Of a DNA stretch of 47,162 nucleotides, positions 1-47,162 are shown piece by piece. Positions within the stretch are counted from its first letter, which is position 1. The number at the start of each line of letters is the position of its first letter. The stretch spans positions 1 to 47,162 of the forward strand of contig JBGUHM010000047.1 in NCBI GenBank assembly GCA_045112115.1. Direction: 5' to 3'. Both the position numbers and the translations under genes were made by a program. The notes under the pieces are model-generated. The model saw only the letters and a program-made list of their open reading frames with translations. It was not told the DNA's origin and ran no database searches. This DNA is from Sodaliphilus sp. Its GTDB lineage: Bacteria > Bacteroidota > Bacteroidia > Bacteroidales > Muribaculaceae.

Positions 1-348
1 AGCGTCGGGCAGTCGCATCAGCGTTGCATACCAGTCATCGGGTACTGGAATGCCAAGTTCGGCCGCGAGCGATTCCAACTGTTGCTTGTATTCCTTGAGC
101 AACGGTGTGTTGATGAACACCGGAGCGCTGCCTTCGGCAATTTCGCTGAAGACGTTCACTTCTACCTTACCCCGGCGCAGCAGCTGTGTCAGTTCGTTGC
201 GGATATCCAGTTCAAGGGCATGGTATAGTTGTGGAAGCCTTACCGAAAGATCCATCTGCTTACTGTTGAGCGACCTCACTTCGGCAGTGATTTTTTTGTT
301 GTTGATAATTACGGCGACTTTGCCGTATCCGGTCATTGAATATATCAT
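1..348 (-). CDS. YicC family stress-induced protein, N-terminal part (gene continues beyond window start)
   Basis: Reverse-strand translation from the ATG at 348 reads MIYSMTGYGKVAVIINNKKITAEVRSLNSKQMDLSVRLP..., the characteristic M-x-SMTGYG start of the YicC family. The ORF stays open to position 1. Confidence 0.75.
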   Translation of the reverse strand, partial: MIYSMTGYGKVAVIINNKKITAEVRSLNSKQMDLSVRLPQLYHALELDIRNELTQLLRRGKVEVNVFSEIAEGSAPVFINTPLLKEYKQQLESLAAELGIPVPDDWYATLMRLPDA

Positions 349-458
349 ATCAAAAGGTTGTTTTAGCGTTTAATTCCGCAAAATTACCAAAAAATGGCGA
401 CAAACCACCATGTTTTGAAGTTTTTTTGCTAATTTTGTGTCGTTTTAAGCTAAAAACC

Positions 459-1172
459 ATGGCAAAGATATTGAATATAGAGACTTCGACGAGTGTTTGC
501 TCGGTGGCGTTGACAATTGATGGTCAGGTGACTGAGCATTTCGAGAACTACGACGGTCAGACCCACGCCACGTTGTTGAGCGAGTATGTGAAGCGTGTGC
601 TTGACTACGCTCATTCGCGAGAGATTGTCCTTGACGCGGTGTCGGTAAGCATAGGCCCGGGTTCGTATACGGGCCTTCGCATCGGTTTGAGCGAGGCCAA
701 AGGCCTGGCTTTCGGCCTTAATGTGCCGCTGATTGGTGTGAACACCTTGAAGCTGCTTACTGTGTCGACTATGTTCAACCATTTTTTTGACGACGACAAC
801 CTGCTGTATGTCCCGATGATTGACGCCCGTCGCATGGAGGTGTATACGGCGGTTTATAATGCTGCGCTCGAGGCTGTTGTGGAGCCGCAGCCTATGATAC
901 TTGACGAGCACTCGTTTGCCGATTTGCTTGAGGCGGGAAACAAGCTGGTGCTGATGGGCAACGGCAGCGACAAAGCCGCGAAACTGCTTGCAGGTCCAGG
1001 CGTCACTCATATTGCTGATGTACACCCCGTAGCCCTTGACATGCTTGCCTTGAGCGAGAAGGCGTTCCGCGAGAAGGACTTCATCGATGTGGCGTACAGC
1101 ACACCGCTGTACCTCAAGGAGTTTCAGGCGACCATTCCCCAGAAGCACAAGAAACTCCTCGGCACTTTATGA
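459..1172 (+). CDS. tsaB: tRNA threonylcarbamoyladenosine biosynthesis protein TsaB (YeaZ-like)
   Basis: An internal ATG at 459 in the 336..1172 ORF gives MAKILNIETSTSVCSVALTIDGQ..., a typical TsaB N-terminus; the length is about 237 aa. The upstream 41 codons of the ORF are AT-rich promoter sequence. Confidence 0.85.
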   Translation: MAKILNIETSTSVCSVALTIDGQVTEHFENYDGQTHATLLSEYVKRVLDYAHSREIVLDAVSVSIGPGSYTGLRIGLSEAKGLAFGLNVPLIGVNTLKLLTVSTMFNHFFDDDNLLYVPMIDARRMEVYTAVYNAALEAVVEPQPMILDEHSFADLLEAGNKLVLMGNGSDKAAKLLAGPGVTHIADVHPVALDMLALSEKAFREKDFIDVAYSTPLYLKEFQATIPQKHKKLLGTL

Positions 1173-1182
1173 CGAGTTTAGT

Positions 1183-2517
1183 TTAGTTAGGTCCCTTGTA
1201 TTTCTTGATGTGCTTGAATCGGCACCACGATGTGTCGCGTCGCATAGCTTCGACGTTCGGCACGTAGAGCGTCACCTGGTCGTAATGGTACGGTTCGAAA
1301 ATGGAGTCGATAACAGTGACCCATCCGCCGCAACCTATTCCCGGCGGAATTTCCAGATGTGGCATTGTGATGCTCTTGAGTCGTTTGCATCCCTTGAATG
1401 AGTGCGCTTGAACGCCAAATTTGGCCATATCAACCGTAATATGCTCTAACTCATCGTGATCGCGGAAGCAGCCGAATCCCACTTCAGCAACAACCCACGT
1501 TCTGCCATCGAAGCGTTTTTCGCGCTCCAATATAACACTTTTTGTCTTCGTGCCCTGATACTGCGCACTTACACGGTTGGAGTTTGCATTATCCCAATTG
1601 GTGTAAACAAAGCCTTCATTCCCCCCATCGCGGAAAACGAAGCGTCCCGAGGGACTCTCCAGTTTCTGCCTGCCGGCATACCCCAATCCCAGCAGGATAG
1701 CGGCAGATACCAGCGACACCCCGATGGCGAGTGCCGATGCACGAATCCATCGCCGGTTTCGCTGTTGCTTTTCTATGTCTTCGGAAATCTGGTCGATTGT
1801 CTGGTATCGCTCGTTGATGGGCAGCAGGCATTTCTTTACCACCTTAGTGTAGGGCCCTCCCAGATGCATCATGCCCAGCACCACGCCCAAGCTGTAGATG
1901 TCGTTTCTCGAGTCGGCGACCGTGGCGTTCATCTGTTCCGGTGCAATGAATTGTTCGGTTCCTGCCGGGTTCTTGAACACGGCGTAACTGTCGTTGTCGG
2001 CGAGCCCGAAGTCGATGATTTTCACGTTAGAGCCGTTATGCGTTACCATGATGTTATCGGGCTTGATGTCCCGATGTACCACGCCCTGACGATGCATGTA
2101 ACCCACAGCGTCGATAAGTTCATGTGCCACGCGTCGTCGCAAGCTCGGGTTCGGGTCGCTTGCGAGCCATATGTCGAGCGTAACACCGTCGACCCACTCC
2201 ATCAATATGAATGAGTCCATACCTACTTCGGGGTCGTCGCAGTTCCTCTCCATGCCGTATACCTGCGCGATGTTGGGGTGCGACATGCGCATCATCATCT
2301 CGAGTTCCTTGCGCAGGCGTTGGGTATGTGCCACATCGGCTGAGTATTCCTCTTTGAGTCCTTTGAGCACTTGCCACCGTCCGTAGCGCATGGCTCTTAC
2401 CAGTCGGCAGTGTCCGTGCGACGGTATCTCGGTAACCTGCGTATAGTGAGCCTCTATTCCCTCGTAGTCGTCGGGAACGAAACCCGAAACCAGGCTGTTT
2501 TTAGTGTTGTCGCTCAT
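1183..2517 (-). CDS. eukaryotic-like Ser/Thr protein kinase, with one TM helix and an extracytoplasmic C-terminal domain containing BspA-type LRR-like repeats
   Basis: Kinase subdomain motifs HRDIKPDNIMV and DFGLA are present. A hydrophobic helix follows (WIRASALAIGVSLVSAAILLGLGYAG). The C-terminus carries FGCFRDHDELEHITV and FKGCKRLKSITMP, which resemble the LRR_5 repeat signature. Confidence 0.9.
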   Translation of the reverse strand: MSDNTKNSLVSGFVPDDYEGIEAHYTQVTEIPSHGHCRLVRAMRYGRWQVLKGLKEEYSADVAHTQRLRKELEMMMRMSHPNIAQVYGMERNCDDPEVGMDSFILMEWVDGVTLDIWLASDPNPSLRRRVAHELIDAVGYMHRQGVVHRDIKPDNIMVTHNGSNVKIIDFGLADNDSYAVFKNPAGTEQFIAPEQMNATVADSRNDIYSLGVVLGMMHLGGPYTKVVKKCLLPINERYQTIDQISEDIEKQQRNRRWIRASALAIGVSLVSAAILLGLGYAGRQKLESPSGRFVFRDGGNEGFVYTNWDNANSNRVSAQYQGTKTKSVILEREKRFDGRTWVVAEVGFGCFRDHDELEHITVDMAKFGVQAHSFKGCKRLKSITMPHLEIPPGIGCGGWVTVIDSIFEPYHYDQVTLYVPNVEAMRRDTSWCRFKHIKKYKGPN

Positions 2518-3107
2518 TCGTCACTGTCGTTTTGGATAATCTCAAAGCGCACGCCGTCCTGCTTGCCACAGACGTATGCTGTGGGCGCCTTGCCGTATCG
2601 CCGCAGGTTGCTCAGCCACAACGGTTCACCGCTGACAATTAGGCTGCAGTTGAACCAGTCGCCAGCTTTAACTCCGGTGTTTTGAGACGAGAGTACTTCG
2701 AATTCGTTGTCGCCTCGATACACCACGTCGCACACACGTTGCGGGGCCCATGTCAGTCTCACGCGGGTGCCTTCGTCGATGTCGGTGCTAACGGTGATTT
2801 TGTCGTTTAGTACCTGTGCGCTCACGATGTGAGAGTTGCTTTCGCGGTTAGACACATAGTCGGCCCAGTCGCGATATCCCGTCAGTCGACAGAGTGTTGA
2901 CAGAGTGCTGTTGGTGGGCGATGACAGATATTTCGAATACCCCCACAGACGTTTCAGCGTCGACTCGCTCACTCGCTCGTTGAGTTCGCTGTAAATTACC
3001 TCATGAAGGAAAGCGAAGTCTTTTGGCGAGATAAATCCGCGTTGCAGTTTGCTCTCTATATCAGCGAGCAGCAATTTGATGTATTTGTCGTCTTGAGCCA
3101 TATTCAA
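2514..3107 (-). CDS. hypothetical protein, translationally coupled to the Ser/Thr kinase (ATGA overlap)
   Basis: A 197-aa ORF whose stop overlaps the kinase start by 4 bp. I recognise no domain. It sits at the head of a divergent promoter region shared with the LRR gene. Confidence 0.6.
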   Translation of the reverse strand: MNMAQDDKYIKLLLADIESKLQRGFISPKDFAFLHEVIYSELNERVSESTLKRLWGYSKYLSSPTNSTLSTLCRLTGYRDWADYVSNRESNSHIVSAQVLNDKITVSTDIDEGTRVRLTWAPQRVCDVVYRGDNEFEVLSSQNTGVKAGDWFNCSLIVSGEPLWLSNLRRYGKAPTAYVCGKQDGVRFEIIQNDSDE

Positions 3108-3184
3108 TTATTTTCGTGCAAAGTTAGTCATTTCCTCCATCATCCGCAAATGATAGCGCAAAATACTTTCTTTATTTGCAATTT

Positions 3185-3274
3185 GACTCGGTTTGACCCG
3201 CTCTTTAACACTATTGAATAGGTTCAAACCGATTCAAACTTTATTTTTACTTTGAATTGGCATGATTTGAATCG
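3185..3274. repeat. dyad-symmetric element, copy 1: gactcggtttgaccc ... ataggttcaaaccgattcaaac ... gatttgaatcg
   Basis: Inverted half-sites GGTTCAAACCGA/TCGGTTTGA and GATTCAAA/TTTGAATC. The same element recurs at 4990..5063. Confidence 0.6.
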
Positions 3275-3293
3275 CTGTTTGATGAATTTTTTG

Positions 3294-3301
3294 TACTTTT
3301 G
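3294..3301 (+). promoter_or_regulatory. Bacteroides-type -7 promoter box TACTTTTG for the LRR gene
   Basis: Matches TAnnTTTG. It overlaps the TTG start used by the ORF track at 3299, so the true start is probably the ATG at 3329. Confidence 0.4.
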
Positions 3302-3328
3302 CAGCATAAATGCTCCACAATTATATAT

Positions 3329-4708
3329 ATGATGAATCAATTATTCAAATCGATACTGATTGCGGCTATAATCATGCTGTCTTCCCACAAGGCGTCGGCC
3401 TACGATTTCCGAGTTGACGGCGTGTGCTACAATATCATTGACGCTAACACCGTTGAGGTCACATCTTCCGGCACCAGTCCCAACTACAACGACGTGGAAC
3501 ACCTCGTCATACCAGCACAGGTCACTCACGACGGACGCACCTATCAGGTGGTCTCGATTGGATTTTACGGTCTCACTGGCGCTAGCGACTTGAAAGCCCT
3601 CACTATTTCTGAGGGGCTTATATCCATAGGGCAATGCGGGCTGAACGGTTTGTCGTCGATTACCGAACTCACTCTGCCGTCGTCGTTGCTGAGTGTTGGC
3701 GGATGGGCTTTCGAGAATCTCGACAACGTGCGTTATATCAACTGTCTTGCCAAAAAGGCCCCGATTATTGACGGATATTGGTTCCATAACAAGAACGCTA
3801 TTCCGCAATGTCCGTTCTACGTTCCTGATGGCTCGCTTGCATCATACCTGGCAAACGACTACTGGAGCGCGTTCAATCTACAGGGGAATGACAGCGAGAC
3901 CAACGACGATATTGACCTTGAAGCCGATGCCATCGTGGTGGGCAGCGGCAAGGACATGACCGAGGTCGAACCATTTTTCAACTGGTGGAAGAAGTCGTAC
4001 GTCGGCAACGAGGTTATATATCTAAAGGAAGAGTTGGAAGGCTTGAACCCTGGCGACACAATAGTATCTCTCACTTATAAATGCTCGAAGGGCTCGGCAA
4101 GCGGAGGCAACTTCAACTTCCGTCTGAAGAACACTACGCAATCATCTTTCCCCCAGAATGTCGTCGGGTCGAACTCGTCGACCGACACCTCGCTTCTTGC
4201 CATTAGCTGTGATGACCAGATTCACGCCAATGTCACGCCGAACTTATACATTGCCGGCGACCGCGTCACTGTCGTTCTCACAGAACCGTTCATCTACGAC
4301 GGAGAGAACATAATGATTGACGTGAGAAACACGGCGCCGGCAGCGTCGCAGGGATGGTGCTACTTTGAAGGTACAAAACACACTACGCGCAGGGATGTCG
4401 CATGGAGAAACGCCAACTCCGAGAACTGCGAGAAGGACGGCTTCCACGTGGACTACACCCCCTTCGGCATCGAGGACTACGGCGTGTATCCCTTCGACGG
4501 CGTGTGCATCATCCCGAACGTCACAATCTTGTTCAGGAAATACGTCGAGCAAAACAGTATCGTGATCGCAGTCGAGCAACCGCCAGCTGCCGCCCGCGAG
4601 GTCAGCGCAATCTACACAGTAGGCGGACAACGCGTCACCGACATCGCCGCACCCGGTGTCCACATTGTCCGCTACACCGACGGCACTACTGCCAAGATAA
4701 AGCGCTGA
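3329..4708 (+). CDS. secreted BspA-like leucine-rich-repeat protein with a putative T9SS C-terminal sorting domain
   Basis: A signal peptide (MMNQLFKSILIAAIIMLSSHKASA) is followed by LRR_5-like repeats (LVIPAQVTHDG..., LTLPSSLLSVGGWAFENL). The C-terminus AIYTVGGQRVTDIAAPGVHIVRYTDGTTAKIKR resembles the Por/T9SS CTD. The start was moved from TTG 3299 to ATG 3329. Confidence 0.8.
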   Translation: MMNQLFKSILIAAIIMLSSHKASAYDFRVDGVCYNIIDANTVEVTSSGTSPNYNDVEHLVIPAQVTHDGRTYQVVSIGFYGLTGASDLKALTISEGLISIGQCGLNGLSSITELTLPSSLLSVGGWAFENLDNVRYINCLAKKAPIIDGYWFHNKNAIPQCPFYVPDGSLASYLANDYWSAFNLQGNDSETNDDIDLEADAIVVGSGKDMTEVEPFFNWWKKSYVGNEVIYLKEELEGLNPGDTIVSLTYKCSKGSASGGNFNFRLKNTTQSSFPQNVVGSNSSTDTSLLAISCDDQIHANVTPNLYIAGDRVTVVLTEPFIYDGENIMIDVRNTAPAASQGWCYFEGTKHTTRRDVAWRNANSENCEKDGFHVDYTPFGIEDYGVYPFDGVCIIPNVTILFRKYVEQNSIVIAVEQPPAAAREVSAIYTVGGQRVTDIAAPGVHIVRYTDGTTAKIKR

Positions 4709-4844
4709 AGCGTCAAACGGCTGAAAGCTACCACCCATTATTGACCCAGCCGTGAGAGCACCAGCGACGATGGCCGGGGGCGCTGTCGTACCCACCAATC
4801 AAGGAGGCACCGAGGACGTGTCAAAATTCCAATTATCCATTTTT

Positions 4845-4890
4845 GACAGTCCTTATGTTTGTAGACTCAAACGCAAACATAGGAACTGTC
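4845..4890 (+). terminator. long stem-loop (17 bp stem: gacagtccttatgtttg / caaacataggaactgtc) downstream of the LRR gene
   Basis: A near-perfect inverted repeat with a 12-nt loop. There is no strong T-tract, so this may be a terminator or an RNA-stability/regulatory hairpin. Confidence 0.4.
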
Positions 4891-4989
4891 AACAATAGTC
4901 GTCTATCTGTCTCATTCTTTATTTTGACACACTCTCATCATCACTATTTGTAATTTCTCGCAAATTATCCACAATCCGCCTCATTTTCC

Positions 4990-5063
4990 ATAGGTTCAAA
5001 CCGAGCCAAAACGATTCAAATCGAATCAAATTACATGGTTTTAAATTTGAATCGGTTTGAACC
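4990..5063. repeat. dyad-symmetric element, copy 2: ataggttcaaaccga gccaaaac gattcaaatcgaatcaaa ... aatttgaatcggtttgaacc
   Basis: A 12-bp perfect inverted repeat GGTTCAAACCGA/TCGGTTTGAACC with nested GATTCAAAT/ATTTGAATC. It shares the 15-bp ATAGGTTCAAACCGA with copy 1. Confidence 0.6.
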
Positions 5064-5257
5064 ATTCACCTTAATTGCTGAATTTGTATATTTGTGCACC
5101 GGATTGGAAACATTCCGCAACATTTTGAAATAAAAAAGCGACATGTTGATACTTGTGATCTGAGACTGACAGACTACGACCTCAACAGAGCAGTCCTCGC
5201 TTTATGTGTTATATATTAACCGTCACCTCATGGACTGCTGGACGGTATTTAATAAAT

Positions 5258-5800
5258 ATGGAAAACCAAAGTACAAAGTACGGTAATGTACAGAAGTGTC
5301 CGCAATGTGGCGCTCCAGTGGAACCAATGGCTGTGAAGTGCAGCACATGTGGCTATGAATTTCGAAATGTTGAAGCACTTAAGTCTGCTCAACAATTGGC
5401 TGCAAAACTTGAAGAAATTGAAAACGCATATCGAGATAAGGGTATGGGTTTCATGGGAAGTGCTGATCTAAGAAAATTACAAGAAACTGCCACAGCAATT
5501 AAAGTCTTTGCGATACCAACAGCCAAAGAAGACCTGTTGGATTTTGCTATATCAATGCAAAGTAGATGGAATACAGAAGAAGTTGATTATTTGCGAAAAG
5601 CTTTTAAAGCTAAATATGACGAATGCATCAACAAAGCAAAGATTCTATTCCCGAACGATCCCATGTTCCAGGGCTTATTTGACCAACATAACAAAGACAA
5701 TAAAAAGATATCGCCCAAGACCAAGATGTTGATAATTATTGGACTGGTGATGTTATTAATGCTTGCGATGATAATCGGTCTTGGATTTGCATTTAAATAA
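5258..5800 (+). CDS. zinc-ribbon protein with a C-terminal transmembrane anchor
   Basis: Begins MENQSTKYGNVQKCPQCGAPVEPMAVKCSTCGYEF (a C-x2-C ... C-x2-C zinc ribbon). A helical region follows, then the C-terminal TM MLIIIGLVMLLMLAMIIGLGFAF. I took the internal ATG of the 5204 ORF as the start. Confidence 0.6.
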   Translation: MENQSTKYGNVQKCPQCGAPVEPMAVKCSTCGYEFRNVEALKSAQQLAAKLEEIENAYRDKGMGFMGSADLRKLQETATAIKVFAIPTAKEDLLDFAISMQSRWNTEEVDYLRKAFKAKYDECINKAKILFPNDPMFQGLFDQHNKDNKKISPKTKMLIIIGLVMLLMLAMIIGLGFAFK

Positions 5801-5840
5801 TGAATTGTAGTCTCCTTTAAATTGAATCCAATATTAAATT

Positions 5841-7217
5841 ATGGCATTATTTGGAAGAGGTAAAAGTGGCGGAATGATGAATGTCATCCGTTGCGACGAG
5901 GAACAATACCTTGTGTGGAAATGGCGCCCACTTGGGCAAGACGTTAACTCAACGTCGCGCGAGAACAGCATACGTTACGGCAGCAGTCTGCGAGTGAAGG
6001 ACGGCGAGGTTGCTGTGTTTGTGTATAAACAGAAAGACGGCACGATGCAGGACTTTATTGAGGGCCCATACGATGACACTATAAAGACGGCCAACTTCCC
6101 AGTACTTTCAAGCATTGTGGGACTTGCTTTCGGTGGAGAGTCGCCGTTCCAGGCCGAGGTCTATTTCATAAACCTACAAGGGAACAATCAAATCAAGTTT
6201 GGAATTCCTTATTTTGATGTGACCGACCCTAACAATGATTACCTGCCGGTACCTGTAGCTGTTCGCGGGACAATGACTTTCGCTCTTGAGGATTATCGCA
6301 ACTTCATAAAGCTAAACCGCTTGATAAATTTTGACTTAGAGGCGTTTAAGACACAAATTAGAGACACTATGATTCGCAAGATCAAAGGCATAATTACCAA
6401 TGTGCCTCATGATTTGAATTTGCCTCTGGTAAGGATTGAAAGCAAGGTTGACGAGATATCCGACTTGGTTGAACAACGCCTTAACGGTCGCATGGACGAG
6501 TTCGGTGTTACAATGAAACACATCGACTTATCAGCAATCGAATTGGATAAAGAGAACTCCAATTACGCGGAACTCAAGGCACAAACAGCCAACATAATCT
6601 CCAACACACGCATTATGCAGAGTGAAATTAATTTGCGTAATATGGACGACATGCAACGTCTAAACACGCAAAACATGGAAGAAACTTTGCGAATTCAGCG
6701 TGAGGAAGCTCAGAGAGCGCAGAAACTTCAGACTGAAACAAACTTCCTGGGCGCACATGCGCTTAATCAGCAGACCGATGTGCTCAAGACCGGTGCACAA
6801 AGTCTTGGACAAATGGGCCAGATGAATCTCGGAGGCGGTTCCGGTATGAACCCAGGAGGAGCGATGGCTGGAATGATGATGGGAGGAGCGTTAGGACAGC
6901 AAATGGCTGGTATGATGCAGAATGTTGGCCAGCAAGTGCAGATGGGAATGCAACAGCCTCCTCAGATGCCGCAGTCACAGTACTTTGTTAACATCAACAA
7001 TCAGCAGACGGGGCCGTTCTCCGTACAACAGCTTGCCCAGATGGCCCAAAGCGGTCAGGTGACGGCACAGAGCTACGTATGGAAGCAGGGAATGCCTCAA
7101 TGGGATATTGCAGGCAATGTGCAGGAACTGCAGTCATTGTTTACCCCGGCAATGCCTCCAATGCCTCCAATGCCTCCAATGCCAGGCGGCGGTAACACAC
7201 CTCCGCCAATGCCTTGA
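5841..7217 (+). CDS. Band-7/SPFH-like protein (PF13421-like family, often annotated virion core protein T7 gp14-like) with a C-terminal DUF4339/GYF-like domain
   Basis: The N-terminal ~250 aa are paralogous to the protein at 44028..45344. Next come a Q/N-rich coiled region and a G/M/Q low-complexity linker. The motif YFVNINNQQTGPFSVQQLAQMAQSGQVTAQSYVWKQGMPQWDIAGNVQELQSLF matches DUF4339. The protein ends in a PPMPPMPPMP tail. Confidence 0.8.
   Translation: MALFGRGKSGGMMNVIRCDEEQYLVWKWRPLGQDVNSTSRENSIRYGSSLRVKDGEVAVFVYKQKDGTMQDFIEGPYDDTIKTANFPVLSSIVGLAFGGESPFQAEVYFINLQGNNQIKFGIPYFDVTDPNNDYLPVPVAVRGTMTFALEDYRNFIKLNRLINFDLEAFKTQIRDTMIRKIKGIITNVPHDLNLPLVRIESKVDEISDLVEQRLNGRMDEFGVTMKHIDLSAIELDKENSNYAELKAQTANIISNTRIMQSEINLRNMDDMQRLNTQNMEETLRIQREEAQRAQKLQTETNFLGAHALNQQTDVLKTGAQSLGQMGQMNLGGGSGMNPGGAMAGMMMGGALGQQMAGMMQNVGQQVQMGMQQPPQMPQSQYFVNINNQQTGPFSVQQLAQMAQSGQVTAQSYVWKQGMPQWDIAGNVQELQSLFTPAMPPMPPMPPMPGGGNTPPPMP
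7151..7186 (+). repeat. 9-bp coding tandem repeat (aatgcctcc)x4 encoding PMPPMPPMP
   Basis: Direct repeats are visible in the sequence at the 3' end of the 5841..7217 CDS. Confidence 0.7.
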
Positions 7218-7235
7218 TGATTAAAGGAGAATATT

Positions 7236-7577
7236 ATGGATGACAACAGTTTTTTCTCGGTTGACAGACTTGTTGAGTTTGGACTTGGTATGGCCATGGC
7301 CCAACAGATGGTAGGCATGATGAACCAGACCATGCAAACCATGCAGATGCCAGGCAGGCTGCAGAGGGTACAAGTAGAACCAATGTTCTATGTTGTTTTG
7401 GATAATAATCCTGTTGGGCCATTAAGCGATAAAGATTTGGCTCAACTTGTGCTGAATCACAAAGTGACCAAAGACACCTTATCATGGATGCCAGGTATGA
7501 CAACCTGGAAACCCATTGAGCAAGTGCCAGCAATACTGAAAGTAATCGCATTGACACCATCACCAATCAATATATAG
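7236..7577 (+). CDS. small stand-alone DUF4339/GYF-like domain protein
   Basis: An M/Q-rich N-terminus is followed by MFYVVLDNNPVGPLSDKDLAQLVLNHKVTKDTLSWMPGMTTWKPIEQVPAIL, which is DUF4339-like. A good AAAGGAG Shine-Dalgarno sits 8 nt upstream. The gene begins 18 bp after the Band-7 gene. Confidence 0.7.
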   Translation: MDDNSFFSVDRLVEFGLGMAMAQQMVGMMNQTMQTMQMPGRLQRVQVEPMFYVVLDNNPVGPLSDKDLAQLVLNHKVTKDTLSWMPGMTTWKPIEQVPAILKVIALTPSPINI

Positions 7578-7581
7578 TAAG

Positions 7582-7935
7582 ATGAAAATAAGTATAATAC
7601 CAACAATTATAGCATTGGCTTTAGCCACACTTATCGGCGTTCTTATCTGGTCGTGGTGTTCATCTGCCGATAATGCCACTGCAATAGGAATCACAACGGC
7701 GGCATCACTTGCTCTCACCTTAATCCCGAGTATGGGACTGAAGCTGGAAAGTGGACGGGTGCAGACTAATGTTCGTGTGTTATCAGTCGTTTTTGCGCTG
7801 ATATTTCTGGTGGTTGCTATTATCATGTGTTTCATAACGAGTAAGACAATAATAACCTACTATGTCATAGAAGGTGTTATAGCATTGATATTTATTTCAA
7901 TCCTATATGGCTTAATTAAAATCAAAGATGTTTAA
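7582..7935 (+). CDS. small polytopic membrane protein (about 4 TM helices)
   Basis: Four hydrophobic stretches of about 20 aa each. The gene sits directly downstream in the same orientation, at the start of the low-GC region. Confidence 0.55.
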   Translation: MKISIIPTIIALALATLIGVLIWSWCSSADNATAIGITTAASLALTLIPSMGLKLESGRVQTNVRVLSVVFALIFLVVAIIMCFITSKTIITYYVIEGVIALIFISILYGLIKIKDV

Positions 7936-7957
7936 CGTTTAAATTGTTTTTTATAAA

Positions 7958-8251
7958 ATGGGAATTCAAAAAATCAGAGTATCTGCTCAAGAGGCTAAAA
8001 AGTATGCTAATGTGAGCCGTGGCAATGGAGAAGACTTCTTTGAAGCAACTGTTTATACAGATGAGAACGGCAACATTGATGCAGAGAGAACTTACACACT
8101 TTCTTATCGCAACGGTACAATGGATCAGTTGGATGCGCAGCGCGATAGGGATGAAAAAAGTTTAGAGAGAAAAGCCAGGGCCATTTTGAGCTCAGATTTT
8201 GCATGTGGAGAAATTTTTGATTATTTATGTTGCTGTGGCTGGTGTTGTTGA
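7958..8251 (+). CDS. small hypothetical protein with a cysteine-rich C-terminal tail (…DFACGEIFDYLCCCGWCC)
   Basis: A 97-aa ORF in low-GC DNA. It ends with 6 Cys in the last 8 residues. It has no signal peptide. Confidence 0.45.
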   Translation: MGIQKIRVSAQEAKKYANVSRGNGEDFFEATVYTDENGNIDAERTYTLSYRNGTMDQLDAQRDRDEKSLERKARAILSSDFACGEIFDYLCCCGWCC

Positions 8252-8286
8252 TGGAATTTTAAGGCATTTCATTTAATCTCTTTTGA

Positions 8287-9198
8287 ATGGCATTGTGGAA
8301 AAAGGTATTATATAGAACAATATCTGTAGTATTATTGTTTTGTGTGATTATTTTATCGTTTTTGCCATTGAGATTACTGTATGTTTTCTCAACACTTTAT
8401 TCATATTGTTATGTTAAATTAGCCTCGAAACGTAGCAACGCAAGATTAAAACGGAACCAGCGGCGTTGTTTTCAAAACAACAGCGCCGCTGACCTTTATC
8501 GTCTTCACTATCTTACAGTTCGTACAAAGGTTGATTTCTTAGCGGAAATGATAAAGAATCCATATTTGTCAAAAAAGGCAATTAAACAACGATGTGTTTT
8601 CACGAATATAGAAGTAATATTTGAAGCGTTCAAGGAGCATCAATTTGTTATTTGTTATTGTGGGCATTTGGTGAACTTTGAGTTGCTTGTTAGTTTCCCG
8701 TTACATACATCCAATTATGGGATGTGTCATTTGTATCTTGCAAAGAATGCGAAACAAAATTTATTGTTAAAAACTGTACTTTGGACACGGTCGAGGTTTG
8801 GAGCAATTAACATCCCTACTTATTCTCCATTGAGAACTCTTATGCAATTGCGCGAAGATCTCGATAACGGAAAGAGTGTTAAGAAAGGATACGTTTTTGG
8901 TACACTTGCAGATATGGATGACATGGGTGGCAATCCACACTATTCCTCGTTTTTTGGATACCCCCTTGCTGTAAAAACTGGGTCGGAGCGAATAGGACGA
9001 AAGATGAATATGGCATTTGTTTTTGCGCAAATAACTATGCCGAAACGCGGATTTTACGAGGTTAAATTCATTAAGATGGATCCAACGGACAAAGATACCA
9101 ATCCTTGCGCCTACACCGACGAGTTTGTAAGACTGCTTGAGCAAAATATTCGATTGCAACCGCAATTGTGGTTGCAATGGAATTCTCCACGCTTTTAG
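8287..9198 (+). CDS. LpxL/HtrB-family (lysophospholipid/lipid A) acyltransferase
   Basis: An N-terminal TM segment is present. The motif GHLVNFE fits the HX4D/E acyltransferase motif of LPLAT/LpxL enzymes. The length is about 300 aa and the DNA is low-GC. Confidence 0.7.
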   Translation: MALWKKVLYRTISVVLLFCVIILSFLPLRLLYVFSTLYSYCYVKLASKRSNARLKRNQRRCFQNNSAADLYRLHYLTVRTKVDFLAEMIKNPYLSKKAIKQRCVFTNIEVIFEAFKEHQFVICYCGHLVNFELLVSFPLHTSNYGMCHLYLAKNAKQNLLLKTVLWTRSRFGAINIPTYSPLRTLMQLREDLDNGKSVKKGYVFGTLADMDDMGGNPHYSSFFGYPLAVKTGSERIGRKMNMAFVFAQITMPKRGFYEVKFIKMDPTDKDTNPCAYTDEFVRLLEQNIRLQPQLWLQWNSPRF

Positions 9199-9300
9199 AT
9201 TCTTTTTCTTATTGTTTAAACACTATCCTCCATATAATAATAAGCGTCAGTTATTCAGATTGTTGTTGCTATGGCGCTTGCAATGCACGAGTGGGACGAA

Positions 9301-9328
9301 AAAGCCGATGCTGTGATGCGTCGGCTTT
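9301..9328 (+). terminator. rho-independent terminator after the acyltransferase gene
   Basis: Stem aaagccga/tcggcttt with a 12-nt loop, followed by gttgttggggttttt. Confidence 0.5.
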
Positions 9329-9407
9329 GTTGTTGGGGTTTTTGGGTGGAATTGGTTAAATATTTGAAAAAAGGGCGTTTTGATTGGGATGGAAGACAAC
9401 TTTTCAC

Positions 9408-9415
9408 TACTTTTG
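9408..9415 (+). promoter_or_regulatory. TAnnTTTG -7 box (TACTTTTG) upstream of the DUF4290 gene
   Basis: The motif sits 31 nt before the ATG at 9447. Confidence 0.35.
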
Positions 9416-9446
9416 CGGTTGTTTTAAATAGGAAGATACATATAAT

Positions 9447-10037
9447 ATGCTGACTTATAACTCTAAAATGAAGAAACTGGTGCTGCCTGAGTATGGTCGC
9501 AACATCCAGCAGATGGTGGACTACTGCGTGACGATCGAGGACCGCGAGGAGCGTAATCATTGCGCCTACTCGATTATCAACACGATGGGCAACCTGTTTC
9601 CCGAGTTGCGTAATGAAGCCGACTACAAGCATAAGCTGTGGGATCATCTGGCGATCATGAGCGACTTCCAGCTTGACATCGACTATCCTTACCCTGTGGT
9701 GACAGAGGCGTCGCTGTCGACGCAGCCCGAGCCTATCCGTTACCGTTTGGAGCCCATCAAGTACCGTCATTACGGCAAGATAATGGAGCGTATGATTGAC
9801 CGCGCGTGTGAATACCCGGAAGGGGAGGAGCGTGAGGCGCTTGCGATGCTGCTTGCCAACCACATGAAGAAGGTTATTTTCCAGATAAGCAAGGAGGACG
9901 TCGACGACGCGAAGATTTTCAAGGATTTGGAGTTCTACTCGAAGGGCCGCATCAAGCTTGACCCGGCGACTCACCAGCTTCATGAGTACAAGCTGGCCTC
10001 GAAACCTCAGCAACAGGGCAAGAAGAAAAAGAAATAA
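9447..10037 (+). CDS. conserved Bacteroidetes hypothetical protein (DUF4290-like) with a Lys-rich C-terminus
   Basis: A 196-aa ORF with coding-like composition and an ending of QQQGKKKKK. It lies immediately upstream of rimM. Confidence 0.65.
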   Translation: MLTYNSKMKKLVLPEYGRNIQQMVDYCVTIEDREERNHCAYSIINTMGNLFPELRNEADYKHKLWDHLAIMSDFQLDIDYPYPVVTEASLSTQPEPIRYRLEPIKYRHYGKIMERMIDRACEYPEGEEREALAMLLANHMKKVIFQISKEDVDDAKIFKDLEFYSKGRIKLDPATHQLHEYKLASKPQQQGKKKKK

Positions 10038-10040
10038 CGA

Positions 10041-10598
10041 GTGATGATAGAGAGAAAGGACATAGTATCGATAGGGCAGTTCAACCGCACGCACGGTCTG
10101 CAAGGTGAAATCTCGGCCACGCTCGACTGCGACACCGAGTTGCTCACGCGTTTCCGCTGCATAGTGGTTGACATCGACGGCATTTATGTTCCTTTCTTCG
10201 TTGGCGGCCTCAGGCCGAAGAACCAGCAGACGGCGTTGCTGAAGATTGACGACATCGACACCGACGTCGAGGCGTCGAAGCTTGTGAACCGCGAGATATT
10301 CGTCCTGAAAGACGAATACCGCAGCTTGCAGCAAGAGCTGGCTGATGACGATGAGATGCCACTGTCGACCGATTTTTTAGTTGGAGTCGCGGCAGACGTC
10401 AACGGTGAATACCGTGGCGAAATCACTGGTGTGGATGACCAGACGGCCAACGTGCTTTTCGAGGTTACTTTGAAAGACGACGACCGTCAGTTGCTTATCC
10501 CCGCGGTAGATGAAATGATTTCAGATATAGATTTCGATGAGCAGCAAGTGGTATTTGAAGTACCTAAAGATTTGCTTGAACTTATGTTGGATAATTAA
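10041..10598 (+). CDS. rimM: ribosome maturation factor RimM
   Basis: The N-terminus IVSIGQFNRTHGLQGEI matches the RimM GxxxGxHGLKGE signature, and a C-terminal PRC barrel is present. Confidence 0.85.
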   Translation: MMIERKDIVSIGQFNRTHGLQGEISATLDCDTELLTRFRCIVVDIDGIYVPFFVGGLRPKNQQTALLKIDDIDTDVEASKLVNREIFVLKDEYRSLQQELADDDEMPLSTDFLVGVAADVNGEYRGEITGVDDQTANVLFEVTLKDDDRQLLIPAVDEMISDIDFDEQQVVFEVPKDLLELMLDN

Positions 10599-10615
10599 TT
10601 TAACTACAGTATAAT

Positions 10616-10909
10616 ATGGAGATTAGAGAATACGACGAACATGATGCGATAAAGTTTATTCGCGCTCATGTGGGAGAAGAAATCGCCGGTGCTTGCAGCG
10701 AGAACGACTTGGTGTTGCTCATCGACACGCTGTTCGACTATTTTGAGATGAACGACGACGATGACGACTTCGAGCCCGATCTCGACACGATGGTGAAATG
10801 GGTGACCAAGCAGTTGTCTCGCGACAAGGAGTGCAAGATAGCCCCCGAGCATGTAGGCCCAATTGTGGAGGCCGAATTGGCGTACGAAGACACGCTATTT
10901 GAATTATAA
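10616..10909 (+). CDS. small acidic hypothetical protein
   Basis: A 97-aa ORF with a DDDDDDFEPD acidic cluster. It follows rimM by 17 bp. Confidence 0.45.
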   Translation: MEIREYDEHDAIKFIRAHVGEEIAGACSENDLVLLIDTLFDYFEMNDDDDDFEPDLDTMVKWVTKQLSRDKECKIAPEHVGPIVEAELAYEDTLFEL

Positions 10910-10929
10910 CGATATAAATAATCAACGAT

Positions 10930-11580
10930 ATGAAACGATTCGCTAAATACTTACTGCTGTGTGCGGCAACGCTGGCGCTCAATGCGCAGGCGGCCGTACG
11001 CGAGGTTGATTTCGGCGCGATGTACGACCTGGAGTTGGACGCCTCGCTCGAAACGCCTGAGGTGAAGAACGACAAGGCCCACAAGAACATTGCGGCGTTC
11101 CAGGGCGACCTTGCCGGCAAGCTGGTACGTCAGAACTACAATGTAGAGCTGATGCGCGACGGCGAGATTCTGATTGTGAGCATTCCTTGCGACCAGATGT
11201 TTGCCCCTAACGACACTGTGCTTACCGCCGAGGGCAAGAAGAGAATCAAACCGCTTCTCAACTATCTCAAGAATCCAGGATTCTATAAAGTCTTGATGGT
11301 GATGAACAGCGACAACACGGGCAGCGAGACGTACACCCTGAACCTTACTCGCTCGCGCGTCAACGCCGTGTTCGACTGGATGGAGGATGTGGAGAAGGTC
11401 AACACCGATTATGTAGTGCCCTACGCCGTGGGTGGCACGCGTCCTCATGACGAGCACCCAAACAACTCGATGAACAACCGCCGCTACAACCGCCGTCTGG
11501 AGTTCTATTTCGTTCCCTTCGACTGGATGATAGAGCAGGGCAAGAAAGGTAAAGTGGATTTCGGCAAAAAACAGAAGTAA
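10930..11580 (+). CDS. OmpA-family protein (OmpA/MotB C-terminal domain) with a signal peptide
   Basis: A signal peptide (MKRFAKYLLLCAATLALNAQA) is present. TGSETYTLNLTRSRVNAVFDWM ... VPYAVGGTRP ... NRRLEF is a typical OmpA-like peptidoglycan-binding motif. Confidence 0.8.
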   Translation: MKRFAKYLLLCAATLALNAQAAVREVDFGAMYDLELDASLETPEVKNDKAHKNIAAFQGDLAGKLVRQNYNVELMRDGEILIVSIPCDQMFAPNDTVLTAEGKKRIKPLLNYLKNPGFYKVLMVMNSDNTGSETYTLNLTRSRVNAVFDWMEDVEKVNTDYVVPYAVGGTRPHDEHPNNSMNNRRYNRRLEFYFVPFDWMIEQGKKGKVDFGKKQK

Positions 11581-11604
11581 AAACCAAAAAACAGATTATA
11601 ACAA

Positions 11605-13089
11605 ATGGCAAAAGAGCTTAAAGATTTAACAAAGAGAGCTACAAACTATTCACAATGGTATAACGACCTGGTTGTGAAGGCCGACTTGGCCGAGCAGTCG
11701 TCGGTAAGGGGATGCATGGTAATCAAACCTTACGGCTACGCTATATGGGAGAAAATGCAGCGTCAACTCGACGACATGTTTAAGGAAACCGGAGTGCAGA
11801 ACGCTTATTTCCCACTGCTGATTCCGAAATCGTTCTTGAGCAAGGAAGCCTCGCATGTCAAGGGCTTTGCCAAGGAGTGTGCCGTTGTGACGCATTACCG
11901 CCTGAAGAACTCAGACGACGGCAACGCTGTGGTTGTCGACCCTGAAGCACGCCTGGAGGAGGAACTCATCATCCGTCCCACGAGCGAGACAATCATCTGG
12001 AATACCTATCGCAACTGGATTGGATCGTATCGCGACCTTCCGTTGCTGGTGAACCAGTGGGCCAATGTGTTCCGTTGGGAGATGCGCACCCGTCTGTTCC
12101 TTCGCACCGCCGAGTTCCTGTGGCAAGAAGGCCACACGGCGCACGCTACGAGCGATGAGGCACAGGCCGAGGCTATCCAGATGTTGAAGGTGTATGCCGA
12201 CTTCGCCGAGAAGTATATGGCGGTTCCCGTTATAAAGGGAGTGAAGAGCGCCAACGAGCGTTTCGCCGGCGCGGTGGAGACCTACACCATCGAGGCTATG
12301 ATGCAGGACGGCAAGGCATTGCAGAGCGGCACGTCGCACTTCTTGGGCCAGAACTTCGCCAAGGCCTTCGACGTGAAGTTCCTGAACAAGGAGAACCAGT
12401 TGGAATATGTGTGGGCTACATCTTGGGGCGTGTCGACCCGCTTGATGGGAGCTCTGATAATGACCCACAGCGACGACAACGGCCTCGTGCTCCCGCCAAA
12501 GTTGGCACCCATACAGGTGGTGATTGTCCCCATCTACAAGAACGACGAGCAGCTCGCCGCCGTGAACGAGAAGGTTGCGCCTATAGTAGACGGCCTTCGC
12601 GCCCTCGGCATCTCGGTGAAATACGACAACTCCGACAACAAGCGTCCGGGATTCAAATTCGCCGACTACGAGCTTAAGGGCGTCCCAGTGCGCCTTGTGC
12701 TTGGAGCGCGCGACATTGAGAACGGCACTATTGAGGTGATGCGCCGCGACACGCTTGAGAAAGAAACGGCGCAACTCGACGGTATCGTCGACTACGTGAA
12801 GAACCTGCTCGAGGATATCCAGAACAACATCTTCACAAAGGCGTTGAAACACCGCGAGGAGATGACGACCAAGGTCGACACATACGACGAGTTCAAGCGT
12901 GTGATCGAGGAGAAGGGCGGATTTATCCTGGCTCACTGGGACGGCACGCCCGAGACCGAAGAGCGCATCAAAGAGGAGACCAAAGCCACCATACGCTGCA
13001 TTCCTCTGGACGCTGAAGAAGAGGACGGTGTGGACATGGTTACGGGCAAACCATCGAAGCGTCGTGTGATTTTTGCACGCAACTATTAA
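11605..13089 (+). CDS. proS: proline--tRNA ligase (archaeal/eukaryotic-type class II ProRS)
   Basis: A 494-aa protein with class II aaRS motifs and a ProRS C-terminal domain. The opposite-strand ORF 11911..12936 is antisense noise. Confidence 0.95.
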
Positions 13090-13129
13090 TTTTTACGGTT
13101 AAAAATTTGGATTTTTAATGTTTTTGCTG

Positions 13130-13400
13130 TATCTTTGCAGCAGAAATACAACCAACGAGTTCATTGAAATAATTCAAGGATAACGAATTGTCCACGTCAA
13201 AGTAGATTGGGATACTCTTCAAACTAAATGAAATGCCGAGACCGGTATCTGCGCCAATGGCGGGCCTCGACCTTTTCGGAGGTGCTTTCACGCCGGAGGA
13301 TTACAAAGGTGCAGATGCTCTCAAATCCTGTATTTTTCGGAGTTTCATCACATCCTTTGGCGTGGATTTTTTGTGTCCTTGTGGATAAGTTTTGCTTGAG
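13130..13400 (+). ncRNA. candidate small RNA or long structured 5' leader downstream of a TATCTTTG -7 box
   Basis: A TAnnTTTG box lies at 13130..13137. It is followed by about 250 nt with no credible ORF, which contain GC-rich hairpins (ggcgggcctcgaccttttcggaggtgctttcacgccgg; ggatt…aatcc followed by a T-run). A second -7 box (TAATTTTG, 13426..13433) serves the glycosyltransferase gene. Confidence 0.2.
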
Positions 13401-13458
13401 AAAGTAGTCTTAATTGCGGGAGAATTAGTAATTTTGCAGCCTAAAAAACGGAAAAGAG

Positions 13459-14643
13459 ATGATATTTACAGTAGAACTTACAATAATCACCTATATACTT
13501 TTGGGCGTCATGCTGTTCGGAGTGGCCGTCTATTGCGTGTGGCAATGGCACCGCACGAGAACATTGCAGCATTTCGTCGACAATGACGAGAGAGTGCGCG
13601 AGTATCTCGACGACGAGCAGTTGCCGAGCGTTACCATTCTCGTCTACGCCCACAACGACGCCGACTACCTGTCGCGATTCCTGCCTTTGCTGCTTCATCA
13701 GGACTACCCTGATTTCGAGGTGATTGTCACCGATGACAGCAGTACCGATGGTACAAAGGACCTGTTAAGCGACATGCTCGCTCACTTCGACAACCTCAGG
13801 GCATCGTTTGTGCCTGAAGGCACCCGTTCGCTGTCGCGCAAGAAGCTGGCCATAATGCTTGGGGTCAAGGCCGCCCGCGGCGAGGTTATTGTCACTACGA
13901 GCGCCAACTGCCGCGTCATGAGTGAGCAGTGGCTTCGTCTTATCGCCCGTAATTTCATAGATGGCAAGGATGTGGTGATAGGCTACAGCCATTACCGCTA
14001 TAACCGCGACCGCAGCTACGGCCGTCTTTACCGTGTGTTTGACACTGTCCAGACCGGAGTGCAATACCTTTGCTCGGCGATCCACGGCAAGCCTTACCGA
14101 GGCATCAGCGACAATCTTGCATACCGCCGCCAGGTGTTCTTCGACAACACCGGCTTCTCCCGTTCGCTTGACCAGCGTTGGGGCGAGGACGATGTGTTTG
14201 TGAGCGAAATCGCTCGTGGCGACAACACCCGCGTGGAGATTGCAGAAGGAAGTCAGATGGCCGCTTATTATAATAATATGCACGAGGCCCATCATGCGTT
14301 GAAACTGCGTCGTGATTTCACATCTCATTTCGTGTCAACGCGCGTGCCAATGCGTGTCCAGGCAATTATGTCGGCCATATTGTACGCGACCATTGGGTGC
14401 GGTATTGCAGCTGTTGCGCTCAACTACCGCAATCTGGCAGTGATTGCCGCAGTGGCTGTAATATTGATTTTGCTCTGGGTGGTGGCCGCATTGGCGGTGA
14501 AGCGTCAATGTAAGTTGCTTGAGGCCCCGGCATTGTCGTGGACGGTGCTGTGGCTGGCTGTGAAGCGGCCATTGATTAACATTGTGCATTTTTTCCAGGG
14601 TCGTCGCTTGCGCAAGACCTTTGTGACATCAATCATCGATTGA
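13459..14643 (+). CDS. family 2 glycosyltransferase with N- and C-terminal TM helices
   Basis: The GT2 DxD region reads EVIVTDDSSTDGT, and there are multiple C-terminal TM segments. Confidence 0.85.
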   Translation: MIFTVELTIITYILLGVMLFGVAVYCVWQWHRTRTLQHFVDNDERVREYLDDEQLPSVTILVYAHNDADYLSRFLPLLLHQDYPDFEVIVTDDSSTDGTKDLLSDMLAHFDNLRASFVPEGTRSLSRKKLAIMLGVKAARGEVIVTTSANCRVMSEQWLRLIARNFIDGKDVVIGYSHYRYNRDRSYGRLYRVFDTVQTGVQYLCSAIHGKPYRGISDNLAYRRQVFFDNTGFSRSLDQRWGEDDVFVSEIARGDNTRVEIAEGSQMAAYYNNMHEAHHALKLRRDFTSHFVSTRVPMRVQAIMSAILYATIGCGIAAVALNYRNLAVIAAVAVILILLWVVAALAVKRQCKLLEAPALSWTVLWLAVKRPLINIVHFFQGRRLRKTFVTSIID

Positions 14644-14650
14644 CGTATTA

Positions 14651-15739
14651 TCAGCGGTTGAAACGGTAGTCGGAGGGAGAAATTCCTTCGACTTTCTTGA
14701 ACACACGATAGAACGAACTCCGGTTGGCAAATCCTGCTTCGGCGGCAATAGCGTCGATGGTGCGGCTGTTGTGCTGGTCCTCGTCGAGCAGACGTTTTGC
14801 CTCTTGCACTCGAAACACGTTGATGTAGGATTTGAAATTCATTTCCCTACTGGCGCTAATAACCGCCGACACTACACGAGGTCTCTCGCCAAGACGTTCG
14901 GCGATGTCGTTGACCGAGAGGTCGTTCTTAAAAAACAGTCTCTCCTCCCGCATCAGGGTGTCGATACGCTGCATCATCTCAGGATCGGCATTAAGCGCTT
15001 CACTTTCAATGGTTTTATCCTCGGTAGTGATGGCCGCTTCTATCGATTGGAAATGTAGCACATAGTTGATGAACCGCACACCAAATGATGCATAAAACAC
15101 AATTACGATCAACATGAACACCGCACCCACCTCATTGCGTGGAAACATGGCATACACCAGTGCCAGTACACCTACACAAAGTGAAATGTAGAAAGACCGT
15201 TTCACCCAATGCAGCCTGTTGTACTCCTCGTCGCTGAAGAAATTGTCCATCTGCGCTTCGTAAATCTTGTACTCGCGATTGAACAGCACCACATATCTTG
15301 TAAGCAGTGACACATAGAAAACTACCGATAGCCAGAACACCCATTGAGCGGCTTGTTCATTATAAAAAATATGTGATGTGAAAAGCACGGTTGTTATTGC
15401 TATAATGGGCGATATTTCCAAAGCTGTCCTTCCGGCGGTGAGATAGTTCAGCCGTATAAGAGTGATGAGAGTAAAGGTGAACAGAATTGCCTGGAAGCAA
15501 GCCACCGATAGGATTATAGGGCGTGTTAACGCCGTATTGTCGTGAACGCCCAAAATATGATACTCCATATAAATGGCCACCGCGTAGAGCATATATGCTG
15601 CCCCCATCACATATCGTGCCAGTCGGTAGTTTCTCAGCGATGATTTAAGAGGGATGTATAGAAAGAACAGACACACCGACAGACCCATGAAAATGCCGGG
15701 TGCGATAACTGCGTCGAGAGTGCGAAAGAGTTGTTCCAT
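14651..15739 (-). CDS. membrane-anchored AraC-family transcriptional regulator (N-terminal multi-TM domain plus C-terminal HTH_AraC)
   Basis: Six or seven N-terminal hydrophobic helices. The C-terminal region EAGFANRSSFYRVFKKVEGISPSDYR is an AraC-type HTH. Confidence 0.85.
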   Translation of the reverse strand: MEQLFRTLDAVIAPGIFMGLSVCLFFLYIPLKSSLRNYRLARYVMGAAYMLYAVAIYMEYHILGVHDNTALTRPIILSVACFQAILFTFTLITLIRLNYLTAGRTALEISPIIAITTVLFTSHIFYNEQAAQWVFWLSVVFYVSLLTRYVVLFNREYKIYEAQMDNFFSDEEYNRLHWVKRSFYISLCVGVLALVYAMFPRNEVGAVFMLIVIVFYASFGVRFINYVLHFQSIEAAITTEDKTIESEALNADPEMMQRIDTLMREERLFFKNDLSVNDIAERLGERPRVVSAVISASREMNFKSYINVFRVQEAKRLLDEDQHNSRTIDAIAAEAGFANRSSFYRVFKKVEGISPSDYRFNR

Positions 15740-15740
15740 G

Positions 15741-15865
15741 TTGCAAAAATAGCAAATCGCTCACAATTGTGCAAGAAAAATGTCATTTTTGCCCGTGTTT
15801 TTGTTGCATTTCTTGCAAAAATGGTTGCATTTTTGTCGATTTGGTTGCATTTCGCAAAAATGTAA
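15741..15865. promoter_or_regulatory. direct-repeat array in the divergent promoter region: GTTGCATTT x3 at about 20-22 bp spacing, interleaved with TGCAAAAAT x3
   Basis: ttgcatttc (15804), ggttgcattttt (15824), ggttgcatttcg (15843); ttgcaaaaat (15741, 15813), cgcaaaaatg (15853). Candidate operator sites, for example for the adjacent AraC regulator. Confidence 0.4.
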
Positions 15866-15908
15866 CCAGTTTTCGTTGATGTGTATTTGTGGTTTAGCTC
15901 TTAAAGTA

Positions 15909-15916
15909 TTAATTTT
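15909..15916 (+). promoter_or_regulatory. TAnnTTTG -7 box (TAATTTTG) for the first dockerin-protein gene
   Basis: The motif sits 52 nt upstream of the ATG at 15968. Confidence 0.4.
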
Positions 15917-15967
15917 GTGAGTTCAATGATTAATGTATAACCAAATTATAATCGCATTAGTATTATA

Positions 15968-17536
15968 ATGAAAAGACTTTTACTTCCATGCTTAATGGCC
16001 GTGATGCTTTGCACGGCTGCAAGTGCACAACAAACCCTCACAGTTGCCGAGGGCACCAATGAGCACAGTTGGGCACCGTTTGCCACCGGTTCTTATTGGA
16101 GTAAACCTGGCTGTCGTACGCAGGTGATTTATCCCGCGGAGTCGTTGACAGCCATGGTGGGTTCCGATATCTATTCGATTAAATTTTATGTGAAAACTTC
16201 CGGCGGAATGTGGATGTCGGGCGGTAAGAGCCGCATCTCGATGGGAACGACCACGATTAGCTCGTTCTACAACTCATTCGTCGAGAATCTAACTCCTGTC
16301 GCCGTTGATGTCCCTGGTCCGGAAACGGGTATGACCGAATTGGAGATTGTTTTCGATGAGCCGTTCACTTATACTGGAGGCAACTTAGTGTATGAGTGGG
16401 AGCTGACCGAAGCCGGAGACTATACGACCTATGTCACAAGTTTCGTCGGCGTAAGGGGCGACAAGTATACCATGGCGTTCTTGCCTGCTGGCGATAGTAT
16501 GATGTACCTAAATACAGAAAAGTTTACACCGAAGACCACATTCACCTACGGGCACGTGTTCGTAACTACGAAACAGCTCGACTTCGGTGAGTTGCTGCCC
16601 AACTCGCAACGAGAATTGTCGGTGAAGGTTAAAAACGTAGAATCGACAGCCGTCACTCCTGTCATCAGCGGTTTGGAGGGACCGTTCAGCAGTGATTACA
16701 CCCCGACAACTCTTTCTCCTGGCGAGACATTGACCATTCCTGTCAAATTCACACCTACCGAGCTCGGCGAGTTCACGGGTGGACTAACCATTCAATGTGG
16801 CGAGTACGGCAACTATGAGGTTGCGCTCAAGGGCAATTCCGTTCGCTCGATTGACATAACCGTGTGCAACGGCAAGGACAAGACTCACAACCTGCCTATC
16901 CACGGTACATACATGGACGAGAAGAATACCTTCTCCCAGATGATTTATCCAGCTGAAAAACTCACTGATGCAGTCGGCCACAAGATTACGAGCATCAAGT
17001 TCTACGCAACCGAAGGCCTTCAGTGGAGCAAACCCACGCTTGAGTTGAGCTTAGGCGAAACTGACCAGATTGAATTCGGTTCAATAATTACTGACCTTTC
17101 AGTTTGCAGCACTACATCTCCTTCAGTCGGTGACACTGAGTTGGTGTTCAACTTCAACGAGCCATTTGAATACAATGGCGGCAATTTTGCTGTGCAGTTG
17201 AAGATTACCAAGGCAAGCAATTTCTATGGCGCATATTTCTATGGTGAGAACCAGGAGGTAAACACCGGCTACTGCCTGTATTACCTCAACAACGGCCAGT
17301 TAACCGATACCGAACTCGTGAAGTTCTTGCCAAAAATGACCATCACCTTCGCCGACCAGGCTTTAGCCATTCCGGGCGACCTTAACGGCGACGGCAATGT
17401 GAACACGGGTGACGTGAGCGCACTTTATAAAGCTCTGTTGGCCGGCGCCACCGACGCGATGTACGACCTCAACGGCGACGGCAACGTGAACACAGGTGAC
17501 GTTTCTGCACTCTACAAAATCATTTTAGGAAACTAA
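15968..17536 (+). CDS. secreted protein with two internal repeat domains, an ASH/HYDIN-like Ig domain and a C-terminal type-I dockerin-like repeat pair
   Basis: A signal peptide is present. The protein ends in DLNGDGNVNTGDVSALYKALLAG…DLNGDGNVNTGDVSALYKIILGN, two 22-24 aa Ca-binding F-hand dockerin repeats. Confidence 0.8.
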   Translation: MKRLLLPCLMAVMLCTAASAQQTLTVAEGTNEHSWAPFATGSYWSKPGCRTQVIYPAESLTAMVGSDIYSIKFYVKTSGGMWMSGGKSRISMGTTTISSFYNSFVENLTPVAVDVPGPETGMTELEIVFDEPFTYTGGNLVYEWELTEAGDYTTYVTSFVGVRGDKYTMAFLPAGDSMMYLNTEKFTPKTTFTYGHVFVTTKQLDFGELLPNSQRELSVKVKNVESTAVTPVISGLEGPFSSDYTPTTLSPGETLTIPVKFTPTELGEFTGGLTIQCGEYGNYEVALKGNSVRSIDITVCNGKDKTHNLPIHGTYMDEKNTFSQMIYPAEKLTDAVGHKITSIKFYATEGLQWSKPTLELSLGETDQIEFGSIITDLSVCSTTSPSVGDTELVFNFNEPFEYNGGNFAVQLKITKASNFYGAYFYGENQEVNTGYCLYYLNNGQLTDTELVKFLPKMTITFADQALAIPGDLNGDGNVNTGDVSALYKALLAGATDAMYDLNGDGNVNTGDVSALYKIILGN

Positions 17537-17552
17537 TCTTTTAAATCTGGCA

Positions 17553-18446
17553 ATGATGAAAAAGATAACATTTTTATTATTGTTGATGTTGGTGACGTCA
17601 TCGGCTTGGGCATTGCCGTTTGTGACTACGCCAAGTCCTTCGACTTATCCCATCCATTGGTATAAGTTGAAAATCAACGGGATGTATTTGTTCACTACGC
17701 CCTATGATGAATGGGCGGTCGAAGCAAACTCTACCTGTGAGGACACTGATGATTACATGTGGTGCTTCGTGGAATTTGCTTCCGGGAAGATTGCTGTTTA
17801 CAACAAGGGCCGGGAGAAGTATATGGAAGATTGTTTCTACTTAACACCAAATACATCAGCCTCGTACATCAACCTTGTTGAGGCCGGCAGCGGAAACAAC
17901 TTCTACATTTACTACATGCTGAACAGCACTCAGAAAATGTATCTGGATTATGATTACGAAAATGGGCAGAGTTCTTGGAGCTATAAGGTTCACGCATTCA
18001 CGGTGGAAGGTGAAATTATTGAAGACCCAGAATTGACAGATGTACCAAAGATAACCGTTGAACCCAGTAGTGACTATTATGTGATTCGTGCTACCGGCAA
18101 CGGCGAAGTGAAACTCTATGTGGATGGTGTAAGGGTGGGTAACCCATACACCCACGGACGCCCCCTTTATGTGTACAATAAAATCATCATCAAAGCCACG
18201 GCAAAGGAAGCGGGCAAGCTTGAGAACTCCGCCACAATGTCAGCCATCTTGGCTCCGCGAGGCAAACCTGAGGCCAAAGTAGGCGACATCAACTTTGACG
18301 GCTTTGTTAACACCGGTGACGTGAGCGAACTATACAAGGCCATTCTGTTCGGCGCCACCGATGCTATTTGCGACTTGAACGACGACGGCTCGGTTAATAC
18401 TGGTGACGTAAGTACGCTGTACAAATTCATCATTGGCAATAATTGA
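17553..18446 (+). CDS. secreted dockerin-like repeat protein (N-terminal domain paralogous to the next gene)
   Basis: A signal peptide is present. The protein ends in DINFDGFVNTGDVSELYKAILFG…DLNDDGSVNTGDVSTLYKFIIGNN. Confidence 0.8.
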   Translation: MMKKITFLLLLMLVTSSAWALPFVTTPSPSTYPIHWYKLKINGMYLFTTPYDEWAVEANSTCEDTDDYMWCFVEFASGKIAVYNKGREKYMEDCFYLTPNTSASYINLVEAGSGNNFYIYYMLNSTQKMYLDYDYENGQSSWSYKVHAFTVEGEIIEDPELTDVPKITVEPSSDYYVIRATGNGEVKLYVDGVRVGNPYTHGRPLYVYNKIIIKATAKEAGKLENSATMSAILAPRGKPEAKVGDINFDGFVNTGDVSELYKAILFGATDAICDLNDDGSVNTGDVSTLYKFIIGNN

Positions 18447-18508
18447 TGTAAGATGTTTTTTTGTATGCAATGTTGTTTCTTATATTTTTTAAATAATATA
18501 ATTGCAAA

Positions 18509-20143
18509 ATGAAAAAGATAACCTTTCTATTGTTATTGATGTTGGTGTCGGTTACCGCTTCGGCGCTACCTTTTGTGACCACGTCAAGTCCCACGGCTTA
18601 TCCCATCCACTGGTATCAGTTGAAAATCAACGGTAAGTACCTATATTCCTATACCGGGCAATGGGTGGATGTAGATGCGAGTAGTTCGGCATCGACCGCC
18701 GATGCTTACCTATGGTGTTTCGTCACAACATCTTCGGGCAAGACATTGGTGTTCAACAAAGCTAAAAGGCAATATATGCGCAGCGGTTACTTGTTCACCA
18801 CCGACATGGCAAATAGTGCCATCAACTATGTGGTGGAAGGAACCGGCAACACGTTCTACATCTGCTTCAAAGCTGAGGGTACGACATTTTATCTAGATTA
18901 TGATGAGGACAACGGTTTGCATTCCCCGTCATGGAAGATGAATGCATTCACGGCCATTGAAGCTTTGGTCCAGAACGAGGCGCCCACTCCCAGCGGCGAA
19001 CTCGAGCTGACCCTCGACGAGTATGATGAATACTGCATGCTTTCGGCCGGTTACACCGGAAACGAAGAGCATACGGTGACCCTTAATGTAGATGGGCGTA
19101 ACGTGAACAATCCATACAGAGTCACGCGTACCTATCAAGATAAAAATCTTGATGTCATAGCTACAGTGACGTTCAACGATATGGATCCTGTTGTCGTCCA
19201 GCAAACGGTAACCGTTCCGGCCAAACCGCTAACTGATCTCACAGGAGAAGTCATATTTGATGTGGAAGAGAATGAGAGAAACTGTGTGATTTCGGTTTAT
19301 TATGTCGGTCCAGAATCTTATTCGCTTGCGCTATATGCCAACGGTCAACTGGTCAACGAGCCTTATACAGTGGCACGTACTGCGGTAGACCAACATATCA
19401 CCATGAAAGCAGTGATTACGGCATCGGGAAAGAATCCTCTTGTCGTCGAGGAAGTGGTGACAATCCCCAAGTATGTGGAGCCAGAGCTCGATTTGACATT
19501 CACCGCTTACAGTGTGTCCAGTAATGTTTCTAATCCTACGGGAGGACAAGGATTTATGAAACTCTTCGACAAGAACCCTAACACCAAGTGGCTTGTGTTA
19601 TTCGACACCGAGGACTGGCAGACAGTCTTTGTCGAATTCCGTAGCGACAAGCCATTCGTTCCCACAGGTTACGTGATGACCACGGGCGACGACACACAGA
19701 ACAATCCCAACCGCAATCCCAAAGCGTGGAAAATCTATGGTAGAGTGGATTGGATGGAAGACTGGGAGATTCTTGCCGATGTTACCGATGGCGCGGCTGC
19801 AGGCTTGGGTTCAGGCTCTGTGACCGACTATAACTTCGACATCACCGGCCTCAAGAAAGAATACCGTCAGTTCCGCTTTGAGGTGATCGATGTGAACGGT
19901 GTTGAGAGCAGCGGCTTGCACGTTTTCCAGCTTGCAGAGCTGCGTTTAAGAGGCAAGGCGGCGAGCAGCGAACCTTCTGGCGACCTGAACGGTGACGGCA
20001 ACGTGAACACGGGTGACATAAGCGCACTCTATACAGCCGTGCTGTCTGGCTCGACCGACGCAATGTACGACATCAACGGCGACGGCAACGTGAACACCGG
20101 CGACGTCTCGGCCCTGTATGCAATTATTCTCGGGTCGAATTGA
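18509..20143 (+). CDS. secreted protein with Ig-like repeats, an F5/8 type C (discoidin)-like domain and a C-terminal dockerin-like repeat pair
   Basis: The N-terminal ~150 aa are paralogous to 17553..18446. FMKLFDKNPNTKWL…NPKAWKIYG…QFRFEV is discoidin-like. The protein ends in DLNGDGNVNTGDISALYTAVLSG…DINGDGNVNTGDVSALYAIILGSN. Confidence 0.8.
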   Translation: MKKITFLLLLMLVSVTASALPFVTTSSPTAYPIHWYQLKINGKYLYSYTGQWVDVDASSSASTADAYLWCFVTTSSGKTLVFNKAKRQYMRSGYLFTTDMANSAINYVVEGTGNTFYICFKAEGTTFYLDYDEDNGLHSPSWKMNAFTAIEALVQNEAPTPSGELELTLDEYDEYCMLSAGYTGNEEHTVTLNVDGRNVNNPYRVTRTYQDKNLDVIATVTFNDMDPVVVQQTVTVPAKPLTDLTGEVIFDVEENERNCVISVYYVGPESYSLALYANGQLVNEPYTVARTAVDQHITMKAVITASGKNPLVVEEVVTIPKYVEPELDLTFTAYSVSSNVSNPTGGQGFMKLFDKNPNTKWLVLFDTEDWQTVFVEFRSDKPFVPTGYVMTTGDDTQNNPNRNPKAWKIYGRVDWMEDWEILADVTDGAAAGLGSGSVTDYNFDITGLKKEYRQFRFEVIDVNGVESSGLHVFQLAELRLRGKAASSEPSGDLNGDGNVNTGDISALYTAVLSGSTDAMYDINGDGNVNTGDVSALYAIILGSN

Positions 20144-20164
20144 TTAGGGATTAAGAGTTAAGAA

Positions 20165-20196
20165 AAGGCGCAGTCTTTTACGAGGCTGCGCCTTTC
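20165..20196. terminator. bidirectional rho-independent terminator between the dockerin gene and lepA
   Basis: Stem aaaggcgcag/ctgcgccttt with a 12-nt loop. Both genes converge on it. Confidence 0.6.
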
Positions 20197-20228
20197 ATTA
20201 CATCTATAATTTTCATCCGCTAAGCGGC

Positions 20229-22016
20229 TCAATCGAGTTTGAGGACGGCGAGGAAGGCTTTCTGTGGAACCTGTACGGTGCCGATTTGCTTCATGCGCTT
20301 CTTGCCAGCTTTCTGCTTTTCGAGTAGCTTGCGCTTACGGCTGACGTCACCGCCGTAGCACTTGGCTGTTACATCCTTTCGCACCTGCTTCACCGTCTCG
20401 CGTGCCACAATTTTGGCTCCGATGGCAGCCTGTATGGCGATGTCGTACTGCTGTCGCGGAATCAGTTCCTTGAGTTTCTCGCACATGCGTCGTCCGAGGG
20501 TCACGGCGTTGTCGACGTGAGTGAGCGAACTAAGCGCGTCGACGGGCTGTCCGTTGAGCAGTATGTCGAGTTTGATGAGTTTGGAATCACGATAATCGCG
20601 GATGTAATAATCAAACGAGGCGTAACCCTTGCTGATGGATTTCAGTTTGTCGTAGAAGTCGATCACGATTTCGCCCAGCGGAATGTCGAAGGTGAGTTCC
20701 ATGCGGTTGCCCGAGATGTAGTCCTGCTTGACAAGTTCTCCGCGCTTGGCCAGGCACAGGGTAATGATGGGGCCCATGAACTCGCTTTGGGTGATGATAG
20801 AGGCGCGGATATACGGCTCTTCGATGTGTTCGATGAGCGTCTGATCGGGTAGGCCTGCGGGGTTGTGCACCTCGGTCATGACGTCCTTCTTGTCGTACAC
20901 CTTATATGACACGTTTGGCACGGTGGTGATTACCTCCATGTTGAACTCTCGGCTCAGGCGCTCCTGCACAATCTCCATGTGGAGCAGCCCCAGGAAACCG
21001 CAACGAAAACCGAACCCCAGTGCCACACTCGACTCAGGCGTAAAAGTGAGCGAGGCATCGTTGAGTTGGAGTTTCTCGAGTGACGACCGCAGGTTCTCGA
21101 AATCTTCCGGGTCGATAGGGTAGACGCCAGCGAATACCATTGGCTTTACCTCTTGGAAACCTTCGATAGCCTTGTCGCACGGGCGGTTGACATGTGTGAT
21201 AGTATCACCCACGCGTACCTCGGCGCTGGCCTTGATACCGCTTATTATATATCCCACATTTCCTGCGCTGAGAACAGTTTTCGGCACCATGTTGAGTTTG
21301 AGCACCCCCACCTCGTCGGCGTCGTACTGCTTGCCGGTGTTGACAAATTTGACCAAATCGCCCTTGTGGATTGTGCCGTTGAGAATTTTGAAATAGACGA
21401 TGATGCCACGGAAGGGGTTGAACACCGAGTCGAAGATGAGTGCCTGCAACGGGGCCTCGGGGTCGCCTTTGGGCGCCGGAATGCGGTCGACAATGGCGTC
21501 GAGAATAGCCGGCACGCCCTCTCCGGTACGCGCGCTTGTACGCAGAATATCCTCTGGCTCGCATCCCAGGAGGTCGACAATCTCGTCTTCAACTTCATCT
21601 GGGTGTGCGCTGTCCATATCGATTTTATTGATTACGGGGATGATTTCCAGCCCGTTGTCGATAGCCATATAGAGGTTGCTGATGGTCTGTGCCTGAACAC
21701 CTTGCGTGGCATCGACTACAAGCAACGCACCCTCGCAAGCCGCAATCGACCGCGACACCTCGTACGAGAAATCGACGTGTCCCGGGGTGTCGATGAGGTT
21801 CAGTGTGAATTTTTCTCCGTCGCGCTCGTAGTCCATCTGTATGGCGTGGCTCTTGATGGTGATGCCGCGTTCCCGCTCGAGGTCCATGTCGTCGAGCACT
21901 TGATTCTGCATCTCCTTGCCACCTACGGTTGCGGTCACTTCCAGCAGTCGGTCGGCCAACGTGCTCTTGCCGTGGTCGATATGAGCTATGATACAAAAGT
22001 TGCGTATATTTTTCAT
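20229..22016 (-). CDS. lepA: elongation factor 4 (LepA)
   Basis: The N-terminus [26 protein letters not shown] is classic LepA. The + strand ORFs within it are antisense noise. Confidence 0.95.
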
Positions 22017-22187
22017 CGTCTTGTCGTTATTCAGGCCGCAAAGTTACGATAAATAAATGAAAAATGAAGAATGAAGAATGAAAAAATCTCCCCTGGTGCA
22101 GTCGCTAATGGTATAATGCGTGAGATGGTCTTTGTTCTTATCTCCCATTTTCCATATTACAAGTTTTCGGGGTAGGGATTTTTTTGT

Positions 22188-22195
22188 AATTTTGC
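22188..22195 (+). promoter_or_regulatory. TAnnTTTG -7 box (TAATTTTG) upstream of umuC
   Basis: The motif sits 23 nt before the ATG at 22218. Confidence 0.4.
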
Positions 22196-22217
22196 AGGCT
22201 GAAAAGGAGAATGACAG

Positions 22218-23528
22218 ATGAAACTCTACGGCCTGGTTGACTGCAATAATTTCTTTGTCTCGTGCGAGCGGGTGTTTGACCCTCGTCTCGAGGGGAAACC
22301 AGTGGTCGTGCTCTCGGGCAACGATGGATGCGTTATAGCGCGAAGCAACGAGGCCAAGCGCCTGGGAATTCCTATGGGTTGTCCCACGTTCAAAATCAAG
22401 GAATACACCGACCCGTCGGGCGTGGTGAAACTATCGGCTCGGCATGTGATATACCGTGACATCAGCGAGCGTATCATGACACTCATGCGCTCCGAAGCCG
22501 AAGCGGTGCAGGTCTACTCGGTCGACGAGGCGTTCTTCCGTATGCCTTACGGCGACGGCGACAAACGAGACCGTGCTTTTGCCGAAGAATTGGTTGTGAA
22601 GATTCAGCAGGGGATAGGTGTTCCTGTGAGCATAGGCATCGCACCGACCAAGACCCTTGCTAAGATCGCAGCCGAACGAGCTAAGAAGAATCCGTCGAAC
22701 ACCACTCGTGTTGAGGTGTTAATCGATTCTGATCAGAGCCGTCAGGTGCTTGAGACCACTCCGGTGGGAGACGTGTGGGGTGTTGGACGCCGCTTGAACG
22801 AGGCGTTGACTTCCCGCGGCGTGACCACCGCATGGCAGTTGTCGCAGTTGCCCCCGTCGCTGGTCCGGTCGTTATTTAACGTGAATGTGGAGCGTACCGC
22901 AAGGGAGTTGGGGGGTGAGGATTGCGTGGAGATTCGCAGTGTGAACGAGACGCGCAAGTCAATTATGCATTCCCGCACTTTTGCCCACGTGATAAACAGC
23001 CGCAGCGAACTCAACGACGCTGTCGTCTCGTTTGCCGAGGCCTGTGCATTCCAGTTGCGCAAGGAACATTCTGTGGCATCGGAGGTCGTAGTCTACTTGC
23101 GTGGTGACCGTTTCCGTGACGACTTGCCGTACTACAGCAACAGCGCTGTCGCTCCTCTTCCGGATTCAACATCGTCGACAATGACAATCGTCAATGCCGC
23201 CGTTGCCGCGTTCAACGCAGTGTTCCGTCAAGGGTACTTTTACCGCAAGGCGGGTGTGCTGCTGCAGAAAATCTCGAGTGAGAACAATCGTCAGCTTTCG
23301 TTGTTCGACACTGGCGAGAACGATAAGCAGAAACAGCTGATGAAAGCCGTTGACCGTATTAACACGAGCTTCGGTAAGAAAGCCATTAAATTGGCGCCAC
23401 AAGTCGCTAAAGGCGAGTGGGAGCCGAAACAGGATTACCTCGCTGGCAAAGACAGCGACTTGCGCATCTATTCCGGAATGATTCAGCCGTTGGCCGGACC
23501 AATAAAGAAAATCGACATCGACCTATGA
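22218..23528 (+). CDS. umuC: Y-family translesion DNA polymerase, UmuC-like
   Basis: MKLYGLVDCNNFFVSCERVFDPRLEGKPVVVLSGNDGCVIARSNEAKRLGIPMG aligns with the UmuC/MucB N-terminus, and a little-finger domain follows. Confidence 0.9.
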   Translation: MKLYGLVDCNNFFVSCERVFDPRLEGKPVVVLSGNDGCVIARSNEAKRLGIPMGCPTFKIKEYTDPSGVVKLSARHVIYRDISERIMTLMRSEAEAVQVYSVDEAFFRMPYGDGDKRDRAFAEELVVKIQQGIGVPVSIGIAPTKTLAKIAAERAKKNPSNTTRVEVLIDSDQSRQVLETTPVGDVWGVGRRLNEALTSRGVTTAWQLSQLPPSLVRSLFNVNVERTARELGGEDCVEIRSVNETRKSIMHSRTFAHVINSRSELNDAVVSFAEACAFQLRKEHSVASEVVVYLRGDRFRDDLPYYSNSAVAPLPDSTSSTMTIVNAAVAAFNAVFRQGYFYRKAGVLLQKISSENNRQLSLFDTGENDKQKQLMKAVDRINTSFGKKAIKLAPQVAKGEWEPKQDYLAGKDSDLRIYSGMIQPLAGPIKKIDIDL

Positions 23529-24172
23529 TTAACAAGAAAAAAGGATATATAGAGGGGCTCATCGAGCAAGGCGAGCATGTACATCAGGATTTCAAATACC
23601 AAATCACCGATGCGCGCAAGATTGCCCGGAGCATAAGCGCTTTTGCCAACAACAGCGGCGGCCACCTGCTTGTGGGAGTAAAGGACAACGGCCGCATAGC
23701 TGGCGTGAGCGACGAGGAGGAAATCTATATGGTAGAGCAGGCCGCGACAATGTATTGCCGTCCTGAGCAGAAGATAAAGTGCAAGATATATAGGGTAGGG
23801 GGCAAAGACGTGCTGAAAGTTGATATAGCAGAGGCTGACGACAAACCTGTGCTTGCTCCTGACGAGCATGGCCAGTGGAAAACCTACTTCCGCGTGGCCG
23901 ATGAGAATATCCTTGCCAGCGACATGCACGTTAGAGTGTTGCAAGAACAGAGCGAAGATACCGGCGATGAACCCGATGTGCTCAGTTTCACCGAACGGGA
24001 AAAAGTGTTGCTCGACTATCTCGACACGCACGGCGGCATCACCTTGGACGGCTACACACGTCTGGCGCATATTTCGCTTGAAACCGCTGAGGAAATTGTG
24101 GTAAAACTATGCAGAATGAATGTTGTGTCGATTGAATACCTTAAAAACGGCACTTGTCTGATCAGTAGTTAA
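23525..24172 (+). CDS. AlbA_2/Schlafen-like (divergent AAA, PF04326-like) domain protein with a C-terminal winged-HTH; overlaps the umuC stop by ATGA
   Basis: I took the internal start MINKKKGYIEGLIEQGEH. ISAFANNSGGHLLVGVKDNGRIAGVSDEE is the AlbA_2 signature. The C-terminal LLDYLDTHGGITLDGYTRLAHISLETAEEIV is wHTH-like. Confidence 0.7.
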   Translation: MINKKKGYIEGLIEQGEHVHQDFKYQITDARKIARSISAFANNSGGHLLVGVKDNGRIAGVSDEEEIYMVEQAATMYCRPEQKIKCKIYRVGGKDVLKVDIAEADDKPVLAPDEHGQWKTYFRVADENILASDMHVRVLQEQSEDTGDEPDVLSFTEREKVLLDYLDTHGGITLDGYTRLAHISLETAEEIVVKLCRMNVVSIEYLKNGTCLISS

Positions 24173-24179
24173 ACAGCAA

Positions 24180-24207
24180 GAGGCCGCACACACTGGCACG
24201 GCCTCTG
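24180..24207. terminator. bidirectional terminator hairpin (agaggccg/cggcctct)
   Basis: An 8-bp GC-rich stem with a 12-nt loop between convergent genes. Confidence 0.5.
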
Positions 24208-24226
24208 TTTCATTATCATCATCGTT

Positions 24227-24961
24227 TCAGAACTTGAACAGTTTCATCATGTTCTGGCTGAACTTCATGATGGCGGGTTGCATTTCTCCGATAAGTTCTT
24301 TATGCACCGATGTCTGCAGTCCGACGAACTTGTTTCCCAAGTCGGTCTTATTCCATTCGGTGAGTTGTTTTATCTCATCGAGAGTAAAAAACTCTGAATA
24401 GACATAAGGAGAAATCTTATACATGGCGTCGAGGGTCTTCTGGCGTGCGCCGCCCACTTGCGACATGTTCTCTTCCATCTGCTCTTCCAAACCGCCGGTC
24501 TTCAGCATCTCAACCACAGCCTCAGCGTATTCGGGGTCGACAGCTTGCAATTCTGTTTTATCCTCGTCGACCAAATAGTTCTTTAGAAGTTCTGCGGATT
24601 TCTTCATGATTGGAACAGCCGTTTGGGTTTTCTTCTTTCCAAGCGGTGTCTTATTGTAGGCTGTGAGTTCCTTGATCTCCTCGACTGTGAAATGCCGCGA
24701 ATATACATTGGTCATGGCTTCGGGCATAGCCTCATTCATGTCGGCTATGAATTCCTCGTACACTTTGTTGAACTCTTCTTTGTTCTTCAATTCATCAGGC
24801 ATCATTGCCGTGAGAGTTGCGGGCAACTGGTTTAACAGACTCTTCACGTCGGAAACCTCGATGAACTCCTTCATTGCGCTTTCGAATTCAGGCGTAACGG
24901 TCTGTGCTTTCGTTGCTGCTATGGTGAGCAGCATTACTGATACGAATAAAAACTTTTTCAT
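24227..24961 (-). CDS. secreted DUF2059-like protein (two internal repeats) downstream of htpG
   Basis: A signal peptide is present. Two repeated ~100-aa halves share …FTVEEIKELTAYNKTPLGKK / FTLDEIKQLTEWNKTDLGNK. Confidence 0.65.
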   Translation of the reverse strand: MKKFLFVSVMLLTIAATKAQTVTPEFESAMKEFIEVSDVKSLLNQLPATLTAMMPDELKNKEEFNKVYEEFIADMNEAMPEAMTNVYSRHFTVEEIKELTAYNKTPLGKKKTQTAVPIMKKSAELLKNYLVDEDKTELQAVDPEYAEAVVEMLKTGGLEEQMEENMSQVGGARQKTLDAMYKISPYVYSEFFTLDEIKQLTEWNKTDLGNKFVGLQTSVHKELIGEMQPAIMKFSQNMMKLFKF

Positions 24962-24976
24962 CTCTGTTAGGGGGAA

Positions 24977-27028
24977 TTATTTATTCAACAGGTCGACAGA
25001 GCGGCGCAGAAATGCACTCAGCCCTTCGCCACGCAGCAGTCCATTGCCCAGCAAAGCGATGTCGATGAGTTGGTGCACATTGTCTTGTCCGGCCGCATAG
25101 TCGGAAATGATTTTCTCTTTCTTGGCTCTAAGCTCGTTGGCCTGGTCCTCGTTGGCTTTGAGCTCGTCCTTCTTGTCTTCGGGAACGCCCTTTCCGTCTT
25201 TGTCGAGACTTCGTATTGCGCTGATGGCGGCATTAACTGCTGCGAGTTGTTCGTCGACGGGCTTCACCTCGGTTTCCAGTGCCGCCATCGCCTGATCAAC
25301 GATTTTCTTCACCACAGGATGAGAAGTGTTCAACGTGAAGTTGTACATTGTTGGGAATTCGCCGTAGAAACTCATTCCTGGCTGGAAACGTGCCATGTCC
25401 TTCATTCGGCGCATGTATTCACTCTGCGTGATAACCACAGCCTGATCGTCGGCCTTCAACGCGGCATATGCAACGTTGAATTCTGCTTTGTCGAGCGCAG
25501 GCATCTGCGACTTGAACACGTTGGTGGCGATTTCCTTCTCCATCTCGGTGAGTTCAGTTTCTTTGGCGTCTTCCTTGACAATCAGCCGATCGACCACGTC
25601 GCTGTCGACACGCACAAAACGTGAATGCTCATTCTTCTGCTCCAGCAGTCCGACCCAAGGGATGTCGAGTTCACCACCCATCATCAGGACATCATAGCCC
25701 TTGTCGCGAGCGGCCTGAATATAACTGAACTGTCCTTCCTTGTCGGTTGCGTACAGATAGATTAGATTCTTGTCCTTGTCGGTCTGGTTCGCCTCGATAA
25801 GAGTTTTGTAATCATCGAGTTTGAAGAAGTTGCCCTCGGTGTTCTCCACCAATGCGAACTTAAGAGCAGACTCGCAGAATTTCTCGTCGCTCAACATGCC
25901 GTACTCGATGAATATCTTGATGTCGTTCCATTTCTCCTCAAACGCCTTTGCATCGTTTTTGGCAATCTCTTCGAGTCTTGCCGCAACCTTTTTAGTAATG
26001 TATGTGGAGATTTTTTTGACATTACGGTCGGCTTGCAGATAGGACCGCGATACGTTCAGCGGGATATCGGGAGAGTCGATTACGCCCTGCAGCAGCATGA
26101 GCCATTCGGGCACCACACCTTCCACGCTGTCGGTGACAAAAACTTGGTTGCAATAGAGTTGGATGCGGTCCTTGCGAATATCGAGGTTGTTTTTGATTTT
26201 CGGGAAATAAAGGATGCCGGTAAGGGTGAACGGATAGTCTACGTTGAGGTGAATCCAGAACAGAGGGTCGTCCTGACCGGGCTGGATTGCGTGGTAGAAT
26301 TTCAGGTAGTCTTCGTCCTTGAGTTCCGACGGAGTGCGTGTCCACAGCGGTTCTACGTCGTTGATTACCTTATCTTCATCGGTATCAACATATTTGCCGT
26401 CTTTCCATTCCTGCTTCTTTCCAAACACGATGGGAACGGGCATAAACCGGCAATACTTTGTCAACAGCGTGTTGATACGGCTGTCTTCGAGGAATTCCTT
26501 CTCATCATCGTCGATGGTGAGGATGATGTCGGTGCCGCGTTCGGCTTTCTCTATTTCCGTCATCTCAAACTCTGGGCTGCCGTCGCAAGTCCAGCTAACG
26601 GCCTTAGCTCCTTCTTGATATGATAGCGAGCGAATCTCCACTTTCTTGGCCACCATGAACGCGGAGTAGAAGCCGAGTCCGAAGTGTCCGATTATGGCGT
26701 TGGCGTTGTCCTTGTATTTGTTCAGGAATTCTTCTGCGCCCGAGAAAGCAATCTGATTAATGTACTTGTCGATGTCGTCGGCTGTCATGCCGATGCCGTT
26801 GTCGCTTACAGTAAGAGTTCCTTTGTCCTTGTCGATGCTTACGTTTACTTTCAGATTGTCGATTTCGCCGCTGAATTCGCCAGCTGTCGAAATGGTTTTC
26901 AGTTTTTGCGTGGCATCAACAGCGTTTGCCACCAGCTCGCGTAGAAAGATTTCGTGGTCGCTATAGAGAAATTTCTTGATTACTGGGAAAATGTTACTTG
27001 TGGTAACACCAATTGAACCTTTTGCCAT
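24977..27028 (-). CDS. htpG: molecular chaperone HtpG (Hsp90)
   Basis: A 683-aa protein. The N-terminus LRELVANAVDA is the HATPase motif, and Hsp90 middle and C-terminal domains follow. Confidence 0.95.
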   Translation of the reverse strand: MAKGSIGVTTSNIFPVIKKFLYSDHEIFLRELVANAVDATQKLKTISTAGEFSGEIDNLKVNVSIDKDKGTLTVSDNGIGMTADDIDKYINQIAFSGAEEFLNKYKDNANAIIGHFGLGFYSAFMVAKKVEIRSLSYQEGAKAVSWTCDGSPEFEMTEIEKAERGTDIILTIDDDEKEFLEDSRINTLLTKYCRFMPVPIVFGKKQEWKDGKYVDTDEDKVINDVEPLWTRTPSELKDEDYLKFYHAIQPGQDDPLFWIHLNVDYPFTLTGILYFPKIKNNLDIRKDRIQLYCNQVFVTDSVEGVVPEWLMLLQGVIDSPDIPLNVSRSYLQADRNVKKISTYITKKVAARLEEIAKNDAKAFEEKWNDIKIFIEYGMLSDEKFCESALKFALVENTEGNFFKLDDYKTLIEANQTDKDKNLIYLYATDKEGQFSYIQAARDKGYDVLMMGGELDIPWVGLLEQKNEHSRFVRVDSDVVDRLIVKEDAKETELTEMEKEIATNVFKSQMPALDKAEFNVAYAALKADDQAVVITQSEYMRRMKDMARFQPGMSFYGEFPTMYNFTLNTSHPVVKKIVDQAMAALETEVKPVDEQLAAVNAAISAIRSLDKDGKGVPEDKKDELKANEDQANELRAKKEKIISDYAAGQDNVHQLIDIALLGNGLLRGEGLSAFLRRSVDLLNK

Positions 27029-27080
27029 GGTTAAATTCTCCTATGATTTAATTAAACTATTACTATAATTTTAATTATTT

Positions 27081-29270
27081 TTATTTCTGTTTTTCAGTGT
27101 CTTCTGTCTCTTTGATGTAAGTCCTTGTTTTCTTACCGTCCTCATCCATGTCGACAACCAGAGTGACACCGGTCTTGTCCTCGTTCTGAAGCAGTAATTC
27201 GCTCAACGGGTCTTCAATGTTGGCCTGAATGGAACGCTTGAGCGGGCGTGCGCCAAACTGCGGGTCGAAGCCCTCTTTGGCGACAAACTCACGTGTCTTG
27301 TCGGTGATTTCGAGTTTGTAACCTAATTGATCGACACGCTTGAAGAACTGAGCAAGCTCGATATCGATGATTTTGAGGATATCGTCGTGACCAAGCGAGG
27401 CGAAAATCACGATATCGTCGATACGATTCAGGAATTCGGGCGAGAATGTTCGGTTGAGCGCTTTGCGAATAACCGACTCGGCCCGTTCCTTGGTGATGAC
27501 GGAGGTGTTGAATCCCACACCGCCGCCGAACTCCTTCAAGTCGCGTGTTCCGATGTTGCTCGTCATTATGATGATTGTGTTCTTGAAGTCGACAGTGCGG
27601 CCCAAACTGTCGGTGAGTCGGCCTTCGTCAAGCACTTGCAGCAGCATGTTGAACACATCGGGGTGAGCTTTCTCGATCTCGTCGAACAAAACGACGGAGT
27701 AGGGACGACGACGCACCTTTTCGGTGAGTTGTCCGCCTTCCTCGTAACCTACATAACCCGGAGGTGCCCCGATGAGTCTTGACACTGCGTATTTTTCCAT
27801 GTATTCACTCATGTCGATGCGAATCAGTGCGTCGGGAGAGTGGAAAAGAAACTCTGCCAACCGTTTGGCCAGCAATGTTTTTCCAACTCCGGTAGAGCCT
27901 AAGAACATAAACGAACCGATAGGCCGGTTAGGGTCTTTCAGACCTACTCGATTTCGTCGAATAGCACGTGCGATTTTATCGATGGCCTCGTCCTGACCAA
28001 TGATTTGTTTCTTTAATTCATCGGTCATACCCAGAAGCCTCAGACCTTCGGCTTGTGCAATGCGCTGTACCGGGACACGCGTGATCATCGCCACCACTTG
28101 TGCGATATCGTTCTCATCGACGACCTCACGAGTCGTGTCGAGCGACTGCTCCCATTTTTCTTTCATGTCATTGAGCTCGAGCTTGAGCCGTTCCTGCTGG
28201 TCACGGTAGCCGGCGGCGCTCTCGAAGTTCTGGTCTTGCACGGCCTTGAGCTTGTTTTCTTGGGCTTGAGCTATCTGCTTCTCGAGGTCCTCGATTTCTT
28301 TGGGTACCACCACTTTTGAAATATGCACACGTGACCCTGCCTCGTCAAGAGCGTCGATGGCTTTGTCGGGGAAGGCTCGGTCGGTTATATAACGGTCTGT
28401 CAAATTGACACATGCGCGAAGAGCCTCGTCGGTATACATCACACCGTGATGCTTCTCGTAGGTCGATTTGATGTTCTGAAGAATCTCCAACGTCTCCTCA
28501 GGTGTAGTTGGGTCGACGATGATTTTCTGGAACCGGCGTTCAAGAGCTCCGTCCTTTTCGATGTTTTTGCGATACTCGTCGAGAGTGGTGGCACCGATGC
28601 ACTGCAGTTCGCCGCGGGCCAGCGCCGGTTTGAGCAGATTGGCGGCATCCATCGAGCCACTGGAGTTGCCCGCACCCACAATGTTGTGGATCTCATCGAT
28701 AAAGAGGATGATGTTCTTATTGTTGCTCACCTCATCGACGACAGACTTGATTCGTTCCTCAAACTGTCCGCGGTATTTCGTTCCTGCCACTACAGCCGCC
28801 ATGTCGAGCGACACAATACGTTTGTCAAACAGCACACGTGCCACTTTGCGTTGCACGATTCGCATAGCCAGCCCCTCGACAATCGCAGACTTACCGACGC
28901 CGGGCTCACCGATGAGCACCGGGTTGTTTTTCTTACGTCGGCTGAGAATCTGAGCCAGGCGCTCAATTTCGCTTGCACGGCCCACCACAGGGTCGAGCTC
29001 GCCGTTGAGAGCCTGCTTGGTGATGTCTTTCCCGTATTTGTCGAGTGCGGGTGTCGCATTGTCATTATGACTGCCATTTCGGCGCTGCGAACGCTTTTCG
29101 CCGCCTTGATTCCCGCCCTGCTGGTCACGGTTGTCGTCGAGCAGGTCGTCATCGTCATCGTCTCCGAAGTCGGCACCTGCAGTAGGGGTGGACCACGTTC
29201 GCAGTCGCTCGTCAAAAGATGGACTTATATTTTCTTGCGACGTATTGGTCGCCATTTCTTTAAGTTTCAT
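27081..29270 (-). CDS. ClpC/ClpA-like double-AAA+ chaperone lacking the Clp_N domain, with an acidic/G-Q-rich disordered N-terminus
   Basis: Two Walker A motifs are present ([16 protein letters not shown]). A short UVR-like M-domain sits between D1 and D2. The first ~75 aa are low-complexity ([24 protein letters not shown]). Confidence 0.85.
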
Positions 29271-29591
29271 TATTATAATGTTGAGTGAATAAAAAATCTA
29301 AAAAAGTGATGTCTATGCTGCCGCTGGCTTAAACTTTTGCACTGCTTAATCGTCAAAAGCGACAAAAAACAAGTGCCGAAAAGTGGTTTTAATACCGTCT
29401 GGCGGCAGTAAAATAGCAATAATTGTGCCAACTTATCAACAGAAACGCAAATTTCTTTATTTAAATTACGTGTCATTCGAAAAAATGTTGTAATTTTGCT
29501 TGTTAATTTATAACGGTTGTACTGTGAGGAGGGTCGAAGTTTAGACCGATTTGCATGCAGCTCATGTATAAACTAAAAACAAAATTATTAA

Positions 29592-32165
29592 ATGATGAAC
29601 AACGATCGAATTATTGAGATCAATATCGAAAACGAAATGCGGACCAGTTACATCGACTATTCGATGTCGGTCATCGTTTCTCGAGCGCTGCCCGATGTGC
29701 GCGACGGTTTCAAGCCTGTCCACCGGCGAGTGCTCTTCGGTATGGAAAAACTCGGTAACTTTTCAAACGCTCCCTACAAAAAGAGCGCTCGCATCGTGGG
29801 TGATGTGTTAGGTAAATACCATCCCCACGGCGACTCCTCGGTCTATTTCGCAATGGCACGCCTGGCACAAGATTGGGCAATGCGCTACACTTTGGTCGAC
29901 GGACAGGGCAACTATGGCTCGGTCGACGGCGACAAGCCCGCTGCAATGCGTTACACCGAGGCCCGTCTCGCCAAGATGGGCGAGGAAATGATGCGCGACA
30001 TGGACAAGGACACAGTGGACTTCGAGCCCAACTTCGACAACTCGCTCGAGGAACCGACTGTACTGCCCACTCGTTTTCCAAATCTGCTGGTTAACGGTGC
30101 CTCCGGAATCGCGGTGGGTATGGCCACCAACATGGCTCCGCACAACCTTACAGAGTCGATCAACGCCTGCCTGGCATTGCTTGAGAACCCCGAAATCGAC
30201 ATCGAAGGCTTGATGCATTACATTAAGGCCCCCGATTTCCCCACAGGAGGTATCATCCATGGTTACCAAGGTGTGAAAGAGGCGTTCGAAACTGGCAAGG
30301 GCCGCATCGTAATCCGCGCCAAAGTGGAGATTGAGACTGAAAACGGACACGATAAACTCGTCGTGACCGAGATTCCTTACAACGTTAACCGCCGTGAACT
30401 CATTGAATATATAGCACGTTTGGTCGAGGACAAACGCATCGACGGCATCTCCAACATCAACGACGAGAGCGACCGTCAGGGTATGCGTATTGTCATCGAT
30501 GTCAAAAAAGACGCCAACGCTAATGTGCTGCTCAACAAACTCTATAAACTCTCGGAGCTGCAGTCGTCGTTCAGCGTCAACAATGTATGTCTGGTAAACG
30601 GACGTCCGCAACTGGTCAACCTTAAAGAGTTGCTGCAGCACTTCCTGGACCATCGTCATGAGGTAGTGATACGCCGCACTCGTTTCGACCTGAAGAAGGC
30701 GAAAGAGCGGGCACACATTGTCGAGGGTTTGATTATTGCCAGCGACAACATCGACGAGGTGATAAAGATTATACGTGGCAGCAAGACGACAGAGGAGGCC
30801 CGTCAGCTTTTGAGCGAACGTTTCGACCTCGACGACCTTCAGACACGCGCCATCGTGGAGATGCGCCTGCGTCAGCTCACCAACCTTGAGCAGGACAAAC
30901 TTCATGCCGAGTTGGAAGAACTGATGAAGACCATCGCCGACCTTGAGGAAATCCTGAACAATCCTGTGAGATGCCGCGAGGTTATTGAGGAAGAACTGAT
31001 TGAGGTGCGTGACAAGTTTGGCGACGAGCGCCGCACTGAAATCGAATATGCCGCCGAGGAGATGAACGCCGAGGACTTCTATCCCGACGACCCGATGATT
31101 ATCACCATCTCGCACTTCGGCTACATCAAGCGCACACCGTTGAGTGAATACCGCACTCAGAACCGCGGTGGAGTTGGCGCTAAGGGAAGTGACACTCGCG
31201 ACGAGGACTTCATCGAATATGTCTACGAAGCCACCAACCACAATTATATGTTGTTCTTTACAGCATTGGGACGTTGCTACTGGCTCCGCGTGTTCGAGAT
31301 TCCCGAAGGCACCAAGAACAGCAAGGGCCGTGCAATCCAGAATCTGCTGAACCTTGGTCCGGAGAACCGCATTTACGCGTTCATCCGCGCCACGAAGCTG
31401 CGTGATCCGGAATACAACCAGAACCACTACATCGTATTCGCCACCAAGAACGCTATTATCAAGCGCACACGACTGAGTGAGTTCTCTCGTCCACGCCGCG
31501 ACGGTGTAAGGGCCCTCAACATTCGTGACGACGACCAACTTATCGGCGCCATCCTCACTGAGGGCGACAGCGAAATCATACTCGCCAACCGCAATGGTCG
31601 TGCCATCCGCTTCCCGGAAACCAAAGTTCGTTCGATGGGCCGCACGGCTACCGGTGTCAAGGGTATGACACTCGACGGTGACGGTGACGAGGTGGTAGGA
31701 ATGATCTGCATGCGCAGCAACGCCAAGGACGATGTGCTCGTGGTGTCGGAGAAGGGAATGGGTAAACGCTCGAAACTCGAAGACTACCGCGTTACCAACC
31801 GCGGCGGCAAGGGCGTGAAAACCATCAACATCACCGAACGCACGGGTAAACTGATCTCAATCAGAAACGTCAACGACGACAATGACTTGGTGATTATCAA
31901 CAAGAGCGGTATCATGATTCGCCTGCGCGTGAGCGAACTGCGTTTGGTCGGTCGCGCTACCCAGGGTGTGCGACTCATCAACCTCGACAAGAAAGGCGAC
32001 GAAATCGCATCGGTTTGTAAAGTAACCACCGCACCCGAGGCCGTGGAGGATGACGCCCCCAGTCTCTTCAGTACTGACGAAATGACTGGCGAGCCTTTGG
32101 CATCAAATTTGCCTGATGCAAACGAAGTTGACAACGAAATTGAAGAAAACGAAGAAAATCAATAA
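29592..32165 (+). CDS. gyrA: DNA gyrase subunit A
   Basis: An 857-aa protein. The quinolone-resistance region AMRYTEARL is present, along with beta-pinwheel repeats and an acidic tail. Confidence 0.95.
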
Positions 32166-32198
32166 CAGTAATAACATTATTAATTAGAAATTCCAATC

Positions 32199-33236
32199 AT
32201 GAAAAAGTCTATCATGTTTTTAGCCTGCGCAGCTGTGATGTCGGTTTCGGCATTCGCACAGAGCGACGACCTTTTCAACCAAGGTAAGGCTATGTTCGAC
32301 AAGTTCGATGACCTCTACAAGAAGGCCATTATCGACCAAGAGGCCGGTGCCGCTACGCTGAATGAGCGCAGTACTGCTCTCATGCAAGGTTTCGACCTGC
32401 TGCAACAGGCTCTCAAAGCCGACACTGTTCCTGAGATCGACAAGAAGACCGGTCAACCCAAACTTGACAAGAACGGCAACGTAAAGGTTAAGACCAAGAA
32501 CTCGTCGAAGATTGTTACCATGCTCAGCGAGCACTTCAACGACATCGGCGGTATTGGCGACAATGCCCTCAACGCCCACAACTACGACCTGGCTTACCGC
32601 GCCTACAAGGCATACGCCGATCTGGCTGACGCTCCGTTCGCCAAGAAAGCCAATATCAGCATGCCTGATACCGTGAAGGGTCTTGTGCGTTTCCTCGAAA
32701 CTGTTTCGGCTTATGAGGTGAAGAAATACGATGTCGCTTTTGAGGCAGTCAACCAGGCCATCGCACTGAACTATCAGGAGAAGGAACCTCAGTTGATTAC
32801 TTACTACAACGCATGTATGAGCACTATGGTTCAGCCTTTGGTTGACGAAAAGAAGTATGACGAAGCCCTCACTCTGATCGATGGCGCTATCGCCAAGTTG
32901 CCCAACGATCCTCATCTGTTGCTTCTCAAGGGCTCGGTAATCGAGAACAAGAGCGGAAGTGAGGAGGCAATGAATTTCTATCACAGAATCAGCGAGCTCG
33001 ACCCCAACAATATCTACGGTTATTTCCACGAGGGCCGCTGCATCTATGAGAAAGCCATCAAGGAGATCAACGACAATCCTACCGCATCGTCGGCCGCTCT
33101 CGGCAAACTCGTTGGCGACAAGCTCGCCAAGTCGCGTGAACTCTTCATCAAGGCTCGTGACCTCGACCTCGAGAAGACCACCAACGCTCAAGAGTATATC
33201 GACGACATTGATTACAAACTGAATATGTACAAATAA
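32199..33236 (+). CDS. secreted TPR-like helical repeat protein downstream of gyrA
   Basis: A signal peptide is present. The protein is of helical-repeat composition and is paralogous to the next gene. Confidence 0.65.
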   Translation: MKKSIMFLACAAVMSVSAFAQSDDLFNQGKAMFDKFDDLYKKAIIDQEAGAATLNERSTALMQGFDLLQQALKADTVPEIDKKTGQPKLDKNGNVKVKTKNSSKIVTMLSEHFNDIGGIGDNALNAHNYDLAYRAYKAYADLADAPFAKKANISMPDTVKGLVRFLETVSAYEVKKYDVAFEAVNQAIALNYQEKEPQLITYYNACMSTMVQPLVDEKKYDEALTLIDGAIAKLPNDPHLLLLKGSVIENKSGSEEAMNFYHRISELDPNNIYGYFHEGRCIYEKAIKEINDNPTASSAALGKLVGDKLAKSRELFIKARDLDLEKTTNAQEYIDDIDYKLNMYK

Positions 33237-33347
33237 GAACTCGCCATTGAGTTTTTGAACTGAATAAAATGCACTGTGCGGGTGACTGATTCGATAATTG
33301 GTTATTCGCACAGTGTCATTTAAAAACAGGATATAATAATCCGTCGA

Positions 33348-34577
33348 TTGACGGGAATAAGCATGCCGATGAGCAGACTGTTAGCTATATTTTTATTTTT
33401 CTCTTTGTGCTGGACGATGACAATCGCTCAGCAACGTCTTGTAAATGAGGTAAAAAAAGACATTGAGTCGCAAAATATGACCGTCGAAAAGTATAAGGCC
33501 GCAAAGAAAAAACTGGCAGCAGCTCTAAGCAACGACGATACTAAACAAAAAGCCGAGACATGGTGGGTAGCGGCCGAAATCGACCTTTGCATCTATGATA
33601 AAGCGATGTCAATGAGATCGATAGGCAAGAAAGTTGACTCAAAAGAGGTTGGACACTCACTGATTGACGGCTATGAGAATATGATGCATTCGCTACGTCT
33701 TGATACGGTATATCAGAAGGATAGGGTAGGGAATATCAAAAAGAACAAGAACGGAACACCCCGTTTCACCACCAAATACAGCAAGCGTATAATGAAAAAC
33801 CTGTATGGGCGTATTATCGATTTCAGCGCAGCCGGGGGAGAACTGTTCATAGCCAGCGACTGGGAAGGGGCATATAAAGCGTGGGATATCTACTGCAATC
33901 TGGCCACAGCTCCAGTTGCGGCACAATACAAGGTTAACGAACCCGACTCGGTGTTGGGGTATTATCGTTATTATCAAGGACTGGCTGCGCACCAGAATCA
34001 AAAATATGCCGACGCCATGGCCCAGTTCGGCAAGGCGCAATCGCTGGGTTACGTCAAAAAAGGAATGTACGACACATGGATTGAGGCTGCATCTAAACTA
34101 CAGGACACAACCGAAATGGTCGCAGTGGCAGCTGTTGCCAACGACCGCTTCGGCAACCGCACGACGCAATATCTGCGCATACTCATCAACGACTGTCTTG
34201 GACGGAAAGACTATATAAAAGCGGCATCGTTGCTTAATGTGGCGCTCGAGAAAGACTCGGAAAATGCGGAGTATTACGACCTAATGGGACAGATAGTTGA
34301 GCGTGTGAATAATATTAACGATGCGCTGCCTTATTACCAGAAGGCAGTTGACATCGACCCGAGCTACGCTCTTGGCCAGTTCAACCTGGGCAACGCCCTC
34401 TACCGTAAGACCCAATTAATGGACAATCTAACAGATGAGAATGCCCGAGAGATGTACACTCAGGCAATGGGGCATGTCGAGAAGGCCTATCAGTTGGGCT
34501 TGAAAAGCGAGGAAGTAAAATTGGTGCTGTCGCGTCTCTACTACCTTCTTGGCAGCGACAAAATCGACAGTCTATAA
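33348..34577 (+). CDS. TPR-like repeat protein, paralog of 32199..33236
   Basis: It shows shared architecture and sequence blocks with the previous protein; the C-terminal TPR motifs read ALGQFNLGNALYRKTQ. Confidence 0.65.
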   Translation: MTGISMPMSRLLAIFLFFSLCWTMTIAQQRLVNEVKKDIESQNMTVEKYKAAKKKLAAALSNDDTKQKAETWWVAAEIDLCIYDKAMSMRSIGKKVDSKEVGHSLIDGYENMMHSLRLDTVYQKDRVGNIKKNKNGTPRFTTKYSKRIMKNLYGRIIDFSAAGGELFIASDWEGAYKAWDIYCNLATAPVAAQYKVNEPDSVLGYYRYYQGLAAHQNQKYADAMAQFGKAQSLGYVKKGMYDTWIEAASKLQDTTEMVAVAAVANDRFGNRTTQYLRILINDCLGRKDYIKAASLLNVALEKDSENAEYYDLMGQIVERVNNINDALPYYQKAVDIDPSYALGQFNLGNALYRKTQLMDNLTDENAREMYTQAMGHVEKAYQLGLKSEEVKLVLSRLYYLLGSDKIDSL

Positions 34578-34597
34578 TATATATAGGTGTAACGTTT

Positions 34598-36814
34598 ATG
34601 GCATATTTCAACGAAAAAGAAGCAATACAGTTGAAACGTCTCTCTCGACGTCTCACACATCGGCTTGCCGGCTCAGTCACAGCGCATGATTTCACATTGG
34701 TGAGGAAACTTATTACCGATGGTGTTGAGCGGGGGTGCTATAACCGCGATAAATACGGCATCAATCCAGTGATACGTTCGCTTCGCACCGCCATTACACT
34801 GGCCGAGGAGATTGCCCCCGACCGCAATATGACCATAACCATACTCCTCTACAACTTGTGTAAGGCCGGAAAGAGCCTTTCGCTCGATGACGTGAAGCGT
34901 CTTTTCGGTAACGATATAGAGCGGCTGGTGAGAGGTATGCTCAAAGTGGCACAATTATATACCAAGCAGGCCAGTGTCGAGGACGACAATTTCCACAAAC
35001 TGCTTATTTCGCTGGCCGAGGATTTGCGGGTAGTCATCATTATGATTGTGGACCGCCTGGCGTTGATGAAGGAAATAAACGGCCATCACGATGAGAAATT
35101 TGTGCGTGACATCTCTCTTGAGTCGAGGTACCTATACGCTCCTTTGGCACATCGCCTCGGTCTGTACAAGATAAAGAGCGAACTTGAAGACTTGTCGCTG
35201 AAATATCTCAACCGCAAGGTGTACAACCAGATTGCAGAGAAACTGCATGAGACTAAGCAGGGACGTGACAGATATGTCAACGACTTTGCAATGCGAATTC
35301 GTGAAGCACTTGAGAAAAGCGGAATGAAATTCGAAATCAAGGGCCGCACGAAGTCGATAAGCTCAATCTGGAACAAGATGAAGAACAAGGACGTGGACCT
35401 CAACGGCGTTTACGATTTGTTCGCAATCAGAATCATCATCGACACCGACAAAGCCAATGAGAAAAAGGATTGTTGGATAGCTTATTCCATTGTCACCGAT
35501 ATATATACAGCCAACGTGTCGCGTTTGCGCGACTGGATTTCCATCCCCAAGAGCAACGGCTACGAGTCGCTTCATATAACGGTGAAAGGCCCTGAAGACA
35601 AGTGGGTTGAGGTTCAGATACGTTCCAAACGCATGGACGAGGTGGCCGAGCGCGGACTGGCAGCACACTGGAAATACAAAGGTGTGAAAAGTGACGCGGA
35701 GGCCGACCGCTGGATGAATAACGTAAGGGAAGTGTTGGAAGCTGGCGATCGCGGACCGATGGATATGATTCGCGATATGAACATCAACCTATACGAGAAA
35801 GAGGTGTTTGTGTTCACTCCTAAGGGCGATTTGTTCAAATTGCCTCAGGGCGCAACCTTGCTCGACTTCGCTTTCCATATTCATTCGCGATTAGGTAGCC
35901 AGTGCATAGGGGGTAGGGTAGACGGGAAAAACCAGAAACTGAACTATCGGCTCAAAAGCGGCGACACAGTGGAAATCCTTACGTCCTCAACGCAGACTCC
36001 ACGTCTCGACTGGCTCAATCTTGTGGTCACCAGCAAGGCCCGCAACAAAATCAAGCAGGCCGTGAATGAAGCGCGCAACAAGAAAGCCGACATAGCGCGC
36101 GAGCTGATACAGCGGCGTTTCAAGAACCGGAAGGTTGAACTCGAAGATGCTGTGATGGCTAAGGTCATTGCCAAGAGAGGATATAAGAACACCATCGATT
36201 TTTATGTTGATGTTGAAGAAGGTAAGATTGAGGCCACACAGGTTCTTGACGATTATCAGGCTATTTCGCAGCACCTCGCCGACATCTCGGCGGGAAAGTT
36301 GACCAGCCACGAGACGGCCGAGAAATTTGTCTTGCAGCATCATGCTGACCGACACGAGTCGTCTTCCGACGATATACTCGTTATAGGCAACAATGTCAAG
36401 GGCATTAATTACAAGCTGTCGAAATGCTGTAATCCTATCTATGGCGATAAGATAGTAGGTTTTATCGCCAGCGACGGAGCCATAAAGATTCACCGTAGCG
36501 ACTGCGGCAATGTTCGGCATATGATGGAAAGATATCCCTACAGATTCATTAAGACACAATGGAGTGGCAAACTCGGAAAGCAGTTCGCCGCCACAATCAA
36601 AGTTGTGGGCAGAGACGATATCGGTATTGTGTCGAACATCACTTCGGTAATAAATCGCGATGGCGATACCGTATTGAGAAATATTACAATCAACAGCAAT
36701 GGTGGTCTGTTTGAGGGGTACCTTGTGATAGGCATCAACAGTCTGGATGATCTTGATATGCTGATGAAGAAAATCCGGAACCTGAAGGGCGTGAAAGATG
36801 TGCAGAGATCCTGA
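34598..36814 (+). CDS. bifunctional (p)ppGpp synthetase/hydrolase, RelA/SpoT family
   Basis: A 738-aa protein with HD, synthetase (RelA_SpoT), TGS and ACT domains recognisable. Confidence 0.9.
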   Translation: MAYFNEKEAIQLKRLSRRLTHRLAGSVTAHDFTLVRKLITDGVERGCYNRDKYGINPVIRSLRTAITLAEEIAPDRNMTITILLYNLCKAGKSLSLDDVKRLFGNDIERLVRGMLKVAQLYTKQASVEDDNFHKLLISLAEDLRVVIIMIVDRLALMKEINGHHDEKFVRDISLESRYLYAPLAHRLGLYKIKSELEDLSLKYLNRKVYNQIAEKLHETKQGRDRYVNDFAMRIREALEKSGMKFEIKGRTKSISSIWNKMKNKDVDLNGVYDLFAIRIIIDTDKANEKKDCWIAYSIVTDIYTANVSRLRDWISIPKSNGYESLHITVKGPEDKWVEVQIRSKRMDEVAERGLAAHWKYKGVKSDAEADRWMNNVREVLEAGDRGPMDMIRDMNINLYEKEVFVFTPKGDLFKLPQGATLLDFAFHIHSRLGSQCIGGRVDGKNQKLNYRLKSGDTVEILTSSTQTPRLDWLNLVVTSKARNKIKQAVNEARNKKADIARELIQRRFKNRKVELEDAVMAKVIAKRGYKNTIDFYVDVEEGKIEATQVLDDYQAISQHLADISAGKLTSHETAEKFVLQHHADRHESSSDDILVIGNNVKGINYKLSKCCNPIYGDKIVGFIASDGAIKIHRSDCGNVRHMMERYPYRFIKTQWSGKLGKQFAATIKVVGRDDIGIVSNITSVINRDGDTVLRNITINSNGGLFEGYLVIGINSLDDLDMLMKKIRNLKGVKDVQRS

Positions 36815-36912
36815 ATAGTCAGTTAAAAGTAAAAAACTACTATTTTATAACGAAAAGGCACTAATTTATAATATATCTGCTGTTTTTTGTTGACAGAAAG
36901 CCGCATAGGTTG

Positions 36913-36920
36913 TAACTTTG
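36913..36920 (+). promoter_or_regulatory. TAnnTTTG -7 box (TAACTTTG) upstream of the MORN-repeat gene
   Basis: The motif sits 58 nt before the ATG at 36978. Confidence 0.35.
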
Positions 36921-36977
36921 CAGTGGTATTTAACGGAAGTGAATCACTAATTTAACAAAACATAAAACGAAACGGAC

Positions 36978-38033
36978 ATGAGAAAAATTCAATTCAAAGC
37001 TTTATTGGCGATCCTTACCATAGCAATGGCTTTACCCGCTTTTGTTGGTGCGGCGAACAAAGAAACCATGTACTACGATGAGGATGGTTATGTAGTGCAG
37101 AACAAGGGACAGGCAACGTATTACCGCGAACTCACAAAAAAGGGAAGCAAATATGAGGCTAAAGATTTCTACGTTACTGGCGAGAAATTCTGTTCCGGAA
37201 CAATCGTAATGATTGACTACGACAACTATAATGGCACTAAATGGGACGGAAATATCAAGAAGTATTACCGTTCAGGCGAGTTGTTGTTCGAAGGCAAATA
37301 CCGTATGGGCTATCCTGAGGGTGAGCATTACACATATTTTGAGCGTAAGAACAAGAACGAGAAGGAGTTACGGGTTAAATCGGTAAAGAGATACGACTTG
37401 CAGGGTGAACTCGATGGTCAAGCTGTGTCTTACTATGAAAACGGTAATATCGAGGAGTTGCAAACTTATAAGCACGGACTGGCTGATGGCGAGTATTTAG
37501 CTTATTATGAAGACGGTACGCTTAAGCGTAAAGGTGCTTACCAGAGTGATATGCGTCACGGTAACTTTATAACTTTTTACGAGTCAGGAAAAATGAAGGA
37601 AGTTGGTCGGTTCTACAACGACGAACTCGACGGCCGGATCTTAAACTATTATGAGTCAGGTATTATAAAGTCGGTTTTCAATATGCGTGACGGCGAGTTG
37701 CATGGCGACCGGTTCTTGTATTTTGAGAATGGGCAGCTGAGTGATCGCCAGCACTTCAAAGATGACAAAGCCGATGGCATGTGTGTGTCGTATCATGAGA
37801 ACGGAATGATTGCCATAATTGGCACTTTTAAAAACAATGAGATGAATGGCACGTTCCGTTGGTTTGATGAGAATGGCAAAAAGACCGATGAAGGCAACTA
37901 TGTGAACGGCAAGCGTCAGAACAGTAGCAACAATAACAGCAACAATCTGAGCAATAACCGTAATCGGAATAACAACTCACTCAACATCGACATGCGTCGT
38001 TTGTTCCCAAGTCGTAAGAAAGACAACAAGTAA
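36978..38033 (+). CDS. secreted MORN-repeat (YwqK-like) protein with an N/S-rich C-terminal tail
   Basis: A signal peptide is present. Repeated YYENGxLxxxGxYKxGxxDGxxxxYYExG MORN_2 units follow, then low-complexity NSSNNNSNNLSNNRNRNNN. Confidence 0.8.
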   Translation: MRKIQFKALLAILTIAMALPAFVGAANKETMYYDEDGYVVQNKGQATYYRELTKKGSKYEAKDFYVTGEKFCSGTIVMIDYDNYNGTKWDGNIKKYYRSGELLFEGKYRMGYPEGEHYTYFERKNKNEKELRVKSVKRYDLQGELDGQAVSYYENGNIEELQTYKHGLADGEYLAYYEDGTLKRKGAYQSDMRHGNFITFYESGKMKEVGRFYNDELDGRILNYYESGIIKSVFNMRDGELHGDRFLYFENGQLSDRQHFKDDKADGMCVSYHENGMIAIIGTFKNNEMNGTFRWFDENGKKTDEGNYVNGKRQNSSNNNSNNLSNNRNRNNNSLNIDMRRLFPSRKKDNK

Positions 38034-38045
38034 ATATTTAGTAAG

Positions 38046-38078
38046 TATAGAGGCCTCGGCTGTCAAACGACAGTCGGG
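38046..38078 (+). terminator. rho-independent terminator after the MORN gene
   Basis: cctcggctgtc-aaac-gacagtcgggg followed by ctttttg. Confidence 0.6.
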
Positions 38079-38246
38079 GCTTTTTGTGTGCTGCTGTGGC
38101 AAAGCGTCCATTTGCTCCATAATTTATATTATGTTAAATTGGTTTAATGTGAACTACACTCTACTTTCTTTTGCGAAATCAAAGATGAGAATTGAGATTA
38201 CTTGATATAGAATCTATATATATGTATTTAACTGAACACTTGTTAG

Positions 38247-38325
38247 GATCTGCTCCATCGTTAGCATCTGTATCTTCGTTAGAATCTGTCCCATCGTAAG
38301 CATCTGTACCTTCGCAATCTGTTCC
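38247..38325. repeat. degenerate about 18-bp tandem repeat (ATCTGnnCnTCGnnAGn) x4.5
   Basis: gatctgctccatcgttagc / atctgtatcttcgttaga / atctgtcccatcgtaagc / atctgtaccttcgca / atctgttcc. Confidence 0.6.
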
Positions 38326-38329
38326 TTTA

Positions 38330-38723
38330 TTTGTCTCGATTTGTCTCAATTTGTCTCAATTTGTCTCAATTTGTCTCACTTTGTCTCAATTTGTCTCACT
38401 TTGTCTCACGTTTGAGACAATTATTCTCTTGATTTACAATGCGATGGGCTGAATTTGTCTCATTTTGTCTCACTTTGTCTCACGCTTGAGAGGGGTATTC
38501 TATTGGTCTTCAATGTAATAGGCTACATTTGTCTCACTTTGTCTCACTTTGTCTCACGCTTGAGGCAATTATTCTCTTGATTTACAATGCAATAGGCTAA
38601 ATTTGTCTCATTTTGTCTCATTTTGTCTCACTTTGTCTCATTTTGTCTCACTTTGTCTCACACTTGAGACGGTTATTCTCTTGATTTATAGTGTGATAGG
38701 CTAAATTTGTCTCAAATCTCACG
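38330..38723. repeat. higher-order tandem repeat: arrays of the 10-mer TTTGTCTCA(N) (8, 3, 3, 6 and 1 copies) alternating with four copies of a conserved ~44-bp unit (c/gNTTGAGAcaaTTATTCTCTTGATTTAcAATGcgATAGGCTaAA)
   Basis: Read directly from the sequence. Each 44-bp unit begins with the inverted copy TGAGACA of the 10-mer core TGTCTCA, so each array end can form a hairpin. There is no ORF. The region lies 85 bp upstream of the ECF sigma gene. Confidence 0.85.
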
Positions 38724-38807
38724 TTTACACTCCCCTACTGCCTATTAGATTTTTTGGTCTCTTGTTGTTATGTTTTGCTGATTCATTCGTATCAGTAATA
38801 AACGAAC

Positions 38808-39311
38808 ATGGGACTTGATTTGATTACATCCTCGTTTCTGGGTTTGCGCGACAAACTGCACCACATCGCATTGCAATATTTGCGGAGTGATGAGGATGTG
38901 CAAGACGCCCTACAGGATACTTGGCTCAAGTTGAGCGACAGCGATGTTGCGACATCACAGGAAGCGAAAAACAAACTCGTTGCCGTTCTCAGGAACACTT
39001 GTATCGACAGAATAAGAAAAGCAAAAGCTGTATCTATCAACGATATAGGTGTTAGTGAAATGCCCCATTACTGTGTCGATATCGAAGATGTTGAACATCT
39101 TGAACAACTTCTTCAACGACAGTTGACCCCTTTACAACAACGTATCTTCAATCTCATCGTTCACGACGGTTGTGATTATGGGCAGATTGCCGAACAGCTT
39201 TCGATGAATGTTGAGGCGGTGAGAATGAACATGTGTCGAATACGCAAAAAAATCAGTGAAACCTATAAAAAGTTGAACTATGAAACAAAGCGAAATGGAA
39301 ATCAAGCTTGA
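38808..39311 (+). CDS. RNA polymerase ECF-type sigma-70 factor
   Basis: The region-2-like segment reads VQDALQDTWLKL. The region-4 HTH reads LTPLQQRIFNLIVHDGCDYGQIAEQLSMNVEAVRMNMCRIRKKI. Confidence 0.8.
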   Translation: MGLDLITSSFLGLRDKLHHIALQYLRSDEDVQDALQDTWLKLSDSDVATSQEAKNKLVAVLRNTCIDRIRKAKAVSINDIGVSEMPHYCVDIEDVEHLEQLLQRQLTPLQQRIFNLIVHDGCDYGQIAEQLSMNVEAVRMNMCRIRKKISETYKKLNYETKRNGNQA

Positions 39312-39756
39312 AGAGTTGGAGCAACTGTGCTTGCTGTATCGTGACAGCCGACTTACGGTCCTGGAGGAAGCCGAGTTGGAATTCGTGCTATTGTGTTGTG
39401 ACTACGACTCTCCCCTAATCAAAGAAACAAGAGACTTGATGGCGGTTTCACATGTTCTGAAATTGCGGGAGATTCCACATTCGCACAAAAGCCTACGGCA
39501 GTGGTTCGTGCGCGTTGCCGCTTGTCTGGTGATGGTTGCCGGTGTTTTTGGCGTCTATCGTTATATTCATCCCAATGTAAACGACAACTGTGTTGTCTAT
39601 ATCTCTGGAAAGAGGGCGAACGATGAGGTAGCCCGCAAAGTCGCAGAAGCCGATGTGGAAAAAATGCGTCGGTTCATGGTTGTTGTCAACAGGCAGAAAG
39701 CATCGGAGCAGGCTAAAGTAGAAGAATTCATGAATCATATAAATAAAACGAGATGA
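39280..39756 (+). CDS. putative single-pass membrane anti-sigma factor
   Basis: It overlaps the sigma gene end and has one TM (WFVRVAACLVMVAGVFGVY). The call rests on position within the ECF operon only. Confidence 0.45.
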   Translation: MKQSEMEIKLEELEQLCLLYRDSRLTVLEEAELEFVLLCCDYDSPLIKETRDLMAVSHVLKLREIPHSHKSLRQWFVRVAACLVMVAGVFGVYRYIHPNVNDNCVVYISGKRANDEVARKVAEADVEKMRRFMVVVNRQKASEQAKVEEFMNHINKTR

Positions 39757-40136
39757 AACGACTGGTAATCATTATATTTAGCGTGATAATCGCTGTTTCG
39801 GCCTTTGCCAAACCGCCGAAACTCAATGTTGAGAACCTGTTTGACGGCCGCTTCAACAACACTAAGAACGTTACCGTTTCCATTTACCGGAACAATGGCA
39901 ACTACTATCGCGGCATTACCGTTAAGAACAACCCTGACATTATACAGAAGATTGCCAATGCCCTGGAAAAAGATGTTCCTAAAGCATCGGACTATTCAAA
40001 TCATCAGGGCGAGGACGGCTGGTACACATCGTTGCAAGTGGTCAACAACGGAGAAACTATCTATATAGGGTTGCAACGAGACCGGCATGGCGGTGGATTT
40101 TTCTTTATTCAAGGAAAGGAAAAAGCATTTAAATAA
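39753..40136 (+). CDS. secreted DUF4252-like protein of the ECF operon
   Basis: An ATGA overlap with the previous gene. A signal peptide is present and the protein is about 127 aa. This matches the typical Bacteroides ECF-associated gene order. Confidence 0.5.
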   Translation: MKRLVIIIFSVIIAVSAFAKPPKLNVENLFDGRFNNTKNVTVSIYRNNGNYYRGITVKNNPDIIQKIANALEKDVPKASDYSNHQGEDGWYTSLQVVNNGETIYIGLQRDRHGGGFFFIQGKEKAFK

Positions 40137-40153
40137 CAATCAATCAGTAAATT

Positions 40154-42304
40154 ATGAGCAGACTTTTTGCGGCTGTCATTATGATGGCTATGCTTCCTGT
40201 ATCTCTTTTGGGGCAGGAACTAAACGATTCGACAGCAATTGATTCCATAGGTGACTACTGGAGTAAGGTGCTGGAACTTAACGAGGTAGTGGTTATGGGG
40301 TACCGCACGGTGCTGAAACCGGAACCTGACCGTATTGTCTATCTAACCAAAAACGACTCCTACGCAAAAGGATTGAACGGTATCGAAGTGTTGGACCGCA
40401 TACCCCGCGTTTCGGTGACTGGCGACGAGGTTTCGGTCGCGGGCAAATCGTCGGTGAGATATATCGTCGACGGGCGTTTGTTGGAAATGCCTGACGATGC
40501 TGTCGCTATGCAACTGAAGAACCTTCAATCGTCGGGTATCGAGAAGATAGAACTGCTTACCACCCCTCCGGCAAAATATGGCGCCGGCACCAACGTGGCG
40601 TACATCAGCATCACCACACGCAATGAGTCGTTGGGCACACGCGGCAACTTGTGGGCGGGCGGAAATATTCGGGAGCAATTCAACTATTTGCTTGGAGCGC
40701 GTATATCGCACACCACTCGAAAGGTCGAGATTTCGGCTGATGCCAGTTGGAGCGACAACAAGGGCATCAATGATCTGGACCGAAATTATTCTTTTAGCGA
40801 TTACGAAAAAGTGTCGAAACGCAGCAACCATTTCACTAACAGGACACTGGGTGCAAACGCACTCTTAAAATACAAATTCACCGACCGCATATGCGCCGGC
40901 GCCATTGTCAATTTCAGTTCCAACCGACTCAATAGTCAACTTAATGATGTCACAGTTGAACACGACATGGTTTTCAAATCGTATAACCATTCTCCGTCGC
41001 GACCTAATAATGCGTTGACGTTGACAGCATTTAATGATTGGCAGTTTGATGATAGCGGCAAAATGCTTAGTATTACATATAATTATTTCAACAAGTCGTC
41101 ACGTTCGTTTTCCGACGTGCTGACCGAATGGACTGGCAATGAGTCGCATCTTTCAAATGAAGGGCACAACCGCTATCATATCCATTCAGTTAAACTTGAC
41201 GCTGTTTTGCCGTTTGTCGGATTCAAGGTAGAGACGGGTGCGGCTTTCACCGGGATTGGCAATAATACAATGTTGAGAGTCAAGCGTTTCGAACTCGGCC
41301 AATGGATTGACGATTCTTCCCAAAGCAACCAGTTTGACTATGACGAGAATACAGCCGCTGTATATGTGGGTGCGGAAAGAAACTTTACCGACTCATTTTT
41401 CGCCAAGCTTGGGCTTAGATATGAGCATACCAGTGTTAATGGCCGTCAACATATTGGCTCCGTGAGCCATGTCAATAGTTACTCTTACGTGTTTCCCTCG
41501 TTGAGTATGAGCTGGAGCCCGTCTGGAGCGGGGCAACTGGCCCTCTCCTACTCCATGGGAATCACTCGGCCGAATTTTGCTGACCTAAATCCGTTCCGTT
41601 ACTATACCACAACAAGCGATTACGTAGCCGGTAATCCCGACTTGAAACCGGGCATCGCCCACAATGCCGAAATCAGCTACAGCTACAAGGGCGTCTATGC
41701 CGTGTTATACAACTCTTACAACCACAACTCGATAAGTTATGTGACACGATTCAATGGCGATGGCAGTCAGCAGACTGTCCCAGAGAACTGTGTCGACAAC
41801 AATAAGGCCGGCCTCTATGCCTCCTACTATAGAACAATACTTGACTGGTGGAACATCAACGTTGGGGCCGAGGTGTTTCACAACTATGCCAAATCGCGAA
41901 TCGATGATTTCAGAGAACTTGACCAAAGCGATTGGAGCGGCAAACTTGAGCTAAATACATCGTTTATGCTCACCCGTCGGCATAATCTTATTCTCAACCT
42001 GCGCTTCAGCCACTATTTCCCGTATAACGAGCGCATGATACATTATGAGTCGATGTCGCTGATTGGCTGCGAGCTCCGATATATGTTGCTTGACAACCGC
42101 CTTACGCTGACGGCTTCGGTGAATGACCCGTTCGGCTGGAATATTACCCGCTCCACCGCCTATTATAAAGATTACACAATCAAGACCCGCAACAATATCC
42201 ATTCACATGCTGTTCAGTTCCGAATCTCTTACACATTCGGAGGCAACAAGGTCAATAATGTCTACCGCGACACAAAGGAACGCGAGTCTTCCCGCTCCTA
42301 CTGA
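40154..42304 (+). CDS. outer-membrane beta-barrel protein (TonB-dependent-receptor-like, OMP_b-brl_3 type)
   Basis: A signal peptide and a plug-like N-terminus are present. Alternating beta-strand patterns follow, and the C-terminus reads …RISYTFGG. Confidence 0.75.
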   Translation: MSRLFAAVIMMAMLPVSLLGQELNDSTAIDSIGDYWSKVLELNEVVVMGYRTVLKPEPDRIVYLTKNDSYAKGLNGIEVLDRIPRVSVTGDEVSVAGKSSVRYIVDGRLLEMPDDAVAMQLKNLQSSGIEKIELLTTPPAKYGAGTNVAYISITTRNESLGTRGNLWAGGNIREQFNYLLGARISHTTRKVEISADASWSDNKGINDLDRNYSFSDYEKVSKRSNHFTNRTLGANALLKYKFTDRICAGAIVNFSSNRLNSQLNDVTVEHDMVFKSYNHSPSRPNNALTLTAFNDWQFDDSGKMLSITYNYFNKSSRSFSDVLTEWTGNESHLSNEGHNRYHIHSVKLDAVLPFVGFKVETGAAFTGIGNNTMLRVKRFELGQWIDDSSQSNQFDYDENTAAVYVGAERNFTDSFFAKLGLRYEHTSVNGRQHIGSVSHVNSYSYVFPSLSMSWSPSGAGQLALSYSMGITRPNFADLNPFRYYTTTSDYVAGNPDLKPGIAHNAEISYSYKGVYAVLYNSYNHNSISYVTRFNGDGSQQTVPENCVDNNKAGLYASYYRTILDWWNINVGAEVFHNYAKSRIDDFRELDQSDWSGKLELNTSFMLTRRHNLILNLRFSHYFPYNERMIHYESMSLIGCELRYMLLDNRLTLTASVNDPFGWNITRSTAYYKDYTIKTRNNIHSHAVQFRISYTFGGNKVNNVYRDTKERESSRSY

Positions 42305-42335
42305 CTTCTACCCTACTTCATCTTCATTTGTTTGA

Positions 42336-42363
42336 CGCGCCTTCCTGTTGAGGCGCGTTTTTT
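42336..42363. terminator. rho-independent terminator (cgcgcc/ggcgcg stem plus T6) between convergent genes
   Basis: gacgcgccttcctgttgaggcgcgtttttt. Confidence 0.6.
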
Positions 42364-42477
42364 GCCGCTTTCAGCCGAGATTTTGCCGTTTGAGAAAAGT
42401 TGTGGTGAAGATAAATATAACTGCGGAACGGCCGTTTTGGTCGCTCCGCAGAGGTATAGTGTTTATTGTTGATTGTT

Positions 42478-43545
42478 CTACTGTCCGGCGAGGAATCGTT
42501 GCGCGCCCATGGCTCGCATCTGCTGGCTGTTGTTTAGGATTTTCTTTTTTCGCACAGTGTAGAAAATCCAGCTGCCGACAAACCCGAGACCTCCTATTAT
42601 GGCGAACGCCCATCCCAGTTCGCTTACCGATTGGCTTTGAGAGAGTATCAAACCAAGGATTCCGAGGATAGCGGTAACCCAGAACAGCCAGTTGAACTTG
42701 TTGACGAATTTGCGTTCGCTCTTGTCTTCCGGGTTGGTAAGGCGTTCCTGGCGTCCGGTGCCGTCCATGATAAAATAGTACTTCTGCTGCTGGTAGTTGT
42801 AGTATACGAACCAGAATGGAACAAGCACGAGCACGCCCCGTTGAGCGAGATCGACCGCGACATTCTTCTGCAGGTCGCTCACGTCGCTACCGGCTTGCTG
42901 GCGTATGCCGTCGTCGGCAATCTTATCGGCCATTGCCTGACCGTAACGGCTCCAGATTATTTCCGGGTCGGTGTTCACGGCCAGCGTGGTGAGGTTGGAG
43001 TCGGGGTCGTTACCAATGATGGCGGGGTTGTACATTTGAGTAGAGTTCACCGTATAGGGGAACGTGGCTGTGAAGGCCTTGAGCTCTTCGGGGATGTCGT
43101 CGCCTTCATAGGCCAGACACAGGAAGGAGAAATTGCCGAAGGCATTGCCGTTGACATAGCGTTTGCGCGAGCGTCGAGTGCCGTTGTCGTCGTAAGTCTC
43201 CCTCACGTTGCCGCTCCATGAAGCCTGATAACGGCCTTCGTAGAGGTACATAGGCAGATAGGCCTTCATGGTGTCGTCGGCATGCAGGTAGTCGAAGACG
43301 TCTTTCGGCACATAGGGCCGACGGATAAGCGCGTTCACCAGATGCTGGCCGAAGTCTTCCTCACGCGTGGTGAAAGGAATAATGCGCTCGGGCTGCTTCA
43401 TCGATTTCTGCACCGCGATGGCATTGGGGTTTCGCAGCATGGTGTGGCAATACGGGCATTCGACCTGTGTCTTAAACTCGTTGAATGATGTGATGTTTGC
43501 CCCGCAGTTGGGACATTTCACTTGTTGTAATTCTAATGTTGCCAT
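42478..43545 (-). CDS. zinc-ribbon protein with a central domain of unknown function and two C-terminal TM helices
   Basis: The N-terminus reads MATLELQQVKCPNCGANITSFNEFKTQVECPYCH. The C-terminal hydrophobic pair is WLFWVTAILGILGLILS / WAFAIIGGLGFVGSWIFYTV. Confidence 0.65.
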   Translation of the reverse strand: MATLELQQVKCPNCGANITSFNEFKTQVECPYCHTMLRNPNAIAVQKSMKQPERIIPFTTREEDFGQHLVNALIRRPYVPKDVFDYLHADDTMKAYLPMYLYEGRYQASWSGNVRETYDDNGTRRSRKRYVNGNAFGNFSFLCLAYEGDDIPEELKAFTATFPYTVNSTQMYNPAIIGNDPDSNLTTLAVNTDPEIIWSRYGQAMADKIADDGIRQQAGSDVSDLQKNVAVDLAQRGVLVLVPFWFVYYNYQQQKYYFIMDGTGRQERLTNPEDKSERKFVNKFNWLFWVTAILGILGLILSQSQSVSELGWAFAIIGGLGFVGSWIFYTVRKKKILNNSQQMRAMGAQRFLAGQ

Positions 43546-43551
43546 ATTGTG

Positions 43552-44016
43552 TTATTCGTTTGTTTGATTGTTTTCGTTCTCGGTTTGTTTTTTTGCCTCT
43601 TCAAGCTGTTGGCGGTCACGCTCAAGGTTCTTGCGGGTATGATCGTTCATCAAATATCCTGTGAGCAGCACAGCCATGGCCAAGGCGAAGAGCACGACCT
43701 GTGTGATAAGCGCCACAATGTAAGCGGTGTCGCTTTTATACCACCAGAACAGGAAAATAGCGGCTACGACACATTCTACAATAAAATAAAACGTTGCCAC
43801 AGCTACGAGCGACCAACTCAAGACTTTTTCTTCCCCATTCTGCTTATTGAGCAGAGATGGCAGCAACAAAGTGAGAAAGGCCACATGGAGGAAAGCGTAA
43901 GAGACCCATCTCGTGGCATTCATCGACCCTGTGTCAACCAGCAGGAAGAACAATACATTGAACACCAAAGGGAATAGCAGCATCAAAACTATCGATGCGA
44001 TTGTTGTACCTTTCAT
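43552..44016 (-). CDS. small polytopic membrane protein (4 TM) with a charged C-terminal tail
   Basis: Four hydrophobic helices, then a coiled charged C-terminus. It lies between the Band-7 and zinc-ribbon genes. Confidence 0.6.
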   Translation of the reverse strand: MKGTTIASIVLMLLFPLVFNVLFFLLVDTGSMNATRWVSYAFLHVAFLTLLLPSLLNKQNGEEKVLSWSLVAVATFYFIVECVVAAIFLFWWYKSDTAYIVALITQVVLFALAMAVLLTGYLMNDHTRKNLERDRQQLEEAKKQTENENNQTNE

Positions 44017-44027
44017 AATAGTTGGGT

Positions 44028-45344
44028 TTAGAGGTTGGCAAGAACTTCACGTTTCACAGCATCGTATTCGCTTTGCTCGATGAGCCCGGCGTCAAGTAGT
44101 TTTTTCAGCTTAGCCAGTTTCTCCATCGGGTCGTCGGCCGGTTGCTGTGCAGGGGCGGCGGTTCCCGCGGCTACACCCGCCATGGCACCTGCAGCCATAC
44201 CTGTAGCCATTTGCTGTCCAGGGATAGGCGGTTGCTGTCCAGGGATAGGCGGCTGCTGTCCGTGGATAGGTGGTTGTTGTCCATAGGGCTGCTGGCCGTA
44301 AGGCTGCTGTCCATAGGGCTGTTGTCCGTAAGGCTGCTGTCCATAGGGCTGCTGTTGTCCATAGGGCTGCTGGCCGTAAGGCTGTTGTTGTCCATATGGG
44401 TTCTGGTTTATGCCGCCGAATGTGTTGGCAGCCATCTGGCCGAAGGCACCGCCAGCGGCCATACCCATGCCCATACCCATGCCCATACCGGCCATGCCGC
44501 CTACTTGTCCCTCGTTGGTGCTTACGCCGTGAGCCATGTCCTGCATGATTTCCATGCCTTTGATGGTCTGGTAACCGGCGCCCATGAGGTCATACTCACG
44601 CTTGCGTGCGTAGGCGTTCTCGAGATGCTGACGGTTGGGGTCGTCCTCGGGGATGTCCATCGCCGAAATCGAGAAATTCTGCAGCTTAAGGCCATATTCA
44701 CCGAGTATCTCGGCTATCATGGGGGTGATCTTTGTAGCGAAGGTGTCGAGTTCGGCGCAGATGCCCAGCAACTCCTCGCCGCTGTTCTTCAACCCTTTGG
44801 CGATAGTAGATTTAATCGACTGTTGGAATTGGTTTGAGAAATAACGTTCCAAATCGCCGGGTTTGAGTTGGTTGAGATTCGAACCTACAAGTTTGGTGAT
44901 AAACTTGGCGCTGTCGTCAATCATTATTTTATAAGAGCCACGTGCCTTGATGCTGGTGGCTATGCCTTGAACCGGGTCGCGCAACTGGATGGGCGAGTCG
45001 GTACCCCAGAGAATCTCTTGAGTGTCGCTCTTGCGGATGAAATACACGAAGCAGTTGAACGTGGAGATGCCACCGCTGAGCATGTTGCGCAGGCGGCTCA
45101 GGAACACGTAGTTCTGCGTTGAAAGTATATATCGTCCGTTGGTGAAAATCTGCTGAATCTCACCGTTCTTCACAAATACGGCCTCTTCGCCTGGGTTGAC
45201 TGTAAGCACCGAATGGGTGTTGAAGTCTTCTTCCGGTTGTTTCCAGACGAGCACTCCTGCAGGTCCTGAATTTTTCAACGACTCCAAGATGTGTTTCTTT
45301 CCACCTTGGTAATTGGCTTCATTTGGATTGCGAAATAAACTCAT
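44028..45344 (-). CDS. Band-7/SPFH-like protein (paralog of 5841..7217) with a GM-rich linker, (PYGQQ)n/(PPIPGQQ)n repeats and a C-terminal SHOCT domain
   Basis: The N-terminal ~270 aa align with 5841..7217 (MSLFRNP…VLVWKQPEE vs MALFGRG…YLVWKWRP). The C-terminus [31 protein letters not shown] is a SHOCT motif. Confidence 0.8.
44208..44398 (-). repeat. in-frame coding tandem repeats: 21-bp x3 (PPIPGQQ) plus 15-bp x about 9 (PYGQQ)
   Basis: Near-identical DNA units ccatagggctgctg(g/t)ccgtaaggctg… are read directly from the sequence. Confidence 0.8.
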
Positions 45345-45395
45345 AGTTTCTATCTTGTTTTGTTTGTAATGATATCAAATTGTTGCTTTCAAGTT

Positions 45396-45403
45396 TGCAA
45401 AGA
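45396..45403 (-). promoter_or_regulatory. TAnnTTTG -7 box (TATCTTTG on the minus strand) upstream of the second Band-7 operon
   Basis: The reverse complement of caaagata lies about 48 nt upstream of the ATG at 45344. It is preceded by a weak hairpin plus T-run after tatC. Confidence 0.4.
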
Positions 45404-45444
45404 TAATGTCTTTTGACGAAACGGACAAGAAAAACGGCGTTTTT

Positions 45445-46251
45445 TTACTCTTTTGGCGGTGCAGGCACCAGCCGGCCGCTCAATTCGTAAAGAAGGTAGA
45501 TGGGGAGGAATACCACGGAGAGTGTGAACGGGTCGCCTGTGGGGGTTATGATGGCCGCCACCACCAGCAACACCACTATGGCGTGCCGGCGGTATTCCTT
45601 AAACATCCCGCGGTGGAGAATTTCCAACTTGCCCAACAGCCAGCACAGCAGCGGTAACTCAAAGACCACGCCCATGATGAAAATCAGTGCAATAAACGTG
45701 TCCATATAGGAGTCGAGCGAAATCTGGTTGGGCACCATGTCGCTTACGTGATAGTCGGCAAGGAAACGCAGCGTTACCGGAAACACCACATAATATCCCA
45801 CTGCCACTCCGATAAAGAACATAATCACCCCGAAACCGAAGGCGGTACGCACCCCTTTCTTCTCATTGGGGTAAAGCGCAGGAGACACGAAACCCCACAG
45901 AAAATAAAGAAGCAGCGGGAAGGTGAGCACGATAGCCAGCCAGCATGATGTGCTGATGTGGATAAAAAACTGCGAGGCCAGTTGGATGTTGATAAGGTTT
46001 ACCTTGAAACCTTCGGTGGAGAAGTCGGGGCCGTAAGGAATGGCCTCGGTGATTTTCTGGAACAGCCTGTATAGAGGGAAATCGCCGCGACAGGGCGCCA
46101 GAATCACGTTGTCGAAAATGTCGGGCATAAAAGCAAACAGAGCCACGGCCGCGATAATCACGGTCACGGCTATGCGAATCAGAACCCACCTGAGTGCTTC
46201 CAGGTGGTCCCAGAACGTCATCTCTTGAAGTGGCCCGTCGTTGTCTGCCAT
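45445..46251 (-). CDS. tatC: twin-arginine translocase subunit TatC
   Basis: MTFWDHLEALRWVLIRI… with six TM helices, typical of TatC. Confidence 0.9.
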   Translation of the reverse strand: MADNDGPLQEMTFWDHLEALRWVLIRIAVTVIIAAVALFAFMPDIFDNVILAPCRGDFPLYRLFQKITEAIPYGPDFSTEGFKVNLINIQLASQFFIHISTSCWLAIVLTFPLLLYFLWGFVSPALYPNEKKGVRTAFGFGVIMFFIGVAVGYYVVFPVTLRFLADYHVSDMVPNQISLDSYMDTFIALIFIMGVVFELPLLCWLLGKLEILHRGMFKEYRRHAIVVLLVVAAIITPTGDPFTLSVVFLPIYLLYELSGRLVPAPPKE

Positions 46252-46263
46252 TGGACGAGAGTG

Positions 46264-46485
46264 TTATTTCTCTTCTTTCTTCTCGTCCTTCTTATTGTCG
46301 ACAGGAGCCTCAATTTCCTCCTTTATTTCGTTGAGGCCGTCCTTGAACGAGCGTACGCCTTTCCCCATCCCTTTCATCAGCTCAGGAATTTTCTTGCCAC
46401 CGAACAAAAGCAGAATGACGAAGGCGATAATGAGAATTTCGGCCCAGCCAAGGTTCTGGAATAAAAGTAAAATCGTATTCAGCAT
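46264..46485 (-). CDS. tatA: twin-arginine translocase subunit TatA/E
   Basis: [36 protein letters not shown] matches the TatA TM-hinge-amphipathic helix. The true start may differ slightly. Confidence 0.75.
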
Positions 46486-46617
46486 AATATAATGTTGCTT
46501 TGTTTTGAAATATCACCGCAAAGGTAATGCAAAAAATTGGTATTAGAAAAAAAATGTGTAATTTTGCGGCCAAATTAGCAGAAATAACACTTATAATTAT
46601 AAAATATCAACAAAGAA

Positions 46618-47162
46618 TGAAAGCATTTGTATTTCCTGGCCAGGGAGCGCAGTTCGTTGGAATGGGTAAAGATCTCTATGAGAACAACGCTCTGGCACGT
46701 GAAATGTTTGAGAAAGCTAACGAGGTTCTGGGATTCCGTATCACCGACCTCATGTTCGACGGTACCGAGGAAGACCTTAAACAGACCAAGGTGACGCAAC
46801 CTGCCGTGTTCCTCCACAGTGTGATTCTGGCGAAGACATTAGGCGACGAGTTCAAGCCCGACATGGTTGCCGGTCACTCGCTCGGAGAGTTCTCGGCGCT
46901 TGTAGCCGCTGGTGTTCTGCCGTTTGAGCAGGGTCTCAAACTGGTTGAGACACGCGCTTTGGCCATGCAGAAGGCATGCGAGGCCGCTCCGTCGACCATG
47001 GCTGCCATCATCGGCATGAACGACGAGCAGGTGGAGGAAATCTGCTCTACAATCGATGGCGTTTGTGTCCCCGCCAACTACAACTGTCCGGGTCAAGTGG
47101 TGATTTCCGGTAGCTTTGAGGCCATCGACGCCGCATGTGTTAAGTTCAAGGAGGCTGGCGCT
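46618..47162 (+). CDS. fabD: malonyl CoA-ACP transacylase FabD, N-terminal part (continues beyond window end)
   Basis: The ATG at 46618 gives MKAFVFPGQGAQFVGMGKDLYE… with the GHSLGE active-site motif. It is open to the window end. Confidence 0.85.

Follow-up and report, generated by a model that had tools for sequence, protein, structure and literature searches.

The stretch of DNA analyzed here (the window) comprises 47,162 nucleotides of a Sodaliphilus sp. contig (JBGUHM010000047.1). Its forward strand carries four ORFs at positions 5258-5800, 5841-7217, 7236-7577 and 7582-7935, which are separated by very short gaps of 40, 18 and 4 bp, so that the coordinates and spacing of the four co-oriented, tightly spaced ORFs listed in a preliminary description of this DNA were reproduced. 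The ORFs are real genes rather than chance ORFs, because the protein encoded by the second of them, which combines an SPFH domain with a GYF domain, has at least 8000 relatives at the 90%-cluster level and 4975 at the 50%-cluster level. The other three genes encode, in order along the strand, a zinc-ribbon protein, a small GYF protein and a membrane protein with four transmembrane (TM) segments (4-TM protein).

The encoded proteins

The SPFH-GYF protein (458 aa; positions 5841-7217, + strand) was analyzed with Pfam, AF2 and Foldseek, and no TM segment was observed in the hydrophobicity analysis. The preliminary description had proposed a Band-7/SPFH-like protein of the PF13421 family, and the profile search agreed with this: the Band_7_1 domain (aa 41-239, positions 5961-6557) was matched with an E-value of 3.3e-27 and 95.9 bits, far above the cut-off of 24, with positions 8-199 of the 211 of the profile covered, and from its sequence the protein can be placed in the Band_7_1 subfamily, of the YdjI type. 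The AF2 model, which is that of a monomer and has low confidence in the N-terminal 100 residues and in the linker, showed a pLDDT of ~90 for the SPFH core (aa 103-235), and Foldseek matched it to the SPFH domains of stomatin, HflK/C, QmcA, prohibitin and flotillin with a probability of 1.00, E-values down to 2e-6 and a TM-score of up to 0.69 (normalised on target). The SPFH domain is followed by a long single helix in the AF2 secondary structure (aa 240-321, positions 6558-6803). The Foldseek alignments to cage-forming proteins span 220-340 columns, i.e., more than the ~200-residue SPFH domain, and hence they reach into this helix, which in the model would correspond to the wall helix of SPFH cages; from it we infer that the protein may form a large membrane-associated oligomer.

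Beyond the helix lies a G/M/Q-rich low-complexity linker that ends in a PPQMP tract (aa ~322-380, positions 6804-6980), then a GYF_2 domain (PF14237, formerly DUF4339; aa 381-430, positions 6981-7130; E 2.7e-19, 69.1 bits vs a cut-off of 25.8), and finally the proline-rich tail PAMPPMPPMPPMPGGGNTPPPMP (aa 436-458, positions 7146-7214), so that both the G/M/Q linker and the proline-repeat tail noticed earlier are present. These features are conserved among the 82 SPFH orthologues: the linker consists of more than 60% G/M/Q/N/A in 74 of them, a PPPxP-type tract lies ahead of the GYF domain in 81, and in 79 the tail contains a stretch of 8 residues with 4 or more P. In the GYF core, G391 is invariant among 43 diverse sequences, and P392, W414, G417 and W421 are at least 90% conserved. 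Foldseek matched the domain to the GYF domains of GltJ, GIGYF1/2 and Smy2, and phmmer to the GltJ GYF structure 7z3c (E 7e-6); by its core residues and fold it is a bacterial GYF domain. The PAMPPMPPMPPMP tail and the PPPxP tracts, which are conserved beside the domain (79/82 and 81/82, respectively), are candidate GYF ligands.

The zinc-ribbon protein (180 aa; positions 5258-5800, + strand) starts at a codon that agrees with a database protein of 180 aa (P0271). An N-terminal C4 ribbon of the form CPQC...CSTC (aa 14-31) and a single hydrophobic segment at aa 157-175, within a C-terminal TM helix (aa ~153-179, tail anchor), account for the cytoplasmic C4 knuckle and the C-terminal membrane anchor that had been claimed for this protein. 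A helical bundle of ~110 aa lies between them, the family motif of which, F-[PA]-[IV]-P-x-[TAS]-K-x-D-[LI]-[LI]-[ED]-F, reads FAIPTAKEDLLDF in the window. The Pfam zinc-ribbon matches of the window protein are slightly sub-threshold (26.2 vs 27 bits), and such profiles are matched by 44/44 scanned members of its family. The window protein carries no proline-rich tract, and its link to the GYF domains is therefore not obvious; soluble zinc-ribbon variants in other genomes do carry such tracts.

The small GYF protein (113 aa; positions 7236-7577, + strand; Pfam E 8.5e-12) has its GYF_2 domain at aa 52-98 (PF14237; 45.1 bits vs a cut-off of 25.8), so that the DUF4339 domains expected in two of the proteins were recovered in both by HMM search (69.1 and 45.1 bits). 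Its N-terminal motif (consensus SFFSIDRLVEFGMGMAxAQQM, aa ~5-25) is conserved across 68 orthologues, a Met-rich stretch follows the motif, and a short P-containing tail follows the GYF domain. In BLASTP it aligned with aa 351-421 of the SPFH protein (32% identity, E 6e-9), and it is a paralogue of the C-terminal third of that protein. The AAAGGAG sequence described as a strong ribosome-binding site is indeed present, 7 nt upstream of the ATG at 7236, but GGAG, AGGA or GAGG was observed at the same place in only 3 of the 68 orthologous genes; hence, it is peculiar to this genome and not a feature of the module.

The last gene (positions 7582-7935, + strand) encodes a protein of 117 aa that gave no match in a Pfam search. 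Three strong hydrophobic peaks and one weaker were observed in the window protein, and the alignment of 39 homologues contained four hydrophobic blocks, in agreement with the four TM segments first assigned to it, with a conserved R-x3-4-N-[IV]-[RK] loop between TM2 and TM3. The small GYF gene and the 4-TM gene are separated by a median of 4 bp, the gap does not exceed 20 bp in 58 of 60 loci, and 13 four-base ATGA-type overlaps were found between these two genes.

Conservation and genomic context

In one reading the adjacency of the four genes is incidental, and the preliminary description had proposed a check of synteny in other genomes. Synteny was counted in the loci with both flanks readable (n = 65), which belong to Bacteroidales, Flavobacteriales, Chitinophagales/Sphingobacteriales, Ignavibacteriota and Spirochaetota. 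The SPFH gene was accompanied by the zinc-ribbon gene in 61 of them, by the small GYF gene in 63 and by the 4-TM gene in 57; 52 loci had all three partners. Order and strand are kept in most of these loci, across several phyla, and the genes flanking the window module are not conserved among them. Furthermore, domain fusions pair the three soluble parts, with SPFH+GYF in the window, SPFH+zinc ribbon in YdjI and GYF+zinc ribbon in two other module loci (L073 and L083). Synteny with variable flanks, the very short gene spacing and these fusions refute an incidental adjacency, the probability of which we regard as practically nil, and the four genes form a real chromosomal module that is inherited as a unit. 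The genes optionally inserted in other loci are also membrane-associated (bPH_1 and a sub-threshold Yip1-like protein).

The preliminary description had considered a role in phage defence, and the module might then be an anti-phage or abortive-infection system whose membrane scaffold detects infection. Defence systems often include membrane-acting modules, and two features of the locus would suit such a system: its flanking genes differ between genomes, and the GC content of the module region is lower than that of its flanks (0.435 vs 0.486 for the whole window), which could reflect a history of transfer. However, in the window the module lies among housekeeping genes (TsaD-family, RimM, ProRS and a lipid A acyltransferase-like gene), and the gene order is kept across phyla in at least 589 species genomes, unlike that of patchy defence islands. 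Searches of PADLOC and PHROGs were blank for the SPFH, GYF and 4-TM proteins; with PADLOC-DB v2 no specific match was obtained, and for the zinc-ribbon protein nothing beyond weak similarity at the Cys knuckle was obtained (E >= 0.0014). Plasmid and phage records contain almost no close homologues: 15 distant relatives (all below 60% identity) were found among 72,556 plasmid records and one unannotated metagenomic contig among 50,697 phage records, and the module encodes no nuclease, protease, NTPase or pore-forming effector. The suggestion thus went without support, and a defence role is very improbable.

A membrane Ser/Thr protein kinase of 444 aa (positions 1183-2517, - strand; Pkinase E 5e-35), whose TM segment and extracytoplasmic C-terminal region are visible in the translation, is encoded upstream of the module, and its gene adjoins that of a 197-aa protein of unknown family (positions 2514-3107, - strand). 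Members of both families recur within a few kb of the module; this was seen in 13-14 loci, with no fixed order or orientation. The pair (1183-3107, - strand) is a possible accessory that lies outside the module core.

Relation to known SPFH and GYF systems

The best structural matches of the SPFH protein, HflK/C-FtsH, QmcA-YbbJ, stomatin, prohibitin and flotillin, share with it the SPFH fold and a long helix. The protein might form a cage that surrounds and controls a membrane client, such as a protease, channel or transporter, whose gene lies elsewhere, as HflK/C does with FtsH and QmcA with YbbJ, in which case the partner proteins would be client adaptors and not tethers. The top Foldseek matches are such cage formers and the long post-SPFH helix is present, as this reading would predict. 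However, each of those cage formers brings its own N-terminal membrane anchor and a C-terminal cap, whereas the window protein has no anchor and continues into a disordered linker and a GYF domain. The bacterial operon partner of cage-forming SPFH proteins is NfeD, which combines TM segments with a C-terminal OB-fold domain, as in QmcA-YbbJ and FloT-YuaF; a profile search for NfeD gave no match in the four module proteins, and the 4-TM protein has no soluble or OB-fold domain. Moreover, no gene for a protease, NfeD or a channel is conserved in or beside the module. We therefore regard a cage built around such a client as improbable.

The closest studied system is the pspA-ydjGHI operon of Bacillus subtilis, renamed samGHI (PMC8581546; bioRxiv 10.64898/2026.02.06.704340), in which YdjI is soluble and its localisation at the membrane requires YdjG, a protein with zinc ribbons and a TM segment, and YdjH (PMC8581546). 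YdjI belongs to the same PF13421 subfamily (146.9 bits, vs 95.9 for the window protein), and the two are 24% identical over 234 aa (E 3e-10), so that the window protein can be regarded as a distant cousin of the YdjI/SamI stress system. Like YdjI, the window protein is a TM-less PF13421 protein in which a low-complexity, G/M/Q/N-rich linker leads to a small C-terminal adaptor domain, and both operons encode a zinc-ribbon protein with a C-terminal TM segment and another membrane protein. The likeness is partial. In place of the zinc-ribbon adaptor of YdjI there is a GYF domain between proline tracts, the post-SPFH helix is much longer here (~80 aa), and the module has in addition a free GYF protein and the 4-TM protein. 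YdjG contains two zinc ribbons, a YpeB/NTF2-like domain and a TM segment, whereas its counterpart in the window has its own ~110-aa helical domain, which is unrelated to YdjG; the two proteins align in the ribbon only (BLASTP E 3e-5 over 47 aa; 23 columns with hhalign). YdjH matches PF04536 (TPM domain), and phmmer searches of the 47-kb window and of the retrieved loci, each including at most 6 kb of sequence on its flanks, detected neither a YdjH/TPM homologue nor, at E <= 0.01 with the PspA of locus L086 as the query, a PspA.

The preliminary description was aware of no function for this combination of genes. The association of SPFH/Band 7 with GYF in one protein was already listed in 2007 by Balaji and Aravind (PMC2034487, Fig. 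5; gi 32472385), who noted proline-rich stretches on both sides of bacterial GYF domains and the location of their genes next to those of TM proteins, and proposed the flanking tracts as ligands. What that paper gives is the architecture; the four-gene module and its phyletic spread are not described there, nor are the helical-domain zinc-ribbon family, the paralogous small GYF protein and the 4-TM partner. The core of the module has a characterised relative in YdjI/SamI, and with the SPFH+GYF architecture listed in 2007 the combination is less unprecedented than had been thought.

The GYF domain of Myxococcus xanthus GltJ (PDB 7z3c) is of the same bacterial GYF_2 type, has a functional connection with a zinc ribbon and with a membrane protein, and binds a proline-rich sequence with micromolar affinity (PMC11135422). 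The module could then be a GltJ-like zinc ribbon-GYF switch that joins a cytoplasmic regulator to an envelope machine, e.g., that of gliding motility or of type IX secretion. NCBIfam GltJ was the only curated match of both GYF proteins, in the GYF region only; 44% of bacterial GYF proteins have an adjacent zinc ribbon (PMC11135422), and the fusions of L073 and L083 join the two domains within module loci. However, the NCBIfam match reached 35.7 bits, far under the cut-off of 450. In switch proteins of the GltJ type the ribbon and the GYF domain lie on one polypeptide, connected by a flexible linker and attached to a membrane or receptor module, whereas in the window they are on separate proteins, and the larger GYF protein contains an SPFH scaffold. 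Neither TonB-C nor an MglA/MglB/AglZ context accompanies the module, no Glt, Agl, Gld or Spr genes were found among its recurrent neighbours, and it occurs in gut Bacteroidales MAGs and in spirochaetes. Outside Myxococcales, moreover, the ribbon-GYF association is uncorrelated with MglA/MglB or AglZ (Attia et al., PMC11135422). A switch of the GltJ kind is thus highly improbable.

Proposed organization and role

The domains, folds and synteny described above fit the earlier idea of a membrane-located SPFH scaffold with adaptor modules. The best reading, to which we give a probability of roughly 55%, is a membrane-tethered SPFH ring or cage scaffold that is cross-linked by GYF-polyproline contacts and has a role in membrane organisation or stress. 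The TM-less SPFH protein would most likely assemble into a ring- or cage-like oligomer at the inner membrane, on its cytoplasmic side, as suggested by its likeness to other SPFH proteins with a long post-domain helix. Since each subunit ends in a flexible G/M/Q-rich linker and one GYF domain between two proline-rich tracts, an oligomer would show many GYF domains and many GYF ligands at once. These could interact with one another in trans, with the small GYF protein as a further possible partner; most plausibly, the ligands are the SPFH protein's own proline-rich tracts, together with those of the soluble zinc-ribbon variants found elsewhere. The small GYF protein may attach to the 4-TM protein through its conserved N-terminal motif and hold the proline tail of the SPFH protein with its GYF domain, which would provide a membrane tether, and the tail-anchored zinc-ribbon protein could act as a second membrane anchor or as a regulator. 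In known SPFH cages the C-terminus forms a cap far from the membrane, so that a C-terminal membrane tether would call for a novel geometry. The probable role of such a scaffold would be membrane-domain organisation or envelope-stress sensing, analogous to that of YdjGHI/SamGHI, but with no linked PspA.

A more specific reading, which we hold tentatively and consider rather unlikely, is a PspA-independent membrane-surveillance device specific to Bacteroidota, Ignavibacteriota and Spirochaetota, i.e., an SPFH ring with a switchable multivalent GYF-polyproline network that is both tethered and gated. Such a ring would carry ~20 GYF domains and double that number of polyproline tracts; the network, lying under the membrane, would have the small GYF/4-TM pair as its cap and tether and the zinc-ribbon protein as its gate, and in Prevotellaceae and Bacteroidaceae the neighbouring membrane Ser/Thr kinase might read it out or control it.

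SPFH proteins organise membranes in all domains of life, but to our knowledge the YdjI-type subfamily has one studied example only, in Bacillus, where it acts with PspA, and little is known to us of the inner-membrane stress responses of Bacteroidota. YdjI-type SPFH proteins are used very widely in this phylum, including abundant gut and rumen Bacteroidales, and with a partner set that differs from that of Bacillus: GYF domains with polyproline tracts, a 4-TM protein and a zinc-ribbon/helical family that is new, whereas PspA is not linked. The module is a candidate envelope-stress or membrane-organisation system of Bacteroidota and a defined case for GYF-polyproline recognition in bacteria beyond Myxococcus. 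It also gives a provisional functional context to at least two families that Pfam does not cover, namely the 4-TM protein and the helical part of the zinc-ribbon protein.

A second PF13421 cluster, which consists of an SPFH gene, a zinc-ribbon gene and a small multi-TM gene, lies at positions 42478-45344 of the window, and another, with an SPFH gene paired with a zinc-ribbon gene, was found in B. finegoldii (NZ_OY725907). The cluster at 42478-45344 is closer to YdjG/YdjI than the module at 5258-7935, and 42478-43545 shares a second motif with YdjG.

Gene content and recurrence of the module

The four open reading frames lie on the forward strand at 5258-5800 (zinc-ribbon protein, 180 aa), 5841-7217 (SPFH-GYF, 458 aa), 7236-7577 (small GYF, 113 aa) and 7582-7935 (4-TM, 117 aa), where the preliminary description had placed them, with intergenic gaps of 40, 18 and 4 bp. 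The domains proposed there were recovered in Pfam scans: the 458-aa protein matched Band_7_1 (PF13421) with 95.9 bits against a cut-off of 24, and the domain then called DUF4339 is GYF_2 (PF14237), which scored 69.1 bits in this protein and 45.1 bits in the 113-aa protein. The G/M/Q-rich linker of the SPFH-GYF protein was also observed; its C-terminal end is PAMPPMPPMPPMPGGGNTPPPMP, and no hydrophobic segment was found in the 458 residues. The 180-aa protein has its cysteine knuckle as CPQC...CSTC and one TM segment at the C-terminus, and its Pfam zinc-ribbon matches fall just below threshold, the same matches being present in 44/44 relatives scanned. The 117-aa protein shows four hydrophobic blocks and is matched by no Pfam family. 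With NCBIfam, the module proteins gave only a sub-threshold match to GltJ, confined to the GYF regions; a GltJ-like motility switch finds no support in the gene context.

At the 90%-cluster level there are more than 8000 relatives of the SPFH-GYF protein, all of which have both domains; at the 50%-cluster level there are 4975 representative relatives. A scan of one genome per GTDB species gave at least 589 stretches encoding such a relative, from which 80 loci were fetched, covering many Bacteroidales families, Flavobacteriales, Chitinophagales/Sphingobacteriales, Ignavibacteriota and Spirochaetota. Every ORF in these loci was searched with HMMs built iteratively from the four window proteins. 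Almost everywhere the genes came in the order zinc-ribbon, SPFH-GYF, small GYF (~117 aa) and 4-TM (~115 aa): among the 65 loci with both flanks, the zinc-ribbon gene was found in 61, the small GYF gene in 63, the 4-TM gene in 57, and all three in 52. Six of the fetched loci have the zinc-ribbon gene after the 4-TM gene and not before the SPFH gene. The genes are tightly spaced, above all at the small GYF/4-TM junction, where the median gap is 4 bp (20 bp or less in 58/60, with 13 four-base overlaps). That the four genes are neighbours by chance is refuted by this recurring order together with the very short spacing. The preliminary description had staked its module idea on synteny in other genomes, and since gene order and tight spacing recur across loci of several phyla, the idea withstood that test and is supported. 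A literature search, which included SPFH together with GYF, found no paper that describes the four-gene module. Three contigs with 54-67% identical copies of the SPFH gene, which is of Bacteroidota type (L015, L034 and L081), are filed as Oscillospiraceae, Lactococcus garvieae and Pseudomonadota MAGs, titles that are probably binning errors in public assemblies.

The AAAGGAG sequence pointed out earlier is present upstream of the small GYF gene. As only 3/68 orthologues have an SD-like core at this position, the site is not conserved, and its reading as the mark of a special translation of this gene was rejected. Scans for sigma-70 promoters (11 vs 8.7 expected) and terminators (3 vs 2.8 expected) were at chance level. 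TAnnTTTG motifs of the Bacteroidetes type are located at 4854, 5042 and 5087; on reading the sequence, the TTTG closest upstream of the motif at 5087 is 27 nt off, which is beyond the usual distance, so that no promoter was called.

Architecture of the module proteins

In the AF2 model of the SPFH-GYF protein, the SPFH core (aa 103-235) is confident and is followed by a single long helix (aa 240-321), a low-confidence linker and a moderately confident GYF domain. In Foldseek searches the SPFH part matched the cage formers stomatin, HflK/C, QmcA, prohibitin and flotillin, and the GYF part gave separate matches to the GYF domains of GltJ, GIGYF and Smy2. This fold would allow an HflK/C-like cage that encloses a client, but the module is linked to no client or NfeD gene. 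For the SPFH-GYF protein 43 diverse representatives were aligned. Of 82 orthologues, 81 have a PPPxP-type tract ahead of the GYF domain and 79 a proline-rich tail behind it; in 74 the linker consists of more than 60% G/M/Q/N/A. Several proteins encoded by the module and by accessory genes, at 5841-5870 of the window and in five fetched loci (L009, L073, L083, L018 and L024), show a similar short MGLF/MGLI/MGFF start, followed by D/S/G and K; starts of this type recall how the membrane-binding helix at the N-terminus of PspA/Vipp1 begins.

The small GYF protein is a paralogue of the linker and GYF region of the SPFH protein, with which it shares 32% identity over 71 aa (E 6e-9). Its N-terminus is strongly conserved, with the consensus SFFSIDRLVEFGMGMAxAQQM. 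The zinc-ribbon family combines the ribbon with a helical domain of ~110 aa that carries a FPIPxTKxDxLEF-type motif (HMM E 1e-40 to 1e-60) and is covered by no Pfam family. Variants elsewhere lack the TM segment and have instead an N-terminal half-domain, weakly like TerB/DUF533; a proline-rich tract is also frequent in these TM-less variants, and some of them have a GYF or a YARHG domain. The 4-TM protein, with a mean column identity of 39% across 39 aligned homologues, is fast-evolving; it retains an R-x-x-x-N-I/V-R/K loop motif between TM2 and TM3, and a database search with the window protein returned only 4 relatives.

Relation to YdjGHI and a proposed mechanism

The module belongs with the YdjI-type SPFH scaffold systems, as a widespread variant that is uncharacterised so far. 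To our knowledge, B. subtilis YdjI (SamI), the SPFH protein of the pspA-ydjGHI (samGHI) operon, is the only PF13421 protein studied so far. For comparison we used a Bacillus-type pspA-ydjGHI locus from a metagenome, found via a published ydjG primer sequence. YdjI and the window SPFH protein are 24% identical over 234 aa (E 3e-10) and share a G/M/Q/N-rich linker, but in YdjI this is followed by a zinc ribbon, where the window protein has its GYF domain. The likeness between YdjG and the window zinc-ribbon protein is confined to the ribbon, and YdjH, a TPM-domain protein, has no counterpart in the module; neither the window nor any of the fetched loci gave a phmmer match to PspA or YdjH. YdjI is soluble, requires the membrane proteins YdjG (zinc ribbon plus TM) and YdjH for its membrane targeting (PMC8581546), and recruits PspA (PMC8581546; bioRxiv 10.64898/2026.02.06.704340). 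The SPFH+GYF architecture was already listed in 2007, in a work that described bacterial GYF domains as flanked by proline tracts and as neighbours of TM-protein genes (PMC2034487). Furthermore, the GYF domain of GltJ was shown to recognise a proline-rich sequence, with an affinity in the micromolar range, and in 44% of bacterial GYF proteins there is an adjacent zinc ribbon (PMC11135422).

Each SPFH subunit, which lacks a TM segment, has a long helix and belongs to the YdjI subfamily, offers one GYF domain and two proline-rich tracts; pairwise fusions among SPFH, GYF and zinc ribbon are seen in different lineages, and the zinc-ribbon partner in the window is tail-anchored. A plausible mechanism is that the SPFH protein oligomerises beneath the inner membrane and that GYF domains bind proline tracts in trans. 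The small GYF protein would connect the tail of the SPFH protein with the 4-TM protein, and the zinc-ribbon protein would act as a second anchor or as a regulator. The physiological role of such an assembly might be membrane organisation or envelope-stress sensing, the sole basis for which is the analogy with YdjGHI. In some genomes an extra gene stands between the SPFH-GYF and small GYF genes, which encodes a bacterial PH-domain protein (bPH_1, E 4e-45; L050 7397-7780, L053 3026-3403), a ~127-aa Yip1-like membrane protein that is sub-threshold in Pfam (L018 7424-7810, L028 7415-7798) or an uncharacterised protein of 314-337 aa (L047 7446-8390, L079 1656-2669). The membrane-associated ones among these optional insertions, bPH_1 and Yip1-like, hint faintly at a membrane or stress role.

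Genomic surroundings and related clusters

An open reading frame of 97 aa (orf97, 7958-8251), with a cysteine cluster CCCGWCC at its end, starts 22 bp past the 4-TM gene and may be co-transcribed with the module in the window; it matches no Pfam family. It is followed by a lipid A acyltransferase-like (LpxL-like) gene at 8287-9198. Neither was accepted as a module member, because homologues of both are absent from all the other fetched loci. Over ~5000-9500, a region that takes in the module, orf97 and the LpxL-like gene, GC content falls to 0.37-0.48, with its minimum at 7500-9500, against 0.50-0.55 on either side. This dip over the module region, and flanks that vary between loci, are the only points in favour of a defence system. 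Against it, no specific hit came from PADLOC and PHROGs searches with the four proteins and orf97, the neighbours in the window are housekeeping genes, the gene order is conserved phylum-wide, and the module is nearly absent from plasmid and phage records.

Upstream, on the reverse strand, a membrane Ser/Thr kinase gene (1183-2517; Pkinase E 5e-35) shares 4 bp with the gene of a 197-aa protein of no known family (2514-3107). The kinase has one TM and a C-terminal region that is extracytoplasmic. In 13-14 loci, most of them from Prevotellaceae/Bacteroidaceae, both families are again found a few kb or less from the module, in varying order and orientation, and the kinase family also in one Ferruginibacter locus.

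A second PF13421 cluster, also on the reverse strand, encodes three proteins: an SPFH+SHOCT protein (438 aa, 44028-45344), in which QQPYG and QQPPIPG repeats and a stretch rich in G and M accompany the C-terminal SHOCT domain; a multi-TM protein (154 aa, 43552-44016); and a YdjG-like zinc-ribbon/TM protein (355 aa, 42478-43545). TatC (45445-46251) lies beside the cluster. The 355-aa protein has the ribbon and a 'VLVPFWFVYYNY...MDG-TG' motif in common with YdjG. This cluster (42478-45344) is nearer to the YdjG/YdjI pair than the four-gene module is, and it strengthens the view that this SPFH subfamily is generally paired with zinc-ribbon and small membrane proteins. A third flavour of the SPFH/zinc-ribbon pairing is found at 3327-7516 of L087 (NZ_OY725907.1, Bacteroides finegoldii 'plasmid 5'), with genes for an HTH regulator, a hypothetical protein, yidD, an SPFH(+GYF) protein 29.5% identical to that of the window, a further hypothetical protein and a zinc-ribbon protein. 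This plasmid-labelled record also holds obgE, adenylate kinase and hpt, and looks like chromosomal or chromid DNA.

Three consecutive genes at 15968-20143 of the window (522, 297 and 544 aa) each have a type I dockerin domain at their end, and one of them also has ASH/HYDIN-type Ig-like domains; such a set is unusual for Bacteroidales and may indicate a lifestyle of fibre degradation in the rumen or gut.

Follow-up and report, generated by a model that had tools for sequence, protein, structure and literature searches.

A Strain-Variable Nested Tandem Repeat of GTCTCA Decamers upstream of an ECF Sigma Cassette in a Muribaculaceae Chromosome

Genomic Setting of the Repeat

The window (the whole stretch of 47,162 nt analyzed here) is a segment of a Muribaculaceae chromosome, in which a Bacteroidales 6S RNA is identified by Rfam and in which the best named homologs of both the ECF sigma factor and the RelA/SpoT protein come from Muribaculaceae MAGs. 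The neighbors scanned on both sides of the repeat are core genes. Upstream, they encode, according to Pfam, LepA, a UmuC-like polymerase, HtpG, a ClpB-like ATPase, GyrA, a TPR protein, RelA/SpoT, and a MORN-repeat protein. The gene for the latter (36978–38033) is followed on the + strand by a strong intrinsic terminator (38050–38086; −30.5 kcal/mol, z = −6.5, then TTTTT), which stands 240 nt before the first decamer and is where that transcription unit really ends. Downstream of the repeat come the ECF sigma factor gene, two small ORFs, and genes for an OMP_b-brl_3 barrel, a zinc-ribbon protein, an SPFH protein, and TatC. The first four of these genes form a cassette on the + strand (38808–42304), made of the ECF sigma gene (38808–39311), a 158-aa ORF (39280–39756), a 127-aa ORF (39753–40136), and the gene of the OMP_b-brl_3 outer-membrane barrel (40154–42304). 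The third of them had been assigned to DUF4252 in the initial annotation of this DNA; it shows instead a weak match to DUF6108.

Domains of cas, rep, integrase, or transposase proteins were absent from the neighbors covered by the Pfam scan, from ~18 kb upstream to ~7.5 kb downstream, and no tRNA or tmRNA was found. At the gathering threshold, Rfam gave no match in the whole window except for the 6S RNA, which lies elsewhere in the window, and a permissive Rfam scan of positions 38000–38850 gave none either, with the same outcome for 13 related loci.

Architecture of the Decamer Array

Twenty-one copies of the decamer TTTGTCTCA(N) run head-to-tail at positions 38330–38715, in blocks of 8, 3, 3, 6, and 1 copies, with four 44-nt units between the blocks. 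Direct reading, Tandem Repeats Finder (TRF), and pattern searches agree on this layout and confirm the succession that had been described initially, that is, blocks of decamers alternating with a 44-bp unit after an 18-bp repeat. The decamer blocks and the units read on the + strand. The first block (38330–38409) comprises eight copies of TTTGTCTCA(N), the first of which is TTTGTCTCG, and leads into unit 1 (38410–38453), which opens with an inverted copy, TGAGACAA, that pairs with the last decamer. The second block (38454–38483; three copies) is followed by unit 2 (38484–38527), the most diverged of the four, which ends in TACA and so forms TACATTTG with the next decamer. After the third block (38528–38557; three copies), unit 3 (38558–38601) has the inverted core TGAGGCAA and forms TAAATTTG at its junction, a sequence that is found again at the junction of unit 4 (38662–38705; junction at 38702–38709), whose inverted core is TGAGACGG. 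Between these two units lies the fourth block (38602–38661), with six copies in the window and in contig L114 and five in contig L177. The fifth block is a single decamer (38706–38715), identified by the same three approaches, and together with an adjacent degenerate copy (TTTGTCTCAAATCTCA; ...AAGTCTCA in other strains) it spans 38706–38722, a segment that is invariant in five haplotypes, including that of the array-less strain L123.

The alternation of blocks and units gives rise to a higher-order period of 74 bp, for which TRF reports 3.4 copies with 83% match. When one mismatch at most is allowed, the 9-mer occurs 33 times in the window versus 14.6 ± 3.9 times in shuffled sequences, and none of the 100 shuffles reaches 33; its exact copies (n = 20) are all inside the array. 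The units turned out to be less uniform than the initial annotation had it, with an inverted core TGAGACA at the start of each and ATAGGCTAAA at the end: the core (TGAGACA/G) is intact in units 1 and 4 but reads TGAGAGG in unit 2 and TGAGGCA in unit 3, and ATAGGCTAAA closes units 3 and 4, whereas units 1 and 2 end otherwise.

Ahead of the decamers, TRF detects a degenerate 18-bp tandem repeat of about four copies (38242–38314; 4.1 copies, 76% match), a diverged version of which is also present in the sister strain L123. Read on the − strand, this repeat corresponds to a hexapeptide repeat, (D/E)(G/D)TD(S/A)N, and might be coding; a 56-codon ORF without ATG overlaps it on that strand. The view that the region has no coding potential holds for the + strand, which contains no ORF. 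An assembly artifact can be ruled out, since in the independent contig L114 the last 207 nt do not differ from the window, and contig L177 displays the same two-module layout.

Variation among Close Strains

Exact-protein look-ups led us to eight contigs from the same or sister strains, obtained in eight independent sequencing runs; the same type of look-up with the MORN protein gave no match in the records of other strains. All strain copy numbers given here were read from these short-read contigs, and such assemblies can collapse repeats. Six of the eight contigs stop at the repeat or shortly past it, 130–300 nt ahead of the sigma gene, which we attribute to the effect of the repeat on short-read assembly, and contigs L180 and L182 stop at the start of, or within, the sigma gene.

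Among the sequences that could be compared, contig L177 contains five decamers in its last block versus six in the window, and at least four in the preceding block versus three. In contigs L178, L179, and L181, the last unit shows additional sequence variants. In L123, whose sigma factor is 99% identical, there are no arrays but one TTTGTCTCA, one diverged unit, which still opens with a pairing TGAGGC, and one TTGTCTCA, that is, one module versus four in the window. Decamer number had been expected to vary by slipped-strand mispairing, and a comparison of the locus among strains had been suggested to reveal it; on short-read contigs, copy number does differ between the window, L177, and L123, as slippage predicts.

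The presence of one module in L123, along with copy-number differences among close relatives, indicates that the array derives from the amplification of a single ancestral module, and this amplification appears to be recent and lineage specific. The ancestral module would have consisted of TTTGTCTCA, a short loop, an inverted TGAGRC, ~35 nt, and then TTGTCTCA. To judge from the differences in copy number, the decamers would be gained and lost by slipped-strand mispairing within blocks, and the whole 74-bp module would be duplicated by misaligned recombination or replication between blocks.

The ECF Cassette in Other Muribaculaceae

The four-gene ECF cassette is kept in other Muribaculaceae (69–73% sigma identity), behind unrelated upstream genes, and no array was found upstream of these orthologous cassettes. 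When the upstream regions are aligned, conservation starts only ~45 nt before the ATG, with TGTTAY, 16–17 nt, CGTAT, and then TAATAAACG; the ribosome-binding region is conserved as well. In the window, this motif is TGTTAT-N16-CGTAT (38766–38792, + strand), the sole upstream element common to the orthologous cassettes; the array ends 51 nt upstream and leaves it untouched. The general consensus of ECF promoters consists of a −35 element of the form ..AAC and a −10 element CGT, and the layout of TGTTAY-N16/17-CGTAT suggests that it is an ECF-type −35/−10 pair.

The initial annotation saw in the array a candidate control locus of the ECF operon. Both its absence from orthologous cassettes and the location of the conserved motif outside it speak against this proposal, and the array does not appear to be a conserved control element of the operon. 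The resemblance of GTCTCA to ECF −10 elements, also pointed out at the time, finds no support either: within the decamer phase there is no −35 partner 16–17 nt upstream, so that the position of GTCTCA does not fit an ECF −10 element, and the conserved pair is the one at 38766–38792.

GTCTCA Arrays in Other Genomes

Scanning one genome per species for two tandem decamers yielded at least 113 loci in many phyla. Among the matches listed, gene context was inconsistent (convergent 17, divergent 16, tandem 32, inside an ORF 13, edge 35). In a viral collection, the real decamer pair gave 20 matches versus 7 and 7 for two composition-matched shuffled pairs, which implies that many two-copy matches are background. 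An all-versus-all BLAST of neighboring ORFs (within 2.5 kb) retrieved no neighbor protein common to the 113 listed loci, but only generic families such as ABC ATPases. One group of Bacteroidota integrases, at tRNA genes, was also seen in this comparison.

The most relevant set of arrays was obtained from Duncaniella sp. MGBC104426, which belongs to the same family as the window and came from a search for the decamer itself, so that its four 8-kb loci are search-selected. These loci contain at least six arrays of TTT, TCT, TCC, or TTTT followed by GTCTCA, with 6–15 copies each and a 9- to 10-nt period, and each array is then followed by two to five inverted TGAGAC copies. The arrays are located just 3′ of the genes for SurE, a HAD/ACT phosphatase, an Na:Ala symporter, GAPDH, and RelA/SpoT, and of an AAA_25+HTH_7 gene, and some of them sit between convergent housekeeping genes. 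Three of the loci have in common a unit of ~115 bp between two arrays, and so repeat the nested logic of the array in the window. When the Duncaniella MAG is compared with metagenome contigs of the same loci, copy numbers are 8 versus 4 and 9 versus 8. The finding of such arrays next to unrelated housekeeping genes speaks against the link between decamer array and ECF operon that had been proposed, and it is one of the outcomes that had been named at the outset as refuting that link.

We infer from the common decamer and cap that the window and Duncaniella arrays are akin. Around the relA and ECF orthologs of other Muribaculaceae, no array was detected in ~150 kb, which indicates that the family is patchy. 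Because the 47-kb window itself contains only one array, which counts against a reading in terms of a VNTR family, the notion of a dispersed family is drawn from one Duncaniella species. We also considered a conserved array downstream of relA; one of the Duncaniella arrays does follow relA, but the ~100 kb around other Muribaculaceae relA orthologs has none. A search of a protein database with the translated Duncaniella array and unit gave no match, and our literature search found the 9-mer only in primers and no paper on intergenic repeats of Muribaculaceae or prior description of the family.

A Probable Nested VNTR of a GTCTCA-Array Family

The explanation that we favor, with moderate confidence, is that the repeat is a lineage-specific, strain-variable nested VNTR, which belongs to a family of GTCTCA arrays with hairpins (BIME/REP- or MIRU-like) and is no dedicated, conserved regulator of the ECF operon. 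The members of this family would be Y3–4-GTCTCA arrays with inverted TGAGAC caps, patchily distributed in Muribaculaceae, intergenic, and beside unrelated genes. Any effect on the ECF operon would be secondary, and might arise from extra sigma-A-like −7 boxes, from weak hairpin/T-rich stops, from phased T-tracts, or from altered spacing to whatever binds the promoter-like motif. Control of the operon by phase variation is possible.

The BIME/REP mosaics of Enterobacteria are intergenic mosaics of hairpin-forming motifs, and several of their features recur in the window and Duncaniella arrays: an intergenic location, often directly after the 3′ end of a gene or between two convergent ones; short hairpin-forming motifs, direct and inverted, with conserved linkers; and tandem amplification with strain-variable copy number, at several loci per genome, as in Duncaniella. 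Dispersion in many copies amounts here to at least six arrays in the four search-selected Duncaniella loci and one in the 47-kb window. The present arrays differ from BIME/REP mosaics in having neither a REP-like palindromic unit of 35 bp nor a GTAG head, but direct arrays of 9–10 nt with one to five inverted copies at one end, as well as in their low density (one array in the window) and patchy occurrence in the family. No RAYT (Y1 transposase) was found among the scanned neighbors of the window and Duncaniella loci, and we know of no RAYT-type transposase for these GTCTCA arrays.

The other close parallel is with the MIRU-type VNTRs of Mycobacterium tuberculosis, a species in which phase-variable copy number of tandem repeats has been described (PMC12817950). 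Like these minisatellites, the repeat is intergenic, lies between co-oriented genes, has a period within the 40- to 100-bp range (74 bp, with the copy number and match reported above), and is polymorphic among strains. Unlike them, it is nested, with a decamer microsatellite inside each minisatellite unit and hairpin caps, and conservation is much higher in its motif than in the remainder of the unit.

Promoter Boxes and a Possible Contingency Locus

An alternative, which we regard as unlikely, is that the repeat is a contingency or rheostat locus, where decamer slippage together with gain or loss of modules would tune transcription of the ECF cassette. Such tuning could operate through the number of sigma-A-type promoters, or through regulator sites ahead of the ECF-type promoter, by their distance or number. 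Copy number varies among strains, as this alternative requires, and the sequence of the junctions provides a possible route. The sigma-ABfr promoter of Bacteroidetes is defined by TTTG at −33 and TAnnTTTG at −7 (PMC7366714). In the window, 13 of the 36 TAnnTTTG boxes are located 8–160 nt upstream of a co-oriented gene, a position that accounts for 6.2% of all positions, and this ~6-fold enrichment points to a working promoter signature in this genome. Since the decamer starts with TTTG, perfect −7 boxes are created at three of the four unit–decamer junctions (38524, 38598, and 38702). The last of these is at a normal distance from the ATG of the ECF sigma gene (106 nt), which counts against the VNTR reading, and the unit contains a TTGA that is the same in five haplotypes.

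On the other hand, the −33 element is not in place, the units having TTG at 18 nt whereas gene-proximal boxes most often have TTG/TTTG at 20 nt (6/13), and the last unit does not keep its −7 box in other strains, which read TGCATTTG, TGAATTTG, or TCATATTG there. In addition, the array stands outside the conserved promoter and is missing from orthologous operons, equivalent arrays in Duncaniella are found between convergent housekeeping genes, and a 10-bp unit, which keeps the helical phase, would be a poor on/off spacer. As in simple-sequence-repeat (SSR) contingency loci, the tract is polymorphic in copy number, as read from short-read contigs; nevertheless, it is neither in a reading frame, the + strand having no ORF, nor in or adjoining a core promoter, the conserved motif being 51 nt away.

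Promoter-upstream contingency loci made of simple sequences are illustrated by the TAAA tract of Neisseria nadA and by the T-tract rheostat of Helicobacter sabA. The decamer array resembles them in that a short hypermutable repeat precedes a promoter and could, by its length, alter the geometry between regulator site and promoter. It differs from them in extending 51–437 nt upstream of the conserved −35-like element and in the helical phasing of its unit, in that equivalent GTCTCA arrays occur where no promoter exists, and in being known from sequence alone.

Constraint on the Motif and Putative Binding Sites

A second alternative, about as unlikely in our view, is that the decamers are an array of 10-bp phased sites on the same face of the helix for a putative GTCTCA-specific protein such as a winged-helix response regulator or a nucleoid/topology factor. 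The palindrome TTGTCTCA-N4-TGAGACAA would then be the core operator, amplification would add sites, and a suitable probe would be (TTTGTCTCAN)6. This reading draws on the pattern of substitutions, which also enters into the VNTR reading that we favor. Positions 1–9 of the decamers are identical in 188 of 189 cases, whereas position 10 is free (A6/C11/T4, interleaved within blocks) and the units are 69–89% identical to one another (mean 79%). As slippage alone would have copied the tenth base too, this pattern suggests selection on the motif: the near invariance of the 9-mer, set against the free tenth base and the diverging units, implies that the motif is constrained, and the likeliest reason would be its recognition by a putative sequence-specific factor. 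Similarly, no GTCTCA core is degenerate in the Duncaniella arrays, while the spacers between adjacent cores vary and almost all are pyrimidine-only, and the two TGTCTCA copies, one on each side of the unit, do not vary among five haplotypes, the array-less L123 included, in which slippage would have no array to homogenize. Such strong conservation points to function and fits poorly with a repeat that is purely selfish or neutral; it therefore counts against the VNTR reading, as does the terminal TTGTCTCAA(A/G)TCTCA pair, which precedes the −35-like element by ~43 nt, a common position for activator binding.

Two further observations favor binding sites. Inverted cores are present within 150 bp of 37 of the 114 listed direct pairs, versus ~6 expected from background, and the equivalent intergenic region of a genus-level relative that shares the TPR–RelA–MORN synteny (L197) contains five direct TGTCYCA motifs. 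That syntenic region of the relative also holds an unrelated decamer array, AATTCGTG. However, no candidate binder was found: the listed loci have no neighbor protein in common, and the AAA_25+HTH_7 gene flanked by arrays in Duncaniella (L073) had no homolog among the sequences compared. Where arrays lie between convergent genes, there is no promoter that they could control, and outside arrays GTCTCA is neither enriched nor avoided; in particular, there is no avoidance of the restriction-site type, with 12 occurrences in the window versus 15.3 expected (order 4) and unremarkable figures at the other loci.

The tor boxes of Escherichia coli TorR, a regulator of the OmpR family, are decameric direct-repeat operators, of which there are up to four. 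The array shares with them 10-bp phased direct repeats upstream of a promoter, but it has 21 copies interrupted by units, and a cognate regulator for it is hypothetical. The two alternatives may also be combined, the arrays being recognized by a putative GTCTCA factor and slippage changing the number of sites in this lineage so as to act as a rheostat on the ECF sigma/outer-membrane-barrel cassette; we consider this combination improbable.

Hairpins and Terminator-Like Elements

Highly improbable is a third alternative, according to which the modules are tandem promoter–terminator elements, either producing short decamer-repeat RNAs that would serve as sRNA or sponge, or stacking weak terminators that would insulate the ECF operon. 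The last decamer of a block and the inverted core can pair over 8 bp around a 4-nt loop, with TTATTCTCTT after the stem, and a simple scan for the intrinsic-terminator consensus calls this hairpin with TTATTCTCTT in three of the four units, versus 0.7 expected; the stems are nonetheless weak and the T-tract is interrupted. The −7 boxes at the junctions would supply the promoters, and the wobble variant TGAGGC, present in unit 3 and in L123, pairs through G-U on the + strand only. Folding energies do not support this alternative: the hairpin of unit 1 (38401–38420) reaches −9.1 kcal/mol, that of unit 2 −6.1 kcal/mol (z = +0.3), and that of unit 3 −8.5 kcal/mol, and overall the unit hairpins range from −6.1 to −9.1 kcal/mol (z from +0.3 to −2.3), against −30.5 kcal/mol for the genuine terminator nearby. 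Moreover, the region as a whole folds no better than shuffled sequences (z = −1.1), it has no match in Rfam, and its promoter boxes are not kept among strains.

Finally, a CRISPR-like array or iterons of plasmid or phage origin, to which only the alternation of repeated and less-repeated segments would point, can be dismissed, because CRISPR arrays have repeats of 23–55 nt, unique spacers, and cas genes nearby whereas the present repeats are of 10 nt, with "spacers" that are copies of each other (69–89% identical) and no cas domain among the scanned neighbors, as the initial annotation had rightly noted, and because the iteron-like nature that it envisaged is at odds with the lack of a rep gene, the core chromosomal neighbors, and the absence of BLAST similarity to 72,556 plasmids or 50,697 phages.

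Implications for Muribaculaceae Genomes

Muribaculaceae are dominant, poorly studied gut commensals, and phase variation in Bacteroidales has been described as based on inversions (PMC7641763; PMC10939037). If the combined rheostat reading were true, phase or graded variation by simple-sequence repeats would exist in gut Bacteroidales beside these DNA inversions, and the arrays would also constitute a dispersed family of repeats that is new and has look-alikes recurring in other phyla. If the nested VNTR that we favor is neutral and BIME- or VNTR-like, the repeat still breaks short-read assemblies at the locus, as seen for six of the eight contigs, and its case illustrates that lying upstream of an operon need not mean regulating it. 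Next to an operon of the envelope-stress type of sigma factor, the decamer array, hypervariable and constrained in sequence, offers a ready marker for strain typing as well as a concrete candidate in which regulatory variation by repeats, or a new specificity of DNA binding, could be tested.

Sequences Flanking the Decamer Array

Upstream of the ECF sigma cassette we identified a TGTTAY-N16/17-CGTAT motif, at 38766-38792 in the window and at approximately 3958-3984 and 3937-3964 in L115 and L118, the loci of other Muribaculaceae lineages that carry the orthologous cassette. The motif is conserved 5' of the cassette across these lineages and is a likely autoregulated ECF-type promoter. The intergenic spot that follows the MORN gene seems prone to short tandem repeats, in the window as well as at the syntenic position of L197, a genus-level relative, where the interval 4660-5020 after the MORN orthologue contains two copies of ACTGTCCCA and three more TGTCYCA motifs, together with an array of the decamer (A)AATTCGTG.

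Beside the decamers, minus-strand translation of the 18-bp repeat gives the repeated hexapeptide (D/E)(G/D)TD(S/A)N (window 38242-38314; positions 1-95 of L123, the sister-strain contig), which is present in both strains although their nucleotides have diverged. The minus-strand ORF over this repeat (38349-38179, 56 codons) starts with a TTG within the decamers, has neither an ATG nor a -7 box, and may represent the remnant of a gene or have arisen by chance.

Array Loci of Duncaniella

Two further features were found among the GTCTCA array loci of Duncaniella sp. MGBC104426. The first is a minus-strand gene encoding AAA_25 and resolvase-type HTH_7 domains (L073 5070-6227, within the region 4938-6718), which has GTCTCA arrays on both sides and is located directly downstream of RelA/SpoT, and for which none of the other sequences compared contains a homologue; it is possibly an insertion into an array, or else array-associated. 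The second is an inter-array unit of ~115 bp kept at three loci (L068 ~390-650, L073 ~6430-6720 and L085 ~7470-7810). Read in one frame (MRQTLIRCVAFRMDIWHYRPLIAAFAV...), the few differences among its copies are synonymous or conservative changes. This unit, for which a protein database search returned no matches, may contain a small ORF or specify an sRNA.

Look-Alike Elements in Other Taxa

The array module of the window is resembled in layout by a ~250-bp dispersed element of an uncultured AT-rich bacterium (L015, L027, L045, L100 and L103 from bacterium CSMAG_1171; L137, L140 and L147 from metagenome SDBU01), in which TTTGTSTCA decamer arrays are followed by TGAGACA, ~34 nt, and TTGTCTCA with a T-run. 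Its flanks are conserved, and it has no match in Rfam. Several Coriobacteriia loci (L010, L014, L033, L036, L048, L126 and L138), from several genera (Olsenella, Collinsella, Parvibacter and Tractidigestivibacter), share a recurrent palindrome, TGAGACAAAGGGACTGTCCCTTTGTCTCA, with one additional CTTTGTCTCA after it. This element resembles a dispersed hairpin, of the REP or terminator type, that employs the 9-mer of the window array. Five Bacteroidota loci (L013, L018, L110, L111 and L113) carry TTTGTCTCA(N)TTTGTCTCA at a distance of 60-70 nt from a tRNA gene's 3' end; because it adjoins a tyrosine integrase gene in three of them, these pairs may serve an integrative element as arm-type or excisionase sites.

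Other Features of the Window

A Bacteroidales-1 (6S-like) RNA is encoded on the plus strand at 13195-13373 (122 bits vs a gathering score of 60), with a TAnnTTTG box upstream at 13130-13137. Dense 12-33-bp tandem repeats on the minus strand (44187-44489, within the ORF 44028-45344) are located in the C-terminal region of an SPFH/Band-7 protein ending in a SHOCT domain, and probably encode a low-complexity linker of the Gly/Pro/Gln type.

Follow-up and report, generated by a model that had tools for sequence, protein, structure and literature searches.

The stretch of DNA analysed here, a contig of 47,162 nucleotides from the Bacteroidales bacterium Sodaliphilus sp. (the window), carries on its minus strand a group of three genes, hereafter operon 2, which encode in the direction of reading the SPFH-domain protein SPFH2, the membrane protein TM4_2 and the zinc-ribbon membrane protein ZnR2 (Table 1). 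All three had been proposed at these coordinates in a preliminary description of the sequence and are indeed present there. The genes are separated by intergenic gaps of 11 and 6 nt, a terminator-like hairpin and its T-rich tail lie 27-57 nt past the last stop codon, and operon 2 is predicted to form one transcription unit. Directly upstream lie tatA and tatC, and the 100-nt gap that follows the tatC stop codon contains the promoter-like motif TATCTTTG, 54 nt upstream of the SPFH2 ATG. Operon 2 had been credited with its own TAnnTTTG promoter behind tatAC; the motif is there, but the window holds 36 matches to this pattern where 25.8 +/- 5.2 are expected by chance, and the motif alone is weak evidence for a promoter.

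Table 1. Features of operon 2 and the comparator genes of operon 1, with their positions in the window.
Feature	Position	Strand	Description
Promoter-like motif	45398..45405	-	TATCTTTG; fits the Bacteroidetes -7 promoter consensus TAnnTTTG
SPFH2	44028..45344	-	438 aa, soluble Band_7_1 (YdjI) type; first gene of operon 2
Band_7_1 / SPFH domain of SPFH2	44643..45221	-	Residues 42-234; region aligning with SPFH1
Gly/Met-rich hydrophobic segment of SPFH2	44442..44507	-	About residues 280-301, conserved
P/Y/G/Q-rich tandem repeats of SPFH2	44211..44393	-	(PYGQQ)~8, then (PPIxGQQ)3
SHOCT-like bihelical C-terminal tail of SPFH2	44040..44123	-	Residues 408-435
TM4_2	43552..44016	-	154 aa, four hydrophobic (TM) segments; second gene of operon 2
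ZnR2	42478..43545	-	355 aa, YdjG-like membrane protein; third gene of operon 2
C4 zinc ribbon of ZnR2	43432..43521	-	Residues 9-38, CPNC...CPYC
Core alpha/beta domain of ZnR2	42700..43416	-	Residues 44-282, PFWFVYYxY...YxFxMDGxG motif at end
Two-helix TM hairpin of ZnR2	42553..42699	-	Residues 283-331, then basic tail
Terminator-like hairpin	42421..42451	-	13-nt arms, 5-nt loop, then T-rich TTATATTTATCTT; end of operon 2
SPFH1 (comparator)	5841..7217	+	Band_7_1 + GYF_2 paralogue of SPFH2 in the other conserved module
ZnR1 (comparator)	5204..5800	+	Tail-anchored zinc-ribbon protein of a family other than that of ZnR2
TM4_1 (comparator)	7582..7935	+	Multi-TM protein of operon 1

The first protein, SPFH2, matches the Pfam family Band_7_1 (PF13421) over residues 42-234 with 110.4 bits (E 1.2e-31), above the curated cut-off of 24 bits, and the same family is matched by all 51 of the aligned orthologues, which are those adjoining ZnR2 homologues. 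Among solved structures, prohibitin and stomatin chains gave only marginal matches to the SPFH2-family profile (E 0.006-0.6). No TM or hydrophobic membrane segment is predicted in SPFH2, which is therefore taken to be soluble. The Gly/Met-rich segment behind the SPFH domain is strongly conserved, G282, G288, G290, G292, M293, G294, A296 and F301 being invariant or nearly so across the 51 orthologues, and a segment of this kind is also found in SPFH1 and in a YdjI-like protein of Enterococcus. The (PYGQQ)n repeats noticed earlier form a real array, with about 8 PYGQQ(Q) units ahead of 3 PPI(H/P)GQQ units, and Tandem Repeats Finder reports for 44211-44393 a period of 15 with 6.7 copies and a period of 21 with 3.5 copies. 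Both the type and the length of the repeat vary among the orthologues, and the region is read as a putative disordered linker.

The C-terminal tail of SPFH2 had been assigned to SHOCT (PF09851). In the window the match stays under the Pfam cut-off of 27 bits (23.9 bits, E 3.3e-5), but the tail is almost invariant in the 51-orthologue alignment and 31 of these sequences match SHOCT by themselves (E <= 0.01; best E 3.8e-7). What is not justified is to call SHOCT an oligomerisation motif, since the paper defining the domain tested oligomerisation and found none (PMC3581485). The combination of Band_7_1 and a SHOCT-like tail in SPFH2 corresponds to a known architecture, PF13421 being the most frequent companion of SHOCT, but it has been described as an architecture of single proteins only, with no zinc-ribbon membrane or 4-TM partnership (PMC3581485).

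TM4_2 belongs to a Bacteroidales family of proteins that usually measure 224-231 aa and are made of four TM segments and a cytoplasmic helical tail of ~95 aa; the version in the window is shortened and lacks this tail. No Pfam or NCBIfam family and no TPM domain was found for TM4_2 and its 225-aa orthologues, nor any PADLOC family for TM4_2, and in a profile search with the family low-complexity words dominated the outcome, which comprised 18 unannotated matches. Assignments of TM4_2 as holin-like (17 bits at E 0.006, where the cut-off is 28.4) or as DUF1218 were rejected, both matches lying far under the family cut-offs.

The third protein, ZnR2, combines a single zinc ribbon with a YpeB/PepSY-like domain and a TM hairpin. 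The ribbon cysteines C11, C14, C30 and C33 are invariant in 15 homologues, and the best PDB match of the core domain is YpeB. The hairpin loop is short (about 10 residues) and there is no extracytoplasmic domain; because Lys and Arg residues flank the hairpin at both ends, the bulk of ZnR2 is probably cytoplasmic. A sequence search of solved structures with ZnR2 returned generic ribbons (eS27) only, no NCBIfam family was matched, and a match to Ribosomal_S27e was discarded as that of the ribbon alone. The family is very large, with 241 homologues in a word-index search and 2803 cluster representatives in an HMM search, and in many of its distant members about three TM segments precede large C-terminal domains of the WG-repeat, LRR_5 or FGE-sulfatase type. 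Looking up the clusters of ten such distant relatives yielded neither protein names nor organisms.

The window also contains operon 1, which likewise encodes an SPFH protein (SPFH1), a zinc-ribbon membrane protein (ZnR1) and a small multi-TM protein (TM4_1), and both operons are conserved in other genomes. From this resemblance the preliminary description had concluded that the same three-part logic recurs and that the two are paralogous modules. For the SPFH proteins the paralogy stands, SPFH2 and SPFH1 being 26% identical over 232 residues (E 9e-13), but it does not extend to their partners. ZnR1 and ZnR2 share only a ribbon of ~27-30 residues, an outcome that counts against paralogy by the standard which the preliminary description had set itself: ZnR1 meets the ZnR2-family profile with a probability of 65% over 27 columns, and the two families meet each other with 93% over 30 columns and without reliable extension. 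A tblastn match between a ZnR1-family protein and ZnR2 that reaches 123 residues was set aside, the profile confidence being high over the ribbon only. The ZnR1 family is built differently from ZnR2, its ribbon lying between an N-terminal and a second helical domain, with a single TM segment after the latter. Between TM4_1 and TM4_2 homology was not detectable by profile comparison (probability 9%), the gene order is not the same in the two operons, and in none of 80 operon-1-type loci was a ZnR2 homologue found. The common logic thus holds for the architecture only, homology being demonstrable for a single component out of three. In addition, two loci from other genomes (L053 and L054) are true operon-2-type triads with GYF_2 tails, which places the adaptor swap within the lineage of operon 2, linked below to YdjG. 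Since the partners are not detectably related beyond the ribbon, operons 1 and 2 are better regarded as separately conserved modules, each using a Band_7_1 protein, than as a duplicated triad; a model in which both descend by duplication from an ancestral SPFH, zinc-ribbon and 4-TM module, with only the C-terminal adaptor exchanged, is unlikely and has been largely refuted.

The expectation that operon 2 belongs to a recurring system was borne out. In 42 of 54 informative loci, namely those of related genomes in which the upstream sequence reaches far enough, the full triad was found in the same order and on the same strand, which is no chance arrangement; in 6/54 the SPFH gene is followed by the zinc-ribbon gene without an intervening TM gene, and in 6/54 a ZnR2 homologue has no SPFH gene nearby, so the pairing of SPFH2 and ZnR2 is not obligatory. 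Beyond the Bacteroidales version, a Band_7_1 gene is immediately followed by a ZnR2-family gene in five further lineages from three other phyla (Enterococcus, Paracoccus, Vibrio, Tsukamurella and Comamonas), and the pair is thus found in Bacteroidota, Bacillota, Actinomycetota and Alpha-, Beta- and Gammaproteobacteria. Within this conserved pair the SPFH protein ends in SHOCT in the Bacteroidales, in GYF_2 in L053, L054, Paracoccus, Vibrio and Tsukamurella, in a double zinc ribbon in Enterococcus and in HTH_17 in Comamonas. Because the C-terminus varies across pairs in this way, the earlier suggestion of exchangeable adaptors holds.

The neighbouring genes of the triad, in turn, vary from genome to genome. 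The position of operon 2 right after tatA-tatC could suggest an accessory role in Tat export, and tat genes also neighbour the triad of L002, while in L007 and L009 they immediately precede the ZnR2 homologue. However, they occur within 7 kb in only 3/62 genome loci, unrelated genes flank those of the remaining loci for which neighbours were inspected, and operon 2 has a promoter-like motif of its own; we regard a role in Tat export as scarcely credible.

A characterised counterpart of operon 2 can be found in Bacillus subtilis, where the pspA-ydjGHI operon encodes the SPFH protein YdjI, the zinc-ribbon membrane protein YdjG and the TPM-domain membrane protein YdjH (PMC8581546, PMC11237479). 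This kinship had not been recognised in the preliminary description. YdjI, a soluble protein that interacts with YdjH, depends on both YdjG and YdjH for its membrane foci (PMC8581546). The link between ZnR2 and YdjG runs via relatives in Enterococcus and Paracoccus and via published descriptions of the B. subtilis protein. ZnR2 aligns with a Paracoccus protein encoded beside a Band_7_1 gene with a profile probability of 98.3% (E 2.4e-14, 258 columns) and with an Enterococcus protein in the same position with 97.3% (E 2e-11, 115 columns); a terminal PxW...Y.F.(M/V)(D/N)G motif is common to ZnR2 and these relatives, and where relatives have two ribbons, the single ribbon of ZnR2 aligns with the second. 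Three consecutive genes of the Enterococcus locus encode a Band_7_1 protein ending in zinc ribbons, a TM protein with two ribbons and a TPM-domain protein, which fits the published architecture of YdjI, YdjG and YdjH (PMC11237479); in a word-index search with the YdjG-like protein of this locus, the best 120 matches were all from Enterococcus. YdjG is related to YpeB (PMC11237479), the same kinship as in the PDB match of the ZnR2 core, and this match is an independent structural agreement with the likeness to YdjG.

The resemblance extends to the layout of the proteins. Like YdjI, SPFH2 is soluble, has no TM segment and carries a low-complexity region close to its C-terminus; as with YdjG, an adjoining gene encodes a membrane protein that unites zinc ribbon, YpeB-like domain and TM; and, like pspA-ydjGHI, operon 2 has a third membrane protein. 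The two systems differ in that ZnR2 has one ribbon and a TM hairpin whereas YdjG has two ribbons and a single TM, that the third protein of operon 2 has four TM segments and, unlike YdjH, no TPM domain, that the tail of SPFH2 is SHOCT-like and not the zinc-ribbon tail of YdjI, and that the genes are arranged SPFH-TM-ZnR and not pspA-G-H-I. No pspA was found beside operon 2: E. coli PspA and PspC, used as queries in single-sequence phmmer searches of limited sensitivity, had no match (E <= 10) in the window and 152 loci, and the PspA family is absent among those triad neighbours that have precomputed Pfam matches. Operon 2 would therefore act without PspA or with PspA encoded elsewhere in the genome. 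Taken together, we lean towards operon 2 being a Bacteroidales variant of the YdjI-YdjG SPFH membrane module, with the role of a scaffold suggested by the B. subtilis analogy.

By the same analogy, operon 2 most likely would provide a scaffold on the cytoplasmic face of the membrane that serves in envelope stress or membrane organisation. ZnR2 and TM4_2 would recruit SPFH2 to the inner side of the cytoplasmic membrane, as can be supposed from the dependence of YdjI on YdjG and YdjH. SPFH proteins generally oligomerise, and docked SPFH2 might do so to build a scaffold organising or protecting membrane regions during envelope stress, while the exchangeable C-terminal adaptor, SHOCT-like in the case of SPFH2, could couple this scaffold to a lineage-specific partner or membrane surface. 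Three uncharacterised membrane-linked proteins, with neighbour genes that differ among genomes and with the sub-threshold holin match of TM4_2, might also be seen as an anti-phage or abortive-infection module whose SPFH complex, associated with the membrane, would detect infection and then disrupt that membrane. This is very improbable, as PADLOC had no match for any of the three proteins, a scan of 2.9 million viral contigs revealed no relatives, the triad is flanked by housekeeping genes (tatAC, tRNA synthetase, trigger factor, ClpXP) with no defence islands or mobile elements, and the sole characterised relative works in envelope stress (PMC8581546).

A membrane-tethered signalling device, with ZnR2 as the active part, e.g., a regulator acting via its TFIIB-like ribbon, and the SPFH protein merely modulating it, would be another way to read the locus. 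The distant family members with WG-repeat, LRR_5 or FGE-sulfatase domains have a sensor-like build, DNA binding by the YdjG ribbon has been speculated upon (PMC9239133), and the Comamonas SPFH partner bears HTH_17. ZnR2 itself, however, has just the hairpin with its short loop and lacks an extracytoplasmic domain, a lone C4 ribbon is in itself no DNA-binding domain, and no transcription factor is conserved beside the triad; we consider such a device improbable.

Classical SPFH operons combine stomatin or flotillin with NfeD (YuaF/YqiJ), or HflK/C with FtsH. As in these operons, the gene for an SPFH scaffold accompanies that for a small membrane partner in operon 2 and an oligomeric membrane assembly would be expected, but SPFH2 itself lacks a membrane anchor, and no Pfam match to the NfeD domain was obtained in the operon 2 proteins. 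The combination of Band 7/SPFH and GYF is also known (PMC2034487); to this class belong operon 1 and the Paracoccus, Vibrio and Tsukamurella proteins, which like SPFH2 join a Band_7_1 core to a small C-terminal adaptor. In these three genera, as in L053 and L054, the GYF_2 class is paired with a ZnR2-family gene, whereas in the window GYF_2-bearing SPFH1 pairs with another zinc-ribbon family and operon 2 has a SHOCT-like tail.

SPFH/flotillin-like proteins are widespread, and to our knowledge the membrane targeting of the anchorless Band_7_1 class has been studied in B. subtilis only. The conservation of the SPFH and zinc-ribbon pair across phyla without pspA, together with a three-gene version proper to gut and rumen Bacteroidales, extends a known module and corrects an over-read paralogy; it overturns nothing. 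A wider reading, which we put forward as speculative and rather doubtful, is that the Band_7_1 SPFH protein and its YdjG-like partner represent an ancient two-gene membrane module independent of PspA. The SPFH protein may then be a scaffold whose output adaptor is interchangeable (SHOCT, GYF_2, zinc ribbons or HTH_17), its zinc-ribbon partner may bear plug-in extracytoplasmic sensors (WG repeats, LRR, FGE-sulfatase), and the pair may link outside events to scaffold assembly inside the membrane. The Psp link of B. subtilis may be just one of many specialisations, the Bacteroidales 4-TM protein with its helical tail may be a new third subunit, and the proline-rich repeats of SPFH2 might even serve as ligands of the GYF_2 domains of operon 1 and so couple the two modules. 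The pair offers a defined, testable candidate core complex, the triad is carried by a culturable organism, Parabacteroides gordonii DSM 23371, and the natural series of adaptor swaps within the pair lets the role of the C-terminal tails be asked.

The three genes SPFH2, TM4_2 and ZnR2 (the triad), coding for a protein with an SPFH (flotillin-like scaffold) domain, a multi-TM protein and a zinc-ribbon membrane protein, lie head-to-tail on the minus strand with gaps of 11 and 6 nt between their reading frames, and by their anatomy they form a self-contained operon of three genes (operon 2). The preliminary description had given this operon its own TAnnTTTG promoter downstream of tatAC; the motif is present and its position is suggestive, but a match alone is weak evidence, as the window has 36 TAnnTTTG matches where 25.8 +/- 5.2 would be expected. 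Beyond the terminator-like hairpin, and facing the 3' end of operon 2, a convergent cluster (38808-42304) ends at 42304; it codes for an ECF sigma factor, a DUF6108 protein and a TonB-dependent receptor (or receptor-like outer-membrane protein), and a further ORF is a probable anti-sigma factor. This cluster is kept in the near-identical contigs L069-L071, whereas more distant loci do not conserve it.

Features of operon 2, its flanks and the comparator operon 1
Feature	Position	Strand	Remarks
ZnR1	5204-5800	plus	operon 1
SPFH1	5841-7217	plus	operon 1
TM4_1	7582-7935	plus	operon 1
ZnR2	42478-43545	minus	355 aa ORF
TM4_2	43552-44016	minus	154 aa ORF
SPFH2	44028-45344	minus	438 aa ORF
Promoter-like motif TATCTTTG	45405-45398	minus	in post-tatC gap, 54 nt before SPFH2 ATG
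tatC	45445-46251		upstream of operon 2, 100-nt gap between them
tatA	46264-46485		upstream of operon 2
Terminator-like hairpin	27-57 nt past ZnR2 stop codon		13-nt arms, 5-nt loop, then TTATATTTATCTT

SPFH2 matches the Pfam family Band_7_1 (PF13421, the YdjI type) with an E-value of 1.2e-31, and the protein lacks any hydrophobic segment. C-terminal of the SPFH domain is a Gly/Met-rich segment that is invariant or nearly so across 51 orthologues, followed by about eight PYGQQ(Q) units and three PPIxGQQ units, a repeat region that varies in sequence and length among orthologues, as expected of a disordered linker. The SHOCT-like tail scores 23.9 bits against a Pfam cut-off of 27; it is nearly invariant in the family, and SHOCT is matched independently by 31 of the 51 orthologues. 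TM4_2 has four TM segments and falls in no family of Pfam, NCBIfam or PADLOC. Its usual orthologue is a protein of 224-231 aa in which four TM segments are followed by a cytoplasmic helical tail of ~95 residues, and the triad of Parabacteroides gordonii has a full-length TM protein. One clade shows a reduced middle gene: a short form without the tail (141-154 aa) is found in the window, in L001 (6470-6916) and in L002 (6568-6993), and the TM gene is absent from five Prevotella-type loci and L051 (L003-L006, L049 and L051). In most loci with a short or absent TM gene the SPFH proteins (407-450 aa, against 342-401 aa typically) are also those whose P/Q-rich linkers are longest, with L001, L022 and L026 as exceptions.

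The C4 ribbon of ZnR2, whose four cysteines are invariant among homologues, is followed by a domain of ~240 residues for which AlphaFold2 gave a confident model (pLDDT 85.6 at full length and 90.3 for the trimmed core) of long curved beta-strands packed against helices. The C-terminal end is a two-helix TM hairpin with basic residues on its flanks, from which we infer that almost all of the protein lies on the cytoplasmic side. The family is very large, as its profile matched 2803 cluster representatives among 1.84 billion (E <= 0.001). Many distant members (P0161, P0180, P0250 and others) are 560-850 aa long, and in them the core is followed by about three TM segments and a large C-terminal WG_beta_rep, FGE-sulfatase or BspA-type LRR_5 domain; this domain is predicted to lie across the membrane from the ribbon, in what looks like the architecture of a sensor.

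When one genome per species was scanned, 62 loci with a ZnR2 homologue were obtained, nearly all from Bacteroidales (Prevotellaceae, Muribaculaceae, Bacteroidaceae, Alistipes, Barnesiella and Parabacteroides) and one from Flavobacteriaceae. Gene order was counted where the upstream DNA extends for 2.3 kb or more, in 54 loci: the SPFH, multi-TM and zinc-ribbon genes follow each other in this order on one strand in 42, the SPFH gene directly precedes the zinc-ribbon gene with no TM gene between them in six, and no SPFH gene is near the ZnR2 homologue in the remaining six. The triad thus recurs in other genomes, on which the preliminary description had made its system claim depend. Its flanking genes are housekeeping genes that vary from locus to locus, no relatives were found in viral contigs, and PADLOC returned no defence-system match for the operon 2 proteins. 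In L007 (5895-8044) and L009 (1357-3559) the ZnR2 homologue comes directly after tatA-tatC without an SPFH or TM gene, a layout that looks like that of the window with its first two operon genes deleted. An extra ORF of ~460 aa with about five TM segments stands between the TM and zinc-ribbon genes of L033 (5551-6989) and L040 (5564-6989). Eight loci (L014, L016, L029, L032, L038, L039, L058 and L061), most with a Bacteroidales-type triad, have homologues 27-44% identical to ZnR2 in MAGs labelled Akkermansia, Akkermansiaceae, Ruminococcus flavefaciens, Paenibacillus, Clostridia/Clostridiales, Acutalibacteraceae or Faecalibacterium, labels that are likely binning or labelling errors.

The pairing of SPFH and zinc-ribbon genes is also found in other phyla. 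In tblastn searches against annotated plasmids and chromids, a ZnR2 relative was found directly downstream of an 'SPFH domain-containing protein' in all five lineages, Paracoccus, Vibrio, Tsukamurella, Comamonas and Enterococcus, and all five SPFH proteins belong to Band_7_1. The ZnR2-family profile matches the Paracoccus protein with a probability of 98.3% (E 2.4e-14) over 258 columns that take in the terminal PFWFVYY...MDG motif, and the Enterococcus protein with a probability of 97.3% (E 2e-11) over 115 columns, the terminal motif being also visible by eye in the latter; the match between these two proteins spans 86% of their length (E 3e-28). In Enterococcus, consecutive genes code for a Band_7_1 protein ending in zinc ribbons, a two-ribbon TM protein and a TPM-domain protein. 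This is the architecture described for Bacillus subtilis YdjI (a band-7 domain and a C-terminal ribbon), YdjG (two ribbons, a YpeB-related NTF2-like domain and a TM segment) and YdjH (a TPM domain) (PMC11237479); the step from the Enterococcus locus to YdjG rests on architecture and literature, YdjG having been compared by its description. Neither the window nor any of 152 loci yielded a PspA or PspC relative in a single-sequence search, and no pspA is listed among the annotated features of the five cross-phylum loci; the pair therefore commonly occurs without an adjacent pspA. In Paracoccus (L067, 1272-3472), genes for TelA (toxic anion resistance), another protein linked to envelope stress, and for a DUF2927 protein lie upstream of the pair on the same strand.

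Within these SPFH-ZnR2 pairs the C-terminus of the SPFH protein is exchanged: it is SHOCT in most Bacteroidales, GYF_2 in two full triads (L053 and L054) and in the Paracoccus, Vibrio and Tsukamurella pairs, a double zinc ribbon in Enterococcus and HTH_17 in Comamonas. An exchange of adaptors had been proposed from operons 1 and 2, and it is borne out on this other evidence. Band_7_1 with SHOCT (PMC3581485) and SPFH with GYF (PMC2034487) were published earlier as single-protein architectures. The reading of SHOCT as an oligomerisation motif is not justified, since the SHOCT paper found no oligomerisation (PMC3581485); SHOCT has instead been suggested to anchor proteins at the inner membrane leaflet (PMC11237479).

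The soluble YdjI of B. subtilis depends on the presence of YdjG and YdjH for its membrane foci; it interacts with YdjH and with PspA, whose foci need YdjI, and its loss alters membrane fluidity (PMC8581546). By analogy, soluble SPFH2 may be docked at the inner face of the membrane by ZnR2 and TM4_2 and would then oligomerise into a scaffold, which its tail would join to a lineage-specific partner or membrane surface. The Band_7_1-SHOCT architecture and the YdjI-YdjG-YdjH operon with its role in B. subtilis are already known; in the literature searched we found no description of the Bacteroidales triad, whose 4-TM helical-tail proteins form a family of their own, of the one-ribbon, hairpin-anchored YdjG-like protein of this triad, of an SPFH-YdjG-like pair conserved across phyla without adjacent pspA, or of the variety of adaptors that the SPFH protein carries. 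The triad will not surprise a specialist, and it helps in the choice of experiments.

The preliminary description had taken operons 1 and 2 for paralogous modules, which holds for the SPFH proteins (26% identity, E 9e-13, both matching Band_7_1) but not for their partners. ZnR1 and ZnR2 have only the ribbon in common, the ZnR1 family being built of a helical N-terminal domain, the ribbon, a helical domain and one TM segment, and TM4_1 reaches a profile probability of 9% with the TM4_2 family, to which it appears unrelated at the level tested. Among 80 metagenome loci with an SPFH1 relative, a GYF match is present in 79 (in most, a small GYF protein encoded on its own is among the matches), a ZnR1-family gene in 70 and TM4_1 in 59, and a ZnR2 homologue in none; by this gene content operon 1 is a conserved module in its own right. 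The window thus holds two different modules, each with a Band_7_1 protein. ZnR1 itself (198 aa) is short for its family, whose members are mostly 210-430 aa and begin with a ~60-residue helical domain (LIQSVIADGxITxKERxVL...) that it does not have, and tblastn found no remnant of this domain upstream. Operon 1 codes for two GYF_2 domains (5841-7217 and 7236-7577), a class known to bind proline-rich peptides; cross-talk with the proline-rich repeats of SPFH2 (44211-44393, including PPIHG/PPIPG) is possible, and SPFH1 has a PPMPPMPPMP tail of its own. A gene at 1183-2517, on the strand opposite to operon 1 and about 2.7 kb upstream of it, codes for a Ser/Thr protein kinase of the eukaryotic type with 444 aa (Pkinase, E 5e-35). 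Elsewhere in the window, the products of three consecutive genes (15968-20143) carry type I dockerin domains at their C-termini (Pfam E 7e-10 to 3.5e-7), and one of these products also has Ig-like (ASH/HYDIN) domains, which is unusual for an otherwise Bacteroidales-looking genome.
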